Part shown: piece by piece, positions 1 to 64,000 of the stretch | Numbering within the stretch: the first letter of the stretch is position 1 | How the letters are laid out: every line of letters begins with the position of its first letter | Assembly (NCBI GenBank): GCA_963456685.1 | Contig: CAUOPB010000001.1 | Coordinates: forward strand, 57,511 to 121,510 | DNA length: 64,000 nt | DNA from: an uncultured Candidatus Saccharibacteria bacterium | Lineage (GTDB): Bacteria > Patescibacteriota > Saccharimonadia > Saccharimonadales > Saccharimonadaceae | Direction of reading: 5' to 3' | Program-made: the position numbers and the translations under genes | Notes under the pieces: generated by a model | Seen by the model: the letters and a program-made list of their open reading frames with translations, nothing else | Databases searched by the model: none | What the model was told of the DNA's origin: nothing

Positions 1-905
1 GGCGCAGTGATGGTAGTTTGCGCCAACACTTGCCTGGCTTTCACCAGATTATTTTCCAGTTCAATAATTCGTTTTTCCGCCGCGATGATTTGGTTACTAA
101 AGGCGCTGTTAGTTTCGGCATTTTGGGTTTGCGACTGATTTTGCGCCTGAGTGAGCGCCGACTGCGATTGCAGCAGTTGCTGATTCTGACCAAGGACGGC
201 GCTGTCAGCGCTAGTGATTCGCTGATCAATATTGCTCAGTTCATTCTGCAGGCGTAGTCTATCGATAGGATTGGCGTTTGGTAATTGCTTTTCAATCTCA
301 GCTTTGCGATTTTTAAGATTTTGCGCGTTGATCTCCAGCTGGTTTTTCGCTTGCTGGTTAAATTGTATTTGCTGCTGATAATTAGAAATCGTACCATTTG
401 CAGCTTGCTGCCTGGCTGCAGAAAGCACGGTTTGCGAACTGGCAAATTGTCGCAACATGGCTTTAGTCTCATCTGGCAAATCTGCGTTGTTGATAATTTC
501 ATCAGTGTTGCCGCCAACAGCTAACCGCCGCAAAATATCGCGCTCGACTCGCGCCGTATTCAGACTTTGATTGGCGGTAGCAACGTCTTTTTCGGCAGTG
601 GTTTTATCAAGCGCCAGCAAAGTTTCGCCTTTTTTGACGCGCTGACCTTCATGCACATTAATATTTGTCACCACGCCAGAAACTGCCGGCTGGATAATTT
701 TAGTGCTACCTTCAGTAGAAATTTTGCCATTAGCTACTGCTACAATATCAATCCTGCCAAAATATGACCACGCCAACGCTACAATCAACAACAATGTAAC
801 CAACCAAACTACCAACGCTCCCAACGTTGCCGCTGGCGTTTCAACAATTTCCTCCGCCGCTGGCAAAAATTCATACTGCAACCGGTCGCGCTTTAGCCAA
901 CTCAT
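1..905 (-). CDS. HlyD-family membrane fusion protein of a type I secretion system (3' end runs off the window)
   Basis: Manual translation from ATG at 905: MSWLKRDRLQYEFLPAAEEIVETP, TM helix, then GRIDIVAVANGKI...KIIQPAVSGVVTNINVHEGQRVKKGETLLALD, long coiled coil, ending ...TTITAP. Overlaps the stop of the upstream ABC gene. Confidence 0.9.
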   Translation of the reverse strand, partial: MSWLKRDRLQYEFLPAAEEIVETPAATLGALVVWLVTLLLIVALAWSYFGRIDIVAVANGKISTEGSTKIIQPAVSGVVTNINVHEGQRVKKGETLLALDKTTAEKDVATANQSLNTARVERDILRRLAVGGNTDEIINNADLPDETKAMLRQFASSQTVLSAARQQAANGTISNYQQQIQFNQQAKNQLEINAQNLKNRKAEIEKQLPNANPIDRLRLQNELSNIDQRITSADSAVLGQNQQLLQSQSALTQAQNQSQTQNAETNSAFSNQIIAAEKRIIELENNLVKARQVLAQTTITA

Positions 906-3226
906 GTTTCGTCTCCTGACTGTTGCCGATGCAGATATGCGTACAAACCATTCTTTTTTAGCAGCACCGCCGGCGTACCATATTCAACCAATTGGCCGCG
1001 ATCAATGGCCATGATTTTATCGACCGATTTGAGCGTCGATAAGCGGTGCGCGATGATGATGACCGTTCGACCCGCGGTGATTTGCTTGAGATTTTTCTGA
1101 ATGATATTTTCCGACTCATAATCCAGCGCTGATGTCGCTTCGTCAAAAATCAGGATTTTAGGATTATGTAGCAGCGCCCGGGCGATAGCGATGCGCTGCT
1201 TTTGCCCGCCGCTCAAGCCCTCGCCTTTTTCGCCAACCATCGTGTCGTAACCGTTTGGCAATTCAGTGATAAACTCATGGGCGCCAGCAATTTTCGCTAC
1301 GCGCACGATATCGTCCATGCTACTACTCGGCACATGCACGGCGATATTATCGCGTATGCTGGCATTAAACAAAAAGTTTTCTTGCAAAACCACACCGATT
1401 TGCCGGCGCAACCAGCTCGGATCGGTAGTAGCAATATCGACACCATCAATCAAAATCTTGCCTGATTCTGGCACGTACAGCCGCTGCAATAATTTGGAAA
1501 TCGTACTTTTGCCCGAACCGCTGCGCCCAACCACGCCGACCACCGTGCCAGGACGAATGCCAAACGACACATCGCGGATGACTTCAGGGCTATCTGGCGC
1601 ATAGCGAAAACGCACGTGTTCGAACCGCACATCGCCAGTGATACTCGGCAGGCGCGACTTGCTCGGATCGAGTGTCGGTTCAGGCTTGGTGTTAAAAATA
1701 TCACCCAACCGCTTCATGGAAATACCCGTTTGCTGAAAATCCTGCCATGACTGCACGAGGCGTAGTACTGGGCCGCTAACTCGACCACTCAGCATCCGAA
1801 AAGCAATCAGCCCGCCGATAGTCAAACTGCCCGCCATCACCATATGCGCACCGACCCACAAAATAGCGATGTCAAAAATCTTTTGAATGAGTTGACCGAG
1901 CGCGCCAGCATTGCCTGACAGCAAATTAGTTTTATAACTAGCGCGAACATAATTACTCAGCCGACCCTCCCAATTTTTCTGCAATTGCGGCTCCAGCGCG
2001 AACGATTTGATAGTCTGCGCGCCAGTGATTGACTCAACCAAATACGATTGAGATTCGGCGCCAGTGTTAAATTTTTCATCTAAACGCTGGCGAAGCAGCG
2101 GCGTGATGACGCCAGATAAAATCGCAAACACCGGCAGACTGCCCAGTACCACCCACGTCAATGTCGCACTATAAAACAACATGACAACGATATAAACAAA
2201 CATAAAACTAATGTCGATCAGCGCGGTCATCGGCGTGCCAGTCAAAAAAGCCCGAATTCGCTCCAACTCCAATACCCGCGCCGTGGTGTCGCCAACTCGA
2301 CGGGTTTCAAAATACCGCAGCGGCAAGGCAAATAAGTGCCGAAACAGCCGCGAACTCAAAATTACGTCAATCCGGCTAGTGGTATGAGTGAAAATATAAT
2401 TACGAGCGATGCCGAGTATTCCCTCAAACAGCGCGATAATCACCAGCCCGCCAACGATGACGTCAAGCGTCGAGACGCTATGATGCGCGAGAGCTTTATC
2501 GATGACGACCTGTGTCAAAATCGGCGTGAAAATGCCAATAATCTGCACTACCAACGCCGCCAGCAAGACTTGCAGTAATGGCTTTTTATATTTGATAATC
2601 GTCGGAATGAACCATTTGAGATTGAATTTCCTGTCTGCCTCTTTCCAGAAACGCTGCGTAAATAGTACTACCTGGCCAGTCCATTTGTCTTGAAAATCCT
2701 TGGCCGACACCACCTGCGGCGGCCCGCCGTTTGGCGGTAAAATGAGGAATTTACTGTTGATGTTTCTACCAGAACCTTTAATTTTGCGGCGACTGTCATT
2801 CTTAATATCAGCAAGTTGCGCCGCCATACTATCCTCGGCAATTTGCGCCAACACCGCGAACTTTTCATTTTTCATACCAACGATTAGCGGTAATGGCAAC
2901 TTCGCTAATTGTTTAGAATTAACCGTAGCCGCCCGCGCCTTCAATTTGAGCGAGCGCGCGGCCCGTAGCATATCCGTTTCACTCATACCCACACGTGGAT
3001 CAATCGCTAACGCGTGAGCAATCTGCTCTGGGTCGGCAGGAATACCATGAAACTGAGCGATGGCCGTGAAACAATACAGACCAGGATCTAACTTGCCGCC
3101 AGACTTTTTATTTTCCAAATCATCATGTAATTTTTCACGATTCTTTGATGCAAACTTAACACTAGCACGCTTTTTAACCGGCGCTGCCTGACTATCCTTA
3201 TCTGATTTTTCTCGCTTACTAACCAC
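902..3226 (-). CDS. Type I secretion ABC transporter, HlyB family (C39-like domain + TMD + NBD)
   Basis: DPGLYCFTAIAQFHG C39-like N-terminus, FNLKWFIPTIIKYKK, Walker [30 protein letters not shown]. Confidence 0.93.
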   Translation of the reverse strand: MVSKREKSDKDSQAAPVKKRASVKFASKNREKLHDDLENKKSGGKLDPGLYCFTAIAQFHGIPADPEQIAHALAIDPRVGMSETDMLRAARSLKLKARAATVNSKQLAKLPLPLIVGMKNEKFAVLAQIAEDSMAAQLADIKNDSRRKIKGSGRNINSKFLILPPNGGPPQVVSAKDFQDKWTGQVVLFTQRFWKEADRKFNLKWFIPTIIKYKKPLLQVLLAALVVQIIGIFTPILTQVVIDKALAHHSVSTLDVIVGGLVIIALFEGILGIARNYIFTHTTSRIDVILSSRLFRHLFALPLRYFETRRVGDTTARVLELERIRAFLTGTPMTALIDISFMFVYIVVMLFYSATLTWVVLGSLPVFAILSGVITPLLRQRLDEKFNTGAESQSYLVESITGAQTIKSFALEPQLQKNWEGRLSNYVRASYKTNLLSGNAGALGQLIQKIFDIAILWVGAHMVMAGSLTIGGLIAFRMLSGRVSGPVLRLVQSWQDFQQTGISMKRLGDIFNTKPEPTLDPSKSRLPSITGDVRFEHVRFRYAPDSPEVIRDVSFGIRPGTVVGVVGRSGSGKSTISKLLQRLYVPESGKILIDGVDIATTDPSWLRRQIGVVLQENFLFNASIRDNIAVHVPSSSMDDIVRVAKIAGAHEFITELPNGYDTMVGEKGEGLSGGQKQRIAIARALLHNPKILIFDEATSALDYESENIIQKNLKQITAGRTVIIIAHRLSTLKSVDKIMAIDRGQLVEYGTPAVLLKKNGLYAYLHRQQSGDET

Positions 3227-3283
3227 TCTCTCCTCTGATTACTGACTATATCAGAGGAAATTATCGACTCAAAGCTTAAACAA

Positions 3284-4042
3284 TTACATCTCGCTCTTAG
3301 CAAAACACATCAAGCCAGCCACAATGCACGGTATGCCAACACAGAGAAAGATCAGCGACATAAAGTTAAACATGGCATTGCCACCAAAACTACTGTCTGG
3401 GCCAACCATTATCTGCGATACTGCGAAAGAAATTGTGATAGCTATGACTAACGGAATACTAAAAAGCCCAAAACCAATTCGCTGCAGCCGCAAGCCGCGC
3501 TCTTGCTGTTTATATTGTGTTTTTGACAACGAAGATGCCGGAAGAGGCTCCCAATATAACCGATCCGGAAGTCGTAGCAATCGCCACAAATATAACAAGC
3601 CAACAGCAGTCACAACGAACAACCCCAGAAATACCCAAGGCGATGTAAGCAATTTCGCGATATAAACAATATCGTATGCATGCAATAATGTAGCAGCCAC
3701 TGCTAATGTATTAAAAATCACGGTAAATACAGGCAAAAGTAATATCACGCTCAGCGCAGTAATACGCTGACGGTAGCGATCCACTCGCCGGTATTGTTTC
3801 AAAATGACAATGCCTTCTACAAACAATAAGGCAATAAATGATAGATAAGCTACAAACAAAGGCGGTACAAAAAACAACGGAACAACAAGAAATGGGTTTG
3901 CTAGCAAACCCACCATCACTGCGCCAAACAGCAACATACCAACCGCTTGGCTAACTATGATGGCTTCATTTTTAACGTTTCGTTCCGGTAGATGCTTATT
4001 AGGCTTTTCGTGTTCAGCAGATGATGCTTTTAAATTTGCCAT
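3284..4042 (-). CDS. Multi-pass membrane protein, unknown function
   Basis: 252 aa ORF with about 6 hydrophobic segments. Confidence 0.7.
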   Translation of the reverse strand: MANLKASSAEHEKPNKHLPERNVKNEAIIVSQAVGMLLFGAVMVGLLANPFLVVPLFFVPPLFVAYLSFIALLFVEGIVILKQYRRVDRYRQRITALSVILLLPVFTVIFNTLAVAATLLHAYDIVYIAKLLTSPWVFLGLFVVTAVGLLYLWRLLRLPDRLYWEPLPASSLSKTQYKQQERGLRLQRIGFGLFSIPLVIAITISFAVSQIMVGPDSSFGGNAMFNFMSLIFLCVGIPCIVAGLMCFAKSEM

Positions 4043-4078
4043 AGTTATTTTATTTTAGCATGTATTGTTGACCTTATG

Positions 4079-4801
4079 CTATTTATCAGCATCAAAGAAC
4101 TGGCGCGCTCGTTCAGTCTTCGGGTGGTCCATTACTTGTTTAGGCGGACCGTCTTCAATGATGTCGCCTTTGTCAAGGAAAATCATCCGTGTGCCAACTT
4201 CACGGGCAAAGCTCATTTCATGCGTGACGATCACCATGGTCATGCCCTGCTTAGCCAAATCGCGCATCACGTCGAGCACTTCTCCAATCATTTCCGGGTC
4301 AAGCGCGCTAGTCGGCTCATCAAACAGCATGACTTCTGGCTCCATAGCGAGCGCCCGAGCGATAGCCACTCGCTGCCGCTGGCCGCCCGACAGATGCTGC
4401 GGATATTCGTTGGCTTTGTTAGCTAAACCAACCTGCTCAAGCAGCTCTTTGGCTCGCCGATTCGCTTTACGATCCGATACTTTGCGTAGTTTCTTAGGCG
4501 CTAATTTGATATTATCTAGCACTGTCATATTAGGGAATAGATTAAATTGCTGAAACACCATACCGATACGCTGGCGGATTTTATTAATATTAACGTGCGG
4601 TTGAGTGATGTCAACGTCATCGACAAAAACCGATCCGTAAGTGGGTTTTTCAAGTAAATTCAAACATCGCAGCAACGTCGATTTACCCGAGCCGCTCGAC
4701 CCGACAATCACTAGCACTTCACCGTCCTCAATCGTCAAATCAATCCCGCGCAACACGTGGTTGGATCCAAAATATTTGCGCAAGTTACGCGTCCTGATCA
4801 T
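4079..4801 (-). CDS. Polar amino-acid ABC transporter ATP-binding protein (GlnQ-like)
   Basis: [46 protein letters not shown]. Confidence 0.95.
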
Positions 4802-5507
4802 CAGCTTGCACTCCCTTCTCGAAACGCCGCATCACTTTCGTAAAGATAACCGTCAACGCTAAATACATCACCGCCGCCGCAAACAACGACTGGAATGCTG
4901 TCGCTGTCAACGAGCGGATATCGTCAGCGCCACGCATAATATCACCCAAGCCAATCCAGCCGACCACCGACGTTTCCTTAAGCATAGCAATACACTCGCT
5001 AATCAACGCTGGCAGCGAATTTTTCATCGCTTGTGGCAAAATCACGTAGCGCATCGCTTGCGGATAACTCAAACCTAGCGAACGCGCTGCTTCTAGCTGT
5101 CCATTATCAATACTCTCTATGCCGCCGCGAATGATTTCCGCCACATAAGCGCCACTATTGATACCAAAGGCGATTGCCGCCACGAAAATCTTCGGCATGA
5201 AACGGTACGATCCAAACACTACATAATACATAATGAGCAGCTGTACCAACAGTGGCGTACCGCGAATAATTTCAACGTACAAACGTCCAAGACCAGCTAC
5301 CGGATTCCACCTAGCCAAACGCTTCAGCTGCGGAAAGCGCCCTAGCCAACTAAACGGACGGATTTTTGACACCCGCATCAACGCGATAATTATGCCGATA
5401 ATTACGCCTAATGCCACCGATAATACTGTCAAAACTAATGTTACTTCTAGTCCGTGCCATAGATAAACCCAGCGCCCGTCACTAAAAATCACTTCGCTAA
5501 AATTCAT
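4785..5507 (-). CDS. Polar amino-acid ABC transporter permease
   Basis: [29 protein letters not shown] motif (EAARSLG). Confidence 0.95.
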
Positions 5508-6298
5508 GGCGTCTGCTCCTTCGCCGCACCAAAGTATTTCTGCAACAACGCTTGGTAACGACCGTCGGCTTTCATATTGGCAATCGTTTTGTTGGCATGC
5601 TCGGCCAGTTCGGTATTGCCCTTTTTGAAAGCGATCGCGTAGTTTTCGCTGCTCAGCGGCGTGTTGATAATTTTGAGCGAAGGAAACCCAGAGACGTACT
5701 GCTTAGCCGGCGCATCGTCAATCACCGCTGCGTCAACTTTGCCAGCCGCTAATTCTTGCAAAGCATTCGGCGCTGCCGGGAATTGCACGACTTGCGCTCC
5801 CTTAATTTTAGAAGCTGCTTGGTCGCCCGTGGTACCGAGCTGCACAGCGATTTTCTTGTGTTCTAATTGATATTTATTGGCTATCTTGCTGTTTTTGGGT
5901 ACAATTATTCGCTGCGATGCCTGGTAGTACGGATCCGAAAACAGCGCGTTTTTCTCACGCTCCGAAGTCACCGACATACCGGCCACCGCCATATCGATTT
6001 GCCCGCTCTCAAGCGCTGGCAACAAGCCATCAAACGACATATCTTCGATTTTTAGTTCCTTGCCCATGTCTTTGGCGATAGCTTGCGCCAATTCGACATC
6101 AAAGCCAACCACCTGGCCGCCGTCTTTATACTCAAAAGGTTTAAATGTCGCGTTTGTGCCCATGACCAGCACGTCGGTGTCGTTGGAGATGCTACTGTCG
6201 CGCTGCAGTATATCATACAGCATCCAGCTAATCATCGCTAAAAAGGCCGCTACAAACAGGTAAGTCGCCATTTTTCGTAGTGCTTTTGCCCTTTTCAT
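5504..6298 (-). CDS. Polar amino-acid ABC transporter substrate-binding protein (family 3)
   Basis: GTNATFKPFEY, GFDVELA, FDGLLPALESG, QLGTTG; N-terminal TM anchor. Confidence 0.93.
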   Translation of the reverse strand: MKRAKALRKMATYLFVAAFLAMISWMLYDILQRDSSISNDTDVLVMGTNATFKPFEYKDGGQVVGFDVELAQAIAKDMGKELKIEDMSFDGLLPALESGQIDMAVAGMSVTSEREKNALFSDPYYQASQRIIVPKNSKIANKYQLEHKKIAVQLGTTGDQAASKIKGAQVVQFPAAPNALQELAAGKVDAAVIDDAPAKQYVSGFPSLKIINTPLSSENYAIAFKKGNTELAEHANKTIANMKADGRYQALLQKYFGAAKEQTP

Positions 6299-6356
6299 AA
6301 CTTATAGTATACGCGCATCAAACTAAAAGCGTAAGAGTTTTATCGAATTTTATAAG

Positions 6357-6390
6357 AAAAAGCGTCCCAGCCATCAACTGGAACGCTTTT
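6357..6390 (-). terminator. Intrinsic terminator (possibly bidirectional) after the PadR-ABC operon
   Basis: Minus strand AAAAGCGTTCCAG-loop-CTGGGACGCTTTTT. Confidence 0.7.
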
Positions 6391-6422
6391 CGATAGATTA
6401 TCCTCGGGCCGACACAAACACA

Positions 6423-8645
6423 CTACTCGGTCTGGTTAGCCTCTGCCCGCGTCAGCTTGTCGACCATCGGCAAAATCAAGTAGATACCGATGATGGCCGT
6501 CAGTAGCCCAAGACCAACGATGGCAAAGTAGGTTGGTGTTAACACCGGCTTCAGCGTCGTCGAGAACATTTTCGTAAATACCGCGCCCGTCCAAACACCA
6601 ATACTGCACGATAGAAGAGAAGTAATCAGCAGTGGCGCCACCGACTCAACCATCACCAAGCGTTTCAGTTGAATGAGACGCATACCGCCCAGCCGCAAAG
6701 TGTATAGCGAGCGACGACGCTCCATCAGCCCGCCAATCGTCGAAACGATCAAGCTCGCCACCGCCACGAACAGCGTCACGCCGATACCAACATAAGCCAA
6801 ATCAGCTAACTCGCGAATTGACGGATTGATATGCGGCTGTTTGGCCCATCTTCCGCTAACCACGAAGTTAAAATCGTACTTATTGGCATTGGTCGCTACC
6901 AATGTTCGCAATTTATCAATGTCGTTTTCGTGCTTGACCGTTACCAAATATTCTTTACCGCCGTCAGTAGCGATTTGTTTATCAACCAGCTTAACGTTTT
7001 TAACAACCGGCTCTTCAAAGTTCAGCAGCGCGAATTGATCTGGACTAGCATCACTCGGACAAACATGCTCAGTATAGTTCGCCAAATCGCGGCAGCGAAT
7101 AGCACTACCCTTTTCCTGCGGATAAATCACTGCCACCGAGCTAATATACGGCTGTTGAGCTAGCTTTTGCGCCATGTCATCAGGCAGCGAATGGCTAGAT
7201 ATCATTGCTGTTACAGCTTTCAGCTGCGAATAGCCATTATCCTTAACTGTTTGAGCGTTCAAGCCCTCAATACCGCTGGTCGCCGTCAAGTAAAAACTGC
7301 CAGCAAACAGCGCCAACACCACGCCGCTAACACTGCGAAAAACTGTTTGCGAGTGCACCGCCGTACGCTTGCCAGCAATCAACGCCGAAGCATTATTCGA
7401 CCAGCGCGCCAACAACAGCGCAATCTTATTAGTCAGCCAGCTACCTGCCAAAATCAGCCCGAACATAATCAGCAGCAGCGCCGACGTCATTAGTATTAAC
7501 GGCAAAGCTGACTCCTTATTATCATTCAACCAGTCCATGCCCAGTTTGGAAGACATCCAGGCGAAAATCGCGATACCAATCGCTGGCACGAACACTCGCC
7601 ACATCCGCAATTTTTTAACTTTTTCAACCGACCGCGACACGCCCAGCGGCGAAATTTGCGCCCGCCGCATTCGCCGCCAATTGACAAACATCGTCAGTCC
7701 CAGCGTCAGAACGATAATTAATGTGTATTGCGTGATGCTCAGTTTCAAGTCGCTTGGCCACATACCTTCGCCGTTCATTTTGAAATTAAGCAGCGGCGCT
7801 TGCCATAGCCAAAATATCGTCAAGCCAATCAGCACACCGACCGTCGACGCCAAAAACGACTCCAGCATCAGCACTCGCGCTACCTGTTTTTTAGTAGCGC
7901 CAATCAGCCGCAGCGCCGCATAGCGTTTTTCGCGCTGAGCAGCACCTAATTGCGTCGCTACCGACACGAAAATTACCACTGGGAATAGCAAGATTGTCGC
8001 GCCGACACCCAGAATCATCACGGAAAAAGGATCAAAGGATACCGTCTTTTTACCTTCTTTGTCCGTCTTGTAAATATCCGCAAACGCTGATGGCTGCTGG
8101 CGTGATTTTGCCAAAGTATCAGCTTGCGCCACCTCCTGGCTATCAATGCCGCGCACCATCATCAGCGTATCTGACGTCTCGACATACTCGTCAGGAATTA
8201 GGCCCAAATACTTAGTATTCTTGCCAAACCGCGCCAAAATATTATCCTCAGGATAATCAGCAACTAGCTCTGCTAGCGCTCTCGACAGATAATATTCGCC
8301 CGGACGCGGCGTTTTCATCTTGGCAAACTGCGGCGACTTGTCCGTGCCGTACATCGAGTAAACACTGATCGATTGATCGCGCCACTTCGACGTATTGCCT
8401 GGCTGCCATGCCATAACCTTCAATGGATCGACGCCTTTGACTGGTTTTTGTGAATCCGTATTATTACTTGCATCAGCAGCGATACTGCCAATGACTACGC
8501 GGTTCGAGCGACCCAACAGTCCGTTGGTGCCAGCCACGAAATAACACACCAGCATAATCCCTAGCGCTACTGCTGCCGCTGTTAAGCCTAAACGCACTAC
8601 TGACTGGCGGCCAGATTTTTTGAGTAACATCCAGCTAACACTCAT
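6423..8645 (-). CDS. FtsX-like ABC exporter permease
   Basis: Two FtsX-type domains (REKRYAALRLIGAT; ERRRSLYTLRLGG). Confidence 0.88.
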   Translation of the reverse strand: MSVSWMLLKKSGRQSVVRLGLTAAAVALGIMLVCYFVAGTNGLLGRSNRVVIGSIAADASNNTDSQKPVKGVDPLKVMAWQPGNTSKWRDQSISVYSMYGTDKSPQFAKMKTPRPGEYYLSRALAELVADYPEDNILARFGKNTKYLGLIPDEYVETSDTLMMVRGIDSQEVAQADTLAKSRQQPSAFADIYKTDKEGKKTVSFDPFSVMILGVGATILLFPVVIFVSVATQLGAAQREKRYAALRLIGATKKQVARVLMLESFLASTVGVLIGLTIFWLWQAPLLNFKMNGEGMWPSDLKLSITQYTLIIVLTLGLTMFVNWRRMRRAQISPLGVSRSVEKVKKLRMWRVFVPAIGIAIFAWMSSKLGMDWLNDNKESALPLILMTSALLLIMFGLILAGSWLTNKIALLLARWSNNASALIAGKRTAVHSQTVFRSVSGVVLALFAGSFYLTATSGIEGLNAQTVKDNGYSQLKAVTAMISSHSLPDDMAQKLAQQPYISSVAVIYPQEKGSAIRCRDLANYTEHVCPSDASPDQFALLNFEEPVVKNVKLVDKQIATDGGKEYLVTVKHENDIDKLRTLVATNANKYDFNFVVSGRWAKQPHINPSIRELADLAYVGIGVTLFVAVASLIVSTIGGLMERRRSLYTLRLGGMRLIQLKRLVMVESVAPLLITSLLSCSIGVWTGAVFTKMFSTTLKPVLTPTYFAIVGLGLLTAIIGIYLILPMVDKLTRAEANQTE

Positions 8646-9379
8646 TTGGTAGTCCTCGCACTGGCTTTATTAAGATTTGGCTGGGTATTCTGCGCCATAT
8701 TAACCGCTGCATCCGCGCCGGAAATTTGCCCATCGCGCACGATAATTTCCCGGTCGGCATAGGCGGCAATTGTCGGCTCGTGGGTCACCATAATAACCGT
8801 TGTGCCGTGCTCTTTGGCGGTTTTAATGAATAGCTCCATAACTCTCTCTGAATTCAGACTGTCCAGCGAACCAGTCGGCTCATCAGCGAACAGCACTTTT
8901 GGCTCAATCACCATCGCCCGGGCGATCGCCACGCGCTGCATTTGTCCGCCCGATAATTCACCGAGCATACTGTCAGCTTTACTCGCCAGCTCAACCTTAT
9001 TCAGCCATGTTTTCGCCTGCTGATAGGCCTCTTTACGCTTGACACCGTTAAGCAGTAGCGGCAGCGCCACATTATCCAGTGCTGTCAGCTCTGGCACCAA
9101 CTGTCCAAACTGAAAGACAAAGCCAAAGCTGGTGCGCCGTAAAATACTGCGCTGATCATCGCTCAGTTTGTCAATCCGCCGTCCGTCGAAATCAATCTCG
9201 CCGCTATCAACCTTGGTAATCGCCGCCAAACTATGCAGCAGCGTCGACTTACCAGATCCCGACGGACCCATAATCGCCAGCACTTCGCCCGCCTCGACAT
9301 CCAAGCTGACGCCGCGCAGCGCGTGCGTTTGCCCGAACGACTTCTTAATATTTTTAGCGCTAATTATTGGTTTGCTCAT
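8642..9379 (-). CDS. ABC transporter ATP-binding protein (LolD/MacB-like)
   Basis: GPSGSGKST, GFVFQF, LSGGQMQR, ADEPTGSLD. Confidence 0.93.
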   Translation of the reverse strand: MSKPIISAKNIKKSFGQTHALRGVSLDVEAGEVLAIMGPSGSGKSTLLHSLAAITKVDSGEIDFDGRRIDKLSDDQRSILRRTSFGFVFQFGQLVPELTALDNVALPLLLNGVKRKEAYQQAKTWLNKVELASKADSMLGELSGGQMQRVAIARAMVIEPKVLFADEPTGSLDSLNSERVMELFIKTAKEHGTTVIMVTHEPTIAAYADREIIVRDGQISGADAAVNMAQNTQPNLNKASARTTK

Positions 9380-9902
9380 GCAAAATTTCCTCCTTTAGCC
9401 GCGTTAAACGCGAAATAGTTAATTCAATCCAGCGTAAATCCGCCTCCAAATGATACAACGCATGGTCGATTAGCAGCATATCCGACAAACTGCTATCGCG
9501 CCGCTGCACCGTCAGCTCGCGCATCCGTTGGATGTGCGCCTGCCGTTGGTTATCCAGATACGGTGACGCATCACCGTCTTTCAAAATCGCCAATACCGCC
9601 TTGATATACATCGTCGCTTGCAGCTGTGGCGACGGTGCCTCTGGTGATTCCAGCCATGCCTGCAAATCCTGCTTGCCCTCATCGGTAATTTCATACCGAA
9701 CCCGATCCGGCCCGCCCGATTCGCTGGTATCGGCAATCTCTTTGACCTTGTTATCGCGTTTGAGCCGTGCCAGAGTTGAATATATCTGACCAGTTAAAAT
9801 TGGCTTATCTTTGCCAAAATAACCGTCATATTTTTTCTTCAACTCATAGCCATAATTTGACTCTTCCGCTAAAAAACCTAACAGTGTATATTGAACGCTC
9901 AT
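9360..9902 (-). CDS. PadR-family transcriptional regulator
   Basis: YGYELKK, GQIYSTLARL, YEITDEGK, EADLRWI; likely start MSVQYTLL at 9902. Confidence 0.92.
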   Translation of the reverse strand: MSVQYTLLGFLAEESNYGYELKKKYDGYFGKDKPILTGQIYSTLARLKRDNKVKEIADTSESGGPDRVRYEITDEGKQDLQAWLESPEAPSPQLQATMYIKAVLAILKDGDASPYLDNQRQAHIQRMRELTVQRRDSSLSDMLLIDHALYHLEADLRWIELTISRLTRLKEEILHEQTNN

Positions 9903-9908
9903 ACTCTT

Positions 9909-9962
9909 ACTATACACCCAGTGTTTAGTTATTGCAAGAGTTTTATACACTCGGTGTATAGT
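9909..9962. promoter_or_regulatory. Two palindromic operators, probable PadR autoregulation sites
   Basis: TATACAC-TCG-GTGTATA (9944-9960, perfect) and TATACAC-CCA-GTGTTTA (9911-9927) just upstream of padR. Confidence 0.7.
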
Positions 9963-10007
9963 TTATATCTACTCTCCATGCAAATTACTTAACCTGTATG
10001 CCATCAA

Positions 10008-10775
10008 TCAAATCAAACGATAATGTCCGCGCGAGACAAAATCAATGTAGCCTTTATCGCGTAACATTTGCAGCTGTTGTCTAATTTTATCTTTAATATG
10101 GTTATTCTCTGGATGGGCAGCCGCCAGTTCACTCTCAAAAGCATACATATCGTCAAGTGTAAAATCAGCCCGATCAACCCTTTCTATGCACCGCATAATA
10201 TCAAGCATCCAGCCCCGCACTGACATTTTATTTTCCTCGCGCAAAAATAACATTTTCCGCCATTTCGTTAAGACTTCACTCCGCGGAATCACCACCCCAT
10301 CACGAACCAAGTATATTTTGCCAGAATCTGGGATACTGCTGAGTAGAATATTACAGCCAATCCAGCCAGCCCGGCGAGCCGTCTCGGCTAAAGGTTTTCG
10401 CCGCTCAATAATGCTCGTAGTAAAAAATTGCTTTGGGATAATCATAAAATTGCGAACGTAATAGTCTGGCGTATAACTCAGCAAAAAGAAATTGGGATTA
10501 CTATCTGACTGTAACCGCTCAATCATTTTTCCATATGCCCCATCAACAATTTTCTTGCCAATTTTACCGTTCTTACTTTTCAACTCAAAATCTTCTTGGC
10601 AATTTTGGCAATAGAAATCTGCTACCGGACGATTGTTTTCATAATTTACGAGATGATCTTGGCCGCAATTCGGACAAAAAATCATTCGCTCAACCCAATC
10701 CTCGGTCAAAACACGCACCTTTTGCGAGGCACTAGTATATCTGACGGCTAAGGAAGTATCAAAAGTTAACAACAT
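10008..10775 (-). CDS. DpnI-like methyl-directed restriction endonuclease (Dam-replacing protein family)
   Basis: SQKVRVLTEDWV, CPNCG, NNRPVADFYC..C.EDFELKSK, RRAGWIGCNI, C-terminal winged helix HPENNHIKDKIRQQLQMLRD. Confidence 0.9.
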   Translation of the reverse strand: MLLTFDTSLAVRYTSASQKVRVLTEDWVERMIFCPNCGQDHLVNYENNRPVADFYCQNCQEDFELKSKNGKIGKKIVDGAYGKMIERLQSDSNPNFFLLSYTPDYYVRNFMIIPKQFFTTSIIERRKPLAETARRAGWIGCNILLSSIPDSGKIYLVRDGVVIPRSEVLTKWRKMLFLREENKMSVRGWMLDIMRCIERVDRADFTLDDMYAFESELAAAHPENNHIKDKIRQQLQMLRDKGYIDFVSRGHYRLI

Positions 10776-10865
10776 AATTTACATACAGAATACCACCTCC
10801 TGCCCCAAGAACAAAGAACCAAGGATAGTCCAATTCTCCAAATTTTAGCGTATAATAAGAATCAT

Positions 10866-11468
10866 ATGGAGCGTATTCGACAGCAAAAAGAAACTGTCAA
10901 AACTGCCGCTGCTGGTATCGGCGCGCTATTGAAATTGCCGCGCTACAGCGTGCTGGCGGCGGGGTTTTCTTTGTTATTCGCCATTATTATTTTCTTTGCG
11001 ATTAACGGCAACTTCTATGGACCGTTGTTTTTATCGCGATTACCAATTGTCGATAAATTCGCTGTTGCCGGCAATATGCTCGCCGAGCTATTCAAGCAAG
11101 GCTTCACCACGCCAAACGGCGCGCTGCTACTAATCGTCTCTATTCTGCAAGGCTTATCACTTTCAGTTGTAATATTTACAGCACGACGCAATAAACGCAA
11201 CGAACAAGATGTAGCCCGCCAACTCAGCGTCAGCGGTATCGCCTCGATCGCTGCCGCTATCGGCCTCGGCTGCGTACCGTGCGGCACCTCGCTAATCTTG
11301 CCGATCGTTACTCTGTTTTTCTCGGGCGCAGCGGCTGCTACCGCTGCCAATGTTGCTGGCACTATCGTACTCGTATTGGCACTTGTACTTAGCCTAGCGT
11401 CGCTTTACAAATCTGGACAAATCGCATTCGTTTATGCACAATTAGCCAAACAGGAGGAAAAATCATGA
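10866..11468 (+). CDS. Membrane protein with a CxxC motif
   Basis: About 4 TM segments; GLGCVPCG; overlaps the start of the DsbA-like gene. Confidence 0.75.
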   Translation: MERIRQQKETVKTAAAGIGALLKLPRYSVLAAGFSLLFAIIIFFAINGNFYGPLFLSRLPIVDKFAVAGNMLAELFKQGFTTPNGALLLIVSILQGLSLSVVIFTARRNKRNEQDVARQLSVSGIASIAAAIGLGCVPCGTSLILPIVTLFFSGAAAATAANVAGTIVLVLALVLSLASLYKSGQIAFVYAQLAKQEEKS

Positions 11469-12181
11469 GTCATCAACAAGAACGCGGCATTGCCCCAATC
11501 TGGATTGTTTTATCGATCATCGTCGTCGGCATCGTCGCTTTATTTATCTACGGTATTGTCAATCGGCCACCGAACCAGCATATCGGAAACAACAAACCAT
11601 GGAACGAACACATGTCGCAAGGCTCGGCAGATGCGAAAGATGTGTTTATCGATTACACCGATTATTTTTGCTCGTTCTGCGCCCAAGTTGAAGATGCTAC
11701 CAGCAGTGATTCTTTCAAAAACGACTATATCAAATCCGGCAAATTACGCTACGAACACCGAATAGTCACTTTGCTAAAGGATAAAGTACCAAACACCGAA
11801 CAAGGCGCTAAAGCCGCGTTCTGCGCCGCCGACCAGGATAAATATTGGCAATACACCCACGACATCGTGCCGCGTATCAAAACGGGCTACTTCGACAAAG
11901 GCATCGGCGTCAAAAACGTCGCTGTACCGAAAGAAATCCCGCTGCTGCCGCTCAGCTACTTTGAAACATCTGCCAAGAATGCCGGCCTAGACACCGCCAA
12001 GTTCGCCGACTGCATGAAAGGCAACTCCCACCAGCAAGAAATCAACAGCAACACGCAAAAAGCCTTGTCGCTTGGCGTGAATGGCCTGCCATACATGGTA
12101 ATTAACGACTACCAAACCAGCGGCTTCGCCGGCGGCGAGAGCGGACTAAAGGCGATCTTGAAGGCTGGCGGCGTTAATTAA
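11465..12181 (+). CDS. DsbA/BdbD-like thioredoxin-fold oxidoreductase
   Basis: N-terminal TM, YTDYFCSFC, AAFCAADQDKYW, GVNGLP cis-Pro loop. Confidence 0.88.
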   Translation: MSHQQERGIAPIWIVLSIIVVGIVALFIYGIVNRPPNQHIGNNKPWNEHMSQGSADAKDVFIDYTDYFCSFCAQVEDATSSDSFKNDYIKSGKLRYEHRIVTLLKDKVPNTEQGAKAAFCAADQDKYWQYTHDIVPRIKTGYFDKGIGVKNVAVPKEIPLLPLSYFETSAKNAGLDTAKFADCMKGNSHQQEINSNTQKALSLGVNGLPYMVINDYQTSGFAGGESGLKAILKAGGVN

Positions 12182-13065
12182 TGCTAAAATTTCTCAATTC
12201 ATTTTCAGCGCCGCTGATCGGATCTTTGAGTTTCTGGCCTTTTTTATGCATCCTCTTGACCATACCATTCATCATTTCGCGGCTGATCATGCGCCGGCGC
12301 GTAACATGGTCGTATGTATTCTTTTCCTATGGCTCAATTCTCTATTTCACAGGGCTAATCTTTTTTACGTTATCGCCAGCACCAAAAGACCCGATTGCCT
12401 TTTGCCAAACATATCACATCCAGCCACAACTTATCCCCTTCAACTGGGTTAACGACGTTGTTCAGCCTAACAAGGATACGCTATATATCACGCTGCAATT
12501 AATTATGAATATCGTTTTCTTTGTGCCGCTGGGCATTTTTATGAAAGCATATTTTCACAAGCATTGGAAATTTGCGTTGCTAAGCGGCTTTCTTTTATCG
12601 ATGCTAATAGAGGTGACGCAGCTAACTGGCGTGTTCGGTTTATATCCTTGTAGTTATCGGCTATTTGATGTTAATGATTTAATAACCAATACCTTTGGCT
12701 GCTTACTCGGATTTATGTTGACATGGCTAATCGGCTATAAAGTTCCCAGCGTCAAACTCAGCGACGAAAACTACGCCGCGCCTAATCGCCGCAATAAGTT
12801 CTTAGCTAGCTGTATCAATATAGCCCTTATTATCTTCGCCTCAGTAGTTACCCGGTCGCTAGTTTATCAGTTTTTCATAGACACTATACAACCTGGTAGG
12901 TTCTATCTTACAGAGCTGGGCGTCTGGATTCTTATCCACTTGTTTATCATACCAAGGATTGCCAAAGGTTGGACAATTGGGAGCTATCTGGTCGGCATCC
13001 AGCCGAAACGCCAGCGCAAAAGCGATAAACAACAGCCAAAAGACGATGCTAATCCAGAAAATTAG
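12181..13065 (+). CDS. VanZ-family membrane protein
   Basis: NIVFFVPLG, SMLIEVTQL, FDVNDLITNTFG. Confidence 0.85.
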   Translation: MLKFLNSFSAPLIGSLSFWPFLCILLTIPFIISRLIMRRRVTWSYVFFSYGSILYFTGLIFFTLSPAPKDPIAFCQTYHIQPQLIPFNWVNDVVQPNKDTLYITLQLIMNIVFFVPLGIFMKAYFHKHWKFALLSGFLLSMLIEVTQLTGVFGLYPCSYRLFDVNDLITNTFGCLLGFMLTWLIGYKVPSVKLSDENYAAPNRRNKFLASCINIALIIFASVVTRSLVYQFFIDTIQPGRFYLTELGVWILIHLFIIPRIAKGWTIGSYLVGIQPKRQRKSDKQQPKDDANPEN

Positions 13066-13946
13066 CCTTTCAGCTGCCGCATAAATCCGCGCAGCTGCGA
13101 CGATGTCCGCTCGATTCTCTCTGTTGTCCAGTATTTATCCGGCGTGATATTATCGTCGCCAGTTGACTCCTCTTTGTAGCGGCCGATAATCTTGCCGTTC
13201 TTGACAATCGATACGTCCGGTACGAATATCCGCGGCTTGCCGCTGTCGTCTTTGTCCAAATACGGCTCTAGTTTCTTGACCAATTTTTGGTAAACTTCGC
13301 TGTTATTGGCGCGGGCGTCGCGGATATTCAAATAATATACTTTATCAATACCTTCAGCCCGAGCTGACCGGTCAACGTGTTCGCTCAAATGCTGGCACCA
13401 CGGACATTGCGGAAAACCCAAGAAAACCACACCGCTGCCGTGATCAAAGACATTAAGGATTTCTTTATCGCTAGCATAAACGAAGCGATTGTTCGCCGCC
13501 ACTCGCGGATATTCTGACTTGAATTTGGCGGCGTCGGACACGATCTGAGATTGGTCTCTCGTGTTTTTTATATTACGATTATGTTTTATCCAATACGATA
13601 GCCCAAACAGACCACCAATTAGTGTAACCAAGACAATGGCTAAAATTATTTTCTGTTTTCTATTCATGGTAATTCTATAATATCGAACTGAATCATAGCT
13701 TTCCATACCCCACCGCATATGAATTAGCCGAAAAGCCACCAAAGTCATAGATGCAATGATAAACATCTCTATCATGACACCAGTGAACATCGTAGAATCC
13801 CCGAAGCAAACTATTGCAAACCCGATAAATATCGCTCCTATACCTAAGAATGTATCGCGCCACGACATAAATGATTTTATTTTCAACGCCACAAAACAGG
13901 CTAAAAGCAAGGATACCAGCGCTATCATCACCCTTAGCTCGCTCAT
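13062..13946 (-). CDS. Membrane-anchored thioredoxin-like protein
   Basis: FLGFPQCPWC, KVYYLNI, FVPDV; N-terminal TM helices; alternative start possible at MNRKQK (~13667). Confidence 0.7.
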   Translation of the reverse strand: MSELRVMIALVSLLLACFVALKIKSFMSWRDTFLGIGAIFIGFAIVCFGDSTMFTGVMIEMFIIASMTLVAFRLIHMRWGMESYDSVRYYRITMNRKQKIILAIVLVTLIGGLFGLSYWIKHNRNIKNTRDQSQIVSDAAKFKSEYPRVAANNRFVYASDKEILNVFDHGSGVVFLGFPQCPWCQHLSEHVDRSARAEGIDKVYYLNIRDARANNSEVYQKLVKKLEPYLDKDDSGKPRIFVPDVSIVKNGKIIGRYKEESTGDDNITPDKYWTTERIERTSSQLRGFMRQLKG

Positions 13947-13952
13947 ATCAAG

Positions 13953-15071
13953 CTACTCCCACCGAAACAGCTTAATCGCGGCGATGTAGATAACGACGAC
14001 CCAAGCGGCGACGGCGCCGATTTGCGGCAAGACTTCGATGAGGCTAGCTTGCTCGGTCATAATCAGGCGGAAGCCATCCACAACCGGCGTCATTGGGATA
14101 AATTGCGTTACGCCGCGCAACCATTCTGGAAAGAGGAATGCCGGAAAGAATGCTCCAGACAAAAACATCATCGGGAAAGAAATCAAATTAGACAGAGGAG
14201 CTGATTGATTTTCGTTCTTCGCCCAACCGCCGATTAATAATCCTAAGCCCACCATCATCATCGCCGAAATCACCGACATCAAGGAGAGCAGCAGCCAATC
14301 GCCGCGCATATTGAAATGGAACAGCAGCGTGCCGACAACGATCATCATGATCAAACTGAGCAGCGAGATAATCGTATAGTGAATCGCCATGGAGATGATC
14401 AGCTGGCCCGAGGTAAACGGCGCCGCACGCAGACGGCGGTACGAGCCGCGCTGCTTTTCAGCCGGCATTTGGTTCGCCAAACCAAAGATGCCCATGCTCA
14501 TCAAGCTAAACGCCAGCAGCCCGGTAAAGGTATAATCAAACGACTTCAGCTGCTCGTCGCCAACAGCTTTGCCAGCGGCTTTCAGCGGCGCTTCTGGCTG
14601 TCCCATCCGCTTATTGATCTCATTAGCAATCTGATTCATCACCGCCGTCAGGGCGCTACCAGTTTGCTCGGAACCTTTGGCATACAACACGTTAATTGTA
14701 CCAGTCGGGCGAGCATTTCTGCCCTCACCCTTCACTTTGCCAAAGTCGCTTGGCAGTTCAATGATGCCGTTTAGTTCTGAACGCTTGAGCTTCTCGCGGG
14801 CCTCGTCCATATCCTTGACGTCTTTAATTTTAAGAATCGAGTCTTTGGCATTATCCTTAGCGCCTTTGACGAAGTTTTTAGCAAATTCCGTCTGCGAATT
14901 ATTGATAATCGCGATGTCAAAGCTGGTCGATTGATTATTAAAAATCGAACCGAACACCAACAAGAAGATGAGCGGAAACAGAAAGGTAAAGAATAGCGAC
15001 ATTTTATCGCGGACGAAACGTTTTTGCTGGGCGCGTACTTGCCCGAATACACCAGTCCAATATTTTTTCAT
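13953..15071 (-). CDS. ABC-2 type transporter permease
   Basis: RDKMSLFFTFLFP, FLSGAFFP, PEWL...IPMT. Confidence 0.9.
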   Translation of the reverse strand: MKKYWTGVFGQVRAQQKRFVRDKMSLFFTFLFPLIFLLVFGSIFNNQSTSFDIAIINNSQTEFAKNFVKGAKDNAKDSILKIKDVKDMDEAREKLKRSELNGIIELPSDFGKVKGEGRNARPTGTINVLYAKGSEQTGSALTAVMNQIANEINKRMGQPEAPLKAAGKAVGDEQLKSFDYTFTGLLAFSLMSMGIFGLANQMPAEKQRGSYRRLRAAPFTSGQLIISMAIHYTIISLLSLIMMIVVGTLLFHFNMRGDWLLLSLMSVISAMMMVGLGLLIGGWAKNENQSAPLSNLISFPMMFLSGAFFPAFLFPEWLRGVTQFIPMTPVVDGFRLIMTEQASLIEVLPQIGAVAAWVVVIYIAAIKLFRWE

Positions 15072-15072
15072 A

Positions 15073-15837
15073 CTAATCCCGAATTGCCTTTCCTGTTAAG
15101 TCAATAAATACGTCTTCCAAATTGGCCTGCTCGACAACTTGCTTTTTCTTGAAACCGCGCGCCAGTAGCTGCTGGATCAGATTATGCGGCGTATCAATGG
15201 TGATGATCTTGCCATTATCCATAATCGCCAAGCGGTCGCACAGCAGTTCGGCCTCGTCCATGTAATGAGTTGTCAGCACGATAGTAATACCTTCATCGCG
15301 GATCTCTTTGATCAAATCCCATAAATTGCGGCGCGCCTGCGGATCCAACCCAGTGGTCGGCTCGTCAAGGAATAGTACCGTCGGGTTATTAACCAGCGTC
15401 GACGCGATAGCGAAGCGCTGCTTTTGCCCGCCCGAGAGCTGCTCGACATAGCTTTTGGCTTTGTCGGTCAATTGCACCTTGGCCAGCAGTGCGTCGGCGT
15501 CAACCGTTTGGCCGTACAGGCTGGCAAACATTTTCAGTTGTTCGCGCAAGGTTAGTTTGTCGTAAAACATTGTCGATTGCAGCTGGATACCGATGATGTT
15601 TTTAATGCGCCTGGGTTCCTCGGCAACATCAATCCCGTCGATAGTCGCCGTACCGCCATCAATCGGCCGGAGCGCCTCCAGCATCTCTAGCGTCGTCGTC
15701 TTACCGGCGCCATTCGGCCCGAGAATACCGAAAATTTCGCCTTTCTTGACCTCAAACGACACACCATCGACGACATTCTTGCCATCGTAAGTCTTGACGA
15801 GTTGGTCAACTGTTATGATTGGTTCGGGTTGAGCCAT
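15073..15837 (-). CDS. ABC-2 transporter ATP-binding protein
   Basis: GPNGAGKTT, LSGGQKQR, LDEPTTGLDP, TTHYMDEAE. Confidence 0.95.
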   Translation of the reverse strand: MAQPEPIITVDQLVKTYDGKNVVDGVSFEVKKGEIFGILGPNGAGKTTTLEMLEALRPIDGGTATIDGIDVAEEPRRIKNIIGIQLQSTMFYDKLTLREQLKMFASLYGQTVDADALLAKVQLTDKAKSYVEQLSGGQKQRFAIASTLVNNPTVLFLDEPTTGLDPQARRNLWDLIKEIRDEGITIVLTTHYMDEAELLCDRLAIMDNGKIITIDTPHNLIQQLLARGFKKKQVVEQANLEDVFIDLTGKAIRD

Positions 15838-15919
15838 ATAAATTCCTTTCTACTCCCTAGCAGAGAAACATCGCGCACGGTAATCGCTCGCTTTTGGGAT
15901 TATTATAGCACAAGAAACC

Positions 15920-16480
15920 CTATTTCACCGGTGCGGTTTTGAATAACGCCCATGCTGCTAGCATAGAGTAGTTAACAATCTGACCGTTAGAAATCATCTG
16001 CTCAAGTTTGTTAATTTCTAACCAACTACTGGAAATAAACTCTGTTTCATCCGGTTGGAGCGAATAATTATCTCGAAAAGCGCCGCGCGCACAGACAACG
16101 TACAGCTTGGCACTAGTACGGCGATTGTCGGCATAAAACCAGCCAATTTGCTGAAAATCTTCCGCCAAAATATTAGATTCTTCCGCCAATTCGCGCTGGG
16201 CAGCTTGCTCGGGAGTGTCGCCTTCTTCAATTTTACCGCCGGGAAATTGATACAATATATCATCAACCGGATACGAATATTCCCGCTGAATAAGCACTTT
16301 GCCGCCGTTTTGGCAAATGATAATCACACCGCCTTTACCCCGATATACTTGCCGTAAATATAACGACCTTTTACCATCTGGCAACTCTACCTCGTCTTCC
16401 GCCAATATCATCCGCGGATGCGTAAAAATTATTTGCGACGACAAACGGCGCCATTTCTGCGGTTTGCTGTGTCTATTCAT
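15920..16480 (-). CDS. NUDIX hydrolase (ADP-ribose pyrophosphatase-like)
   Basis: Nudix box GKIEEGDTPEQAAQRELAEE. Confidence 0.9.
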   Translation of the reverse strand: MNRHSKPQKWRRLSSQIIFTHPRMILAEDEVELPDGKRSLYLRQVYRGKGGVIIICQNGGKVLIQREYSYPVDDILYQFPGGKIEEGDTPEQAAQRELAEESNILAEDFQQIGWFYADNRRTSAKLYVVCARGAFRDNYSLQPDETEFISSSWLEINKLEQMISNGQIVNYSMLAAWALFKTAPVK

Positions 16481-16613
16481 CTTTATAAAACTCTGTTAAA
16501 TGATTTGACTTGATATTTGAAAAGTATATTTCACATTTTATCCATTGCTTAAACATAACATTTGCCTCAATTACATTTTAACAATCAAACAGCTTCCGCG
16601 ATATAATTATTAC

Positions 16614-17252
16614 ATGAAGCATCAGCAGACGGCAGCGCCCAAATTTTTCCCAAAGAAACACTGTATTATTTTAAGCGTAATTGCGCTGTTGCTTATCACA
16701 CCAATCGCAGTCATTACTCAGCCGAAAATTACCGATAAGTTATCGTCGCTCATTAATTCCACGCGTCTCGACAGGTGGCCTGGCGAATCGGCTTTTCCAG
16801 ATATTGATACGGTAAATTTAAGCCCAGTTCGCCAAAAAATTATCAGCTTAGCAAAGACTGAATTCAAGGCGCAATCCGCTGGCACTAAGTTCAGCCAGGG
16901 CGCCGAGGAGGCGTAGTGCGCTAACTTTGTGAGCTGGATAATGTATCAAGCGGGTGCGCCGCTGAAAAATCCGCATACTGGCGGCTGGCGCATCCCGGGG
17001 ACGTTTACCTTGCGTGAATACTACGAGGCGAATGGCCGGTTCAAGCCTGCTAATTCCGGCTACCAACCGCTTCCTGGCGACATGGCAATTTACCGTAATT
17101 CGCCAGTTTTTGGCGACCATACTAACATCGTCTTGAAAAATGACAATGGCGTGCTAACTACTGTCGGCGGCAACGAGGCAAACCGCATTCGCGTGTTCGT
17201 CAATCATGACAAGCAGTATGACGGACTGCTGGGATACGGCGTAACAAATTAG
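16614..17252 (+). pseudogene. CHAP-domain cell-wall amidase with in-frame TAG at 16914-16916
   Basis: Reading through gives EEA*CANFVSWIM, matching the CHAP WCAxFVSW motif, followed by PGDMAIY, HTNIV, TVGGNE. Confidence 0.82.
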
Positions 17253-17295
17253 ACTACAACCCCTCTAAGCCAACATTTGCCTTTAGCCAAGATAT

Positions 17296-18210
17296 TTATC
17301 GTTTCCGCAAGAAGAATCCGCCCAGCGCGCAAGCCGCCACGATACTAACCACAGTGATTTTCCAAAACATCAGCGGATCATTATCACCAGGCACCGGCAC
17401 GTTCATGCCAAACAACCCGGCAATCATTGTTGGGATAGTCAGCGCCACGGTGATTACCGTTAGCAAGCGAATTGTCTCGTTCAAGCGGGTATCCATCACC
17501 GCCCGGTAACTATCGCGGACGTTGGTGATAGTTCGCAGTAAGCTCTTGCAACGGGCAATTACCTGCTCCAAATCGATCGACAAATCCTCGACATCCTCTT
17601 TATCATCTGCCCGCAGTCGCAGACCGCTGGTCGCCAGCAATTTCTCGACCGCCCAGTTCATCGGGATGAGCGCGTCTAGGTAGTCGTTCAGCTTGCGCTC
17701 ATATTCCGCCAGCGTAGCAATATCCTTGACCCGCAGCGTATGAATATTATCGGTAGCCGCTCGCATTTGGCGGTTAATCGCTGCCACCCGCCGCTGATAC
17801 TGCCTAGATATTGCGTCAATCATGTCAACCAACAACTCAACTGGCCGGTCGGTGCGCGAACGCGCTTGGTCGATAAACGGCTGCCACAATCTGCCCAAGC
17901 TGTCGCGAGACAACGTCACGGCATAGTCCTTATTCAAACAAAACAAAATCGGCGTCGTGAAATCGTTAAAATCATCATCAGTATCTGGCAATCGGGCGAT
18001 TAGATACGTCCAATCGTTGCCAATCTATAGGCGCGGCACCTCATGCGGATCAAGCGCGTCGCTCAGCAAATCATTATCAAGTCCCAGCGACAACAATTCA
18101 GCCAGCTCGTCCTCATTCGGACGTTCGCAGCGCACCCACGAACCTGCCCGCAGGCGTTTCAGCGGCTTGATTTGCTGATTTTTAACACTTGAATGAAGAT
18201 ATTGTAGCAT
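17296..18210 (-). pseudogene. corA: CorA-family Mg2+ transporter with in-frame TAG at 18025-18027
   Basis: DALDPHEVPRL*IGNDWTYLIARLP stays in frame with the downstream ORF containing IPTMIAGLFGMNV (GMN motif). Confidence 0.82.
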
Positions 18211-18336
18211 TCCCTTTTTATACTATAATTTACTGATATTTTCAATGATTTTGGCGTCTAGACAGATAGAAAAGCAGAGAAAGGTTTCAGAGACAACCCA
18301 GCACCCCTAATACATTACAAATGTTATACTATATTT

Positions 18337-19890
18337 ATGCCTGTCAAAAAATTACCAAGGAAGCCGCTAGCGAAAACACCGGCGAACAAAGTCGATAAGC
18401 CTAAATCAGCTAGCAATAAAGCAGCCAAACCTAAACATACCCGCCACGCAGCGAAAACAAAAACCAAGCCCGCCAAATGGCGAAACCTGCTGATAGCGAT
18501 ATTGTTATTGACGGCAATGGCAGCGGTTTTATCGGGACTGGTTTACGCATACTTTAACCAGCTGTCGCCGCGCCGCCCGACTGCTTTATCTGACGAGCAA
18601 TACTATTTCACTGATTCGCGCTACTCCGGCATTCGTTCTAAATTCGTAACGCGCCAGACTAACCGCGAGAAGGTTTCGATTGAATATCCGCTGACTAAAA
18701 ACAATAAGATCAATAAAACCGTCGCTCAGGCAATTGACCGCGCTGACAGCGATTTCCGCTATGCTGCCACCAATATTCTGACGTTCGACCAGCCGCTGAC
18801 AGAGACAATTAGCTACCAAGTTACGCATAATAATTCGCTAGCTTTATCGATCATTGTCAATATTAAGCAAGATATGCACGGAGCGCATCCGGTGTCGCTG
18901 ACGCATTTTTGGACATTTGATAAAAAATCTGGCGAAGTGATTAGCCTGAGCGATTTGACTGAGCAATCAGAGAAAGCGGCCGAGGAAATCGTGGCGGCTG
19001 CCCGAAACAACATCAATGAGACCATCAAGCAGCGCCGGCAAACAGAACTGGATCTTAATGAAACGATCACCCAAGAAACGCTATCGAATTTCGTTATTAC
19101 TGATGGCGGCAATAGTTTAGCTTGGCCAATTGGGCAGGCGTCACTGCTGCCGTCAGCCTACGGCGAAATGACGATCAAAGTGCCGATCGCTGCCGTTGCC
19201 AAATATCTGCAAAATCCGACAGCTCGGAAGCTGGCTAACATTCCCAAGCCGCCCGAGCCAAAACCAAAGCCAGCGCCTGCCGCACCGACAGCCGTGAATT
19301 CTGGAGGTAAAGTAATTGCCTTGACATTTGACGACGGGCCAGGACCGTACACCGCGCAGCTATTGGATATTTTGGACAAGCATGGCGCTAAAGCGACGTT
19401 TTTCTTTATCGGCAGCAAAGTCTCCAGCCAAGCCAACGTCGTGCGCAGCATCCATGCGCGCGGCCACCAACTAGGCAATCATTCGTGGTCGCACCCAGAA
19501 CTACCTAAATTGCCAGTTAACCAAATTGCCGGCGAAATTGACCGTACCAATGACGCCATCAAGCAAGCCACCGGCGTCAAGCCAACTGTTATGCGCCCGC
19601 CTTATGGTGCGGTCAACAGCGCTGTCTTGGAGCAGCTTCGCCTGCGTGGCATGTCGTCAATCTTGTGGTCGGTCGACACCCGCGACTGGGCTGACCGTAA
19701 TAGCGAAATCGTCTGCTCGCGCGCCGTCGCTGGCGCTCGCCCCGGAGCCATCATCCTGATGCACGACATCCACCAAACGTCAGTCGGTGCCGTACCGTGC
19801 ATCCTCAACGCACTGAAGCAGCAAGGTTATTCGTTTGTGACGATACAAGGATTGATCGGCAATATGGTAGCGAGAGTTGGGTATCCGTAG
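18337..19890 (+). CDS. Polysaccharide/peptidoglycan deacetylase (CE4, PgdA-like)
   Basis: TM anchor; LTFDDGP, NHSWSHP, RPPYG, DTRDW, ILMHD motifs. Confidence 0.93.
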   Translation: MPVKKLPRKPLAKTPANKVDKPKSASNKAAKPKHTRHAAKTKTKPAKWRNLLIAILLLTAMAAVLSGLVYAYFNQLSPRRPTALSDEQYYFTDSRYSGIRSKFVTRQTNREKVSIEYPLTKNNKINKTVAQAIDRADSDFRYAATNILTFDQPLTETISYQVTHNNSLALSIIVNIKQDMHGAHPVSLTHFWTFDKKSGEVISLSDLTEQSEKAAEEIVAAARNNINETIKQRRQTELDLNETITQETLSNFVITDGGNSLAWPIGQASLLPSAYGEMTIKVPIAAVAKYLQNPTARKLANIPKPPEPKPKPAPAAPTAVNSGGKVIALTFDDGPGPYTAQLLDILDKHGAKATFFFIGSKVSSQANVVRSIHARGHQLGNHSWSHPELPKLPVNQIAGEIDRTNDAIKQATGVKPTVMRPPYGAVNSAVLEQLRLRGMSSILWSVDTRDWADRNSEIVCSRAVAGARPGAIILMHDIHQTSVGAVPCILNALKQQGYSFVTIQGLIGNMVARVGYP

Positions 19891-19933
19891 AACCCGAGCG
19901 TTAAACAGCAACGACGCCAGTAAATTGCGGCAG

Positions 19934-20164
19934 CTATTCTATCTTGTCTATCTCAAACACTTTGTATTTCGAAGTTGCGCCGCGCACCAATTTTACCTTT
20001 GACAAGGATACACCAAAATGTTTCGCCAATAGCTTCACCGCCGCCAAATTGGCCCGTCCTTCAATGGCTGGCGCCTTAGTATAAATCGTCAGCGAGCCAT
20101 CATCGTTCTCTACGACTTCTTCGCGGTAGCGGGAGTTGGGCTTGAAGAGGACGGAGATTTTCAT
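19934..20164 (-). CDS. DUF167/YggU family protein
   Basis: KPNS, APAIEGRAN, GATSKYK. Confidence 0.88.
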   Translation of the reverse strand: MKISVLFKPNSRYREEVVENDDGSLTIYTKAPAIEGRANLAAVKLLAKHFGVSLSKVKLVRGATSKYKVFEIDKIE

Positions 20165-20187
20165 ACTAATACGACTATTACTCTAGG

Positions 20188-20790
20188 TTAAGTTTTTCCG
20201 TTATTTTTTATAGAATTAAGGCTTTTACTAATATTAGGCAGCTCATTAGATATTACCTTAAAAGCTCTGTCTTTGTCAGTTGTCCAGCTAGAGTCAGATA
20301 AACTTGCAAAATCAAGCAAAAAACTGTCGCTATATTTTTTCTTACCTGTAATATCAGTATAATTCACCTCTATCTCCGTCTTGTTTTTAAGCAATTTTTC
20401 ATAACAACCAATAGCAGATACAATAAAATACCTTCTTTTGCCTTTTGATGGTAACATAGCTATACCGTGTTTAATTACCCGAAGTTTCGATAATTTATCA
20501 ATACCTTCACTTTGACAATTAAGTTCTAAATCCTCAACTTTTATTGAGAAACAAATATTCCGAGCAAGTCCACCGCCTTCATTCAACACAACAATGTCTA
20601 TTAGATTTTTTGAGGCTTCTGTACTTTCTACATAAACTGCCACTCTGGGTCGTATCATCTGTTCATTAGTCTCGTTGTTCTGCTCAGCAGATCTATATGA
20701 CTGAAAAGCTGCAATAACAGCAACTATTGCAGCAATCATCGTACCTATAGCACTTATTATTTCTGCCCAATCTGTAGGTTTTAGTTCCAT
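20188..20790 (-). CDS. Hypothetical protein with N-terminal TM helix (AT-rich)
   Basis: 200 aa; TM then QMIRPRV, VLNEGGGLARNI. Confidence 0.7.
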   Translation of the reverse strand: MELKPTDWAEIISAIGTMIAAIVAVIAAFQSYRSAEQNNETNEQMIRPRVAVYVESTEASKNLIDIVVLNEGGGLARNICFSIKVEDLELNCQSEGIDKLSKLRVIKHGIAMLPSKGKRRYFIVSAIGCYEKLLKNKTEIEVNYTDITGKKKYSDSFLLDFASLSDSSWTTDKDRAFKVISNELPNISKSLNSIKNNGKT

Positions 20791-20856
20791 AGAAACCCTT
20801 TTATCTCTTCATCAATAAAATATCTACTCTTATTATTTTTACTTTATTATAATTCG

Positions 20857-21513
20857 TTAAAACGATATCACCTCCAACTCCCGCGGCAAGATCTCCTGCA
20901 CTTCTACCGAGCCCGCCACCAAATGATAACCATGCAGCTTTGATGGCAAGTCACGCTCGGCTGAACGCCACTTAAATGGTCTGTTTTTATCAAAATAATC
21001 CAGCAATTCCGCGTTCAAAAAATGGTCGCGCGGCAGATCCACCGAACCGTCCTGATTGACAACCAGTGCTATCGACAAACCCGATGTCACGCCATCTTCG
21101 TTTTTGGCATACGCCGCCGTCACCAGATGAACCATTGGCTCAAATTCTAACACTGACTGATCGCTCGCTTCCACCTGTGCCTGGCTGCGACGTGCTAGCT
21201 GCTGATTGATTTTTGTTGTCAATTTATCAACACTATCCTTACCATCACCAACACGACAGTAGTCGCAACCATCCGCCGCCTCGACATATTCCAGCAGCAA
21301 ATCCATATCGACGTCAGCGTCTTTAACGCCATGCTGCGACAATTGCTCCACCATTTCATGCAGCGCACCCAGCAAACTATAATCATTCACATTTCTGGCA
21401 GCATCACCGATACGGATGATGGCGCGAGCGATGGTAACGGTCTTGTTTGGCTTGTTTATACATTCTCCTGAAGCTATCTCACAGCTCTTTATCAACATAC
21501 TTATACTCGCCAA
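20857..21513 (-). CDS. Hypothetical protein
   Basis: 218 aa ORF overlapping the res stop codon. Confidence 0.6.
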   Translation of the reverse strand: MASISMLIKSCEIASGECINKPNKTVTIARAIIRIGDAARNVNDYSLLGALHEMVEQLSQHGVKDADVDMDLLLEYVEAADGCDYCRVGDGKDSVDKLTTKINQQLARRSQAQVEASDQSVLEFEPMVHLVTAAYAKNEDGVTSGLSIALVVNQDGSVDLPRDHFLNAELLDYFDKNRPFKWRSAERDLPSKLHGYHLVAGSVEVQEILPRELEVISF

Positions 21514-24413
21514 TCATCAGGCGTTGCCTTAGCGTAATCACACATACCGATCGTCTCAAAATGCTTCTTGGCGCAAGCAATTTTATGCAACTCGTCTTCG
21601 CGCTCACCGCCATTTTTCGTCTCACGCACCATATATACTTTTTCTACACCATTGACTTCTTTGACAATTGCCCAATCTGGGTTGTAGTCACCAACTGGCG
21701 TCGGTATCGTAAACTTCGACGGCAGCTTGAGGAATAGTTTGATATCTTCACGACTGTCCAAATATTCGGCAAACTTTTGTTCAGTCGCCGAATCCAGCAC
21801 CAATCTATCTGTCACTGTTTTTTGTTGATTCTTAACTTGATACAGTCGATCAATAAAACGTTCGACTTCTTCATCACTATCTTTTTGGAAATTGCGAAGT
21901 TCATAATTACGCTCACCCATCTTTTCATACTCAACGCCGTCTACCACAACCTGCGCCAGTACCGACTTAATTGCACCCTTCACCATTTGCACATAGTCGT
22001 AAGGGTTTTTCAAGAATTCATGTAGCCGACCACTACCAATCAAAATGTCAACAATTGTTCGTCGAGTGAGACCAGTGCTATCCTGTAATTCAGAGATGAT
22101 ATCCGGCAGTTCAAACGTTCCCGCCAAGTCACGGGTTGCTTCACCGACCATACCATCGTTATGAACGCCGCCACGCTTCAAAAGCACTCTATGCCTTTTC
22201 ACCTCAATTCTTAACGGCTTAAGCTCAGGCTTGGATTTAATGACACCAATGGCCGCCATAATAATCTGACCGTTATCAAATACCACACGGTACGTCGTTT
22301 TATGTGAAATTCGCTTCCACAATTCCTCAAGTAGTGGACTATACAAAACCTCTTTATTGGGACGAATCTTCTCTTTTTTACGCGCATCCTTAACAAATTT
22401 ATCAATCTTACAGCCCTCGATAATATCGACCACCTCGGCATGATATTTTTGCAGATCTCCAGGCAGATCAAGCGTAAAGCCAATATTATTCGGTGCGAAA
22501 TTCGCCAGTACTCGACCCTCGTCATCAATCATGCTGCGACACCGCAAACATTCCCAAATCTCATTTGAACTCTGATGTCCCAGCGTGCTACTTGGATCAT
22601 CGTGCAACGCTATTCGTGCGAACTCACTACGCCGCACAAAACCAATCTTAACACCAGCTTTCTTATATTCCTTTTGTAAGTTATTCGCAAAATCGCGGTA
22701 CGATTCATTAGCGACCACCATCAGCTGATTGATCTGCCCGTCAAACACTCGCGTGCCATCCTGGCGCACTGGCAGACGCAAGCCCCGTCCAATCGTCTGT
22801 CGGCGATCATTTTCACTACCGCTCTCGCGCATCATACAAATTTGAAACACATTCGGGTTGTCCCAACCCTCTTTCAATGCCGAGTGACTAAAAATAAACC
22901 GTACTGGATTTGCCTGGTCAAGCAGTTTTTCTTTACCTTTCATAATTAGGTCATAAGCCGACTCATCTTGTGCATTGCCTTTGCCCTCTTTGCTATCGAC
23001 GAAGCTTGTTTTGCCGCCTTTGCGCATCTCAGCAAAATATGCTTTCCGAACTTCACTTGGATCTTTAGGCATAATATCTTCGTAAAAACGGCTCTTTTTT
23101 CGCTCCTCCTGATACAGCTCATCAAACCAGCGGGCAAATTTTCCGTCAACCATATTGCCGTCAGCATCATATTCCAAATAACTTGCCACCTTATCAACAA
23201 AAAATAGACTCAATACCTTAATTCCTTGATCGCGCAGTAAATATTCTCGCTTAATATGCTCGGCAATAGTCACGCGAATCATTTCGCGCATAACTTGATC
23301 TTCGTTACCGCCCCAATTTTCACCAAGCATTAGGACCCCTTGCGACCCAACTTCCACACTCGCTGGAACCGTCGAAATTTCATTGATGATATAACCTTCA
23401 TAAATACTATTACCGGTGCGAATATCCAGTTTGTCGTGATGATTAACCCATAGCGGCTTTCGCCCAACATTACCTTTTTTATCGCGGACCAACACTTCAA
23501 CATAAGCTTGGAGCTTCGGTGTATTGCGTACATCAATAAGTTTTATATACGGCTTAGCATCGCTACCCTCTTGCTGTGCATTTGCCACCACGATGCTTTT
23601 CACCAACTTCTCTCGGTGAGCATCAACTGGATCAAGCCGATACATCATATTGTAGTCGTGAGTATGCGTGGCGCTATAACGCAATGTACACATCGGGTTC
23701 AAATCATTAATCGCGCTCGTCGACAGTTCACTCTCCATTTTTTGTGGCTCATCCATGATGACAATAGGATTGACGGCAGCCAAATATTCAATTGGCGCAA
23801 TACCATTTAGCTTATCGCGTTCTTGATGAATCACTCGCGTGTTCTTATTGCCGCGAATTGCATCAATTGTCATAACCATAAACTGCGTCATAGTGCTGGT
23901 AGCATAACTCTGTACCACCTCTGGATTTTTACCATCATACACCGACACTTCGTACGGACTATACCCCATCTCGCGCATGAAATGCTCGCGCATACTGTCA
24001 AGGCTACTTTTCACACCCTCTTTGATAGCAATGCTCGGCACGATGATAATAAACTTCGAAAAACCATACAATTTCGCCATTTCCAGTGCTGTGCGTAAAT
24101 ATACATAGGTTTTGCCAGTACCTGTTTCCATCTCAACGCTAAAGTTCATACCATTCAGCTTTTCAACCGGAGCGATACCGTTGTCGTTTTGTATAGACTT
24201 CACATTTTCTAATATCGCGTCATCATCAAGTAGTAGATTATTGCCAATTGCACCAATTTCATTGAAAAGTCCAACCTGGTCGCCATACACTGATCTAGAC
24301 CGTAAAACTGTATCAAACGCATCGGCATCATCAGGCTGACCATCGAAAACGCTCGTAATAGCACTGATAGCTTGCAACTGGAACGATTGATTGGAATCGT
24401 ATTTAATTTTCAT
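21501..24413 (-). CDS. res: Type III restriction endonuclease subunit Res (EcoP15I-like)
   Basis: SVEMETGTGKTYVY, DEPQ, LRYSATH, FSHSALKEGWDNPNVFQIC, QTIGRGLR, nuclease motif YNPDW...ETK. Confidence 0.93.
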   Translation of the reverse strand: MKIKYDSNQSFQLQAISAITSVFDGQPDDADAFDTVLRSRSVYGDQVGLFNEIGAIGNNLLLDDDAILENVKSIQNDNGIAPVEKLNGMNFSVEMETGTGKTYVYLRTALEMAKLYGFSKFIIIVPSIAIKEGVKSSLDSMREHFMREMGYSPYEVSVYDGKNPEVVQSYATSTMTQFMVMTIDAIRGNKNTRVIHQERDKLNGIAPIEYLAAVNPIVIMDEPQKMESELSTSAINDLNPMCTLRYSATHTHDYNMMYRLDPVDAHREKLVKSIVVANAQQEGSDAKPYIKLIDVRNTPKLQAYVEVLVRDKKGNVGRKPLWVNHHDKLDIRTGNSIYEGYIINEISTVPASVEVGSQGVLMLGENWGGNEDQVMREMIRVTIAEHIKREYLLRDQGIKVLSLFFVDKVASYLEYDADGNMVDGKFARWFDELYQEERKKSRFYEDIMPKDPSEVRKAYFAEMRKGGKTSFVDSKEGKGNAQDESAYDLIMKGKEKLLDQANPVRFIFSHSALKEGWDNPNVFQICMMRESGSENDRRQTIGRGLRLPVRQDGTRVFDGQINQLMVVANESYRDFANNLQKEYKKAGVKIGFVRRSEFARIALHDDPSSTLGHQSSNEIWECLRCRSMIDDEGRVLANFAPNNIGFTLDLPGDLQKYHAEVVDIIEGCKIDKFVKDARKKEKIRPNKEVLYSPLLEELWKRISHKTTYRVVFDNGQIIMAAIGVIKSKPELKPLRIEVKRHRVLLKRGGVHNDGMVGEATRDLAGTFELPDIISELQDSTGLTRRTIVDILIGSGRLHEFLKNPYDYVQMVKGAIKSVLAQVVVDGVEYEKMGERNYELRNFQKDSDEEVERFIDRLYQVKNQQKTVTDRLVLDSATEQKFAEYLDSREDIKLFLKLPSKFTIPTPVGDYNPDWAIVKEVNGVEKVYMVRETKNGGEREDELHKIACAKKHFETIGMCDYAKATPDDWRV

Positions 24414-24452
24414 GATTTACCTCTGAATAATACACTATGTTGTAATTTTAAC

Positions 24453-24481
24453 TTGACTTTATATTCTCTCTCATGTATTAT
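24453..24481 (+). promoter_or_regulatory. Sigma70-type promoter facing the 3' end of the DUF3800 gene
   Basis: TTGACT (24453-58), 17 nt, TATTAT (24476-81). Confidence 0.65.
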
Positions 24482-24487
24482 GATAAT

Positions 24488-24560
24488 GGAAGTGCCGTTC
24501 AACTGATTAGTCCCGTCCATCGGGTGCGTCTCGCAAGAGTAGGTTGGACGGCTTTCTTGT
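24488..24560 (+). ncRNA. Candidate DUF3800-associated structured RNA
   Basis: GCCGTTCAAC (24494-503) pairs with GTTGGACGGC (24543-552), enclosing CCCG-TCCAT-CGGG and CTC-GCAA-GAG (GNRA loop) hairpins, then a U-rich tail. Confidence 0.65.
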
Positions 24561-24570
24561 ATGTAGATTG

Positions 24571-25212
24571 TCATTTCGGCCACCTTTGTAAGCTCACTAT
24601 TTTGTGAGATAGATAATTATAATATTCACTAGCATCTGATTTTCTCTGCAATTTACGATTACTGATGCTCGCACAATAGTCTGCCAACTGAAGAAGATTA
24701 TTCTTGTGAGAATCTTGAGTTTTAAGCTTTTTTATTTTATCACTCTCATCTGTCTTAAATTTATTCTTTAGATATCTCTTCAGTTCTCCAGCGAATGTAT
24801 CGCCACCGCTCTTATCAATAATTAGTCTGGCATTGTCCAGATATGGCATAGCATTGGTGAGTACCATATGGCAAGCATATTTATAAAAAGATTTCTTATC
24901 ATTAAATCCATCCCCCCAGAGCTTAGAAGGATCTTTGTCAATCGCAACTGTCGCAATAGTAAAGCTATACGGGCTAACCGCCTCCAGAAATTTGAATCTT
25001 TTCTGTCTAGAATTTCGACTATAGTGAAATTCATAATTACTATCTAACCCTAGCTCGGTTCGCAATAAATCTATGCGCTTATCACAAGCCAAGGCTTCTT
25101 CTTCATCCATAAAAATAACCACACTAACTACTAAAAACTGCGAAGAGCCTTTGTCTGTCATGCGTCCAGTATCGCCAGATTCATCCAAGAAAACCAGCAT
25201 CATACCGTCCAC
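24571..25212 (-). CDS. DUF3800 family protein
   Basis: VFLDESGD, EFHY, QDSHKNNLLQLADY. Confidence 0.88.
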   Translation of the reverse strand: MDGMMLVFLDESGDTGRMTDKGSSQFLVVSVVIFMDEEEALACDKRIDLLRTELGLDSNYEFHYSRNSRQKRFKFLEAVSPYSFTIATVAIDKDPSKLWGDGFNDKKSFYKYACHMVLTNAMPYLDNARLIIDKSGGDTFAGELKRYLKNKFKTDESDKIKKLKTQDSHKNNLLQLADYCASISNRKLQRKSDASEYYNYLSHKIVSLQRWPK

Positions 25213-27117
25213 AATTCCACATCATAGCTTTTACAAGTTTGGACCAGGTTGGTTTTGAGCTGGTTATCGCCCTGGAAGGCGTCGTCAAGGATGACAAATT
25301 TGCTTGGAGCCAGGTCGGTGATGATAGCACGCAACTGTTCTAGCATCGGTTTGGTATGTTCGTTCAGATATAGCACCGGCTGGCCTTCCGTCGAATCACC
25401 TTCGGCGACGACTTGATGCACATGAAGTTCATCGACATCGACGGTTTTAGTCCGCGTAGTCAGCGGCAAGCCCATTTTCAAAAGCACTTCCACCAGCAAA
25501 TCTTCCTCGCTAGCATTGTCATTACTACTTTCGCACATCAGGTCCAGGCGGGCTTGTAGTTCGGTCAAATCGCCCGTCGGCGTACTTTGCCACTTAGTAA
25601 AATTAGTGTCAGCTAGTTTGTAAGTGCGATATCCAACGTCCAGCGGGGTATCACGCTCAGCCAGCTTGTCAGCAAAGTCAGCCTTAATCTTTTCGCCCGC
25701 CCGATTGATACGCTCGCGGGCAATATCACTAATCTTTTTATAGCCAGCCTTAAACGCTTCGCTCTTTTCGTCGGTCGGCTCAGGCAGCTGCACCATGATG
25801 TACTTACGATTACCGCCATCTTCGGCATTGAGTTGCATGACGGCATGAGCGGTGGTGGCAGAGCCGGCGAAGAAGTCGAGGATAATACAATCATCGTCAC
25901 TTAATATATTTGCTAGATACATAACCAAACTAGATGGCTTGGGAAAATCAAATGGAATATGCAATTTTCTAAGTTCGTTAGAACCAAGAGTATTCTGGAA
26001 ATCTTCGCTAAAACTTTTTGGCAGAAGCCCAGTGCTTTCCCTATCTTTTAAATAGAGCTTTGTGTAAACATTCCAACGAGCTTTTTCACCAGTATCATCA
26101 TCTAGTAAAGGAGATGTCGACGTTTCTTTAAACACAAGAATATTATTTTTTATTCCCTCTTTTAACTTAGCCTCACTCCATCTCCACGGCATATTATTTG
26201 GCGTATTTACTTTTTGTCCGTCAGGGGTCATTATAGGATATCTGGATCCTCCATGTTTTAAGGCTGCTTGGTATAACCCGATTTCTTTATAGCGACCCTC
26301 CTTATCTATCTTATTATAAGATTTTATCTGCTCGTCAGTGAGTGGTGTCGAGAATGGTTTTATATAATTTATATTACGAGAAAAGCCAACAATATAATCT
26401 TGTACACGGGGAAAATGTTGTGCCATTATTACTTGATTTTTTTGTTATCCTCGTAAAGATTGGCAATTGATTGGCTTCGCCAAAAATTTCTGACATCATT
26501 CTTTGAAGATTAGTCAGCTCTGTATCGCCTATACTCACAAATATCACCCCGTCATCAGTCAACAAATTGCGCGCCAACTTCAAGCGCGGGTACATCATAT
26601 TCAGCCAGTTGCTGTGATAACGGCCAGTAGTTTCGGTGTTGGTACTAATCTTTTTGTTGCCTTCGTCCACCTGCTGGCTAAACTCCAGGTAGTTTTGCAA
26701 GCCTTCCTTGAAATTGTCCGGATACACAAAATCTTTGCCGGTATTGTACGGCGGATCGATGTAAATCATCTTGATGCTGTTGTGATACTGCTTTTGCAGC
26801 ACTTTCAGCACCTCGAGGTTATCGCCCTCAATGAAAATGTTGTTGGTCGTGTCCCAATCTTTGCTCTCGTCCTTGGCGGGTCGGAGCGTCGCAGTTGTTG
26901 GCTCTTGCGCTGCCCGTAGCGCCTGCTTCTTGCCTGGCCAAAATAACCCAAACCGCTCATTCGGCTCGCCAGCATCTTCCGCCAGCAGCTCCTTCAACTT
27001 AACGACATCCACCTTGCCATCCGCAATCGCCTCCGGCACTAGCTCCTCCAGCTGTTTCGCTAGGTTAGTGCGGAAGTTGGGAGAAGTGGATGGCAATTCA
27101 TTCACACTATTATCCAT
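25200..27117 (-). pseudogene. mod: Type III R-M methyltransferase Mod, frameshifted near 26400-26443
   Basis: N-part (26374-27117): EGDNLEVLK, IYIDPPYNTG, NMMYPRLKLARNLL. C-part (25200-26426): FDFPKP, ILDFFAGSATTAHA. The two ORFs overlap in different frames. Confidence 0.88.
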
Positions 27118-27174
27118 ATCTTGATTATTAATGCTTACTCCAGTTATTTGACTATAATTATATCACTTTTGAGG

Positions 27175-29004
27175 TCACTGCTCGATATCCAGATTGATGA
27201 CATTTTGTTCACCGAAAAAGGAGTTTGCGTCTTGAATAATACCCTGACTTTTATCGCCTTCGTTATAAAAAAAGAAATATAGGTTGCATTCTGCACGTGA
27301 CCCGACAACATACATCATTCTTCTAGTGTATTCTTGCAAACCCTCTATATCGGATGAGCCACCTTTGGGATTTTGTTTAAACACATTTTCATAATTAGCT
27401 CCTCTATACCAATTACCGTTATCAACAACCCCCACAATGTTTCTATAAGCAAGCCCCTTGGAGCTGTGCTGGGTGCCAAATTCACTATATGAACTGATCA
27501 TCGTTTTTATCACATTAACAACTTCAGTAATTTTTATGTTTTTAAGTAAATTAAACAAAACTGGATTTCCTGTTGATAATTCTTTATATTTATCGCCCTT
27601 TTCAAACCATTGTTGATTTTTCTCGCCAATATCAATAATTTCACCTATAGTTTTGTTAGTTTCTATACTATCGCGCAACTGCTGACGAATATTTCTAAGC
27701 TTCTCCAACTGTTGTTTTTCTTTTATTCTCCATTTATATTTCTTAGCAATTTCAAAAAAATTATCTTCTTCGTAGATATCTGCAAATTCAACCAATCGAA
27801 TAACATAATCCAGTAGAGGGCAGCGATACTCCTCGTTGGTAATCGCTTGCTTATTAAAATAACCCAATCTATCAAATTGAACAGGGAAGTATATTTTAAC
27901 CGTTTTAAGATTCCATTCAGGGTCGTAAGTACCCCTAGCTTTAAGTTCATCAATCACCTCGATCAATGTTTTATCGTTAGTGATTATGTCCTTTGCCTTA
28001 ACTTTTATCTGTTTAATAATCCAACTTGGTTGATCGTAAAGGTTGTATAAGTTTTCATATCCAGCGTGCTTAGCTAATAGTTTATGTGTAAGAAACAGGC
28101 AACGATAACGAGGACAGTCAACATCTGGTTCAGGAACTTCAATCTTGTTAATTTCATTAATAACCTTTTGCACACTAGAGCGTTCGGTAGAATAAAAGAA
28201 CTTTACATTGTCACCTTTATAGTCCTTCATCACACCAGCAGACCGTTGCTTGACGCCGTCTGTACGTATTTTATTGCAAAAATCATTTAAAATCCTCAGA
28301 CAGCTTCGATAATTATCTTTTTTAATAATTTCGGTGGTTTTCCAGTTTGGCTTTAATCCATCCATATTGTTATAAATCTTTTGCATTTCATCGCCAAATA
28401 AGCCTATAGTTAGTTGATGATGGCTTGTATCAGCAATCTGAACATAATCAAATAGTATATCCAAGACAGACTGATGCGTATCCTGATATTCATCAATAAA
28501 TATATAGTCATATTTTAATTTGGTTATTCTACAAAGCAATTTATGAGACTGGAACATTCTACTAGCAATGATTAATACCTCATCATGAGAAATTACACCC
28601 TTTTGTAGATTTAGGAATTCACCATAACTAATACCTTCTTGAAAGCTATTTTCATTGAGGGGAATATTATCATAATTGATAATTTTACCATCATCAATAG
28701 ACTCTATCAGTGCACGCTTTATGTCCGATTGATATCTTGCAATTTGGCCCCATATAAACTTATGAATGGTCGATGCAATATTTTGATCACCCCGCGAAAA
28801 TCGTTTGTTCAACTCATCAGCTGCCGCATTAGTATAAGTAATACAGGCAATTTTAGCAGATTTATTGTTTTTAAGAATAAATGTAATCGCCTCGCCTAGT
28901 GAATATGTCTTGCCACTGCCTGCTCCGCCCTTCAATAAGAAATTCTCGTGCCTTTCGATAGCATCCGCAACTCCAGAAGGTAAATCTATTCCTTTGCGAT
29001 CCAC
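27175..29004 (-). CDS. gajB: UvrD-family helicase, Gabija GajB-like
   Basis: GGAGSGKT, ITYTNAA, IDEYQDT, FGDEMQKIY, NYRS, HSSKGL, YVVGSRA; overlaps the OLD nuclease gene. Confidence 0.8.
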   Translation of the reverse strand: MDRKGIDLPSGVADAIERHENFLLKGGAGSGKTYSLGEAITFILKNNKSAKIACITYTNAAADELNKRFSRGDQNIASTIHKFIWGQIARYQSDIKRALIESIDDGKIINYDNIPLNENSFQEGISYGEFLNLQKGVISHDEVLIIASRMFQSHKLLCRITKLKYDYIFIDEYQDTHQSVLDILFDYVQIADTSHHQLTIGLFGDEMQKIYNNMDGLKPNWKTTEIIKKDNYRSCLRILNDFCNKIRTDGVKQRSAGVMKDYKGDNVKFFYSTERSSVQKVINEINKIEVPEPDVDCPRYRCLFLTHKLLAKHAGYENLYNLYDQPSWIIKQIKVKAKDIITNDKTLIEVIDELKARGTYDPEWNLKTVKIYFPVQFDRLGYFNKQAITNEEYRCPLLDYVIRLVEFADIYEEDNFFEIAKKYKWRIKEKQQLEKLRNIRQQLRDSIETNKTIGEIIDIGEKNQQWFEKGDKYKELSTGNPVLFNLLKNIKITEVVNVIKTMISSYSEFGTQHSSKGLAYRNIVGVVDNGNWYRGANYENVFKQNPKGGSSDIEGLQEYTRRMMYVVGSRAECNLYFFFYNEGDKSQGIIQDANSFFGEQNVINLDIEQ

Positions 29005-31034
29005 TTTAGACCTTCCATGATATATTCTGGCACTTTTATTTTTTGTCCTGATTTTTCATTTGCATTAATAATATCAATAGCAAACATTGCTTTTGATTTG
29101 ATATAAGCCTTTCCAAACTTAAAGTCAATATCAGTCGAACTATCAATTTTCTTTTTTACGCTATTTACAAATTTTTTATTATTGGATTGATCTATAATCC
29201 AATCTTTATTTAAATATGCAAAAGAGTCTTCAAAAGTTCGAGCACAATAACCATTTTCTTCTTTTTGGGTTGTAAGTCTTATATTGCCACTTGAGCTGAG
29301 AATATATCCTTTATCACTAACCGAAAAAATCAGCCTATCATATTGCATATCTCTAATTCTATCTATAGTACTCTTGTTGGGTTCTTGAGTTTTAGGCAAG
29401 AGCTTTTTTAGGGTTGGATTGGTAGTATCGTCTGCCTTATCGCTACTGCACGCCTGGAGTTGCCCTGATTCACCTTTCTTAGCATAATCCATGTCTGTAA
29501 TCATTAATGTTTTAATGCCAAGTAATTTAATTAGATCACCAAAAATATACATATAGTTGCCCACATCAACCACTGACACGTATTGACTGAGTAATTTCTG
29601 CTGATTTTTCTCATCTCTATCGTGTAAATCCATAAAATATGGTATTAAAATACGCTCAGTATCACCCTCAACTAAGATTAGTTTGTCGGCAAAAAATAAT
29701 TCCGATCTATGTACAGTCAAGTACTGCCTGATAAAGCTTTCATATTCAGAGAATTGACCATGGTAAGCTTGACTAATTTTAACAGCCTTCACGCTGTCAT
29801 TGTCCCTTTTCATAAGCACCATATCATCAATCTCTTTAAACTGAGATACGAAATGAGGTGAGTGTGTTGTAATAAATGTAGTTGTACGAATATCTTTTGT
29901 ATTATCTGTTATAAATTGCTTGATATGATTAGCGAAAACATATTGCATTTGCGGATGGGTATGAGCTTCTGGCTCTTCAATATAGATAATATGTTCGAGC
30001 GCAGACATACCCGATGTGTTATTCTGCTGTATTTCATCAATTATCATTCTGAGTTTAATAATAATTGCATACATATTCATATATCCAAGCCCGCTTCGGG
30101 TCTCAGGAAGACGATTATTACCCTCCCCGTAATACACCTTGGAGTTGCCATAGCCTAAAATAGAATTCATTGCAATATTTGATCGCACTGAAATATTACC
30201 AGCATCCTTACCTTGAATAAACTCTTTAATGTCTTTAATGACAGTAGAAAACACTCCATTGCCACCATTTTTACCGTTATATTGCTGAGTCAGAAGATCA
30301 TCCGTTTCGATAATGCTTTGTTGTAACTGCCTAAAAACACCCCCATCAACCTTCTCCTTCACATAAGATTGAGCATACTTAGATAAAGTGTCTTGACCGC
30401 TTTCTCTTCGTATATCATTAGCCACTCCGCGTTTAGCTGATATGGTATAAAGTTTAATAAGGTTCTGCAGCCCGAAAAACTTTTGATCAAAATCTCCTGA
30501 TTGATATTCTCTTGTATTATCACCTTGAATTGCTACACACTCTACAGTCATATAATCTCTTGAAAATTTTGACAAAAAATCTACTGCCTCTACCTCGGTA
30601 TTATTCAACTCTTGACGAAGTTCTGGTATTTTATCAACGTTAAACTTTTTTATAATTTTGATAGTTACGCAATCCCCACCGTCGAGAGAAAGAATTGGTA
30701 ATCTAGATATGTCGCCACTATCGTCAGAATAATCAATCTTCACTTCAAGCGATATCGCAGCATCGTTAAGTAGCTTTATTCTATCATTATCACTCATGGC
30801 AGGATCTAGCGTTAGGGCAGTGATAATACTCTGTCGAACATCTAAAGGAATATCATCAAATCCAGCCTGCTTCAAATCATTATTCAAGACATCATCTAAT
30901 AAATCAAGAAGTGATGTTTTAGCTGTATTATTACGACCAACTAGTACTAAAAAATTATCTTCATCTGTCGAAAAATCTAATCGAAAATCTTTCATGAGAC
31001 GATAATTTTTGATTGATATATTTGATATGTGCAT
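28986..31034 (-). CDS. gajA: OLD-family ABC-ATPase/TOPRIM nuclease, Gabija GajA-like
   Basis: IKNYR, GRNNTAKTS, IEEPEAHTHPQMQ, ITTHS, LFFADKLILVEGDTE, ITDMD. Confidence 0.82.
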   Translation of the reverse strand: MHISNISIKNYRLMKDFRLDFSTDEDNFLVLVGRNNTAKTSLLDLLDDVLNNDLKQAGFDDIPLDVRQSIITALTLDPAMSDNDRIKLLNDAAISLEVKIDYSDDSGDISRLPILSLDGGDCVTIKIIKKFNVDKIPELRQELNNTEVEAVDFLSKFSRDYMTVECVAIQGDNTREYQSGDFDQKFFGLQNLIKLYTISAKRGVANDIRRESGQDTLSKYAQSYVKEKVDGGVFRQLQQSIIETDDLLTQQYNGKNGGNGVFSTVIKDIKEFIQGKDAGNISVRSNIAMNSILGYGNSKVYYGEGNNRLPETRSGLGYMNMYAIIIKLRMIIDEIQQNNTSGMSALEHIIYIEEPEAHTHPQMQYVFANHIKQFITDNTKDIRTTTFITTHSPHFVSQFKEIDDMVLMKRDNDSVKAVKISQAYHGQFSEYESFIRQYLTVHRSELFFADKLILVEGDTERILIPYFMDLHDRDEKNQQKLLSQYVSVVDVGNYMYIFGDLIKLLGIKTLMITDMDYAKKGESGQLQACSSDKADDTTNPTLKKLLPKTQEPNKSTIDRIRDMQYDRLIFSVSDKGYILSSSGNIRLTTQKEENGYCARTFEDSFAYLNKDWIIDQSNNKKFVNSVKKKIDSSTDIDFKFGKAYIKSKAMFAIDIINANEKSGQKIKVPEYIMEGLKWIAKE

Positions 31035-31145
31035 TTATTTCCTTTGCAATATGTTAAATTGAATAGCAAATAGCTCCATACGCTCAATTTCACCTTCAGA
31101 AGCTTGCTGTGCTAGGGCTATTTTATCGGATATTTGCTCGTCCAT
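31035..31145 (-). repeat. Diverged duplicate of the SNF2 helicase 3' end (36-codon ORF)
   Basis: MDEQISDKIALAQQASEGEIERMELFAIQFNILQRK* versus SNF2 end MDEQISNKIALAQQASEGGVITERLFTIEFAIQ*; exact 25-bp match 31102-31126 = 32785-32809. Confidence 0.88.
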
Positions 31146-31321
31146 TTTTTACTCTTTATTAGATTCTGTCATCTATCTGTTTAGAATTATATCACGCCAA
31201 AACCATGCAATGGCAGCACACAAAATCTGTCAATAGTTTTTTGATAAAAAATGCATTCAATTTTTACAGATGTAAGCCGTGGATAAAATACGCTTATGCT
31301 ATTGACAAAATACCAAAACTA

Positions 31322-31350
31322 TTGACTTAATTATAATCCTATGCTATACT
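31322..31350 (+). promoter_or_regulatory. Strong sigma70 promoter facing the DUF3800 cassette 3' end
   Basis: TTGACT (31322-27), 17 nt, TATACT (31345-50) with extended -10 TG. Confidence 0.75.
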
Positions 31351-31356
31351 AGTTAT

Positions 31357-31417
31357 GTTAACGTACCAGGTTGTATGCATTAACCCTCGAAGTGTCCTCA
31401 TGGGCACTTCTTGTTTT
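31357..31417 (+). ncRNA. Candidate small RNA of the second DUF3800 cassette
   Basis: Stem GTTAA-CGTAC/GTATG-CA-TTAAC with CAGGTT loop, then hairpin GAAGTGTCC-TCAT-GGGCACTTC and TTGTTTT. Confidence 0.55.
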
Positions 31418-31912
31418 CTATAGAAACCTTATCGCCCTGTCACGTATTTTACTAAAATTCCGATACGAGTCGATTGAATAAGCGGTCACGATGATACTTT
31501 CCGAGCTTAAAGAAGCACTCTTACCCACTAGCGGTGACAGAATAACCACAAAATCGTGTTCTTCTAGCCACAAGTATAATCTGTCACCTTTGATATTCTC
31601 AGCCCAAAATGCTATCACCTCAGGCTGTTTGTAGTTATCAAGAATAGCGCGCACCCATGGTAATTTACTAGCACGATCGTAATCCATAATCCTTAGCCTG
31701 TTCCCTCTAGTTATTATATGGGTAAAGCCATATGTCAGCTGCAAGTCTTGCCAATTAGGATCTGGTTTATTATTTACTATAACTCGGTGACCATCGACAA
31801 CTGGATTATCTGAATTTATAAAATCTCTATTGAATACTTCTAACAGCTCCTTTAGGTCTTCATCGTAAGAGCCTCTTAGATTAAGAGGCGATGGTAGCCA
31901 GTCTGGATACAT
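31418..31912 (-). CDS. Hypothetical DUF3800 partner protein, possibly a BECR/RelE-like ribonuclease
   Basis: 164 aa abutting the DUF3800 stop; GFTHIITR, RASKLPWVRAIL, C-terminal IVTAY. Fold assignment is tentative. Confidence 0.6.
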   Translation of the reverse strand: MYPDWLPSPLNLRGSYDEDLKELLEVFNRDFINSDNPVVDGHRVIVNNKPDPNWQDLQLTYGFTHIITRGNRLRIMDYDRASKLPWVRAILDNYKQPEVIAFWAENIKGDRLYLWLEEHDFVVILSPLVGKSASLSSESIIVTAYSIDSYRNFSKIRDRAIRFL

Positions 31913-32632
31913 CTACCTTTTTGGCTCCCACATGAGTATGTTTATTTTTTCCGAACTATAGGGAGTACCGCAAATTAACTTTTGCCCAGAACGCTGTTCT
32001 ATGTGTGCTATAAGTTCTTTTTTTGCACTTGATTCCTGTTTTTCCTGCAGCTTATTTGCATACATAACAGCACCAGTAAACAAGTCGGCCATTTGAAGAC
32101 CGATGACCTCATGTGAGCGTAAAGGTTGTGCGAGTAGTGAAGCATTGTGTAGCCTGCCCGTATTCCTTAGGTAGCCTGCAAGTTTCGTAGTCCTTATGCC
32201 AGACCAAGCGTCTTTATAGTCAAGAAAAAGACGCATGTCACCGTATCTTTTTTCTGCAATAGTCCTGACAAGAATATAGGTCATTGAATAATAAAAGTCA
32301 TCTCGAGTCTTATTATAAGTTTCATAATCAACAATTGATTTATCGATAACTACCGCTCGATAGTTTACCTGTTCAACAGCGAAAAACACATCGATCAGCT
32401 CCTTGTAATAATCAAGTTTCGCTGGGCTTACCTTCGTCCATTTAATCTCTCTATGCGAAGCTATATCGTGCTTCTTTTTGACTGTTCTAATCGCATCGGT
32501 AAACAGAGAAAGCTGAGGTACGCTGAGCCAAAGCGCGCCAAGCACCATAGTATTGTTGTTTGGATCATCAGTATGACCAGATTCGTCTATATATACATTG
32601 GTTGCGCTAAAAAGCGTTTCTACGTTTTCCAT
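31913..32632 (-). CDS. DUF3800 family protein
   Basis: VYIDESGH, EIKWTKVS, RSHEVIGLQMADLFTGA. Confidence 0.88.
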   Translation of the reverse strand: MENVETLFSATNVYIDESGHTDDPNNNTMVLGALWLSVPQLSLFTDAIRTVKKKHDIASHREIKWTKVSPAKLDYYKELIDVFFAVEQVNYRAVVIDKSIVDYETYNKTRDDFYYSMTYILVRTIAEKRYGDMRLFLDYKDAWSGIRTTKLAGYLRNTGRLHNASLLAQPLRSHEVIGLQMADLFTGAVMYANKLQEKQESSAKKELIAHIEQRSGQKLICGTPYSSEKINILMWEPKR

Positions 32633-32726
32633 ATCTATAATTATACAATATTTACTTGTGAATTAAGCTACCGACTGACTTATCGTGAAAATTACCAACT
32701 TTCTGCCATTTTTCACGGTAAGTTGC

Positions 32727-35579
32727 TTATTGTATGGCAAATTCTATAGTAAATAGTCTCTCGGTAATCACCCCGCCCTCAGACGCTTGCTGTGCTAGGG
32801 CTATTTTATTTGAGATTTGCTCATCCATGCTGTCTTCAAGGTCATACTTCTCGCGGTTGAGGGCGCGGACTTTTTTGCGCAAAATTTGGACTTCGCTGGC
32901 AATTTTTAGACGAGAGGCGGCGTCGCCCGCTTGGCGCTCTTGTTTTTGCAAGTCTCTGATTTTAGCGTCAAGCTTATCGACTTTCATTTCGTATTCAACA
33001 ATCTTGTCTTTGTATTGACGCTCCAGCAGGTCTTTTTTATCAAGGTAAGCGTCAGTGTTGCGACCCTTGACTTCCTCTTGGCGTTCGGCAATTTGCTGAG
33101 TCAGGTGATTTTGCAACACTTCTGTAGGGGCAACTGCTTTTTGGTTGCTATCAGCAGCGTATAGCTCGAGGATCTTGCGGCAAGTCTCCGTATCAAGCAA
33201 CATACCGTCTTCTGTCTGCGCTGACGCCAAAATGTAACTTTCGCTCATATCCGAAGAGTCTATTTTCATCGGAAAGGTTACCTGCTCGACAATCATCGTG
33301 CCGTGTGTCCCGATCAGTTTTTTAACCTCAGAAGCAACTCGATCAGATTGACCAATATCAAAGATAAGTTCCGCTGGAGGTGTTTGTGCAGTCTTTGCAC
33401 TGTGGCGCACATATTCAGCTAAATCATCGGCGTATTTATACTGCCTGGCATGCGGTAAGCGTTCGGTTTTATAGAAATATGTTCCGGATTCGATATCTTT
33501 TTCTGGCGCAGTTTTTAGATCAAAAACATGCTCGTTTTCAAATGACGCCATACCGCGCAATACATACCGTGTTAAACCCATGAATAATCGTTCGAATCGC
33601 GTAAAAGCTTCTTCGGCTTGTTCGTCATAACGACGAAAACGATCTTGTACATGAGGGTCAAGCCCTTCAAAAATCCGCGTACGCGCCGCTTGTTGCTCAG
33701 TATCAATTTCTGACTTAAATTCTTCTTGCAGTTTTTCAAACCGTTGGCTAATCTCATCATCGGTGCGACACGTATTCAATATGTCGCTAATTTTCTTTTC
33801 AAAATCCAGTCCGCTTTCAATCGCACCGAGCACATCATTACTAGCACCGAAAGTGCTTTTAAATAGACTAAATTTATAAGTCAACAGTTCAAGAATTCGC
33901 TGCTCGGCAATATTACCTTGATTGCTAAAATTCACCACCACGACGTCGTATTTTTGCCCCATACGATGGACGCGCCCAATGCGCTGCTCAACGCGTTGCG
34001 GATTCCACGGTAGATCGTAGTTGATCAGCATGGAGCAAAACTGCAGGTTAATACCCTCGCTAGCTGCTTCGGTTGCAATCATAATTTGCATTTCAGGTTC
34101 TTTAAATTTATCAATTAACGCTTTACGTCGATCAGCCGATTCTATACCAGTAACAACATCAGAATCTTTATTATCTATCAACCACTGACGATAAATTGCA
34201 GTGCTTTCCGGCGAGTTATTTTGTCCATTGAATAGGATAATCTTGCCATTATAGCCCTGCTTTTTTAGCGTTTTGGCGATATAGTTCTGCGTCAAGGTTG
34301 ATTCGGTAAAGATAATTGCTTTGCGAGCAGCTTTTGATTCCAGTGCATTAAAGCCGACATTGATCGCTTCGACCAATTTTTCAGCCTTGACGTTTTCTTT
34401 GATAGAATCAGCAAAATCCGCGTATGATTTTAGTTCGTCAATTTCAGTCTGAAACTCGGCGCGCTCTTTGGCTGATTTGATTATATAGTCATCGTAAGCG
34501 CCAGTCTCCTCAAATGCCTCAATTTCTTCATCGTTCAGATCACCCAGCTCATCAATCAAGCCACCGCGGTTATCGCGAACCTTACCCGCAGCGTACTCTT
34601 CCTCCATGCGCCGTACAATATTCCGGAGTGTACTGGCAACTGCGAACGTAGATGAACCGAGGCGTTTGCGAAGAATCAAAGCCGACAAATGACGCTGAGA
34701 CGACGCGAAAGCATACAGCTTGTCACGATGTAGGTAATCATCCACTAGCTCATATAACTTCCGTTCATCGCCTGACGGTTCAAAACAAACAGTCTTAGCA
34801 ATGCGATCGGTGTATTTAATATATTTCTTGACCTCTGAGCGTAAGGTACGCTTGGCGATTTTACTCATGCGTGAACGAAGCTCGTCAAGCGCAAACGGAT
34901 GATTTGACTTTATATAGCGCTGACGAAAAACATCAAGCTTATAAAAATACTTAGGGTCGACGACCGAGACTAAACCGTATAATTCTTCGAGTCTATTCTG
35001 CAGAGGTGTGGCTGTGAGGAGCAGCGATTTTTCAGAACCTTTGGCAATATCAGAGACCGCATTAGCGATGCCCTTTTGGTTGTTATAAAAATTCCTTAGC
35101 TTATGCGCTTCATCAAGAACTAGCAAATTCCAGCCATTTGAAAGTTTTAGTGAGTGACGATTTGCAAATTCGTAAGAGCAAATATAAATACCGTCTTTCT
35201 CGATGGTTCTTTTTGCCTTCATCCATTTGGCGTCAACAACGGTTGTCGATAAATTAAACTTTTCCTGCAGTTCCTGCGCCCACTGCTGACGCAAACTTGA
35301 TGGTGCGATGATGAGAATTTTTCGCTTACGCTCGGCGTAATATTGCATAATAACGATACCCGCCTCAATAGTTTTGCCAAGGCCAACTTCATCTGCCATG
35401 ATAATACCGCGAGCCGTTGGCGAGTTTAATGCAAATAATGCCGCGTCAATTTGATGCGGCGTCGGAATAATCTGAGCATCAAACATTAGACCAGACAACT
35501 TAGCAACATCATCGTTAGCATAGACGCGTTCAAGCTCATGGGCAATATACTTTGCCTGATAATCAGAGGTAATCATCAA
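32727..35579 (-). CDS. SNF2-family helicase with coiled-coil C-terminus
   Basis: PHQIDAA, ADEVGLGKTIEAG, DEAH, LLTATPLQN, TEAASEGINLQ, QRIGRVHR. Confidence 0.93.
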   Translation of the reverse strand: MMITSDYQAKYIAHELERVYANDDVAKLSGLMFDAQIIPTPHQIDAALFALNSPTARGIIMADEVGLGKTIEAGIVIMQYYAERKRKILIIAPSSLRQQWAQELQEKFNLSTTVVDAKWMKAKRTIEKDGIYICSYEFANRHSLKLSNGWNLLVLDEAHKLRNFYNNQKGIANAVSDIAKGSEKSLLLTATPLQNRLEELYGLVSVVDPKYFYKLDVFRQRYIKSNHPFALDELRSRMSKIAKRTLRSEVKKYIKYTDRIAKTVCFEPSGDERKLYELVDDYLHRDKLYAFASSQRHLSALILRKRLGSSTFAVASTLRNIVRRMEEEYAAGKVRDNRGGLIDELGDLNDEEIEAFEETGAYDDYIIKSAKERAEFQTEIDELKSYADFADSIKENVKAEKLVEAINVGFNALESKAARKAIIFTESTLTQNYIAKTLKKQGYNGKIILFNGQNNSPESTAIYRQWLIDNKDSDVVTGIESADRRKALIDKFKEPEMQIMIATEAASEGINLQFCSMLINYDLPWNPQRVEQRIGRVHRMGQKYDVVVVNFSNQGNIAEQRILELLTYKFSLFKSTFGASNDVLGAIESGLDFEKKISDILNTCRTDDEISQRFEKLQEEFKSEIDTEQQAARTRIFEGLDPHVQDRFRRYDEQAEEAFTRFERLFMGLTRYVLRGMASFENEHVFDLKTAPEKDIESGTYFYKTERLPHARQYKYADDLAEYVRHSAKTAQTPPAELIFDIGQSDRVASEVKKLIGTHGTMIVEQVTFPMKIDSSDMSESYILASAQTEDGMLLDTETCRKILELYAADSNQKAVAPTEVLQNHLTQQIAERQEEVKGRNTDAYLDKKDLLERQYKDKIVEYEMKVDKLDAKIRDLQKQERQAGDAASRLKIASEVQILRKKVRALNREKYDLEDSMDEQISNKIALAQQASEGGVITERLFTIEFAIQ

Positions 35580-35596
35580 GGTTATTATAACATTTT

Positions 35597-36244
35597 CTAG
35601 TCAATGGCTCGAAAGGACTGTTTGGTGATCAGTAAGTGGTTAATGAGCGGTACGCCAAGCAACTCGCCAGCAGATTTAAGACGATCAGTCGTTACTATAT
35701 CCGCTTGGCTTGGCCTCAAGCTCCCGCTCGGATGATTATGCGCCACGATGATACTGGCCGCACGGTCGGCGATAGCGTCGGCGAAGACCTCGCGCGGGTG
35801 CACTAGGCTGGCAGTCAGCGTGCCGATGGTCACTACCCGTTTGGCGATCAAACGATTCGCACCATCCAGCGTCAGACAGACGAAATATTCCTGCCTTTTA
35901 TCACGAATGTCGGCCAGCAGCTCGACCGCCTTTTCCGGCGAATCAATCACCGGGCGCTCGTCGTCCATCAAATAGCGCCGTGCCAACTCAAAATTCGCCA
36001 AAATCACCGGGATTTTCGCTTCGCCCAAGCCAATCACGCTCCGTAAATCATCATACGAAACATCACCGCCTTTTTGACGCAAAATTTTCAGCACTTCGCG
36101 TGCAATTTTACCGACATCCGCCTGTTTATTACCGCTGCCAATCACCGCCATCAACAGCTCCAAGTCGCTCAGCCGCGCCGTACCGTAACGCGCCAATTTC
36201 TCACGGGGACGGTCGTTGGGATGACGATCCTGTACTTTCATCAT
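35597..36244 (-). CDS. radC: RadC-family JAB-domain protein
   Basis: DRPREKL, LSDLELL, VHPREVF, HNHPSGSLRPSQAD. Confidence 0.92.
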   Translation of the reverse strand: MMKVQDRHPNDRPREKLARYGTARLSDLELLMAVIGSGNKQADVGKIAREVLKILRQKGGDVSYDDLRSVIGLGEAKIPVILANFELARRYLMDDERPVIDSPEKAVELLADIRDKRQEYFVCLTLDGANRLIAKRVVTIGTLTASLVHPREVFADAIADRAASIIVAHNHPSGSLRPSQADIVTTDRLKSAGELLGVPLINHLLITKQSFRAID

Positions 36245-36752
36245 ATACCCCGTGCTTTTATTATCCTCACTATGTCAGCCATATAGAAATAGTTACTCAT
36301 AACATACCTGATGAGTACGCACGATTTTCCACCACGATCGTCCGTAACATAAACTTATCGTCTGCATTATCTGGTCATAAGCACAACAACTCACAACACG
36401 CTCTTCAAATGCATCTTTAGCTATCAACAGTAGCGAGTTGACTTTCATATACTTATTGTAACAGACCAGACTAAAAGCGCAGCGACATTTAGCACAACAA
36501 ATTAGATGGCTTCGTTGTTGCCTATTCACTATATAATAGTAATATGACATAGCTATTTAGATTTTATATATCATAGCTCACAAGTAAAATTGCAATTTAC
36601 ATAATCTTCTCATACACTCCAGACAAATCCATACCGATACTAGAGCATATTTCGCAGAATCATACTATCACTAACAGTTCATCATTTTGTTCTTTGAATA
36701 AAATATAAACAACCTAATGTCCACAAAACCTTAAAATTTCACATCAATCATA

Positions 36753-37682
36753 CTATTCTAGTCTCTCAAGCCTATCTCTATTCTTTGTCTTTCTGATACG
36801 AAAATTCCTAGAATCTAACAATATCTCATTACCACGCTTATCAAACCAAACCTCTAGGTAGGATTGTATATTGAGTATACTCTCAACGATATTCTCATTC
36901 ACAGCCACACTTCCCATCATAGGAGTTGTAAGTGATACTTTATATTTACCGTGCTTTATGTCATTAAATCCAACAACCATCGCCGTGTTTTCGATTTTCA
37001 TTTTTCGCATCAACAAAAACCTTTCCTCAAATTTTGTACTTGGATCAATATTTCTGCCTTGAATAGTAAATAGCTTAGTGTCCTCTTTGTCGGCAACCCT
37101 AAAGAACTTTGGATCGGTAAGATAGTCTAAGTTTCTGAGTTCTCTGACTATTTTCACAAATATATTTCTCTCTTCAACAGACAGATTATCATAGATTAAT
37201 TCACTTGCTATCATGTCCATAAATCGGTCTTCTATACACCCCCAGTCCGTAGCAAGATAAAAAACCAGCGGATGATAATCCTGAAGGGATTTCATCGCTT
37301 TACTCTTCGTAATCTTTAATAGCTCGCATACTCGAGACGTATTTGCATCTTCCTTCATAATCAGAGGAGCAAGACTCTTTAATAAAGTAACGATTTCACG
37401 ATCTACATTCATCTTTACATATTCAGATATATCCTTATTGCGAGAATGATCAATTTTATTTTTTACCACCTCATAAGAATAGAGAATTATAGGTATCGAT
37501 AGGAGGCTTGCACTCAAATCTAACAGTAAATCAGATAGCTTCTTAAGCACTATAACGTCATCCATCATAAAAGAGGTCAAAAATAATACTACACCCAACG
37601 CGACCGCCAATATATACGGAATGTTTGCAGATACTTTTACCAACCGCCTTACGATATTTTTTATCATTTCTTTCATGTTCAT
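36753..37682 (-). CDS. Hypothetical protein with two N-terminal TM helices (AT-rich)
   Basis: 309 aa ORF; composition differs from neighbours. Confidence 0.7.
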   Translation of the reverse strand: MNMKEMIKNIVRRLVKVSANIPYILAVALGVVLFLTSFMMDDVIVLKKLSDLLLDLSASLLSIPIILYSYEVVKNKIDHSRNKDISEYVKMNVDREIVTLLKSLAPLIMKEDANTSRVCELLKITKSKAMKSLQDYHPLVFYLATDWGCIEDRFMDMIASELIYDNLSVEERNIFVKIVRELRNLDYLTDPKFFRVADKEDTKLFTIQGRNIDPSTKFEERFLLMRKMKIENTAMVVGFNDIKHGKYKVSLTTPMMGSVAVNENIVESILNIQSYLEVWFDKRGNEILLDSRNFRIRKTKNRDRLERLE

Positions 37683-37718
37683 ATTTATAATATAAATCTT
37701 GTTGGTATACTACGACAC

Positions 37719-40205
37719 CTACCACACACTAAGTCTACCTTCCCGCCTACTGCAAGCCACATAAACTGCTACTGCACCAACCAATTTTGTCAGCCACGAA
37801 GTAACACTGGTACTGCTATCATTTGAGATTTTATTATTTTCTGGATTTAGCCGGCTATCATCAGTCCATAACGCCGCTAAGGGATGAGCAAAAGCAACCT
37901 TATGTAGTTTTTCCGCCTGGCTGCCGCTATTATCATTTAGTTGGCAATCCAGGTCATTATCATTATTCATTTCTATTTGATCCGTATAGTCCGCAGTTGG
38001 TTGGCTGTTCAGACTGCCCACCTCGCTGCTAGCATGCTCATTCCTCAAATCAACGTATATTGTGTCGTTTTCGTTTGGTTGTGTAATTCTTGTTTGCTGA
38101 GCTTTTTGACGTACTGTCTTGCCGTCTTCAAAGTCCGTTTGATTAATCAATTGGTTTGATACCTCATCTAGCTTAGGCCATAGTTCAGAGGTTTGTCTCT
38201 CGTTATGTTCTTGCGGGCTGTTCGATGTCTCATCCAGTTTAGGTAATAGTTCATAATTTAAAGACCTGCTCGGTGGCAACACTGAATTTACCATCTCATC
38301 CAATTTTGGCCATCGCTCAGAGGACCGATCAGAACGCAATTGAATATTTATCTCAGTAGTATTTTTCGGCTCCAGGTCTTGCTCAATATTAACTTTTGGC
38401 GTTAGTTCGTTCTGCTGTAAAGTCGGCAAGTCGTTACCACAATCTATTGGTACTACCTCGCGTTGCATAAACTTCTTCCTATGGTTATTAGCAGAACTTT
38501 CTTCCCGGTCAACTACAAAGACTTCATTTTCGCTAGCCCAACCGGCAGTTTCTACGGGCAATTTTACAGCAGGAGTATTTGCGACCGTTTCTACCTGCTT
38601 TGTCTGATTAAACGCACTATCGCTGTAATGTATATTAGAATTTTTAACAACTGCTTTTTTTGACGGCGCACTTTCCTTCTCGGCAAGCTCTGCGGCTGAA
38701 TCCTCTCCATCTGATGTATTTTGTACAGCGTTTACCGGTCGAGTTTCCGACAGGTTTTTTTTGAAATAATCAATAGATTCAACCGCGGAAGGAGAGCTAA
38801 CATTATCCTTTTTATCGTCAGCTAACGGGTTTTGCTTATCTATCGACGGATTTTTCTTAGACTCCAACGACGTCTCAGCTGAGACTTCAAAATCTGTTGA
38901 TGAATCACTATTAGGCTTAGTTGTAATATTTTTGGGAGTAGTTTTTTTAAGTAGATTATTCTCTGCACTAATAGGTTTTGGTTTTAGAGCTGGTGGCTCT
39001 TGCCTATTGTCTATTCTGTCGACCGCAGTATAAATCCCGCTGTCGGCTAAAGTATCATTAGCATCAATTAGCGTGCTTGATACTTTTTCTATCGCTGGCT
39101 CTTTCTGAGAGCGAGTTGTCGCAACAGTGCTGCCAGTATCCTCTGGCTTAGAAATTTGAATCGCCTGATGAGTGTTAACTGACGAGATTTGTTCAGTTGT
39201 ATTAACAGCTGACGACACCTCCTGGTCGGCACGTTTGTTTGAGCGCTGAGTTGTTTGGGCAGCGCGGTTTACTGTTGCTGTTTGCTGATTAACAAGTTTA
39301 CCCGAGTCATCCGCTGCACGGTCTGCTGCTCGCGGTAATTCATATTGCTTGATGCGCTCATTGGTACTATCACTGTTGATTTGCGTATGAGACTCTTTCG
39401 ATGCTTTAACAGCCGAACTGGAATTGGCCTCAAGATTAGCACTGCCATCATCGCTGCTCGTTGTTTTTTTCACTACATTAGCTATATGAGCTGTAGTCGA
39501 TTTTTCTTCGTCTTTGCTATGTATTCTGTCGACTTCATGGTTCAAAGATTCTGAGTTTCTTGACTCTGCAAACTGAAGCAGCGCCGCAGCTGACTCCCTT
39601 TGTTTGTTAGACGTCCGAGAAGATGGTTGAGTGTCTGATAGCGGTTGGTCTTCGGGTTTAAATTCAGGCCTAGGTTCTGGTTCTGACTCAGGTTCAGGCG
39701 CACCTGAGCTGTCTTCTTCAGCAGCTGGCGGCTGTTCTCTACTAGTGTCATCAGGCGTCGGCTGTGCCCAGACAATCCTGCCTGGCTCTTCATCTTCGTC
39801 TTTTTGGAGTAATTGCTCTAGTGTACTGAGCTGCTTAGGTTGATCTTTGTTGTTTGATGCCATCATTTCTGCTTGACGTCTTTGGCAATCTTGCGCGAAA
39901 ATGCAGCCAACACAGGCAATCGTTCCGAAATTTTGACACAATTCTGGATCAACTGGTGTTAACTTCTCTGAATTACCTTGACTGTTCGCGTCGCTCATCG
40001 CGGTGTCAAGCTTTTCTTCGCCGCCAGCCACCGCCACCAAATCAAAATCGTCCGCGCCAGCGGTAGTTGCCTCACTATCAATCCTCGTTGAAAAATCCTC
40101 ATTTGCTGAACCGCCTATCGACGACGAAAATACATCAAATCCTTCGCCAGCCTCGCCTATTGTCGGCAGTTCCTCCAAAACCGGTGACGCCACCACCTCA
40201 TTCAT
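37719..40205 (-). CDS. Large low-complexity protein with N-terminal Cys cluster
   Basis: 828 aa, S/T/E/N-rich; CQNFGTIACVGCIFAQDC; hydrophobic C-terminal helix. Confidence 0.75.
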   Translation of the reverse strand: MNEVVASPVLEELPTIGEAGEGFDVFSSSIGGSANEDFSTRIDSEATTAGADDFDLVAVAGGEEKLDTAMSDANSQGNSEKLTPVDPELCQNFGTIACVGCIFAQDCQRRQAEMMASNNKDQPKQLSTLEQLLQKDEDEEPGRIVWAQPTPDDTSREQPPAAEEDSSGAPEPESEPEPRPEFKPEDQPLSDTQPSSRTSNKQRESAAALLQFAESRNSESLNHEVDRIHSKDEEKSTTAHIANVVKKTTSSDDGSANLEANSSSAVKASKESHTQINSDSTNERIKQYELPRAADRAADDSGKLVNQQTATVNRAAQTTQRSNKRADQEVSSAVNTTEQISSVNTHQAIQISKPEDTGSTVATTRSQKEPAIEKVSSTLIDANDTLADSGIYTAVDRIDNRQEPPALKPKPISAENNLLKKTTPKNITTKPNSDSSTDFEVSAETSLESKKNPSIDKQNPLADDKKDNVSSPSAVESIDYFKKNLSETRPVNAVQNTSDGEDSAAELAEKESAPSKKAVVKNSNIHYSDSAFNQTKQVETVANTPAVKLPVETAGWASENEVFVVDREESSANNHRKKFMQREVVPIDCGNDLPTLQQNELTPKVNIEQDLEPKNTTEINIQLRSDRSSERWPKLDEMVNSVLPPSRSLNYELLPKLDETSNSPQEHNERQTSELWPKLDEVSNQLINQTDFEDGKTVRQKAQQTRITQPNENDTIYVDLRNEHASSEVGSLNSQPTADYTDQIEMNNDNDLDCQLNDNSGSQAEKLHKVAFAHPLAALWTDDSRLNPENNKISNDSSTSVTSWLTKLVGAVAVYVACSRREGRLSVW

Positions 40206-40864
40206 CGTTCAAAAAAGGTCTCCGTTGAAATATGTGATTCGTCGACGCCAGCGGCAGTTAGTTTTTGCCAAACGTCACGCACGAACGGCAAACTGCCGCA
40301 GACCAGAAAGTGCGCGTCATCCGGCGTTTCAGCGACAATCTTCGCCACCTCAAACCGCCCGTTATGCCAGCCGTCTCGTTCCTCAACCCGCTGGCGAGTA
40401 CTAAACTTGTTGACCTTGATGGATGAGGCTGACAGCTCCTCCGAGAACACCATATATTTTGGCGATTTTTGACTCAAATAGAGAAAGGTCGGCTGCTTGG
40501 CGTCCGCCAAAATACTCCAAATCGGACTCAGCCCGCATCCCGCCGCAATGCCGACCAGCGGCCGCTCGGTTTGCGGGTTGAAATCGCCGTACGCCCGGCT
40601 AATGTGCAGCATATCGCCAACGTGACGCGAACACAAATAACTCGAAAATTCGCCGCCAACATTTTTCACGGTAATTGACATCAATTCCTCATGCGGGCGC
40701 GAAGAAATACTATAAGCCTTGCCTTCGCGCACCTGGCTACCATCGATAAACACCGTGATATATTGCCCCGCCATAAAGTCAAACGGCCGCGCAAAATACA
40801 GCGTCGTCACCTCAGGATTTTCCTGGCGCACCCGCACAATTTCGACAGTTAGTGAATCACGCAT
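40202..40864 (-). CDS. Ferredoxin-NAD(P)+ reductase-like FAD-binding oxidoreductase
   Basis: FMAGQYI, KAYSISS, GEFSSYL, IAAGCGLSP, VCGS, C-terminal ETF. Confidence 0.85.
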   Translation of the reverse strand: MRDSLTVEIVRVRQENPEVTTLYFARPFDFMAGQYITVFIDGSQVREGKAYSISSRPHEELMSITVKNVGGEFSSYLCSRHVGDMLHISRAYGDFNPQTERPLVGIAAGCGLSPIWSILADAKQPTFLYLSQKSPKYMVFSEELSASSIKVNKFSTRQRVEERDGWHNGRFEVAKIVAETPDDAHFLVCGSLPFVRDVWQKLTAAGVDESHISTETFFER

Positions 40865-41592
40865 TCCTCGACATACCTTTCCATTATTTTTTGGGCGGCC
40901 CTAAATTCTTCGTCAGTGAAAGTGTGGTAATTGGCAAACTTCGGGCTAATGGTAGTACCGGTGCGAAAATGCTGCAAGGCAAATCGCTTAGCTCCTTTGA
41001 CTAGCTCGCCAATCTTTTCAAAATCCGCTACCTCCAACTGCTCGCGGACGATGGTCGTTCGAAATTCATGGCTGATCCCTGAATCAATCATCAGTCGCAC
41101 GTTGTCTTTGATCGCCGTTAGATCAATCGGCCGCGCCGCAATCTCTACGTATTTTTCCAGCGGCCCCTTGACATCCATGGCGATGAAGTCAATCGTCCCC
41201 TCCTCGACCATGCCGCGCACTATATCCGGATGCGTGCCGTTAGTATCCAGCTTGACGTCAAAACCCAGCTGCTTAATCATCCGGCACAGCACCGGCAAAT
41301 CCTCGTTAACCGTCGGCTCGCCGCCAGAAATCACCACACCGTCTAGCCGACCAATGCGCGATTTCAGGAATATCATCGCTTCCTCAACTGGGATACTTGG
41401 CGCCAAACGCTCGGGCAGCACCAGCTCAGGATTATGGCAATAGCCGCAGCGCATATTACAGCCCGAGAGAAACAGCGCTGCCGCCACGTGCCCTGGATAG
41501 TCAACCAGCGACAGCTTCTGAATCCCACCGATCGACACCTTAAGCTGGGACAGCGACGGCGTTGGCTCGCTGATGTTCGGCGGCATCGTCAT
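40849..41592 (-). CDS. nrdG: Anaerobic ribonucleotide reductase activating radical SAM enzyme
   Basis: SLVDYPG, GCNMRCGYCHN, SGGEPT, LDTNG; follows nrdD. Confidence 0.92.
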   Translation of the reverse strand: MTMPPNISEPTPSLSQLKVSIGGIQKLSLVDYPGHVAAALFLSGCNMRCGYCHNPELVLPERLAPSIPVEEAMIFLKSRIGRLDGVVISGGEPTVNEDLPVLCRMIKQLGFDVKLDTNGTHPDIVRGMVEEGTIDFIAMDVKGPLEKYVEIAARPIDLTAIKDNVRLMIDSGISHEFRTTIVREQLEVADFEKIGELVKGAKRFALQHFRTGTTISPKFANYHTFTDEEFRAAQKIMERYVEECVIH

Positions 41593-43675
41593 AATGCTCC
41601 CTCATGTCAAATTCAGCCTGTTTGCCATTGTTCCACTGAGCAACCGGACGCAAGAAACCGACTACCCGCGAGTAAACCTCAGTCGCTTCGCCGCAATTCG
41701 GACACTCTGGATGCTCTCCGACGATATAGCCGTGATTGGTGCAAATCGAGAAGCTTGGCGTGAAGGTAAAGTACGGCAATTTGTAGTTTTCGCAAATTGT
41801 CTTGACCAATTTCTTGAGTGTTTGTGGATCATCCATTCGCTCACCGAGGAAGAAGTGAATCACCGTACCGCCAGTGTATTTGGTTTGCAAATTATCCTGC
41901 AAATCCATCAGCTCAAACAAATCATCAGTGTAATTGACCGGCAAGTGGCTGGAGTTGGTGTAGAACGGATGCTTGACTGCCGCACCCAGGCCATTAGCAA
42001 AGTGTGCTCGATCAGGGAAGCTGGCTTTGTCAATTTGAGCCAAACGGTAGGTTGTACCCTCAGCCGGCGTTGCTTCCAAATTGTAATTATTGCCCGTTTC
42101 TTTCTGGTACTCCACCAAACGATCGCGCATGAAGTCAAGCGTCTTCTCGGCAAACGCCTTACCCTTCTCAGTACCAATATCAACGCCCAGCAAATTCAAT
42201 GCCGCTTCGTTAGTACCAATCAAACCGATGGTTGAGAAGTGATTTTTCCAGTACTCGTTGAAACGCTTTTTAATATCGCGCAGGTAAAACTTGGTGTACG
42301 GATACAGGCTGATATCCGAATCGGTCAGCTGCTCCAGCACCTTGCGTTTGGTCTCCAGGCTGTCGCGCGCCATATCCATCAATTCGCCCAGACCCTTGAA
42401 AAACTCTTTCTCGTTCTTTGATTTCAGCGCCAGCCGCGGCAAGTTAATCGTCACCACACCAATTGAACCGGTCATCGGATTCGAACCAAACAGACCGCCG
42501 CCGCGATACTCCAGCTGGCGATTATCGATGCGCAAGCGACAGCACATCGAGCGCGCATCCTCTGGATCCATATCGGAATTGATGAAGTTGGAGAAATACG
42601 GAATGCCGTATTTGGCGCTAGCTTCCCAAAGGTTTTCAATGACCGGATTATCCCAGTTGAAATCCTTGGTAATATTGACTGTCGGAATCGGGAAGGTAAA
42701 GACTCGACCGTTGGCGTCGCCCTCAGACAGCACCTCCAGCAGCGCCTTATTAAGCATATTCATCTCTTCCTGATAATCGCCGTAGTTGGTATCCTGCATC
42801 TCGCCGCCGATAATCACCGGGTTGCCAGCCATGTGCTTCGGGCATTCCAGATCAAGCGTGATGTTGGTAAACGGCGTCTGGAAGCCAACCCGCGTTGGTA
42901 CGTTGACGTTAAAGACAAATTCTTGCAGCGCTTGCTTGACCTCGTCATAGCTCAGCTTATCAGCGCGAATGAACGGCGCTAAGAGCGTATCAAAGTCAGA
43001 GAACGCCTGAGCGCCAGCCGCCTCGCCCTGCAGAGTATAGAAGAAATTGACCACCTGGCCCAGTGCCGAGCGGAAATGCTTAGCCGGCTTGGAAGCAACC
43101 TTGTTTTTAACGCCAGTGAAACCTTGGCGCAGTAAATCCATCAGATCCCAACCGACGCAGTAGACACTCAGTAAATTCAGGTCGTGAATATGCAAATCGC
43201 CCTCTTTATGCGCCCGGCCGATTTTCGGCGAATAAATCTTATCCAGCCAATAGGTCTTGGTAATTTCCGCCGAAACGTAATTATTCAAACCCTGCAAACT
43301 ATAGCCCATGTTGGAATTTTCTTTGACTTTCCAGTCCAAGTTGTTGACGTATTTATCGATCAAATCGACGTGCGCATTGGAAGTAATTTCACGCAGTTTT
43401 TTATGCTGGTCGCGGTAGATGATGTAGGCCTTGGCGGTTTTCTTGAACTTGGAATCAATCAAGATATCCTCGACGATGTCTTGGATTTCCTCAACACCCG
43501 GCACGAGACGCGTCTGGCGAGCTTCTAACTGTTTAAGTACTTTATCGGTAAGCTTAGCAGCGGCTTTTTCGTCGAATTCGCCAGTTTCAGCGCCAGCTCG
43601 AGCAATCGCTTTAGTGATCTTGGAAGCGTCAAACTTCACTTTACGGCCGTCGCGCTTTTTGATTGTTTGATACAT
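41540..43675 (-). CDS. nrdD: Class III ribonucleoside-triphosphate reductase with ATP cone
   Basis: IKKRDGR ATP cone, SMCCRL, EATPAEG, YTGGT, CPNCG, glycyl-radical motif YSRVVGFLRP. Confidence 0.95.
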   Translation of the reverse strand: MYQTIKKRDGRKVKFDASKITKAIARAGAETGEFDEKAAAKLTDKVLKQLEARQTRLVPGVEEIQDIVEDILIDSKFKKTAKAYIIYRDQHKKLREITSNAHVDLIDKYVNNLDWKVKENSNMGYSLQGLNNYVSAEITKTYWLDKIYSPKIGRAHKEGDLHIHDLNLLSVYCVGWDLMDLLRQGFTGVKNKVASKPAKHFRSALGQVVNFFYTLQGEAAGAQAFSDFDTLLAPFIRADKLSYDEVKQALQEFVFNVNVPTRVGFQTPFTNITLDLECPKHMAGNPVIIGGEMQDTNYGDYQEEMNMLNKALLEVLSEGDANGRVFTFPIPTVNITKDFNWDNPVIENLWEASAKYGIPYFSNFINSDMDPEDARSMCCRLRIDNRQLEYRGGGLFGSNPMTGSIGVVTINLPRLALKSKNEKEFFKGLGELMDMARDSLETKRKVLEQLTDSDISLYPYTKFYLRDIKKRFNEYWKNHFSTIGLIGTNEAALNLLGVDIGTEKGKAFAEKTLDFMRDRLVEYQKETGNNYNLEATPAEGTTYRLAQIDKASFPDRAHFANGLGAAVKHPFYTNSSHLPVNYTDDLFELMDLQDNLQTKYTGGTVIHFFLGERMDDPQTLKKLVKTICENYKLPYFTFTPSFSICTNHGYIVGEHPECPNCGEATEVYSRVVGFLRPVAQWNNGKQAEFDMREHYDDAAEHQRANAVAVPA

Positions 43676-43757
43676 ATTACCCTCCTGAATGCATCATTAA
43701 AACGCTCCGGATCTACCCCTGCGGAGCGACACTTAATCGTGTATTTGTTTTACGAAA

Positions 43758-43805
43758 ACACCATATGTAGTGCTTACATACAAATGTACACCCAATATAT
43801 AGTGC
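43758..43805. promoter_or_regulatory. Tandem NrdR boxes
   Basis: ACACCATATGTAGTGC (43758-73) and ACCCAATATATAGTGC (43790-805), 32 bp apart, resembling the acaCwAtATaTwGtg consensus, upstream of nrdD. Confidence 0.85.
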
Positions 43806-43858
43806 TAGTCAAGGTTTTTACATTGTATTATTTACATTTGCACAGTCAACTAGTTTAA

Positions 43859-44875
43859 TCATATTCGCTTGGTAAATATCATCGCCCGATGATCGCGAGT
43901 TTGCGAGTTTTTTATCCACTCCCCAGCGCAAGTCATCAGATTCAAGCCTTCAGACACACCATCAGCTGGACGCATAAAACTATTCATATCAACATCAGAT
44001 AGCTTAATTATTTGTTTTTTAACCACCTGGTAGCGCAACATTTGGCCGTTGCCGCGTTCAACACTGACTGTATCGCCAACATTTAGCGACTCTAGCTTAT
44101 TAAAAATTCCCCCCAAAGTCATACCAGATGCGTGGCCAATAATAATAGATGCTCCCGGCTGCCCCGGCTTGACGCTGCCAGTATACCATCCTGTATCAAA
44201 AATATTGACAGGCGATTGCATTGAGCCGTCGGCATTAACGCTCATCGGCAATACTCGAGCTTTAACCCCTAGCTTCTCAATAGTAATCACTCTCGGTAAA
44301 TCTGCAGCTACCTTGTATTTAGCGATGGCGTCGCCAGAAACTTTTGTTTCGTCTTTACCTTCATTGCTCCGTCGATCATTCGGGTCATCGCTGCGTGCAG
44401 CCACCGTCGCTGTATTCACAGTATCTTTTATCCGATTATTTAACAGCCAAGAGTCAACCAGTGAATATACCGAAACCAGCAAGAGAATCGACGCCGCAAC
44501 ACCAGATAATTTCTTGCGAAAATTACCGCTCATGATTTCTTTTAAGCGCCGCTTGGTGGAGCGTTTTTCACCGCCCATTTGGCTAGCAGCTGTTAGTTTT
44601 TCATAAATAATAAGCAAGCGAGCTGTCCGAGCCAGCTTTCTATTAATTCTCGTATAATCTCTAGGTTTTTTGTTTTGGAGAGACTGCTCTTTTAGACTTG
44701 GCGAGGCAGGCTGCACTGCGATATCCATAACTCGCTTCATACTCGGCTGGCCAGCAGCGCCCGCTACAACATCATTCACCAATCTGCGCCGCGGTACGAC
44801 TACCCGGCCTCGTGCTTTTGGCAGTACCTCCAGACTACGAGCAACTCGTTCTCTTTGCGTCATTGCTTGCTTCAT
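43859..44875 (-). CDS. Class F sortase
   Basis: TM segment; GWYTGSVKPGQPGASIIIGH, LNLMTCAG, DHR catalytic motifs. Confidence 0.88.
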   Translation of the reverse strand: MKQAMTQRERVARSLEVLPKARGRVVVPRRRLVNDVVAGAAGQPSMKRVMDIAVQPASPSLKEQSLQNKKPRDYTRINRKLARTARLLIIYEKLTAASQMGGEKRSTKRRLKEIMSGNFRKKLSGVAASILLLVSVYSLVDSWLLNNRIKDTVNTATVAARSDDPNDRRSNEGKDETKVSGDAIAKYKVAADLPRVITIEKLGVKARVLPMSVNADGSMQSPVNIFDTGWYTGSVKPGQPGASIIIGHASGMTLGGIFNKLESLNVGDTVSVERGNGQMLRYQVVKKQIIKLSDVDMNSFMRPADGVSEGLNLMTCAGEWIKNSQTRDHRAMIFTKRI

Positions 44876-44885
44876 TATAGCTAAC

Positions 44886-44921
44886 AGGCACGCCTCGCGT
44901 CAAACCGCTTACGGCGTGCCT
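44886..44921. other. Perfect 9-bp inverted repeat between surface-protein and sortase genes
   Basis: AGGCACGCC...GGCGTGCCT. Confidence 0.5.
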
Positions 44922-44951
44922 GCCTCCAATCTTAATCGTTATAAGTCTTGG

Positions 44952-46538
44952 TTATTTCTTGCCAAAACTCTTTCGTTTTGCCATGAATAGCAGGATTGCT
45001 GCCGAAGCCACACCAACGATAGTTCCAGCCAGATTAACTGCTACATTTTCGCCGCCCGTATTTGGAGCCTTCGGACCCGTCGAATCATTCTGCGCCGTTA
45101 GTACAACATCGTTGCCATCGCCGCCGACATAGCTAATCTTGAAGGTTGCGCCATCCACAGCGAACTCTGCACCCTCGGGCAAACCATTGAATGTCCCTTG
45201 AACCGGAGCGCTACCGTTATTGTTGATAATCGTAAAGGTATCACCCTTCTTGATGGTACCGCCAGGCAGATATACCAGCTCTAATTTTGAAGAATTACCA
45301 CCGTTGCTAAGCTGGACGCTCTGCGCAACAATCTGATCATAATGATCTTTGTCTAGAATTTCTGCCTTGTATACGCCAGTACCCTGCATAGAAAAGCTAT
45401 TCAGTACAGTAATCTTACCTGGCGAATTGCCTGGAGCAACGACACCTGCCACACTAAGATCTTTTACCGTAGCATTACCACCAAACACGCCGCCTTCATC
45501 GACATAAACGTCAGAACGACTGCCGTTTAGCAAGACTGTCTCACCCTTTCTAACACTTACCGACTCATTAGGTTTATCACCGTCCAATTTTATCAGCTTA
45601 GCTTCGTGGGCATTACCGTGCTGGCCATTCGGCGTACCGCTAGTGTTGTCCGAAGACTCAACCAGCAGAGTTCCCTCGTTATCCTTGTGAGCGACTAATT
45701 TGCCAGGTCCGCTAAGTTTGCCGGTAATCTTTACTGTCATATTCGAAAGTAGTTTATATTCAACATTGCCATTGAGCACAATATCGCCAGATAGAACTGT
45801 TGTTACGTTCGAAGAACCGCCGCCAGAGCCCATACAAGTTATCCCATCAGAAATCATCGCGCCGTTTTCGAAGGTAATTTTACTGGAACTTGTTTCGTTA
45901 TCAACGAAGCTAATATCTATTTGACCGCCACTCTTGACTGTGATATTATTAGCGCCTTCTAGCGGTACGCTAGCGTTTTCGCCAACAATTTTCTCTGAAG
46001 CTTTTATATAGCCACTTATATTGTTACACCCACTATTAGCAACCTCAAAACGGTTAATCGTCGGCCTGCTAGTGAACTTGCCGTCAAATCCGTTAGATTT
46101 CAGGTTTGATAAGCCAGTTATAGCACCTGAAACGTAAATACGAGGAATTTTATCTTCATCTTTATCGCCAGCGCTAGTGTGTCCGCCGCTAAACTCAGCA
46201 TCCGATGTAAATTTCAGCGTATCAATCGTATAGCTAGCACATGTCGGACTAGCGGTAACGTTGTTCATTTTTTGAGCATCCAAGCCCGACAAAGCAACAT
46301 TCAAATCATTCTGAATCGTCTCGCTAGCTCCGTTGGCACATGTAAATACCAGCTTAGCGCCCTCTGTTGGTACTTGGCCGTCTTTCCAGTTGCCAGCAGT
46401 TGACATTTTGTGGTCGCCAGCAGCGCCCGTCCACGTGAATGCAGTCGGCGCAGCATTGGCTGGCGCGTTAAATACCACTGCGCCAACAACAGCTGCCACT
46501 GACACAGCACTAGCCAATTTGACATAGGGAACACCCAT
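44952..46538 (-). CDS. Secreted beta-rich surface protein/adhesin with LPXTG-like sorting signal
   Basis: Signal peptide (PANA-A); WTGA...WKDG; VAPGNSPG; GTFNGLPEGA..ISYVGGDGNDVVLT; APNTG + TM + basic tail. Confidence 0.85.
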   Translation of the reverse strand: MGVPYVKLASAVSVAAVVGAVVFNAPANAAPTAFTWTGAAGDHKMSTAGNWKDGQVPTEGAKLVFTCANGASETIQNDLNVALSGLDAQKMNNVTASPTCASYTIDTLKFTSDAEFSGGHTSAGDKDEDKIPRIYVSGAITGLSNLKSNGFDGKFTSRPTINRFEVANSGCNNISGYIKASEKIVGENASVPLEGANNITVKSGGQIDISFVDNETSSSKITFENGAMISDGITCMGSGGGSSNVTTVLSGDIVLNGNVEYKLLSNMTVKITGKLSGPGKLVAHKDNEGTLLVESSDNTSGTPNGQHGNAHEAKLIKLDGDKPNESVSVRKGETVLLNGSRSDVYVDEGGVFGGNATVKDLSVAGVVAPGNSPGKITVLNSFSMQGTGVYKAEILDKDHYDQIVAQSVQLSNGGNSSKLELVYLPGGTIKKGDTFTIINNNGSAPVQGTFNGLPEGAEFAVDGATFKISYVGGDGNDVVLTAQNDSTGPKAPNTGGENVAVNLAGTIVGVASAAILLFMAKRKSFGKK

Positions 46539-46698
46539 ATTGTTTTTCTCCTGTACACATTTGTGTTTTAATTTAGTTTACGCTTTTATGCTAGCATTAC
46601 TTAACAATTTTTTCAAGTATTATCGTATAAAATACAACGAAAATTACACGCTTACCCTAATGTTTGCTGCAATAGTAAAACTATTTATAAAATCTATT

Positions 46699-46752
46699 TA
46701 AAAAGGCCTTGACTTAACCTGTCGAGGCCGTTTGCCCGGTATACCAGGCAAT
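46699..46752 (-). terminator. Hairpin plus intrinsic terminator, probably the original tRNA-Asn terminator displaced by integration
   Basis: Minus strand: TTGCCTGG-TATA-CCGGGCAA, then GGCCTCGAC-AGGTTAA-GTCAAGGCC-TTTTT. Confidence 0.65.
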
Positions 46753-46886
46753 TTATCTATCAATTTGGCTCGCACTAGCAAACACGTTGCGAACTGAAAG
46801 CTTAGAATATGATGACCATAGAATAGGTATGATAAAGGAAGTTTTACGTAGCCTGTAATATGCTTTATGGTTTCAAAATACGTAGC

Positions 46887-47117
46887 TATGCTGATGGTAC
46901 GTTCTGGGTGGTCTTTGAAGTAAATACTTCCCTCACCCAGTTGCTTTACCATTTCAGCTTTGAGCATAAGCTCCCAAGCATTACACACAAAGAAAGCAAA
47001 GCCCTCTACTCGATACTTCAGAGTTGGCTTATTGAACACTTCCAGTCCCATAATAAAGACTTCACGGCTTTTTTGGACTAACTGTTCAACCAATTTGTCT
47101 TTTGACTTTTTACTCAC
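46887..47117 (-). pseudogene. Truncated DUF3644-like gene (N-terminal ~77 aa)
   Basis: FNKPTLKYRVEGFAFFVCNAWELMLKA; the rest of the ORF runs across the element boundary and looks non-homologous. Confidence 0.6.
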
Positions 47118-47502
47118 ATAGTTATTTTATCACTTTGCTATGAGGTACGGTAGCAAGCCCCCTATGCCTAAGGCTTTTTTGTCAGGAAAGTCCGTAAACG
47201 CACATACTACCTAAATTTTTATAGCTAACAAAGTCAGTACGCTTTCCGCTTTGCCCAACAGTACTACACAACAAACAGTGGTTAGATTGTTGGGAATAAG
47301 TTGTTCGCTAGAGGGGGTAGTCGCCCTTTACTTTGGCGTTTAGACACTCCGCCTATGAAATGGTAAATTTCGGGGCTACTTTTGACCAAGCGTTTTTTGA
47401 ACAGGGTCTTCCGACCGTTCGCCCTTTGCTAGACGCTCCTGTGCCATATATAATGACAGCTTCGCCAGCTCGTGTAACTGCTCAACAAGTTCAGCCACGC
47501 CT

Positions 47503-50340
47503 TCATCGGTCCAAAAGTTTTGCCTGAAAGTCTAAGGCAAAATCTTCTTCGCCTCGCTTGTCGCTATTGTAGAACTTGAACCCTAACGGCTTCACCTCTT
47601 TGTAGCCGTGCTTGCTTACTTCTTCCAGATACTCACGGTAGTTACGACTATCACCGTCTTCAGCTTCAAACACCACTTCACTATCATCAGTTAGGCTTAT
47701 CAAGGCTTCTTCTTTCCATAAATCCTGCTCAAGAATATGACCGCCCTTAGGCTCAATCAAACACTGGTAGTACATCTCGCCACTGTGTACATCGTTCACA
47801 ATCAGCATATAGTCAGGGCTGAACCTGCGACCGTCTTGAGGGCTAAACAGCCAATAGTCTAGTTCGTTTCGTATGAGGTATATTTCAGCGCCCCTATACT
47901 TTGCTCGCAAGTCGCCAATTTGACTAGCAACATACTTCACGAACTTCTTTTCCTCGCTCGTGCCATAGTTTTCACTGTAAGCGTACCAGTCAGCCGTTTC
48001 TATATCGTACTGAAGGTCGGGGTTGTCGTGGTTGCTTTGGGCTTTGGCACGTTCATCGGTACTCACAAACACCTTCTTACCTGTAGCAGGGTCTTCGGTC
48101 GGGAACGACATAAGGTAGATATTCTTTTCTTTGCCAAATACCGACGACAGCGATACTGGTCGGAACTTCTTGCTACCTGTTACTCGTGGCATATTCACGT
48201 CAATCGCTTTGCGCACCTCTGGTAAAATCACACCGACAAGTAGCTGCAACTTCTCGGTAGCGTTCAACTGACTGATACCTTTGCCCTCTTCATAGGTGTA
48301 TTTTATTTCGTAAAGCGGCAAGTATTTTTCAATCAACTCATCAACCGTCTTGATACCAACAACGTGTTCACAGAGGTTGTTATAGCGGAAAAAGCCAGCT
48401 TCAGCCGCCACCAACGCCTTGCGAATAATAGGCAACGGGAAAAACTCTTCTGTAATACGAATAACGTCAACCTTTTGACCTGCAACAATCTGGTTTTGCT
48501 CAAAATCCGACAAGCCCCTTGCTCGCAGGTTATACGAACCAGCTTTTATAATACGCTTGAACGTCGTGTCAATTTCATCACCCTTTGTTTTGGTACGCTT
48601 GACAGTCTGATTGACCAGCACGAAGCCCTTTTGATACGTTTCGCTTTCAAGGAACTTTTGTTTCATTGTGATGGTCTTCTTTTCGACACCCTCACTGATA
48701 ATACCCTCGCCCAGCAAATCACGCTGAAGGCTCTCAAGAAACGTACCAGTTTTGACGAAGTGATACACAAACGTTTCTAGCACACGTCCTTTATCATAGG
48801 GGTCGTTGTCGAACTTTCGCTTGTACTTATCAAACTCAAGGTTGCGAGTAGCAAACAGGCTAAGCATATTGTCTTCTTCGCTATCTCGCTTATACGAGCG
48901 TGGTAGTTCATACGGGTTATATCTTGCACCACGACCAATCAGCTGAATATCTTGCAGCGACACCTTTTTACTCTCGGAAATATCAAAGTGAATAATATCA
49001 TATAACCCCAGCACGTCCCAGCCTTCGTTTAGGGCATTGACCGAAAAGATGGCTCGTATTGTGTTTCGTGGGCTGTCCAGCAACGGCAATAAGTCCGCTT
49101 TTTCCTTCTTCTGGCTGTTGTATATCAGCGTATTATCGTGGGCAAAACTAGACCGTATTTCAGCCGTAAACGCCTTCAAGCCGTCCCAATCACCACCTGA
49201 AATAAACCCTGCTTCTTTGGACGCCAGCCAATTGAACATATCAGCCAATATCTCGTGTTCACGATTCTTATTCTCACGCCCTAGTTCCCTCAAGCGGTTC
49301 AAGTCTTCGGGTCGCAAAGAGCCAATCACATTATCAAAAAACTTGCGGTCTTCTTCGCTTTGGGCAATTTTCATGGACTTGATAAGCACTATCGGACTGA
49401 TGGTTATACCCATTACACGTTCAGCCAGCAACCTGCGGTATTCACTCAACGCAACGGCATTTATAATCAAAAGACGCTTCTGGTCTTCGGTATGAACCTC
49501 TTGGTTGAATAGGAACTTTACGTCCTTGCTGTACCCGTCTTTGTTGAACGCCAAAAAGTCGTAGCGATGAACAATCTTATCTTGATACTTTTCGTGTATT
49601 GCCTGATTAGCAAGGTCAACCGTAGCAGTAAACTCTAATAGCATATTACCTTCACGGGCTTTCATTGCCGATAGTACCGCCGTTTCCCAGTTCTTTACCT
49701 CTACGGCTTCGGTCTTGGTCTTCTTACGAGTTTCTACGTTTAGTGAGTGGGCTTCGTCAGCAAGTATGACTACGTCATTGTCTACAAAGTCATCAAAAAT
49801 AATCCCGTTTTCCTTATCTTCGTTCAGCCTGTTATAGAGCAACTGTGTACTGAAGAACATAAAGTTGATGGCGTTACGACTACTATCAGCAACGCTACCA
49901 ACCGCCCTTATTTCAACATTTTGACCGTTGATTTTGATACCTTTAGGGTTGAACAGATACTTTTCAAACTTATAGTCAGTGAAGTTGCGGACAGCTTGCT
50001 TGATTATGTTATCCCTATACACCAAGAACAGGAAGTTGCGGTAGCCCTTCTCGTACAGATACAGCACAACAGACGCCATTACCAACGTCTTACCCGTTCC
50101 AGTCGCCATATTGAACAGTAAGTGCTTAGCACTTGCCCTATCGTGGTCGTAGAGCCATATAAAGTGCTTCAAGGCGTTCTCTTGATACTCTCGCAGTGTC
50201 TTGGTTGGGTGTAGGTTATCAGTGATGTAGTCGGGTATCTGGTAATATTTTGCCCACTGCTGGTAGTCAGGGTCGCTTTCTATTTTATTGAAAAGAAAGC
50301 TATCTAGTGTTTCACTGACCTTAGTTTTCGTTCGTGCCAT
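47503..50340 (-). CDS. res: Type III restriction subunit Res (second system)
   Basis: LREYQ, FNMATGTGKT, ADEAH, EFTAT, LNEGWDV, QLIGRGAR, FSPDY...IEPKG. Confidence 0.9.
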   Translation of the reverse strand: MARTKTKVSETLDSFLFNKIESDPDYQQWAKYYQIPDYITDNLHPTKTLREYQENALKHFIWLYDHDRASAKHLLFNMATGTGKTLVMASVVLYLYEKGYRNFLFLVYRDNIIKQAVRNFTDYKFEKYLFNPKGIKINGQNVEIRAVGSVADSSRNAINFMFFSTQLLYNRLNEDKENGIIFDDFVDNDVVILADEAHSLNVETRKKTKTEAVEVKNWETAVLSAMKAREGNMLLEFTATVDLANQAIHEKYQDKIVHRYDFLAFNKDGYSKDVKFLFNQEVHTEDQKRLLIINAVALSEYRRLLAERVMGITISPIVLIKSMKIAQSEEDRKFFDNVIGSLRPEDLNRLRELGRENKNREHEILADMFNWLASKEAGFISGGDWDGLKAFTAEIRSSFAHDNTLIYNSQKKEKADLLPLLDSPRNTIRAIFSVNALNEGWDVLGLYDIIHFDISESKKVSLQDIQLIGRGARYNPYELPRSYKRDSEEDNMLSLFATRNLEFDKYKRKFDNDPYDKGRVLETFVYHFVKTGTFLESLQRDLLGEGIISEGVEKKTITMKQKFLESETYQKGFVLVNQTVKRTKTKGDEIDTTFKRIIKAGSYNLRARGLSDFEQNQIVAGQKVDVIRITEEFFPLPIIRKALVAAEAGFFRYNNLCEHVVGIKTVDELIEKYLPLYEIKYTYEEGKGISQLNATEKLQLLVGVILPEVRKAIDVNMPRVTGSKKFRPVSLSSVFGKEKNIYLMSFPTEDPATGKKVFVSTDERAKAQSNHDNPDLQYDIETADWYAYSENYGTSEEKKFVKYVASQIGDLRAKYRGAEIYLIRNELDYWLFSPQDGRRFSPDYMLIVNDVHSGEMYYQCLIEPKGGHILEQDLWKEEALISLTDDSEVVFEAEDGDSRNYREYLEEVSKHGYKEVKPLGFKFYNSDKRGEEDFALDFQAKLLDR

Positions 50341-52060
50341 AGAATTTATCCGTCAAAGCTTTTTCGTCCGCTGTAACCTTGTGCCGTGTATCGTCCATAT
50401 CGGCATAGTTGAGGTATAGCTGATTCTCGTCTAGCACATCAGCCAGTGCTTCCTTGCGACCATCAAGGTCAAGTTGCCTGAAGTCTTCGTCTTTTTCAAA
50501 GTGGCTACGGTCAAACCAGAACTTCAAGAAGGCGTTGTTACGCATTTCAACGTAAATATCTTCAAGTTCCTTCAGGCTCGTGGCTTCCATAATACGGTCG
50601 ATATACTCTTGGTTGTACTTTTTCAGCTCGAAGTAAACGAACGAACCACCACCTTGCCAGCCAACAGCCTTGCTTACTCCTGTCTGGTCACCATTAACAA
50701 CATTTACTAAGCGTTTCTTTGTCAAATCTTCAATATAATCCATCTGTTCAATGCCAATCCATCTGCGACCCATTTTATGGGCAACAGCCGATGTTGTACC
50801 TGAGCCTAAACAAAAATCTAACACAATATCGTTTTCGCTTGTTGTCATTTCTAACATTCTCTTTATTTGAGCTTCTGGCTTTTTCCCACGAAGTAATGTA
50901 ACGCCGCCTTCTTTGGCAATTCCCTGATAATTCATATCAGTCCACAAGTTTGTAACAAGCTCAGCCGTGGTAAGTTCCCCGTCAATTTCACGCAGTTTAT
51001 CTTTATAGAATAGTATCCTGTTGCCCTTCCAGAAATACATATCAGAATAACCCTCTCGGTTGATACGATAAACTTTACTTCCATCTGCCTTAGAAACGTC
51101 AATTGCATTCTGGACATCTTTGCCAACATTCTTATAGTCAGGCTGAGCAAACCTTATAATTTGTTTTGCGTATTTTTCAATACTTTTCTCTTTATCAAAC
51201 CCATATTTACCTTCGGCAATCTTGAGAGGTATGAACTGCCACTGTTGAAAATCATCATCGATATTTTCTATGAACTGCGAATATGCCTTGTCATAACCTC
51301 TTTTTTGGTAGACGGGCTTATAATCCCACTTAGACTTGTCTTTAGCATATGCAATAACGTAGTCACAAACTTGAACGGGCGTAGGATTTATAGCTTTGTG
51401 ACCAGTAGCAGACCCTCTTTTTACAACCGCCTGAATTATGAAGTTACTAGAACCATAAACCTCATCACATAACACTTTTAGGTAGTGTACCTCATTATCA
51501 TCAATACTAATCCATATACTTCCGTCATCAGACAAAAGCTCTTTCGCAACCTCTAGCCTGTTCTTCATAAACGTTAGCCAGCCAGAATGATTGAAGCTAT
51601 CGTTGTAACGGAAGCCATCGTTCCCTGTATTGTAAGGTGGGTCAATGTAGATGAGTTTCACTTTACCAGTCAAACGACTTTTGAGGGTATAAAGAGCCAG
51701 CAGGTTATTACCCTTGATAAGTAGGTTCTGCTTCAGCTCGCCATCTTCATCAAAGAAGGAAATATCACTACTCGCAGTCAGCGACCTTTCACCATCCTTA
51801 TCAACGTAACGAAAATCGGTCAGTACTTTTGGTTCTTCCAGTGTGTCTATATCTTTACTGTCTATATCAATCTGAAGGAAGCGTTCTTCACGCCCCTTAT
51901 CTTCTTTGCTCATACCCGCTTCTAGGACTGTATCTTTGAACGGAAAATTCAGCACTACTTCGGTATCGTTTTTGATGAAACTACCCTTGCTATTGCTAAA
52001 CAAGCCAATCTTGTTGCTGTACTTGGTATATCGTCCTTTTTTCAGTGAATTATCTGCCAT
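50321..52060 (-). CDS. mod: Type III N6-adenine methyltransferase Mod (second system)
   Basis: IKGNNLLAL, IYIDPPYNTG, GKKPE, VLDFCLGSGTT, WIGIEQMDY. Confidence 0.92.
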   Translation of the reverse strand: MADNSLKKGRYTKYSNKIGLFSNSKGSFIKNDTEVVLNFPFKDTVLEAGMSKEDKGREERFLQIDIDSKDIDTLEEPKVLTDFRYVDKDGERSLTASSDISFFDEDGELKQNLLIKGNNLLALYTLKSRLTGKVKLIYIDPPYNTGNDGFRYNDSFNHSGWLTFMKNRLEVAKELLSDDGSIWISIDDNEVHYLKVLCDEVYGSSNFIIQAVVKRGSATGHKAINPTPVQVCDYVIAYAKDKSKWDYKPVYQKRGYDKAYSQFIENIDDDFQQWQFIPLKIAEGKYGFDKEKSIEKYAKQIIRFAQPDYKNVGKDVQNAIDVSKADGSKVYRINREGYSDMYFWKGNRILFYKDKLREIDGELTTAELVTNLWTDMNYQGIAKEGGVTLLRGKKPEAQIKRMLEMTTSENDIVLDFCLGSGTTSAVAHKMGRRWIGIEQMDYIEDLTKKRLVNVVNGDQTGVSKAVGWQGGGSFVYFELKKYNQEYIDRIMEATSLKELEDIYVEMRNNAFLKFWFDRSHFEKDEDFRQLDLDGRKEALADVLDENQLYLNYADMDDTRHKVTADEKALTDKFYGTNEN

Positions 52061-52091
52061 CGCTCATTACGTCCTTCCAAATTTTTACTGT

Positions 52092-52277
52092 TTACTGACC
52101 TGCTTCCAAAAACTTCTTTATATCTTCTTTTTTGTATCGCCGTATTTTACGCTCTCCAATACGAATAGGTTTGAGCGTACCATTTTTGTCCCAGTTACGC
52201 AGAGTGTTCGGGTGTACCTTGAGTAGTTCACTGACCTGCTTCAGTGTTAGGTATTCAGATAGATTTTCGTCTGCCAT
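52092..52277 (-). CDS. Excisionase/MerR-like HTH DNA-binding protein
   Basis: YLTLKQVSELLKVHPNTLRNWD, RRYKKEDI. Confidence 0.88.
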   Translation of the reverse strand: MADENLSEYLTLKQVSELLKVHPNTLRNWDKNGTLKPIRIGERKIRRYKKEDIKKFLEAGQ

Positions 52278-52334
52278 ATAATATTATTGTATAATAAATG
52301 ACAAGAACTTGGTAGTTGAAAGATGTAATGAATA

Positions 52335-53402
52335 ATGACTGACGATAATAGAGTACACATTTTTATGAACACATTCAGGCTTGATGAAGACCAAGCCAAG
52401 TATGTTCTTGAGCAAACGTACAAAATTATAAAGTCCTTAAACGAACCTCCTACCGAAGATAAAGAGCCAAGCCGTGAAGTGATTATGAAGCTTCTGAAAG
52501 ACCACTACAAGCTCAACGATATTCAATCCACCAACGTGCTTGAATATGCTTACGGGTTATCTGAAGCCCGTAGCAAGTCTAACGATTTTGCCATTGCCCA
52601 CTACTTGAATAACCTCGCCATCGGTCTATTTGAAATGGTCGTTGACCATAACAATCTACCAGACACCAACGCCGTCAATCGTAGCTATATCCTCATAAGC
52701 AATGAACTAAGAAGGATATATGCTCGCAACCCCGAACTTCAAGCCATCAAGGAAAGTATATGCTGGCAAGTGTTTGACCGCCTTGAGCACATTGAATACG
52801 CTTTTTGGGACTGGAAGCAGTACAACGAAAACGAATACGGTATAAGCCATAACGCCGAAGTAAACACCCTCTGTATTATCAGCGGCAAAGAAACACCTGA
52901 ATTTAGCCCTGAATTGAAAAAAATTGTTACCGAAGCCGAAGCCAACGGCAAAGCCTTTTATACTGAACTTGAGGAAGAAGACCCTGAATATGATGGCAAG
53001 ATAATACCCGAATACACACTTACCTATGATAACAACGGTATTATTTTGGTAAATGGGGTCTTGAAACTGAAAAAGACCCAAGCGGGTCAAGCGTCAGATA
53101 TGGTATTGAGCCAGTCGTTTCAACACGATGGGCAAACAGAGCCGTTCAAGCCAAGCCTTGCTACTAAACGCCAGCTTACTACTATCATTGGTGATATGGG
53201 CTTTGACCCAACCTTACGGGCTATTTTCTTCCCAACTATCAGCAAAGACAGAGGTATTATATTCCGCTCGCACCTTACCCGTGCTGAAGCGGACGCTCAG
53301 CATATAGATACTAGTAAGCTAGACAAAAAGCTGAAGAAACTTGGGGCTGTAACCGAACAAGAACCAGACCGCCCAATAGACTTGAGTGAAATACCGTTCT
53401 AA
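52335..53402 (+). CDS. Hypothetical protein of the element
   Basis: 355 aa ORF, divergent from the HTH gene. Confidence 0.75.
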   Translation: MTDDNRVHIFMNTFRLDEDQAKYVLEQTYKIIKSLNEPPTEDKEPSREVIMKLLKDHYKLNDIQSTNVLEYAYGLSEARSKSNDFAIAHYLNNLAIGLFEMVVDHNNLPDTNAVNRSYILISNELRRIYARNPELQAIKESICWQVFDRLEHIEYAFWDWKQYNENEYGISHNAEVNTLCIISGKETPEFSPELKKIVTEAEANGKAFYTELEEEDPEYDGKIIPEYTLTYDNNGIILVNGVLKLKKTQAGQASDMVLSQSFQHDGQTEPFKPSLATKRQLTTIIGDMGFDPTLRAIFFPTISKDRGIIFRSHLTRAEADAQHIDTSKLDKKLKKLGAVTEQEPDRPIDLSEIPF

Positions 53403-53567
53403 CCTGAACACATTCTGAACGGAAAATAACGGAAATAAACGGCTTTTCAACGTACTTGAACGGAAAGTTTAGTTTTTATGACAGCAAAAATAGCCCTTTG
53501 AACGAACTTATTACGCAATAAAACTAAAACAGCGACAACCCCGTTAGATATTGGCATAGTTGGTAGT

Positions 53568-53744
53568 ATGAACGACCAACAAGAGCCAGTTCCATCAAGC
53601 CCAGACACGCCAGCCGTGCCAGTGCTTGATACTGACGAGTTGAATAACCTCGCCAAGTTTTTGGACGCCCTTTTGGAAGTTGATATGGAAGTAAAACGTA
53701 ATGAAGGGGTCAGTACAAATGATAACTACCTACAAGCTATTTAG
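53568..53744 (+). CDS. Small hypothetical protein (58 aa)
   Basis: MNDQQEPVPSS...ELNNLAKFLDALLEVD; first of a chain of overlapping ORFs leading to the spoVG-like and rep genes. Confidence 0.5.
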   Translation: MNDQQEPVPSSPDTPAVPVLDTDELNNLAKFLDALLEVDMEVKRNEGVSTNDNYLQAI

Positions 53745-53844
53745 GATATTTGTCCGCAAACTAATAGAACTGCTCACCAACGTATGGCTATGGGCAATCA
53801 AAAAAGAACAAGCCGCTGAGGAACGTAAGCGATATGGTCGTTAG
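53719..53844 (+). CDS. Small hypothetical protein (41 aa)
   Basis: MITTYKLFRIFVRKLIELLTNVWLWAIKKEQAAEERKRYGR; overlaps both neighbours. Confidence 0.35.
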   Translation: MITTYKLFRIFVRKLIELLTNVWLWAIKKEQAAEERKRYGR

Positions 53845-54133
53845 CGAAGTAAACATCACGCCTGTAAAGCCGAAGAATGGCTTAGTTGGTATAGCCAGCC
53901 TAGTTGTTGATAGAAACATATACCTTAACTCAATCGCCGTTTACACCAAGCTAGACGGCTCGTATCGCCTGTTGTACCCTACGAAGCTCGTAGGCAATAG
54001 GTCACTAGGACTATTCTATCCAATCAACCGTGAAGCAAGCAGGGCTATTGAAGAAGCCGTGTTCAAAAAATGTAGCGAAGTATTTGAAGGACGTAACGAT
54101 GATAGATACTATCAAGCTGGTACTGCCTTTTAG
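53834..54133 (+). CDS. SpoVG-family nucleic-acid binding protein
   Basis: VSEVNITP, LVGIASLVVD, LNSIAV, YPINREASRAIEEAV. Confidence 0.75.
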   Translation: MVVSEVNITPVKPKNGLVGIASLVVDRNIYLNSIAVYTKLDGSYRLLYPTKLVGNRSLGLFYPINREASRAIEEAVFKKCSEVFEGRNDDRYYQAGTAF

Positions 54134-55211
54134 TAAGCGTCCCCACTGGTATGAAAAAGCTCGCCTCCAACACGGCTTTGATGTCGATACGGGCTTATTC
54201 AAGGCTGTTGCTAATCCTAGTAGTGAAAACAAGAAAAAAGGTATCTATCAACCTCGCCTCACCTACACCGAACGACCAGTTAGAGGCGGTAAAAACTACG
54301 AATTAGCAATTGAGTTGTCGCTACCAAAACTGATGTTCAATAATAACTTCAGCGAACTTGATGACGCCGATTTTGAAGCAGTAGTCAAAAAGTTATCTGA
54401 CACGATAAGAACCACTTACGGTATCTGGTTATTTCCTCATCAAATACGGCAAGCCAGTGTCCGTAAAATAGACTACTCGAAAAACATTATATTCACTGAC
54501 CGTACGCCAGTTTCTAACGTACTTGCCAACGTCCGAACGGCTGACGTTTCCAAAGTGTACGATATTCAAAATACCGACTTTCGTAATGGCGGACACGTCT
54601 ACCATATACACAGCAACAGCCTAGATATTGCCATTTACGATAAAGTTGCCGACCTAAAACAAGAGCGTACATCGCCCAAGCGTAGCCGTGAAAAAGACGG
54701 CTACGTACAAATGAGCCTACTTGATGAACTAGAACGCCAAAAGACCGTAACAGTTACTCGCTTAGAAGTACGTCTGAACGGGCTACGAAAAATACGCAAT
54801 GAACTGGCTAAGGTTGGCGTTACGCACGGTATCTCCTTTGAAGAAATGTATAGCAGCGACACTTCGCAAAAAATACTAATGCGACACTGGCAAAATATCT
54901 TTGACCGCATACCTAAAGGGCTATTAGACAGCGACACCGCTGAACATCTGCTTATCAATATCAAGAAAGCCAACGAAGATATGAAGATGACGGAAGCCCT
55001 CGCACGAGTTGGCTATGCCTACCTTCGGCAAGACAAAGATGAACGCTATGTACGCAACCTGCTCGAAGGCTTATTCAACCCATCGCAATACCGCCGTTTC
55101 AAGCAAAAAAGCCGAGAGCCACCGAACCCTACACAACTCAAGACACTCCTACATATAACCAATACCTTGACGGCTATGACGCCCGTTAATATTGAAGACT
55201 ATACTTTCTAG
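54099..55211 (+). CDS. Putative replication initiator (phage/plasmid gene II/X, Rep_trans-like)
   Basis: Start MIDTIKL; ELSLPKLMFNNN, VRKIDYSKN, AIYDKV, TRLEVRL pattern typical of rolling-circle initiators. Confidence 0.65.
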   Translation: MIDTIKLVLPFSKRPHWYEKARLQHGFDVDTGLFKAVANPSSENKKKGIYQPRLTYTERPVRGGKNYELAIELSLPKLMFNNNFSELDDADFEAVVKKLSDTIRTTYGIWLFPHQIRQASVRKIDYSKNIIFTDRTPVSNVLANVRTADVSKVYDIQNTDFRNGGHVYHIHSNSLDIAIYDKVADLKQERTSPKRSREKDGYVQMSLLDELERQKTVTVTRLEVRLNGLRKIRNELAKVGVTHGISFEEMYSSDTSQKILMRHWQNIFDRIPKGLLDSDTAEHLLINIKKANEDMKMTEALARVGYAYLRQDKDERYVRNLLEGLFNPSQYRRFKQKSREPPNPTQLKTLLHITNTLTAMTPVNIEDYTF

Positions 55212-55267
55212 TTTTGGTAAGTATTGTTATATAATGTTATCAAATATATAATATAGTCAGGAAGATT

Positions 55268-56818
55268 ATGAAAGCAAGAAAAGAAGTAAAAGACTACGAA
55301 GGTATGAAAGCCTTCCTAATCGCACGAGTATCCGACCCGCGGCAAGTGGATGCCCTGCCAGCACAGGAGCTACGTCTCAACGAATACGCTGACCGCTATA
55401 AGTTCAGCAAAGAATTCCATCGTTTTGACGAAACGGCTTTCAAAGAAGACCGTGCTAAGTTTATTGAAATTGTTGATGAAGCTATCAAGTACCCTAAATA
55501 TTTCGTGATGGTATTTGATAAAATTGACCGCCTAACTCGTGATGTTTCTTCAGACGTTGTACGCACGTTGAAGGACCTAGTAAAAGAAGGGCGTTGCGAA
55601 CTACACTTCCCGTCTGACGGACTTATATACCACCAGCACTCACCAGCTCACGACAAGACCCGTCTAGATATGGGTATGGTCTTTGGTGGTTACTACTCAA
55701 TGGCTATCAGCGACAACGTAAAACGTAAGATTGAACAGAAGCTTCACGATGGCGAATACCCAGGCAAGGCTTGTGTTGGCTATAAGAACATCAAATGGGA
55801 AGACACCAGCGGTAAAGTGGTAAAGAATATCACACCCGACCCAGACCGCAAGCAGTACATTATCAAGGCGTTTGAATTGCGGCTTGAAGGTAAGTCTTAT
55901 CGCACCATTGCCAAGATACTTCGTGAAGATGGCTTCCGCAGTAACACCAAAAAGCAAGGTATAGTTGGTCAGAGTCAGATTGAAACAATGCTCAAGAACC
56001 CGTTCTATTACGGCGTTATGAAGTACGATGGCGGTCTTTACCCTCATAAGTACGAACCGATAATAGACAAGTCCACCTTCGACAAGGTTCAACGTATCAA
56101 CAACCAGCGGACTAACGAAAAGACCAAAACTAACACCAAGCAGATATTTACCTTCAGTGGTATACTCAAATGTGCCACCTGCGGTTGTACTATCTCATCG
56201 TACGAGCAAAAAGGACACGTCTATATGCGTTGTACCAAGGCAAAGGTTGGCGTAGCTTGCGACCAGCCTCATATCGCTGAAGCGGATATACTACCGCAAG
56301 TAACTGAACTGCTTGAAAAGCTCAATATCAGTGAAGGAATAGTGAACCAAGTGCTTGAGCTGATGAAAAACGAACACGATAATATACAGCTGTTCTATAA
56401 AAACGCTATTACACAAACACGGGCTGAATACCTACGTTTAGAGAAAAAGCTAGGTATACTGTACGATGACAGACTTGATGGACGTATTACTGTCGATGAA
56501 TATGACAAATATGTAATGAAGTATAAGACCGAAATGGAAGACCTTGACCGTAAGTTAGTTGAGTACACAAATAACGATACGTCCTTCCAACTCACCTCTG
56601 CTTATCTGTTAGAACTGGCGTCAAAAGCTAAAAATATCTTTGAGCGTTCGCAACCAGAGCAAAAGAACAAAATTCTGCGTATGCTACTTGCGAACCCTAC
56701 TTTGAAAGCAAAAAAGCTTCAACTACCTCTGTTGAAGCCTTTCGCTAGTGTACTAGACAACTCTAATTCTCAAAATTGGCTCCGGCAGCTGGGCTCGAAC
56801 CAGCGACCTAATGGTTAA
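55268..56818 (+). CDS. Large serine recombinase (integrase)
   Basis: ARVS catalytic serine, DKIDRLTR, NPFYYG, HKYEPII, zinc ribbon CATCG...MRC...C, coiled coil. Confidence 0.93.
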   Translation: MKARKEVKDYEGMKAFLIARVSDPRQVDALPAQELRLNEYADRYKFSKEFHRFDETAFKEDRAKFIEIVDEAIKYPKYFVMVFDKIDRLTRDVSSDVVRTLKDLVKEGRCELHFPSDGLIYHQHSPAHDKTRLDMGMVFGGYYSMAISDNVKRKIEQKLHDGEYPGKACVGYKNIKWEDTSGKVVKNITPDPDRKQYIIKAFELRLEGKSYRTIAKILREDGFRSNTKKQGIVGQSQIETMLKNPFYYGVMKYDGGLYPHKYEPIIDKSTFDKVQRINNQRTNEKTKTNTKQIFTFSGILKCATCGCTISSYEQKGHVYMRCTKAKVGVACDQPHIAEADILPQVTELLEKLNISEGIVNQVLELMKNEHDNIQLFYKNAITQTRAEYLRLEKKLGILYDDRLDGRITVDEYDKYVMKYKTEMEDLDRKLVEYTNNDTSFQLTSAYLLELASKAKNIFERSQPEQKNKILRMLLANPTLKAKKLQLPLLKPFASVLDNSNSQNWLRQLGSNQRPNG

Positions 56819-56851
56819 CAGCCATCCGCTCTACCACTGAGCTATGCCGGA
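56777..56851 (-). tRNA. tRNA-Asn (GTT) with encoded CCA
   Basis: TCCGGCATAGCTCAGTGGTAGAGCGGATGGCTGTTAACCATTAGGTCGCTGGTTCGAGCCCAGCTGCCGGAGCCA folds as a cloverleaf. Confidence 0.97.
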
Positions 56852-56912
56852 ATACATTCTGCTATCGCCGCAGATACCAGTATTGTAACTTATTATACAA
56901 AAGGTGTAAAGT

Positions 56913-58784
56913 CTACTGCGCCTGCAGCGCATCAAGTTGTTTTGCCAAATCAGCAATCGCTTCCCAACTAGCGCCATCGGTCATAATTGACAGTACGTAC
57001 GTACCGTGCGAACCATAAACAATCGCCGAGTCATGCAATAATCCATTCATAAAGCCAACCTTATCGGCAACCGTCCCCAATACACCTGCTGGAATACCTT
57101 TACGAAACACGTTTTTCTTCATAGCTTCTAGCAAGCGCTGCTGATTGGCGCTCGAAAAGTTTTGGCCGGTTGCAATCATACCTAGCAGCAGGGCTTGATC
57201 ATTTGCTGTCGTATACGGTCCGCCACCCTTCATAAATGTCGAGTTCTTAAGGCCAATGGCGTTAGCTTCGCTAGTCAAAGTACTAACTCCAATTGCGCTC
57301 AAGAAACTTTCCGCGCAAGCATTGTCACTCAAACTAATCATTTTATCAAAGCATACTTGATCGCTATCCCAACTGCGCGCACCGCTATCAATACGCTTCA
57401 GCAAGCTATAAGCCACTAGCAATTTGTAGGTGCTAGCTGTTACAAATTGCTTATCGCCATTGTATTCGGCGCGGCGCTTTTTGCCGTCAAGTTCTATCAT
57501 CGACACGCCGTAAGTCCCCGGATGGTCTTTGGCGAAATTCTCCATCAAAGCCGACAAGCCAGCATCGCTCGAGCTATATGTCCGCGTATATTCTTCGCGC
57601 GGCGGCACAGCCTTGGTAACGGCATCAAGCTGCAAGCTGCCGCCGTCGATTGTACTTTGTAATTTCTGCAGCATTACCGCAACATCAAGTGCTTGCCCTG
57701 AACTACCTGTCTGCTTGCTAACAATAGTGAAGTCATGCGTAGTAATTTTCGACACCCCAGGCGCCACAGTAACAATTTTCGCTACCGTATCATTCAGCCA
57801 TTTGCCAGTACGTTCAGCATTCAGCGTAGCCACCAATTCTTTATCTTTAGCGATAAAATCAAGCCAAGCGTAAACTGTCTGCGCATCAACTGCGACGGTT
57901 TTATCTCTAGCTTTAATTTGAATACCTCCCGCTAGATGTTTGGTTAGCTTTCGCGCCAATTGCTTAGCTTTTTCATCGCTCACCGCTGGTTTGATATCTA
58001 TTTTATTGACATTAATAGTTGTCGGCTGATGTAATTTTGGTTTGATATCGCGAACAGATTGCTTGATTTTAGCCTCATCGCATTTACCGCCAAGCCTAGA
58101 CCTCTGCAGCTCGAGCTGCGCCCCTTTGGCTTTAAGCGTAGCATTGGTCGGACTAACTTGGCAGCGAGCAACTATTTTGTCGTTAACAGCTGCATCCGTT
58201 TGGTTGGCAAATTTAGGGGTTGGCGGCGAACCATAATTCAAACCATACCAAAACAATGAAGTTGGCACCAACCGCACATACCAAGGATAATCATACTGCT
58301 TGATCCGCTGCGAATTATCAACCGAGACAGCAATATCGCGCAGCTTTATACTAACTGCTGGCTTGTCTGAATTATTCATCGTAATATTAAGAGTATGGTC
58401 ACTATACGCTTGATTAGCTTTTTTAGCCGCCGCATCTTTAGTCATACCGCCAATTGCTAATCCGTCAACGTGCGCAAACGGCAAGGTCTTATCGCTTGGA
58501 TAAGCCAACTGTATAATTACCAGAAGAAAAGTCAAACTTGCTGCCGCACCGACTGCATATTTACGGACATGCTTATGACGTAACAAACGTTGTAATTTTA
58601 TCTGCAATGAAGCAGCTTGGTAATTGACCTGCCGATATGCGCCATAAACTACGTGCCGTAATTGCAATCGCCAAGCGCTAGATTTAGTAGATTTAGCGGC
58701 ATGGACCGCCGCTTTAGTACCAGTATAACGCCGGCGGTAAGATGGTTTACGCGCTATCCGTCTCACGCGGCCCCTCATAACCAA
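56913..58784 (-). CDS. Membrane-anchored serine hydrolase (class A beta-lactamase-like) with peptidoglycan-binding region
   Basis: ASTYK (SxxK), SDN, DKVG motifs; N-terminal TM. Confidence 0.85.
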   Translation of the reverse strand: MVMRGRVRRIARKPSYRRRYTGTKAAVHAAKSTKSSAWRLQLRHVVYGAYRQVNYQAASLQIKLQRLLRHKHVRKYAVGAAASLTFLLVIIQLAYPSDKTLPFAHVDGLAIGGMTKDAAAKKANQAYSDHTLNITMNNSDKPAVSIKLRDIAVSVDNSQRIKQYDYPWYVRLVPTSLFWYGLNYGSPPTPKFANQTDAAVNDKIVARCQVSPTNATLKAKGAQLELQRSRLGGKCDEAKIKQSVRDIKPKLHQPTTINVNKIDIKPAVSDEKAKQLARKLTKHLAGGIQIKARDKTVAVDAQTVYAWLDFIAKDKELVATLNAERTGKWLNDTVAKIVTVAPGVSKITTHDFTIVSKQTGSSGQALDVAVMLQKLQSTIDGGSLQLDAVTKAVPPREEYTRTYSSSDAGLSALMENFAKDHPGTYGVSMIELDGKKRRAEYNGDKQFVTASTYKLLVAYSLLKRIDSGARSWDSDQVCFDKMISLSDNACAESFLSAIGVSTLTSEANAIGLKNSTFMKGGGPYTTANDQALLLGMIATGQNFSSANQQRLLEAMKKNVFRKGIPAGVLGTVADKVGFMNGLLHDSAIVYGSHGTYVLSIMTDGASWEAIADLAKQLDALQAQ

Positions 58785-59172
58785 GAATTTGTAATGCCGA
58801 TTGCAGCGTTTGAATATCCCGGCGTGCCTTATCGTCGTCTTGTTTCTGCAGGTTAGCTATTTTAGCGCGAATACAGCGTTCAGTTATCGCGTCTGTCGAA
58901 TCCAAAACTTCTGGCGTGGTTTTTGGCGCCGCAGCCACATCGATCACCTCTAGCGACCGCGCTGAATTGTCACGCTTACGCAAGTGGCCGCGGGAGATCA
59001 AATTATCAATATGTACTGCCACTGTCGAAACGCTTTTATAGTCAAGAGCCCGCATTATCTCGCGATAGCTCGGCCCGTAGCCGTTATCTTTTATAAAGTT
59101 ATCAATAAATAGTAAAAGCTCGTACTGCTTCTTGGTCGGATTAATTGCCGCCGATTGAGCTTGTGCTGCCAT
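58747..59172 (-). CDS. LexA-like DNA-binding domain protein lacking the peptidase domain
   Basis: TKKQYELL..I, GYGPSYREI, KSVSTVAVHI, ARSLEV. Confidence 0.82.
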   Translation of the reverse strand: MAAQAQSAAINPTKKQYELLLFIDNFIKDNGYGPSYREIMRALDYKSVSTVAVHIDNLISRGHLRKRDNSARSLEVIDVAAAPKTTPEVLDSTDAITERCIRAKIANLQKQDDDKARRDIQTLQSALQILGYEGPRETDSA

Positions 59173-59179
59173 ACCTTCA

Positions 59180-60514
59180 CTATAACGAATCAACTAGCTC
59201 CCGGTCAAACGGTCGTGCCACTATCAGCGCCGACAAGCCCCACCAAACTAGTGCTATTACATCATCAGCAAATACTGGCAAGAACAAACTAGCGATGCTC
59301 AGGCCAACTCCAGACAAAAACACACCAAGCACCAGCCAATCGTTCCGCTGCCGCCATAACCGCTGCAAAACGATAATCACAATCATCAAATAAATCACTA
59401 AACCCAGCCAACCAGCTTCGTGCACGATAAATAAATATTGGTTCTCGATAATCACCCCTGAATCGCCTAATAACGATGCCGACCCGGTACTACCAATACC
59501 AGTGCCGAACGGCTGTTGCGCTGCCTTGATAACGCCATCGCGCAGCGACGAAAGGTGATCGTCATTTGAGGTTCTAGCAGCACCCGTAGTAGGATTATCG
59601 TGCAAAATCACATTATGCATAAAGCCGGTATCGCGCAGCAAATAAACTCCACCCACAGCTACAGCTAAAACTCCCGCAGCAATCGATATCCAAGCTTTTT
59701 TAGGTAATTTCTGGCCATATTGATGAGCAAAAAGCCCGCCTAACGCTGCTAGAGCTCCTAGAATCGCCGCCCGCGAATAACTAATATAAAGAGCGGCACT
59801 AGAGCTAGCGGCCGCCAAAATGCCGTAGACGCGCCACTTAGCACTATCCCGCCATTTTGCCGCTAAAAAAGTTGACGCCAACACCAACCCGCCAAGCGCG
59901 TACGCCCCTAGCGGATTCGGCCCCCGCAGCGTGCTGCCAAAGCGCACATAAGCCTCATTTGAATCAACCGTCATATACGGTACGATCGTTGCCTGGCTGT
60001 AACCGAATACTGTCAAGAAATCCCGCGGCAAAACCAACTGTAAACAAGCAAACCCAATAATTACCGCTGCTGCCGCCAGCATACATTTCAACAAAATTTG
60101 CCGATAGCGCGGATAGAGATAAATAAAACCATACATCGTCGCCGCCATTAGACCCCAGCGCAAATCAATTACCAGGCCAGCAATCACAGTTGTCGCTGAA
60201 TTACCCGCAGTCAGCGATATTCCTACTAAAACTAAATGCCACAGCGCAAAACCAGCAATCAACCATAGCAACTTATCGCGCAGCCAAAATCGCCAAGCAT
60301 GGCGCCGCCAACCCAGGATAATCACCAGAACAAAAGCTACCATTAGCAGTACTTCTTTCCATGCTTTGGCATACAGCGCAACCGGCAGCCAATGCGTACT
60401 CGCCAAAACCGTCAACGGCGTATGAATTGCCAAACCTAGCATGATCGCAGCCAGCAGCACCAGCGTTACCGAAGCTAGCCGACGCTCCAAATTATCGGTA
60501 TTGAGATTGCTCAT
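59180..60514 (-). CDS. O-antigen ligase/polymerase-like membrane protein
   Basis: Many TMs; RFGSTLRGPNPLG, SYSRAA, PFGTGIG, ENQYL...EAGWLG. Confidence 0.82.
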   Translation of the reverse strand: MSNLNTDNLERRLASVTLVLLAAIMLGLAIHTPLTVLASTHWLPVALYAKAWKEVLLMVAFVLVIILGWRRHAWRFWLRDKLLWLIAGFALWHLVLVGISLTAGNSATTVIAGLVIDLRWGLMAATMYGFIYLYPRYRQILLKCMLAAAAVIIGFACLQLVLPRDFLTVFGYSQATIVPYMTVDSNEAYVRFGSTLRGPNPLGAYALGGLVLASTFLAAKWRDSAKWRVYGILAAASSSAALYISYSRAAILGALAALGGLFAHQYGQKLPKKAWISIAAGVLAVAVGGVYLLRDTGFMHNVILHDNPTTGAARTSNDDHLSSLRDGVIKAAQQPFGTGIGSTGSASLLGDSGVIIENQYLFIVHEAGWLGLVIYLMIVIIVLQRLWRQRNDWLVLGVFLSGVGLSIASLFLPVFADDVIALVWWGLSALIVARPFDRELVDSL

Positions 60515-60552
60515 GCTATCTATTATAACGAAAGTTGTTATAATGAAGACAA

Positions 60553-61989
60553 ATGCCATCTCATAACACCAAGTCTTACAGCCTAATCCTGATGGCGGCT
60601 GACGCGATTGTGCTGGCAATTGTTTTTGCCGCAGCCTATTACATTCGCACTCAAGTCGACCAGCGCGTACTCTTGCACACTGTTTACGCTTACGAATATA
60701 TTATCGGCTTTGCCGTGATTACCCCGGTGTGGATACTGATTTTCGCTTCGCTCGGATTGTACAGTCCGAGCATTTATAACCGCCGCCTCGTCGAATGGAG
60801 CCGTATAACGCTCGGCACTTTCATTGGTATACTGCTGGTAATTGGCTGGGAATACTTCACTAGTATGCATATTTTTCCGGCCAGGCTAGTTGCTCTTTAC
60901 GTTTTAATCGGCTCAACGATTGCCATTATTTTGGTACGCGAAATAATTCGCACTATTCGCAACGAGTTATACCGCTACGGACACGGCGTCAGTCGAGTGT
61001 TGGTAATCGGCAATTCTGATGCGACGACCGATATTGCGATGTCCCTCGGCTCCACCCACAAATCTGGTTATCAAATTGTAGCCTTCGCCGGACCGGCAAA
61101 ATTGTTACCGCCGCATCTCGGTATCGTTCATTACGGCCGCGTCGAGACAGCACTCAAAGATATCAAAAAGCTTAACATTAGCACTATTATTCAAACCGAC
61201 CTTTATGCCAGCGAGGATCGCAACCACCAGATTTTAAGTGCTGCGCAAATTGCTCACATTCAATATAATTTCATTCCTGGCGAGCCAGAATTTTACACCG
61301 GCAAAAATACCGTCGATGTCTTTCTCGGCTATCCGATGATTACCGTCAGCCAAACACCACTCATCGGCTGGGGAGCAATCGCTAAGCGGTTGTTCGATCT
61401 TATAGCTGTTATTATTACTTTGCCGCTCTGGGGATCAATTATAATAATAATTGCGCTGCTGCAAAAAATTTGTAATCCCGGGCCAATTTTTTACCGTTCT
61501 AAGCGTTTGAGCCGTTTTTCGAAACCGATTCGTCTCTATAAGTTCCGCACCATGGGTGCTCAGTACGGCAAAAAGGACGCCAGTATCGAGTTTGAAGAAA
61601 TGAATCGGCCTGATTTGGCCGCCGAATATCGGCGCGATCACAAAGTAGCCGATGATCCGCGAATTACTTGGTTTGGCAAGTTCTTGCGTAATACTTCGCT
61701 TGATGAATTCCCGCAATTTATCAACGTGCTGCTCGGCGACTTGAGCTTGGTCGGGCCGCGTCCGATTCTGCCGCAAGAAGTTAAATTCAGCAAAAATCGT
61801 ACGGCGTTATTGCATAGCGTTAAGTCTGGAGTAACTGGATTGTGGCAAGTCTCGGGCCGCAGCAACTTGAGCTTCGACGAACGGATTGAGCTTGAGCTTT
61901 ATTACGCGCAAAACTGGAGTTTTTGGCTAGACTTGCGGATACTTTTCAAAACAATCGGTGTTGTACTACACAAAACGGGAGCGAGATAA
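60553..61989 (+). CDS. Priming undecaprenyl-phosphate sugar transferase (WcaJ/CpsE family)
   Basis: KRLFD, YKFRTM, DPRIT..GKFLRNTSLDEFPQ, SLVGPRP, GVTGLWQVSGR. Confidence 0.93.
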   Translation: MPSHNTKSYSLILMAADAIVLAIVFAAAYYIRTQVDQRVLLHTVYAYEYIIGFAVITPVWILIFASLGLYSPSIYNRRLVEWSRITLGTFIGILLVIGWEYFTSMHIFPARLVALYVLIGSTIAIILVREIIRTIRNELYRYGHGVSRVLVIGNSDATTDIAMSLGSTHKSGYQIVAFAGPAKLLPPHLGIVHYGRVETALKDIKKLNISTIIQTDLYASEDRNHQILSAAQIAHIQYNFIPGEPEFYTGKNTVDVFLGYPMITVSQTPLIGWGAIAKRLFDLIAVIITLPLWGSIIIIIALLQKICNPGPIFYRSKRLSRFSKPIRLYKFRTMGAQYGKKDASIEFEEMNRPDLAAEYRRDHKVADDPRITWFGKFLRNTSLDEFPQFINVLLGDLSLVGPRPILPQEVKFSKNRTALLHSVKSGVTGLWQVSGRSNLSFDERIELELYYAQNWSFWLDLRILFKTIGVVLHKTGAR

Positions 61990-63107
61990 TGAAGCGTCCG
62001 CGCATTGCAATTGTTTGCGACTTCTTGACAACGATGGGCGGTGCCGAGAATGTCGTGCTGGCCATGCACGAAGCTTTCCCTGACGCGCCAATTTACACGG
62101 CAATATATAATCCCGACAAGGTTCCGGCTTTTGCTAAACTTGATATTCGCACCTCGAAATTACAAAAATTACCGCAGCGGCTGCGCAATTATCACAAACT
62201 TTTTCCGACGCTAGCGGTTAAAGTAATGCGCCAGCTCGATCTTAGCGAATTTGACATTATTTTGACTAGTTCGTACCTGCACGGCCACCAAGTTACTAAA
62301 GCACGACCCAGCCAAGTTATTATCAATTATTGCCATACGCCGCCGCGCTACTACTGGAGCCACTACGAAGAATACCGCCACGACCCTGGATACGGCAAAC
62401 TTAATCCGTTTATTCGCCTGCTGATGCCGCTGCTGGTACCGCATCAGCGCCAGCTTGACCTGGAGGCGGCTAAGCAAGTTGATGTCTTCATCGCCAACTC
62501 TACCGAGACGCAAAAACGCATCAAAAAATATTACGGCCGCAGCAGTACCGTAATTCATCCGCCAGTCGAAACTAGCCGTTTTACACCTACTCGCAAACGA
62601 GGCGACCACTACGTGACTATCGGCCGCCAGTTACCTTATAAGCGCTACGATTTAGCTGTTAAAGCCGCTACCAAACTCAACAAAAAGCTAATCGTTTTCG
62701 GTAACGGGCCAGCTCACAGCCAGCTAGTCAAGTTTGCTGGCCCGACTGTTGAATTCCGCACCGATCGCTTCGGCGATGCCAGCGACGATGAATACGAAAG
62801 AGCTATCACCACTGCGCGCGGTTTCATCTATCCTGCCGAGGAAGATTTTGGCATTGTTAGCGTTGAAGCATTGGCAGCCGGCGCGCCGGTTATCGGTCTG
62901 GCACGCGGCGGCACCACTGATATAGTTACTTCGCCCGATATTGGCACGCTGTTTCACCACCAAACCGTTGACGATGTTGTAAAAGCCGTCGAAATCGCCG
63001 AACAAACTAGTTTTCATCCTAGCAAACTCGTCCGCACCGCTAAACGCTTCGATAAGGGACTTTTCCTGACTAAAATTAAAAAGGTTGTTCGCGATAGCAT
63101 TTCTTAA
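61989..63107 (+). CDS. GT4-family glycosyltransferase
   Basis: GGAENV, YCHTPPRY, IANS, EDFGIVSVEALAAGAPV; ATG overlaps the preceding stop. Confidence 0.9.
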   Translation: MKRPRIAIVCDFLTTMGGAENVVLAMHEAFPDAPIYTAIYNPDKVPAFAKLDIRTSKLQKLPQRLRNYHKLFPTLAVKVMRQLDLSEFDIILTSSYLHGHQVTKARPSQVIINYCHTPPRYYWSHYEEYRHDPGYGKLNPFIRLLMPLLVPHQRQLDLEAAKQVDVFIANSTETQKRIKKYYGRSSTVIHPPVETSRFTPTRKRGDHYVTIGRQLPYKRYDLAVKAATKLNKKLIVFGNGPAHSQLVKFAGPTVEFRTDRFGDASDDEYERAITTARGFIYPAEEDFGIVSVEALAAGAPVIGLARGGTTDIVTSPDIGTLFHHQTVDDVVKAVEIAEQTSFHPSKLVRTAKRFDKGLFLTKIKKVVRDSIS

Positions 63108-63138
63108 TTAACTATTTGTTTTCGAGTATAATAAAACT

Positions 63139-64000
63139 ATGAAAACAACTTTAGTCACTGGCGGTGCTGGCTATATTGGCAGCCATACGCTAATCGAACT
63201 TATCAACAACAATTTTGACGTAGTGGTCGTCGATAATTTGGTTAATTCTAGCCGCGAGAGTTTACGGCGCGTCGAGCAAATAACCGGGCACGAAATCCCT
63301 TTTATTGAAGCGGACGTCCGCGACCAATCAGCACTTGATGATGTTTTTACAACATACGATATAGATTCAGTGATTCATTTTGCGGGACTAAAGGCTGTCG
63401 GTGAATCAGTCGCCAAACCGCTAGAATATTACGATAATAACCTCGTCTCGACTCTAGCGCTGCTTGAAGCGATGCGAGAACATAGCGTTAAGCAATTGGT
63501 CTTTTCCAGCTCAGCAACTGTTTACGGTAACCCTAGTGAGCTGCCGCTGCGCGAAACTTCGACAGTCGGCGTAGGCTTAACCAATCCTTATGGCAAGACT
63601 AAATACATGATTGAGCAAATCATACAAGACTACTGCGCGGCCGATCCAGCTTTTGAAGCAACAATCTTGCGTTATTTCAACCCAATCGGCGCTCATCAAT
63701 CAGGCCAAATCGGCGAAGATCCAAACGGTATTCCAAACAATTTATTACCTTACGTCGCTCAAGTTGCCGTCGGTAAACTACAAAGTGTCGGCGTTTTCGG
63801 CAACGATTATGACACGCCAGACGGCACGGGTGTGCGCGATTATATTCACGTCGTAGACTTGGCGCGCGGCCACGTCGCTGCTCTGCAGCATATGAAAGCC
63901 GGGGCTAATGTCTATAATCTCGGCACCGGAAGCGGCACATCGGTGTTAGAAATCATCAAAGCGTTTAGCAAAGCTTGCGGGCGAGATTTGCCCTACGAAA
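63139..64000 (+). CDS. galE: UDP-glucose 4-epimerase (3' end runs off the window)
   Basis: VTGGAGYIGSHT, HFAGLKAVGES, FSSSATVYG, PYGKTK, LRYFNP, GEDPNGIPNNL, VRDYIHV. Confidence 0.96.
   Translation, partial: MKTTLVTGGAGYIGSHTLIELINNNFDVVVVDNLVNSSRESLRRVEQITGHEIPFIEADVRDQSALDDVFTTYDIDSVIHFAGLKAVGESVAKPLEYYDNNLVSTLALLEAMREHSVKQLVFSSSATVYGNPSELPLRETSTVGVGLTNPYGKTKYMIEQIIQDYCAADPAFEATILRYFNPIGAHQSGQIGEDPNGIPNNLLPYVAQVAVGKLQSVGVFGNDYDTPDGTGVRDYIHVVDLARGHVAALQHMKAGANVYNLGTGSGTSVLEIIKAFSKACGRDLPYE

Follow-up and report, generated by a model that had tools for sequence, protein, structure and literature searches.

Genes and features of the locus

The window analysed here, a 64,000-nt stretch of a Saccharibacteria-type genome, contains a 10.0-kb element (46765-56782) that adjoins the CCA end of a tRNA-Asn gene. 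This tRNA-Asn(GTT) (56777-56851, minus strand) is intact and is the only tRNA-Asn found in the assembly. Copies of TTGGCTC, the 7-bp crossover core, lie on the plus strand at both ends of the element: at the left junction (46765-46771), on the border of host trailer and element, and at the right junction (56776-56782), on the border of integrase gene and tRNA, where TGG is both a Trp codon and the antisense of CCA. By itself this repeat was rejected as boundary evidence, as it occurs at chance level (8 plus-strand copies in the window). The element boundary is drawn instead from empty sites, which a search of 35 other genomes of the genus revealed in six (G003, G008, G010, G017, G029 and G034). 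The left flank is exact up to 46771 in those six, and the predicted empty site is 96.1-97.6% identical to theirs over 950-953 nt. The contig of G005 stops just short of the core, and the match in G019 is limited to tail DNA. The original prediction, that a serine integrase crosses over inside its own gene and that the TTGGCTC at the tRNA CCA end recurs at 46765, is thus borne out: both copies are present, and the empty tRNA-Asn sites of the same genus place the left junction within the 7-mer in all six genomes, not elsewhere.

Next to the left junction lies a 5' remnant of a DUF3644 / PDC-S19 candidate defence gene (46890-47117, minus strand), recognized by family search and by comparison with a close relative, L013, which has a 342-codon open frame at this locus; the window is without some 0.76-0.88 kb of it. 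Family searches identify the next two genes, both on the minus strand, as cargo in the form of the restriction subunit (Res, 47503-50340) and methyltransferase (Mod, 50321-52060) of a Type III system, and the Mod of the window is only about 67% identical to that of elements otherwise 95-98% identical. A 61-aa HTH_17 / excisionase-family protein follows (52092-52277, minus strand; TIGR01764, 32.6 bits, cut-off 28.8). Its family is represented in 31 of 35 integrase loci tested, and from its sequence it is a candidate directionality factor or regulator. On the plus strand are a 355-aa protein with no family match (52335-53402), which is a module member in close relatives, two core-module genes for a SpoVG-like small protein (53834-54133, below the Pfam cut-off) and a replication-initiator-like protein (54030-55211; Phage_CRI, 21.6 bits against a cut-off of 21.7), and finally the integrase (55268-56818). 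The whole is best explained as a small integrative element built of an excisionase-like HTH protein, an unknown protein, SpoVG-like and Rep-like proteins, a large serine integrase and swappable defence cargo. In very small genomes, such elements seem to be among the chief vehicles of defence cargo, restriction-modification included. A viral collection held neither a relative of the integrase nor a match to the arm pattern described below, and therefore gives no sign of a phage. A search of sequencing runs listed 18 runs, none with half of the query words and no RNA run among them.

An integrase gene with two ends

The integrated form of the integrase is 516 aa long and scores above the cut-offs of the Resolvase, Recombinase and zinc-ribbon Pfam families (PF00239, 43.1 bits, cut-off 23.3; PF07508 and PF13408). 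Across 78 aligned integrase sequences, the catalytic residues S22, D87, R88 and R91 and the zinc-ribbon cysteines C302, C305, C322 and C331 are invariant. With Resolvase catalytic residues, a Recombinase domain and a four-Cys zinc ribbon, the protein is a large serine recombinase, and the genome has one recombinase of this kind. Identity with the SCC recombinases CcrA/CcrB was rejected, as the NCBIfam equivalog scores of P0017, a natural tailed homologue, are far too low (48.6 bits against 700 for CcrA, 45 against 900 for CcrB) and the element has a single gene rather than a pair. A PDB sequence search returned no match at E 0.001, a PDB profile search gave just a weak match to an IS607-type resolvase (E 0.0055), and residues 400-531 of P0017 met only unnamed clusters in the ESM Atlas.

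The frame ends in ...SQNWLRQLGSNQRPNG, its final 11 residues coming from the antisense strand of tRNA-Asn(GTT), as first noticed. Its TAA stop (56816-56818) corresponds, on that strand, to base 37 plus the last two bases of the anticodon. Joining the two TTGGCTC copies yields an open frame of 533 aa whose last 30 codons occupy 46766-46855, with the stop at 46856-46858; the 30 open codons foreseen for the joined copies are therefore real. The segment 46766-46858 (plus strand) is accordingly both the element arm of attP and a detached 3' end of the integrase gene, as the joined frame and the tails of homologues indicate. The crossover core coincides with integrase codons 503-505, and the chromosomal form therefore ends in 11 tRNA-derived residues and the circle form in a conserved, predicted helical tail of 28 residues. 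A crossover within the coding sequence that yields two C-terminal isoforms is a feature shared with the self-modifying integrases of the Mx8, rumA ICE and DsiB type. The prediction that integrated and excised forms encode different tails is borne out both by the empty-site junctions and by homologues bearing the same tail class.

The tail as DNA arm and as protein

Two functions appear to be layered on the detached 3' end. Codons 1-10 of the element arm seem to double as a DNA recognition arm, and codons 17-30 are predicted to form an amphipathic helix. Among 98 arms collected with a DNA-only pattern on codons 1-10, 83 are open through codon 27, as compared to 28 in shuffles, and 70 keep the four hydrophobic helix positions (codons 20, 23, 26 and 27), as compared to 0.2 in shuffles; the helix pattern is absent in 28. 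This main count covers all 120 metagenome loci, and a smaller one on 78 of the 120 found 55 of 66 arms open. Because synonymous sites are near saturation, pN/pS was used in place of dN/dS. The unfiltered value is 0.68 in the tail frame versus 0.99 and 1.19 in the other two frames, and it is preferred to the 0.43 and 0.44 of 47- and 71-member sets of the main class, which had been prefiltered on openness and codon 12. Taken from the sequences, these figures argue that the 28-residue tail is under selection as protein, beyond its role as a DNA arm.

Alignment of the predicted tail with homologous recombinases recovers the same tail class in two settings, distally in elements that are integrated and as an in-frame extension of integrase bodies. 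A protein search with the tail region of P0017 retained 3 proteins out of 26 candidates. No distal tail of the same class was found at L019 (10 kb searched) or L059 (18 kb), nor did the Asn-based profile and pattern, a query not suited to those clades, detect distal tails in the tRNA-Gly, -Trp, -Arg and -Gln clades.

Attachment-site motif and probable tRNA terminators

The motif CGAAC lies in the element arm at 46790-46794 (plus strand), 25-29 positions from TGG (+25 to +29), and in the tRNA as the antisense T-loop at 56796-56800 (+20 to +24). All 17 distinct tRNA-Asn arms have CGAAC at +20 to +24, and CGAA stands at +25 to +28 in 35/35 element arms, these being the tails found by protein profile; tRNA-Gly arms are without CGAAC at +20. 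The element arm hence has the motif 5 bp farther from TGG than the T-loop does, and such an offset of the outer motif is the attP/attB signature of canonical large serine integrases (PMC11722253). Together with the short core, this is the site architecture of a serine integrase, seen here in right-hand arms only, and left arms have little DNA-level conservation. We infer that CGAAC at 46790-46794 is the attP motif of the zinc-ribbon domain.

Insertion also changes what follows the tRNA. The host 3' trailer of tRNA-Asn (46699-46751, minus strand; two hairpins and a U run, fold -24.7 kcal/mol) directly follows the tRNA in empty-site genomes and is displaced by 10 kb when the element inserts. An earlier proposal of a hairpin/terminator at 46699-46752 immediately behind the tRNA holds as to placement and fold, although a strict terminator scan skipped the segment because its last stem has a mismatch. 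In the integrated state, a probable intrinsic terminator on the tRNA strand (56710-56739, minus strand; 9-bp stem, 7-nt loop, U run) lies 37 nt past CCA, inside the integrase gene. Embedded terminators of this kind occur in 13 of 17 tRNA-Asn loci versus 2% of control windows, and a tRNA terminator is thus probably coded within the integrase gene, as judged from these comparisons.

Homologues, fusions and tandem arrays

An antisense-tRNA peptide terminates 96 among the best 120 homologues (619 were found). The Trp codon coincides with the CCA position in 34 of 35 tRNA-overlapping integrase loci, which involve tRNA-Asn, -Gly, -Trp, -Arg and -Gln; the 35th is masked. Natural integrase-tail fusions were seen in 5 of 120 proteins, 7 of 67 protein fragments and 6 of 123 DNA matches, the last set comprising 117 integrated and 6 fused junctions; P0017 and P0024 are examples of natural tailed homologues. 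In all eight fusions with an integrated body of 80% identity or more as nearest relative, the tail belonging to the same element as that body came first of 19. Most fusions carry the cognate tail, which was not top-ranked in 8 of 18.

One DNA fusion, L148, is a contig with a 150-bp terminal repeat, the same module and no tRNA, and it is probably circular. A collapsed tandem copy could also give rise to a terminal repeat. Some 80 codons ahead of the junction, the integrase frame of L148 is interrupted, and the circle as assembled therefore encodes no intact fused protein. The other five DNA fusions are fragments of 406-629 nt, on which a circle and a tandem array therefore look alike. In the tandem arrays L132, L064, L060, L023 and L065 the integrase reads into unrelated arms, and the body therefore tolerates several ends.

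Relation to known systems

In canonical large serine integrases, attP lies outside the integrase gene. The present element differs from them as well in showing clear DNA-level conservation on just one arm per site. As described for SPbeta SprA, Listeria LI/A118, phiC31 and Bxb1, such enzymes share with the integrase the succession of catalytic domain, recombinase domain and zinc ribbon with an inserted coiled coil, and also the very short core and the 5-bp difference in outer-motif position between attP and attB, but their direction is set by a separate recombination directionality factor (RDF) (PMC11722253).

The novelty implied at the outset for an att site within the gene and a C-terminal swap was overstated, as both have been published for streptococcal rumA ICEs (Ambroset et al. 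2016, PMC4701971) and Dehalococcoides DsiB (McMurdie et al. 2011, PMC3146451). An att site within a serine integrase gene is thus already known, and the motif offset and the probable embedded terminator are the new details. According to the account of DsiB, this large serine recombinase of about 540 aa likewise has a 3' end that invariably overlaps the att site in the terminal (3') part of a stable-RNA gene and continues into its antisense strand, and its islands also occur as tandem copies; its authors suggested that full function of the gene requires either the circular state or a neighbour that completes it (PMC3146451). In contrast to the element, with its tRNA CCA end, those ssrA islands target tmRNA, and the DsiB module includes a second small recombinase, DsiA, as well as ParB-like and Mom-like genes. 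DsiB C-termini are reported as divergent, and the portions of that account drawn on here contain neither a conserved attP-encoded tail nor a selection test (PMC3146451). The element falls outside the Dehalococcoides ssrA-GI class, defined by a tmRNA target and a six-gene module with DsiA: its target is tRNA-Asn, the host tmRNA is on another contig, and it has a single recombinase.

The rumA ICEs, as described, resemble the element in having att in the gene of a single serine integrase, whose 3' end is exchanged with a change in C-terminal length and sequence, and a functional difference between the C-termini was proposed. Unlike the element, they are conjugative and target a protein-coding gene whose end is also exchanged, and the description drawn on includes no tRNA, T-loop motif or embedded terminator (PMC4701971). 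The Myxococcus phage Mx8 (Magrini et al. 1999, as cited in PMC4701971) similarly carries attP within its integrase gene, and the integrated form is said to be less active. It differs in being a phage with a tyrosine recombinase and in the much longer swap, from a 112-aa C-terminus to 13 residues upon integration. Archaeal suicidal integrases (SSV1, pTN3, pT26-2) belong to the tyrosine family and have their gene split into two inactive pieces (PMC8371274). Membership in that group was rejected, as the element's enzyme is of the serine family and retains all canonical domains in one 516-aa frame.

A tail swap that may attenuate the integrase

The best explanation overall, which we regard as having about an even chance of being right, is that the element recombines at the CCA end of tRNA-Asn, where the enzyme would read the T-loop CGAAC as the attB motif and the CGAAC copy of the element arm, shifted outward by 5 bp, as the attP motif, with the integrase gene providing a replacement terminator for the tRNA. 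The tail would be part of a fully active, integration-competent enzyme, whose activity a single integration event would lower, as described for phage Mx8. Without the tail, the enzyme still has all its canonical domains and could excise the element slowly, with the 61-aa HTH protein probably acting as directionality factor; since an excisionase-family protein is encoded, a switch made by the tail alone is not required. In this way, the tail swap may serve the enzyme as a signal of its location, chromosomal or not.

The locus would offer a clean case of a recombinase reaction that rewrites the enzyme's own C-terminus, as proposed for two other groups of serine integrases. The isoforms differ by one predicted helix beside the RDF-binding domain, which bears on the control of direction or activity in cis. 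A serine integrase with the T-loop and CCA end as its target might also be developed for inserting DNA at neutral sites of Saccharibacteria and of further hosts for which genetic tools are scarce. A more sweeping and rather unlikely synthesis would see here a widespread Patescibacteria clade of large serine integrases whose attB is the universal tRNA T-loop plus CCA end, and whose attP arm encodes a C-terminal helix that acts as a built-in directionality element, docks at the RDF site and is lost when the enzyme recombines. Protein coding, recombination and tRNA termination would all share a stretch of about 170 bp, and arrays of single-gene cassettes behind tRNA-Asn, reminiscent of integrons, would be the work of this enzyme too.

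Alternative functions of the tail

The tail could instead be a degradation tag: an unstable circle form would limit re-integration and let the Rep-bearing circle persist or spread, and integration would remove the tag and stabilise the enzyme. Val or Ala is the final residue of 41 of 71 tails; in a 50-tail subset, the share is 60% as against 10.6% of long host-genome ORFs, and the three C-terminal residues are without exception apolar or small in 62% as against 8%. The Val/Ala bias persists at tail lengths 28, 30 and 31, but apolar ends may be a by-product of the helix, the window's own tail ends in Arg-Ser-Leu, and a tag needs no 28 residues with conserved acidic and helix-face positions. Mycobacteriophage repressors that shed a tag upon integration have been described as such a case (PMC3694055). 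The host encodes tmRNA, SmpB, ClpP and a Prc-family protease, and its tmRNA tag, read by eye, ends in ALAA (ARAGORN identified no tag). ClpXP was rejected as the tail protease, as no ClpX scored above cut-off in 40 of 40 same-genus genomes. An unstable enzyme on an incoming circle would, moreover, impede integration, and a degradation tag seems improbable to us.

It is distinctly unlikely, in our estimation, that the tail itself is the directionality switch, docking in cis at the RDF site (zinc-ribbon domain and coiled-coil hinge) to fix an integration conformation, such that loss of the tail would give an excision form without a separate RDF. An incoming circle has the tailed form only and a single integrated copy the tailless form only, which fits the logic of a switch. 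Switching in SPbeta is reported to require one short RDF helix that packs between DBD2 and the coiled-coil hinge (PMC11722253), and the tail is a predicted amphipathic helix at the end of the same domain. The frequency of the excisionase-family gene nevertheless argues against a tail-only switch, Xis-family RDFs of serine integrases being already described (PMC3694055), and constitutive excision would destabilise the element, yet integrated junctions far exceed fused ones.

Still more doubtful is the absence of any regulation, with a tail that merely adds fold stability or solubility, a swap that is tolerated and a layout that persists by being compact and by linking the integrase to its own site. 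In most database copies, a tRNA-derived end goes together with a full set of catalytic and zinc-binding residues, and the unrelated ends in tandem arrays fit as well. Against this, purifying selection acts on the tail, a segment that needs a circle or a tandem copy for its expression, which implies an effect on fitness in that state. Finally, we consider it very improbable that the tail frame is an independent small peptide from the left end of the element and no part of the integrase. The frame is open in many remnants without an integrase, but an in-frame ATG lies at most 15 codons upstream in just 11 of 107 junctions, the DNA upstream, which belongs to the host or to a neighbour, shows no conservation, the tail frame is always that of the integrase at TGG, and natural fusions occur.

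The integrase junction and its two isoforms

The integrase of the tRNA-Asn element is encoded at 55268-56818 (plus strand). In its integrated form it is a 516-aa large serine recombinase, with the Resolvase, Recombinase and zinc-ribbon families above their Pfam cut-offs, and its 3' end overlaps tRNA-Asn(GTT) (56777-56851, minus strand). The last 14 codons, stop included, lie on the antisense strand of the tRNA: its CCA, read in antisense, supplies the Trp codon TGG, and anticodon-loop bases read in the same way supply the stop. The core 7-mer TTGGCTC stands at both junctions (46765-46771 and 56776-56782, plus strand), and joining the two copies gives a 533-aa frame ending in a detached tail encoded at the element's left end (46766-46858, plus strand). 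Because TTGGCTC occurs eight times on the plus strand of the window, its repetition is no proof by itself. Left-junction DNA was compared with 60 genomes, 35 of them other members of the genus. In 6 of these 35 the left-flank match ends exactly at 46771, and the same six match the predicted empty site at 96.1-97.6% over ~950 nt, with the host trailer directly adjoining the tRNA. These empty sites fix the junction, and the insertion is thus 10,011 bp core to core. The original prediction had placed the crossover of a serine integrase inside its own gene, with an in-frame alternative tail and an empty site whose trailer hairpins directly follow the tRNA; all three hold, and the integrase has two C-terminal isoforms. 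The integrase/tRNA layout is real, precisely mapped and well supported as an architecture. The element has a G+C content of 42.9% against 47.4% for the genome, and the 820-kb assembly holds one recombinase of this kind and one tRNA-Asn. In another genome (G005:C9, locus L002), the contig stops just short of the core, a break that a population mixing occupied and empty sites would be expected to produce.

Judged by every sequence feature tested, the integrase is a large serine integrase; CcrA/B, DsiB and archaeal suicidal integrase identities were all rejected. Excerpts on streptococcal rumA ICEs (PMC4701971) and on DsiB at tmRNA (PMC3146451) describe serine integrases whose genes contain the attachment site and whose C-terminus is swapped; tyrosine integrases with internal sites are described in PMC8371274 and, for Mx8, via PMC4701971. 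Searches of the open-licence literature turned up no account of a Patescibacteria clade that targets the tRNA CCA and has a conserved tail encoded by the element site (attP).

Distribution of the layout

Across the order, 78 of 401 genomes have an integrase match at E 1e-40. The 55 loci examined comprise the window, 14 loci from the closest records and 40 long-contig regions from the top of the order-wide matches. The integrase end overlaps a tRNA in 35 of them. In 34 the CCA coincides with a Trp codon in frame (tRNA-Asn in 18, Gly in 10, Arg in 4, Trp and Gln in 1 each); the 35th is masked there. Of 619 protein homologues found, the best 120 include 96 that terminate in an antisense-tRNA peptide. 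By profile, the tail class lies at the far end of 9 of 18 tRNA-Asn loci, and a tenth has a divergent tail. As for the other eight, four have less than 7 kb of upstream DNA, two are of distant clades, and L019 and L059 gave no profile match to the window's tail class in 10 and 18 kb searched, respectively. The tail profile matches 57 of the 401 genomes (one is unpublished and supports no claim made here), many without an intact integrase. Of the integrase gene, degenerate 1.7-kb elements (loci L022, L145, L188 and L010) retain no more than the final 110 codons, together with the tail arm; the embedded terminator and att arm are still there.

The tail as a protein

The tail is under selection as a protein. 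The metagenome search pattern used only the DNA of codons 1-10, and codons 11-30 were then scored, which avoids circularity. At least 120 loci gave at least 123 matches; once two short matches, exact duplicates and sequences sharing 90% or more had been removed, 98 arms were left. Kin among these do not count as independent, but the arms form a dereplicated set from many habitats. No stop interrupts the frame through codon 27 in 83 of the 98; the other two forward frames give 20 and 9, and 1000 shuffles average 27.8 with a maximum of 40. V/I/L/M/F occupies codons 20, 23, 26 and 27 in 70 arms, against 0.2 (maximum 3) in shuffles; some of the 28 arms lacking this helix pattern belong to other tail classes, and some are short tails at cassette junctions free of an integrase. 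Unfiltered pN/pS over codons 11-27 is 0.68, against 0.99 and 1.19 in the other frames, with synonymous sites near saturation. Arg9 is CGA in 35 of 35 profile-found tails, so that the constraint on codons 1-10 is partly at the DNA level.

The tailed integrase also occurs in nature as in-frame fusions. As had been anticipated, homologous recombinases share the tail class, both at the far ends of integrated elements and fused to the integrase body: in P0017, P0021, P0022, P0024 and P0109 among the best 120 protein homologues, in 7 of 67 tail-profile matches among cluster representatives (the integrase body was recognised by profile in six and by eye in P0130), and in L148, L212, L229, L232, L238 and L245 among the metagenome matches listed. 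The tail of P0144 is almost identical to the window's. Eight fusions have a nearest integrated body with 80% identity or more over the last 40 residues, and in all eight the distal tail of the element concerned comes out top of 19, in P0181 only weakly (35%); overall, the cognate tail ranks first of 19 in 10 of 18. The metagenome contig L148 (7.6 kb) is probably a circle, since it has a 150-bp terminal repeat, no tRNA and the module of HTH, SpoVG-like, Rep-like and integrase genes; as assembled, its integrase frame is broken near residues 421-454. The picture is complicated by tandem arrays, where integrases run into unrelated arms as well.

Possible roles of the tail swap

Every function of the swap considered here is one that we infer. 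The favoured reading, by analogy and with about an even chance of being right, is attenuation: the tailed integrase of the circle would be the fully active enzyme, insertion would lower its activity by removing the tail, and the element's 61-aa HTH protein would serve as recombination directionality factor (RDF). Excerpts report that integration lowers the activity of the Mx8 integrase (via PMC4701971) and that Xis-family RDFs of serine integrases exist (PMC3694055). The second-favoured reading, rather unlikely, is a degradation tag: Val/Ala is far commoner at tail ends than at the ends of host proteins, and ClpP, tmRNA and SmpB are present in the window's genome, but ClpX scores above cut-off in 0 of 40 genus genomes and the window's own tail ends Arg-Ser-Leu.

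That the tail is a built-in directionality element at all seems improbable. As the sole switch, a directionality helix is more doubtful still, though it fits SPbeta, where an excerpt of PMC11722253 describes one short RDF helix at the DBD2/coiled-coil hinge as essential. A swap with no regulatory effect is less likely again, and an independent peptide in the tail frame is very improbable, a nearby in-frame ATG occurring in just 11 of 107 junctions. Separately, the host tmRNA tag, read by eye, ends ALAA.

A probable terminator within the integrase gene

The insertion displaces the host trailer hairpins by 10 kb. The integrase gene contains, on the tRNA strand (minus) and 37 nt past the CCA, a hairpin of 9 bp and a U run (56710-56739); from its sequence, this is a probable tRNA terminator. 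A terminator-like site occupies the same place in 13 of 17 distinct tRNA-Asn loci, compared with 2% of other integrase windows. Across 29 aligned sequences, from one of which the tested structure was drawn, 90% of cells pair and 4 of 9 pairs change on both sides; the paired fraction and covariation score were reached by 0 of 500 shuffles, and the two pair-count measures are unexceptional (124 and 191 of 500). The hairpin is broken in a more distant subclade. Such a terminator would shield the integrase gene from antisense read-through.

Element content and flanking genes

Left to right, the element carries the tail, the remnant of a DUF3644/PDC-S19 candidate defence gene cut by a deletion (46890-47117, minus strand), Type III Res and Mod, the 61-aa HTH protein (above the cut-off of excisionase-family model TIGR01764), a 355-aa protein of no known family, a SpoVG-like protein, a Rep-like protein and the integrase. 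Among the 35 integrase loci tested, 31 have the HTH gene and 28 the Rep-like gene; the cargo is variable. A search of viral contigs yielded no relative. We infer a small integrative element, probably mobilisable and replication-competent. At the remnant's position, the near-identical relative L013 has a 342-codon frame; the DUF3644/PDC-S19 gene is wholly absent from L012 and L159. L012 and L013 are otherwise near-identical to the window's element, yet diverge sharply at 50990-51520 (mid Mod gene) and at 52400-53480 (the 355-aa protein gene, 49% protein identity), which suggests swapped specificity regions.

Outside the element, 56913-58784 (minus strand) encodes a 623-aa membrane-anchored host protein with a beta-lactamase-like serine hydrolase domain, scoring far under all class A beta-lactamase cut-offs. 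To the left of the element are encoded a surface protein of 528 aa that has a sortase-type C-terminus and matches no Pfam family (44952-46538, minus strand) and an apparent anaerobic ribonucleotide reductase, so named from its sequence (41540-43675, minus strand).

Proposed site recognition and cassette-like arrays

Counted from TGG, 17 of 17 distinct tRNA-Asn arms have the antisense T-loop sequence CGAAC at +20..+24, and 35 of 35 element arms have CGAA at +25..+28. These may be read as the motifs of the tRNA site (attB) and attP, respectively; according to an excerpt of PMC11722253, what defines the geometry of large serine integrase sites is that their zinc-ribbon-domain motif lies shifted by 5 bp between attB and attP. 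This shift between T-loop and element arm would explain how one clade can move between tRNAs. tRNA-Gly targets have CTAAC or CAAAC in place of CGAAC. Left arms show scant DNA-level conservation past ~12 bp, so that recognition looks lopsided. A second conserved arm class, with TATAAC for CGAAC and its own open frame, follows some tandem-array integrases (loci L132, L064, L023 and L065; proteins P0033, P0040, P0063, P0065 and P0089).

Beyond the element's far end, L057 (8169-10441), L194, L176, L168, L116, L154 and L060 have rows of att-type junctions, the junctions being 0.3-1.5 kb from one another; in L057 there is one gene per unit (356, 76 and 178 aa) on the tRNA strand, resembling an integron cassette array. 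Many array arms keep the DNA motif, with short, unconserved tails. A few flank sequences from the 45 nt next to the core on its left recur across unrelated genomes (L057, L060, L116, L154, L168, L176, L190 and others); one contains an inverted repeat whose end is 5 nt short of the core. Non-autonomous cassettes may have these recurrent flanks as their left att arm.
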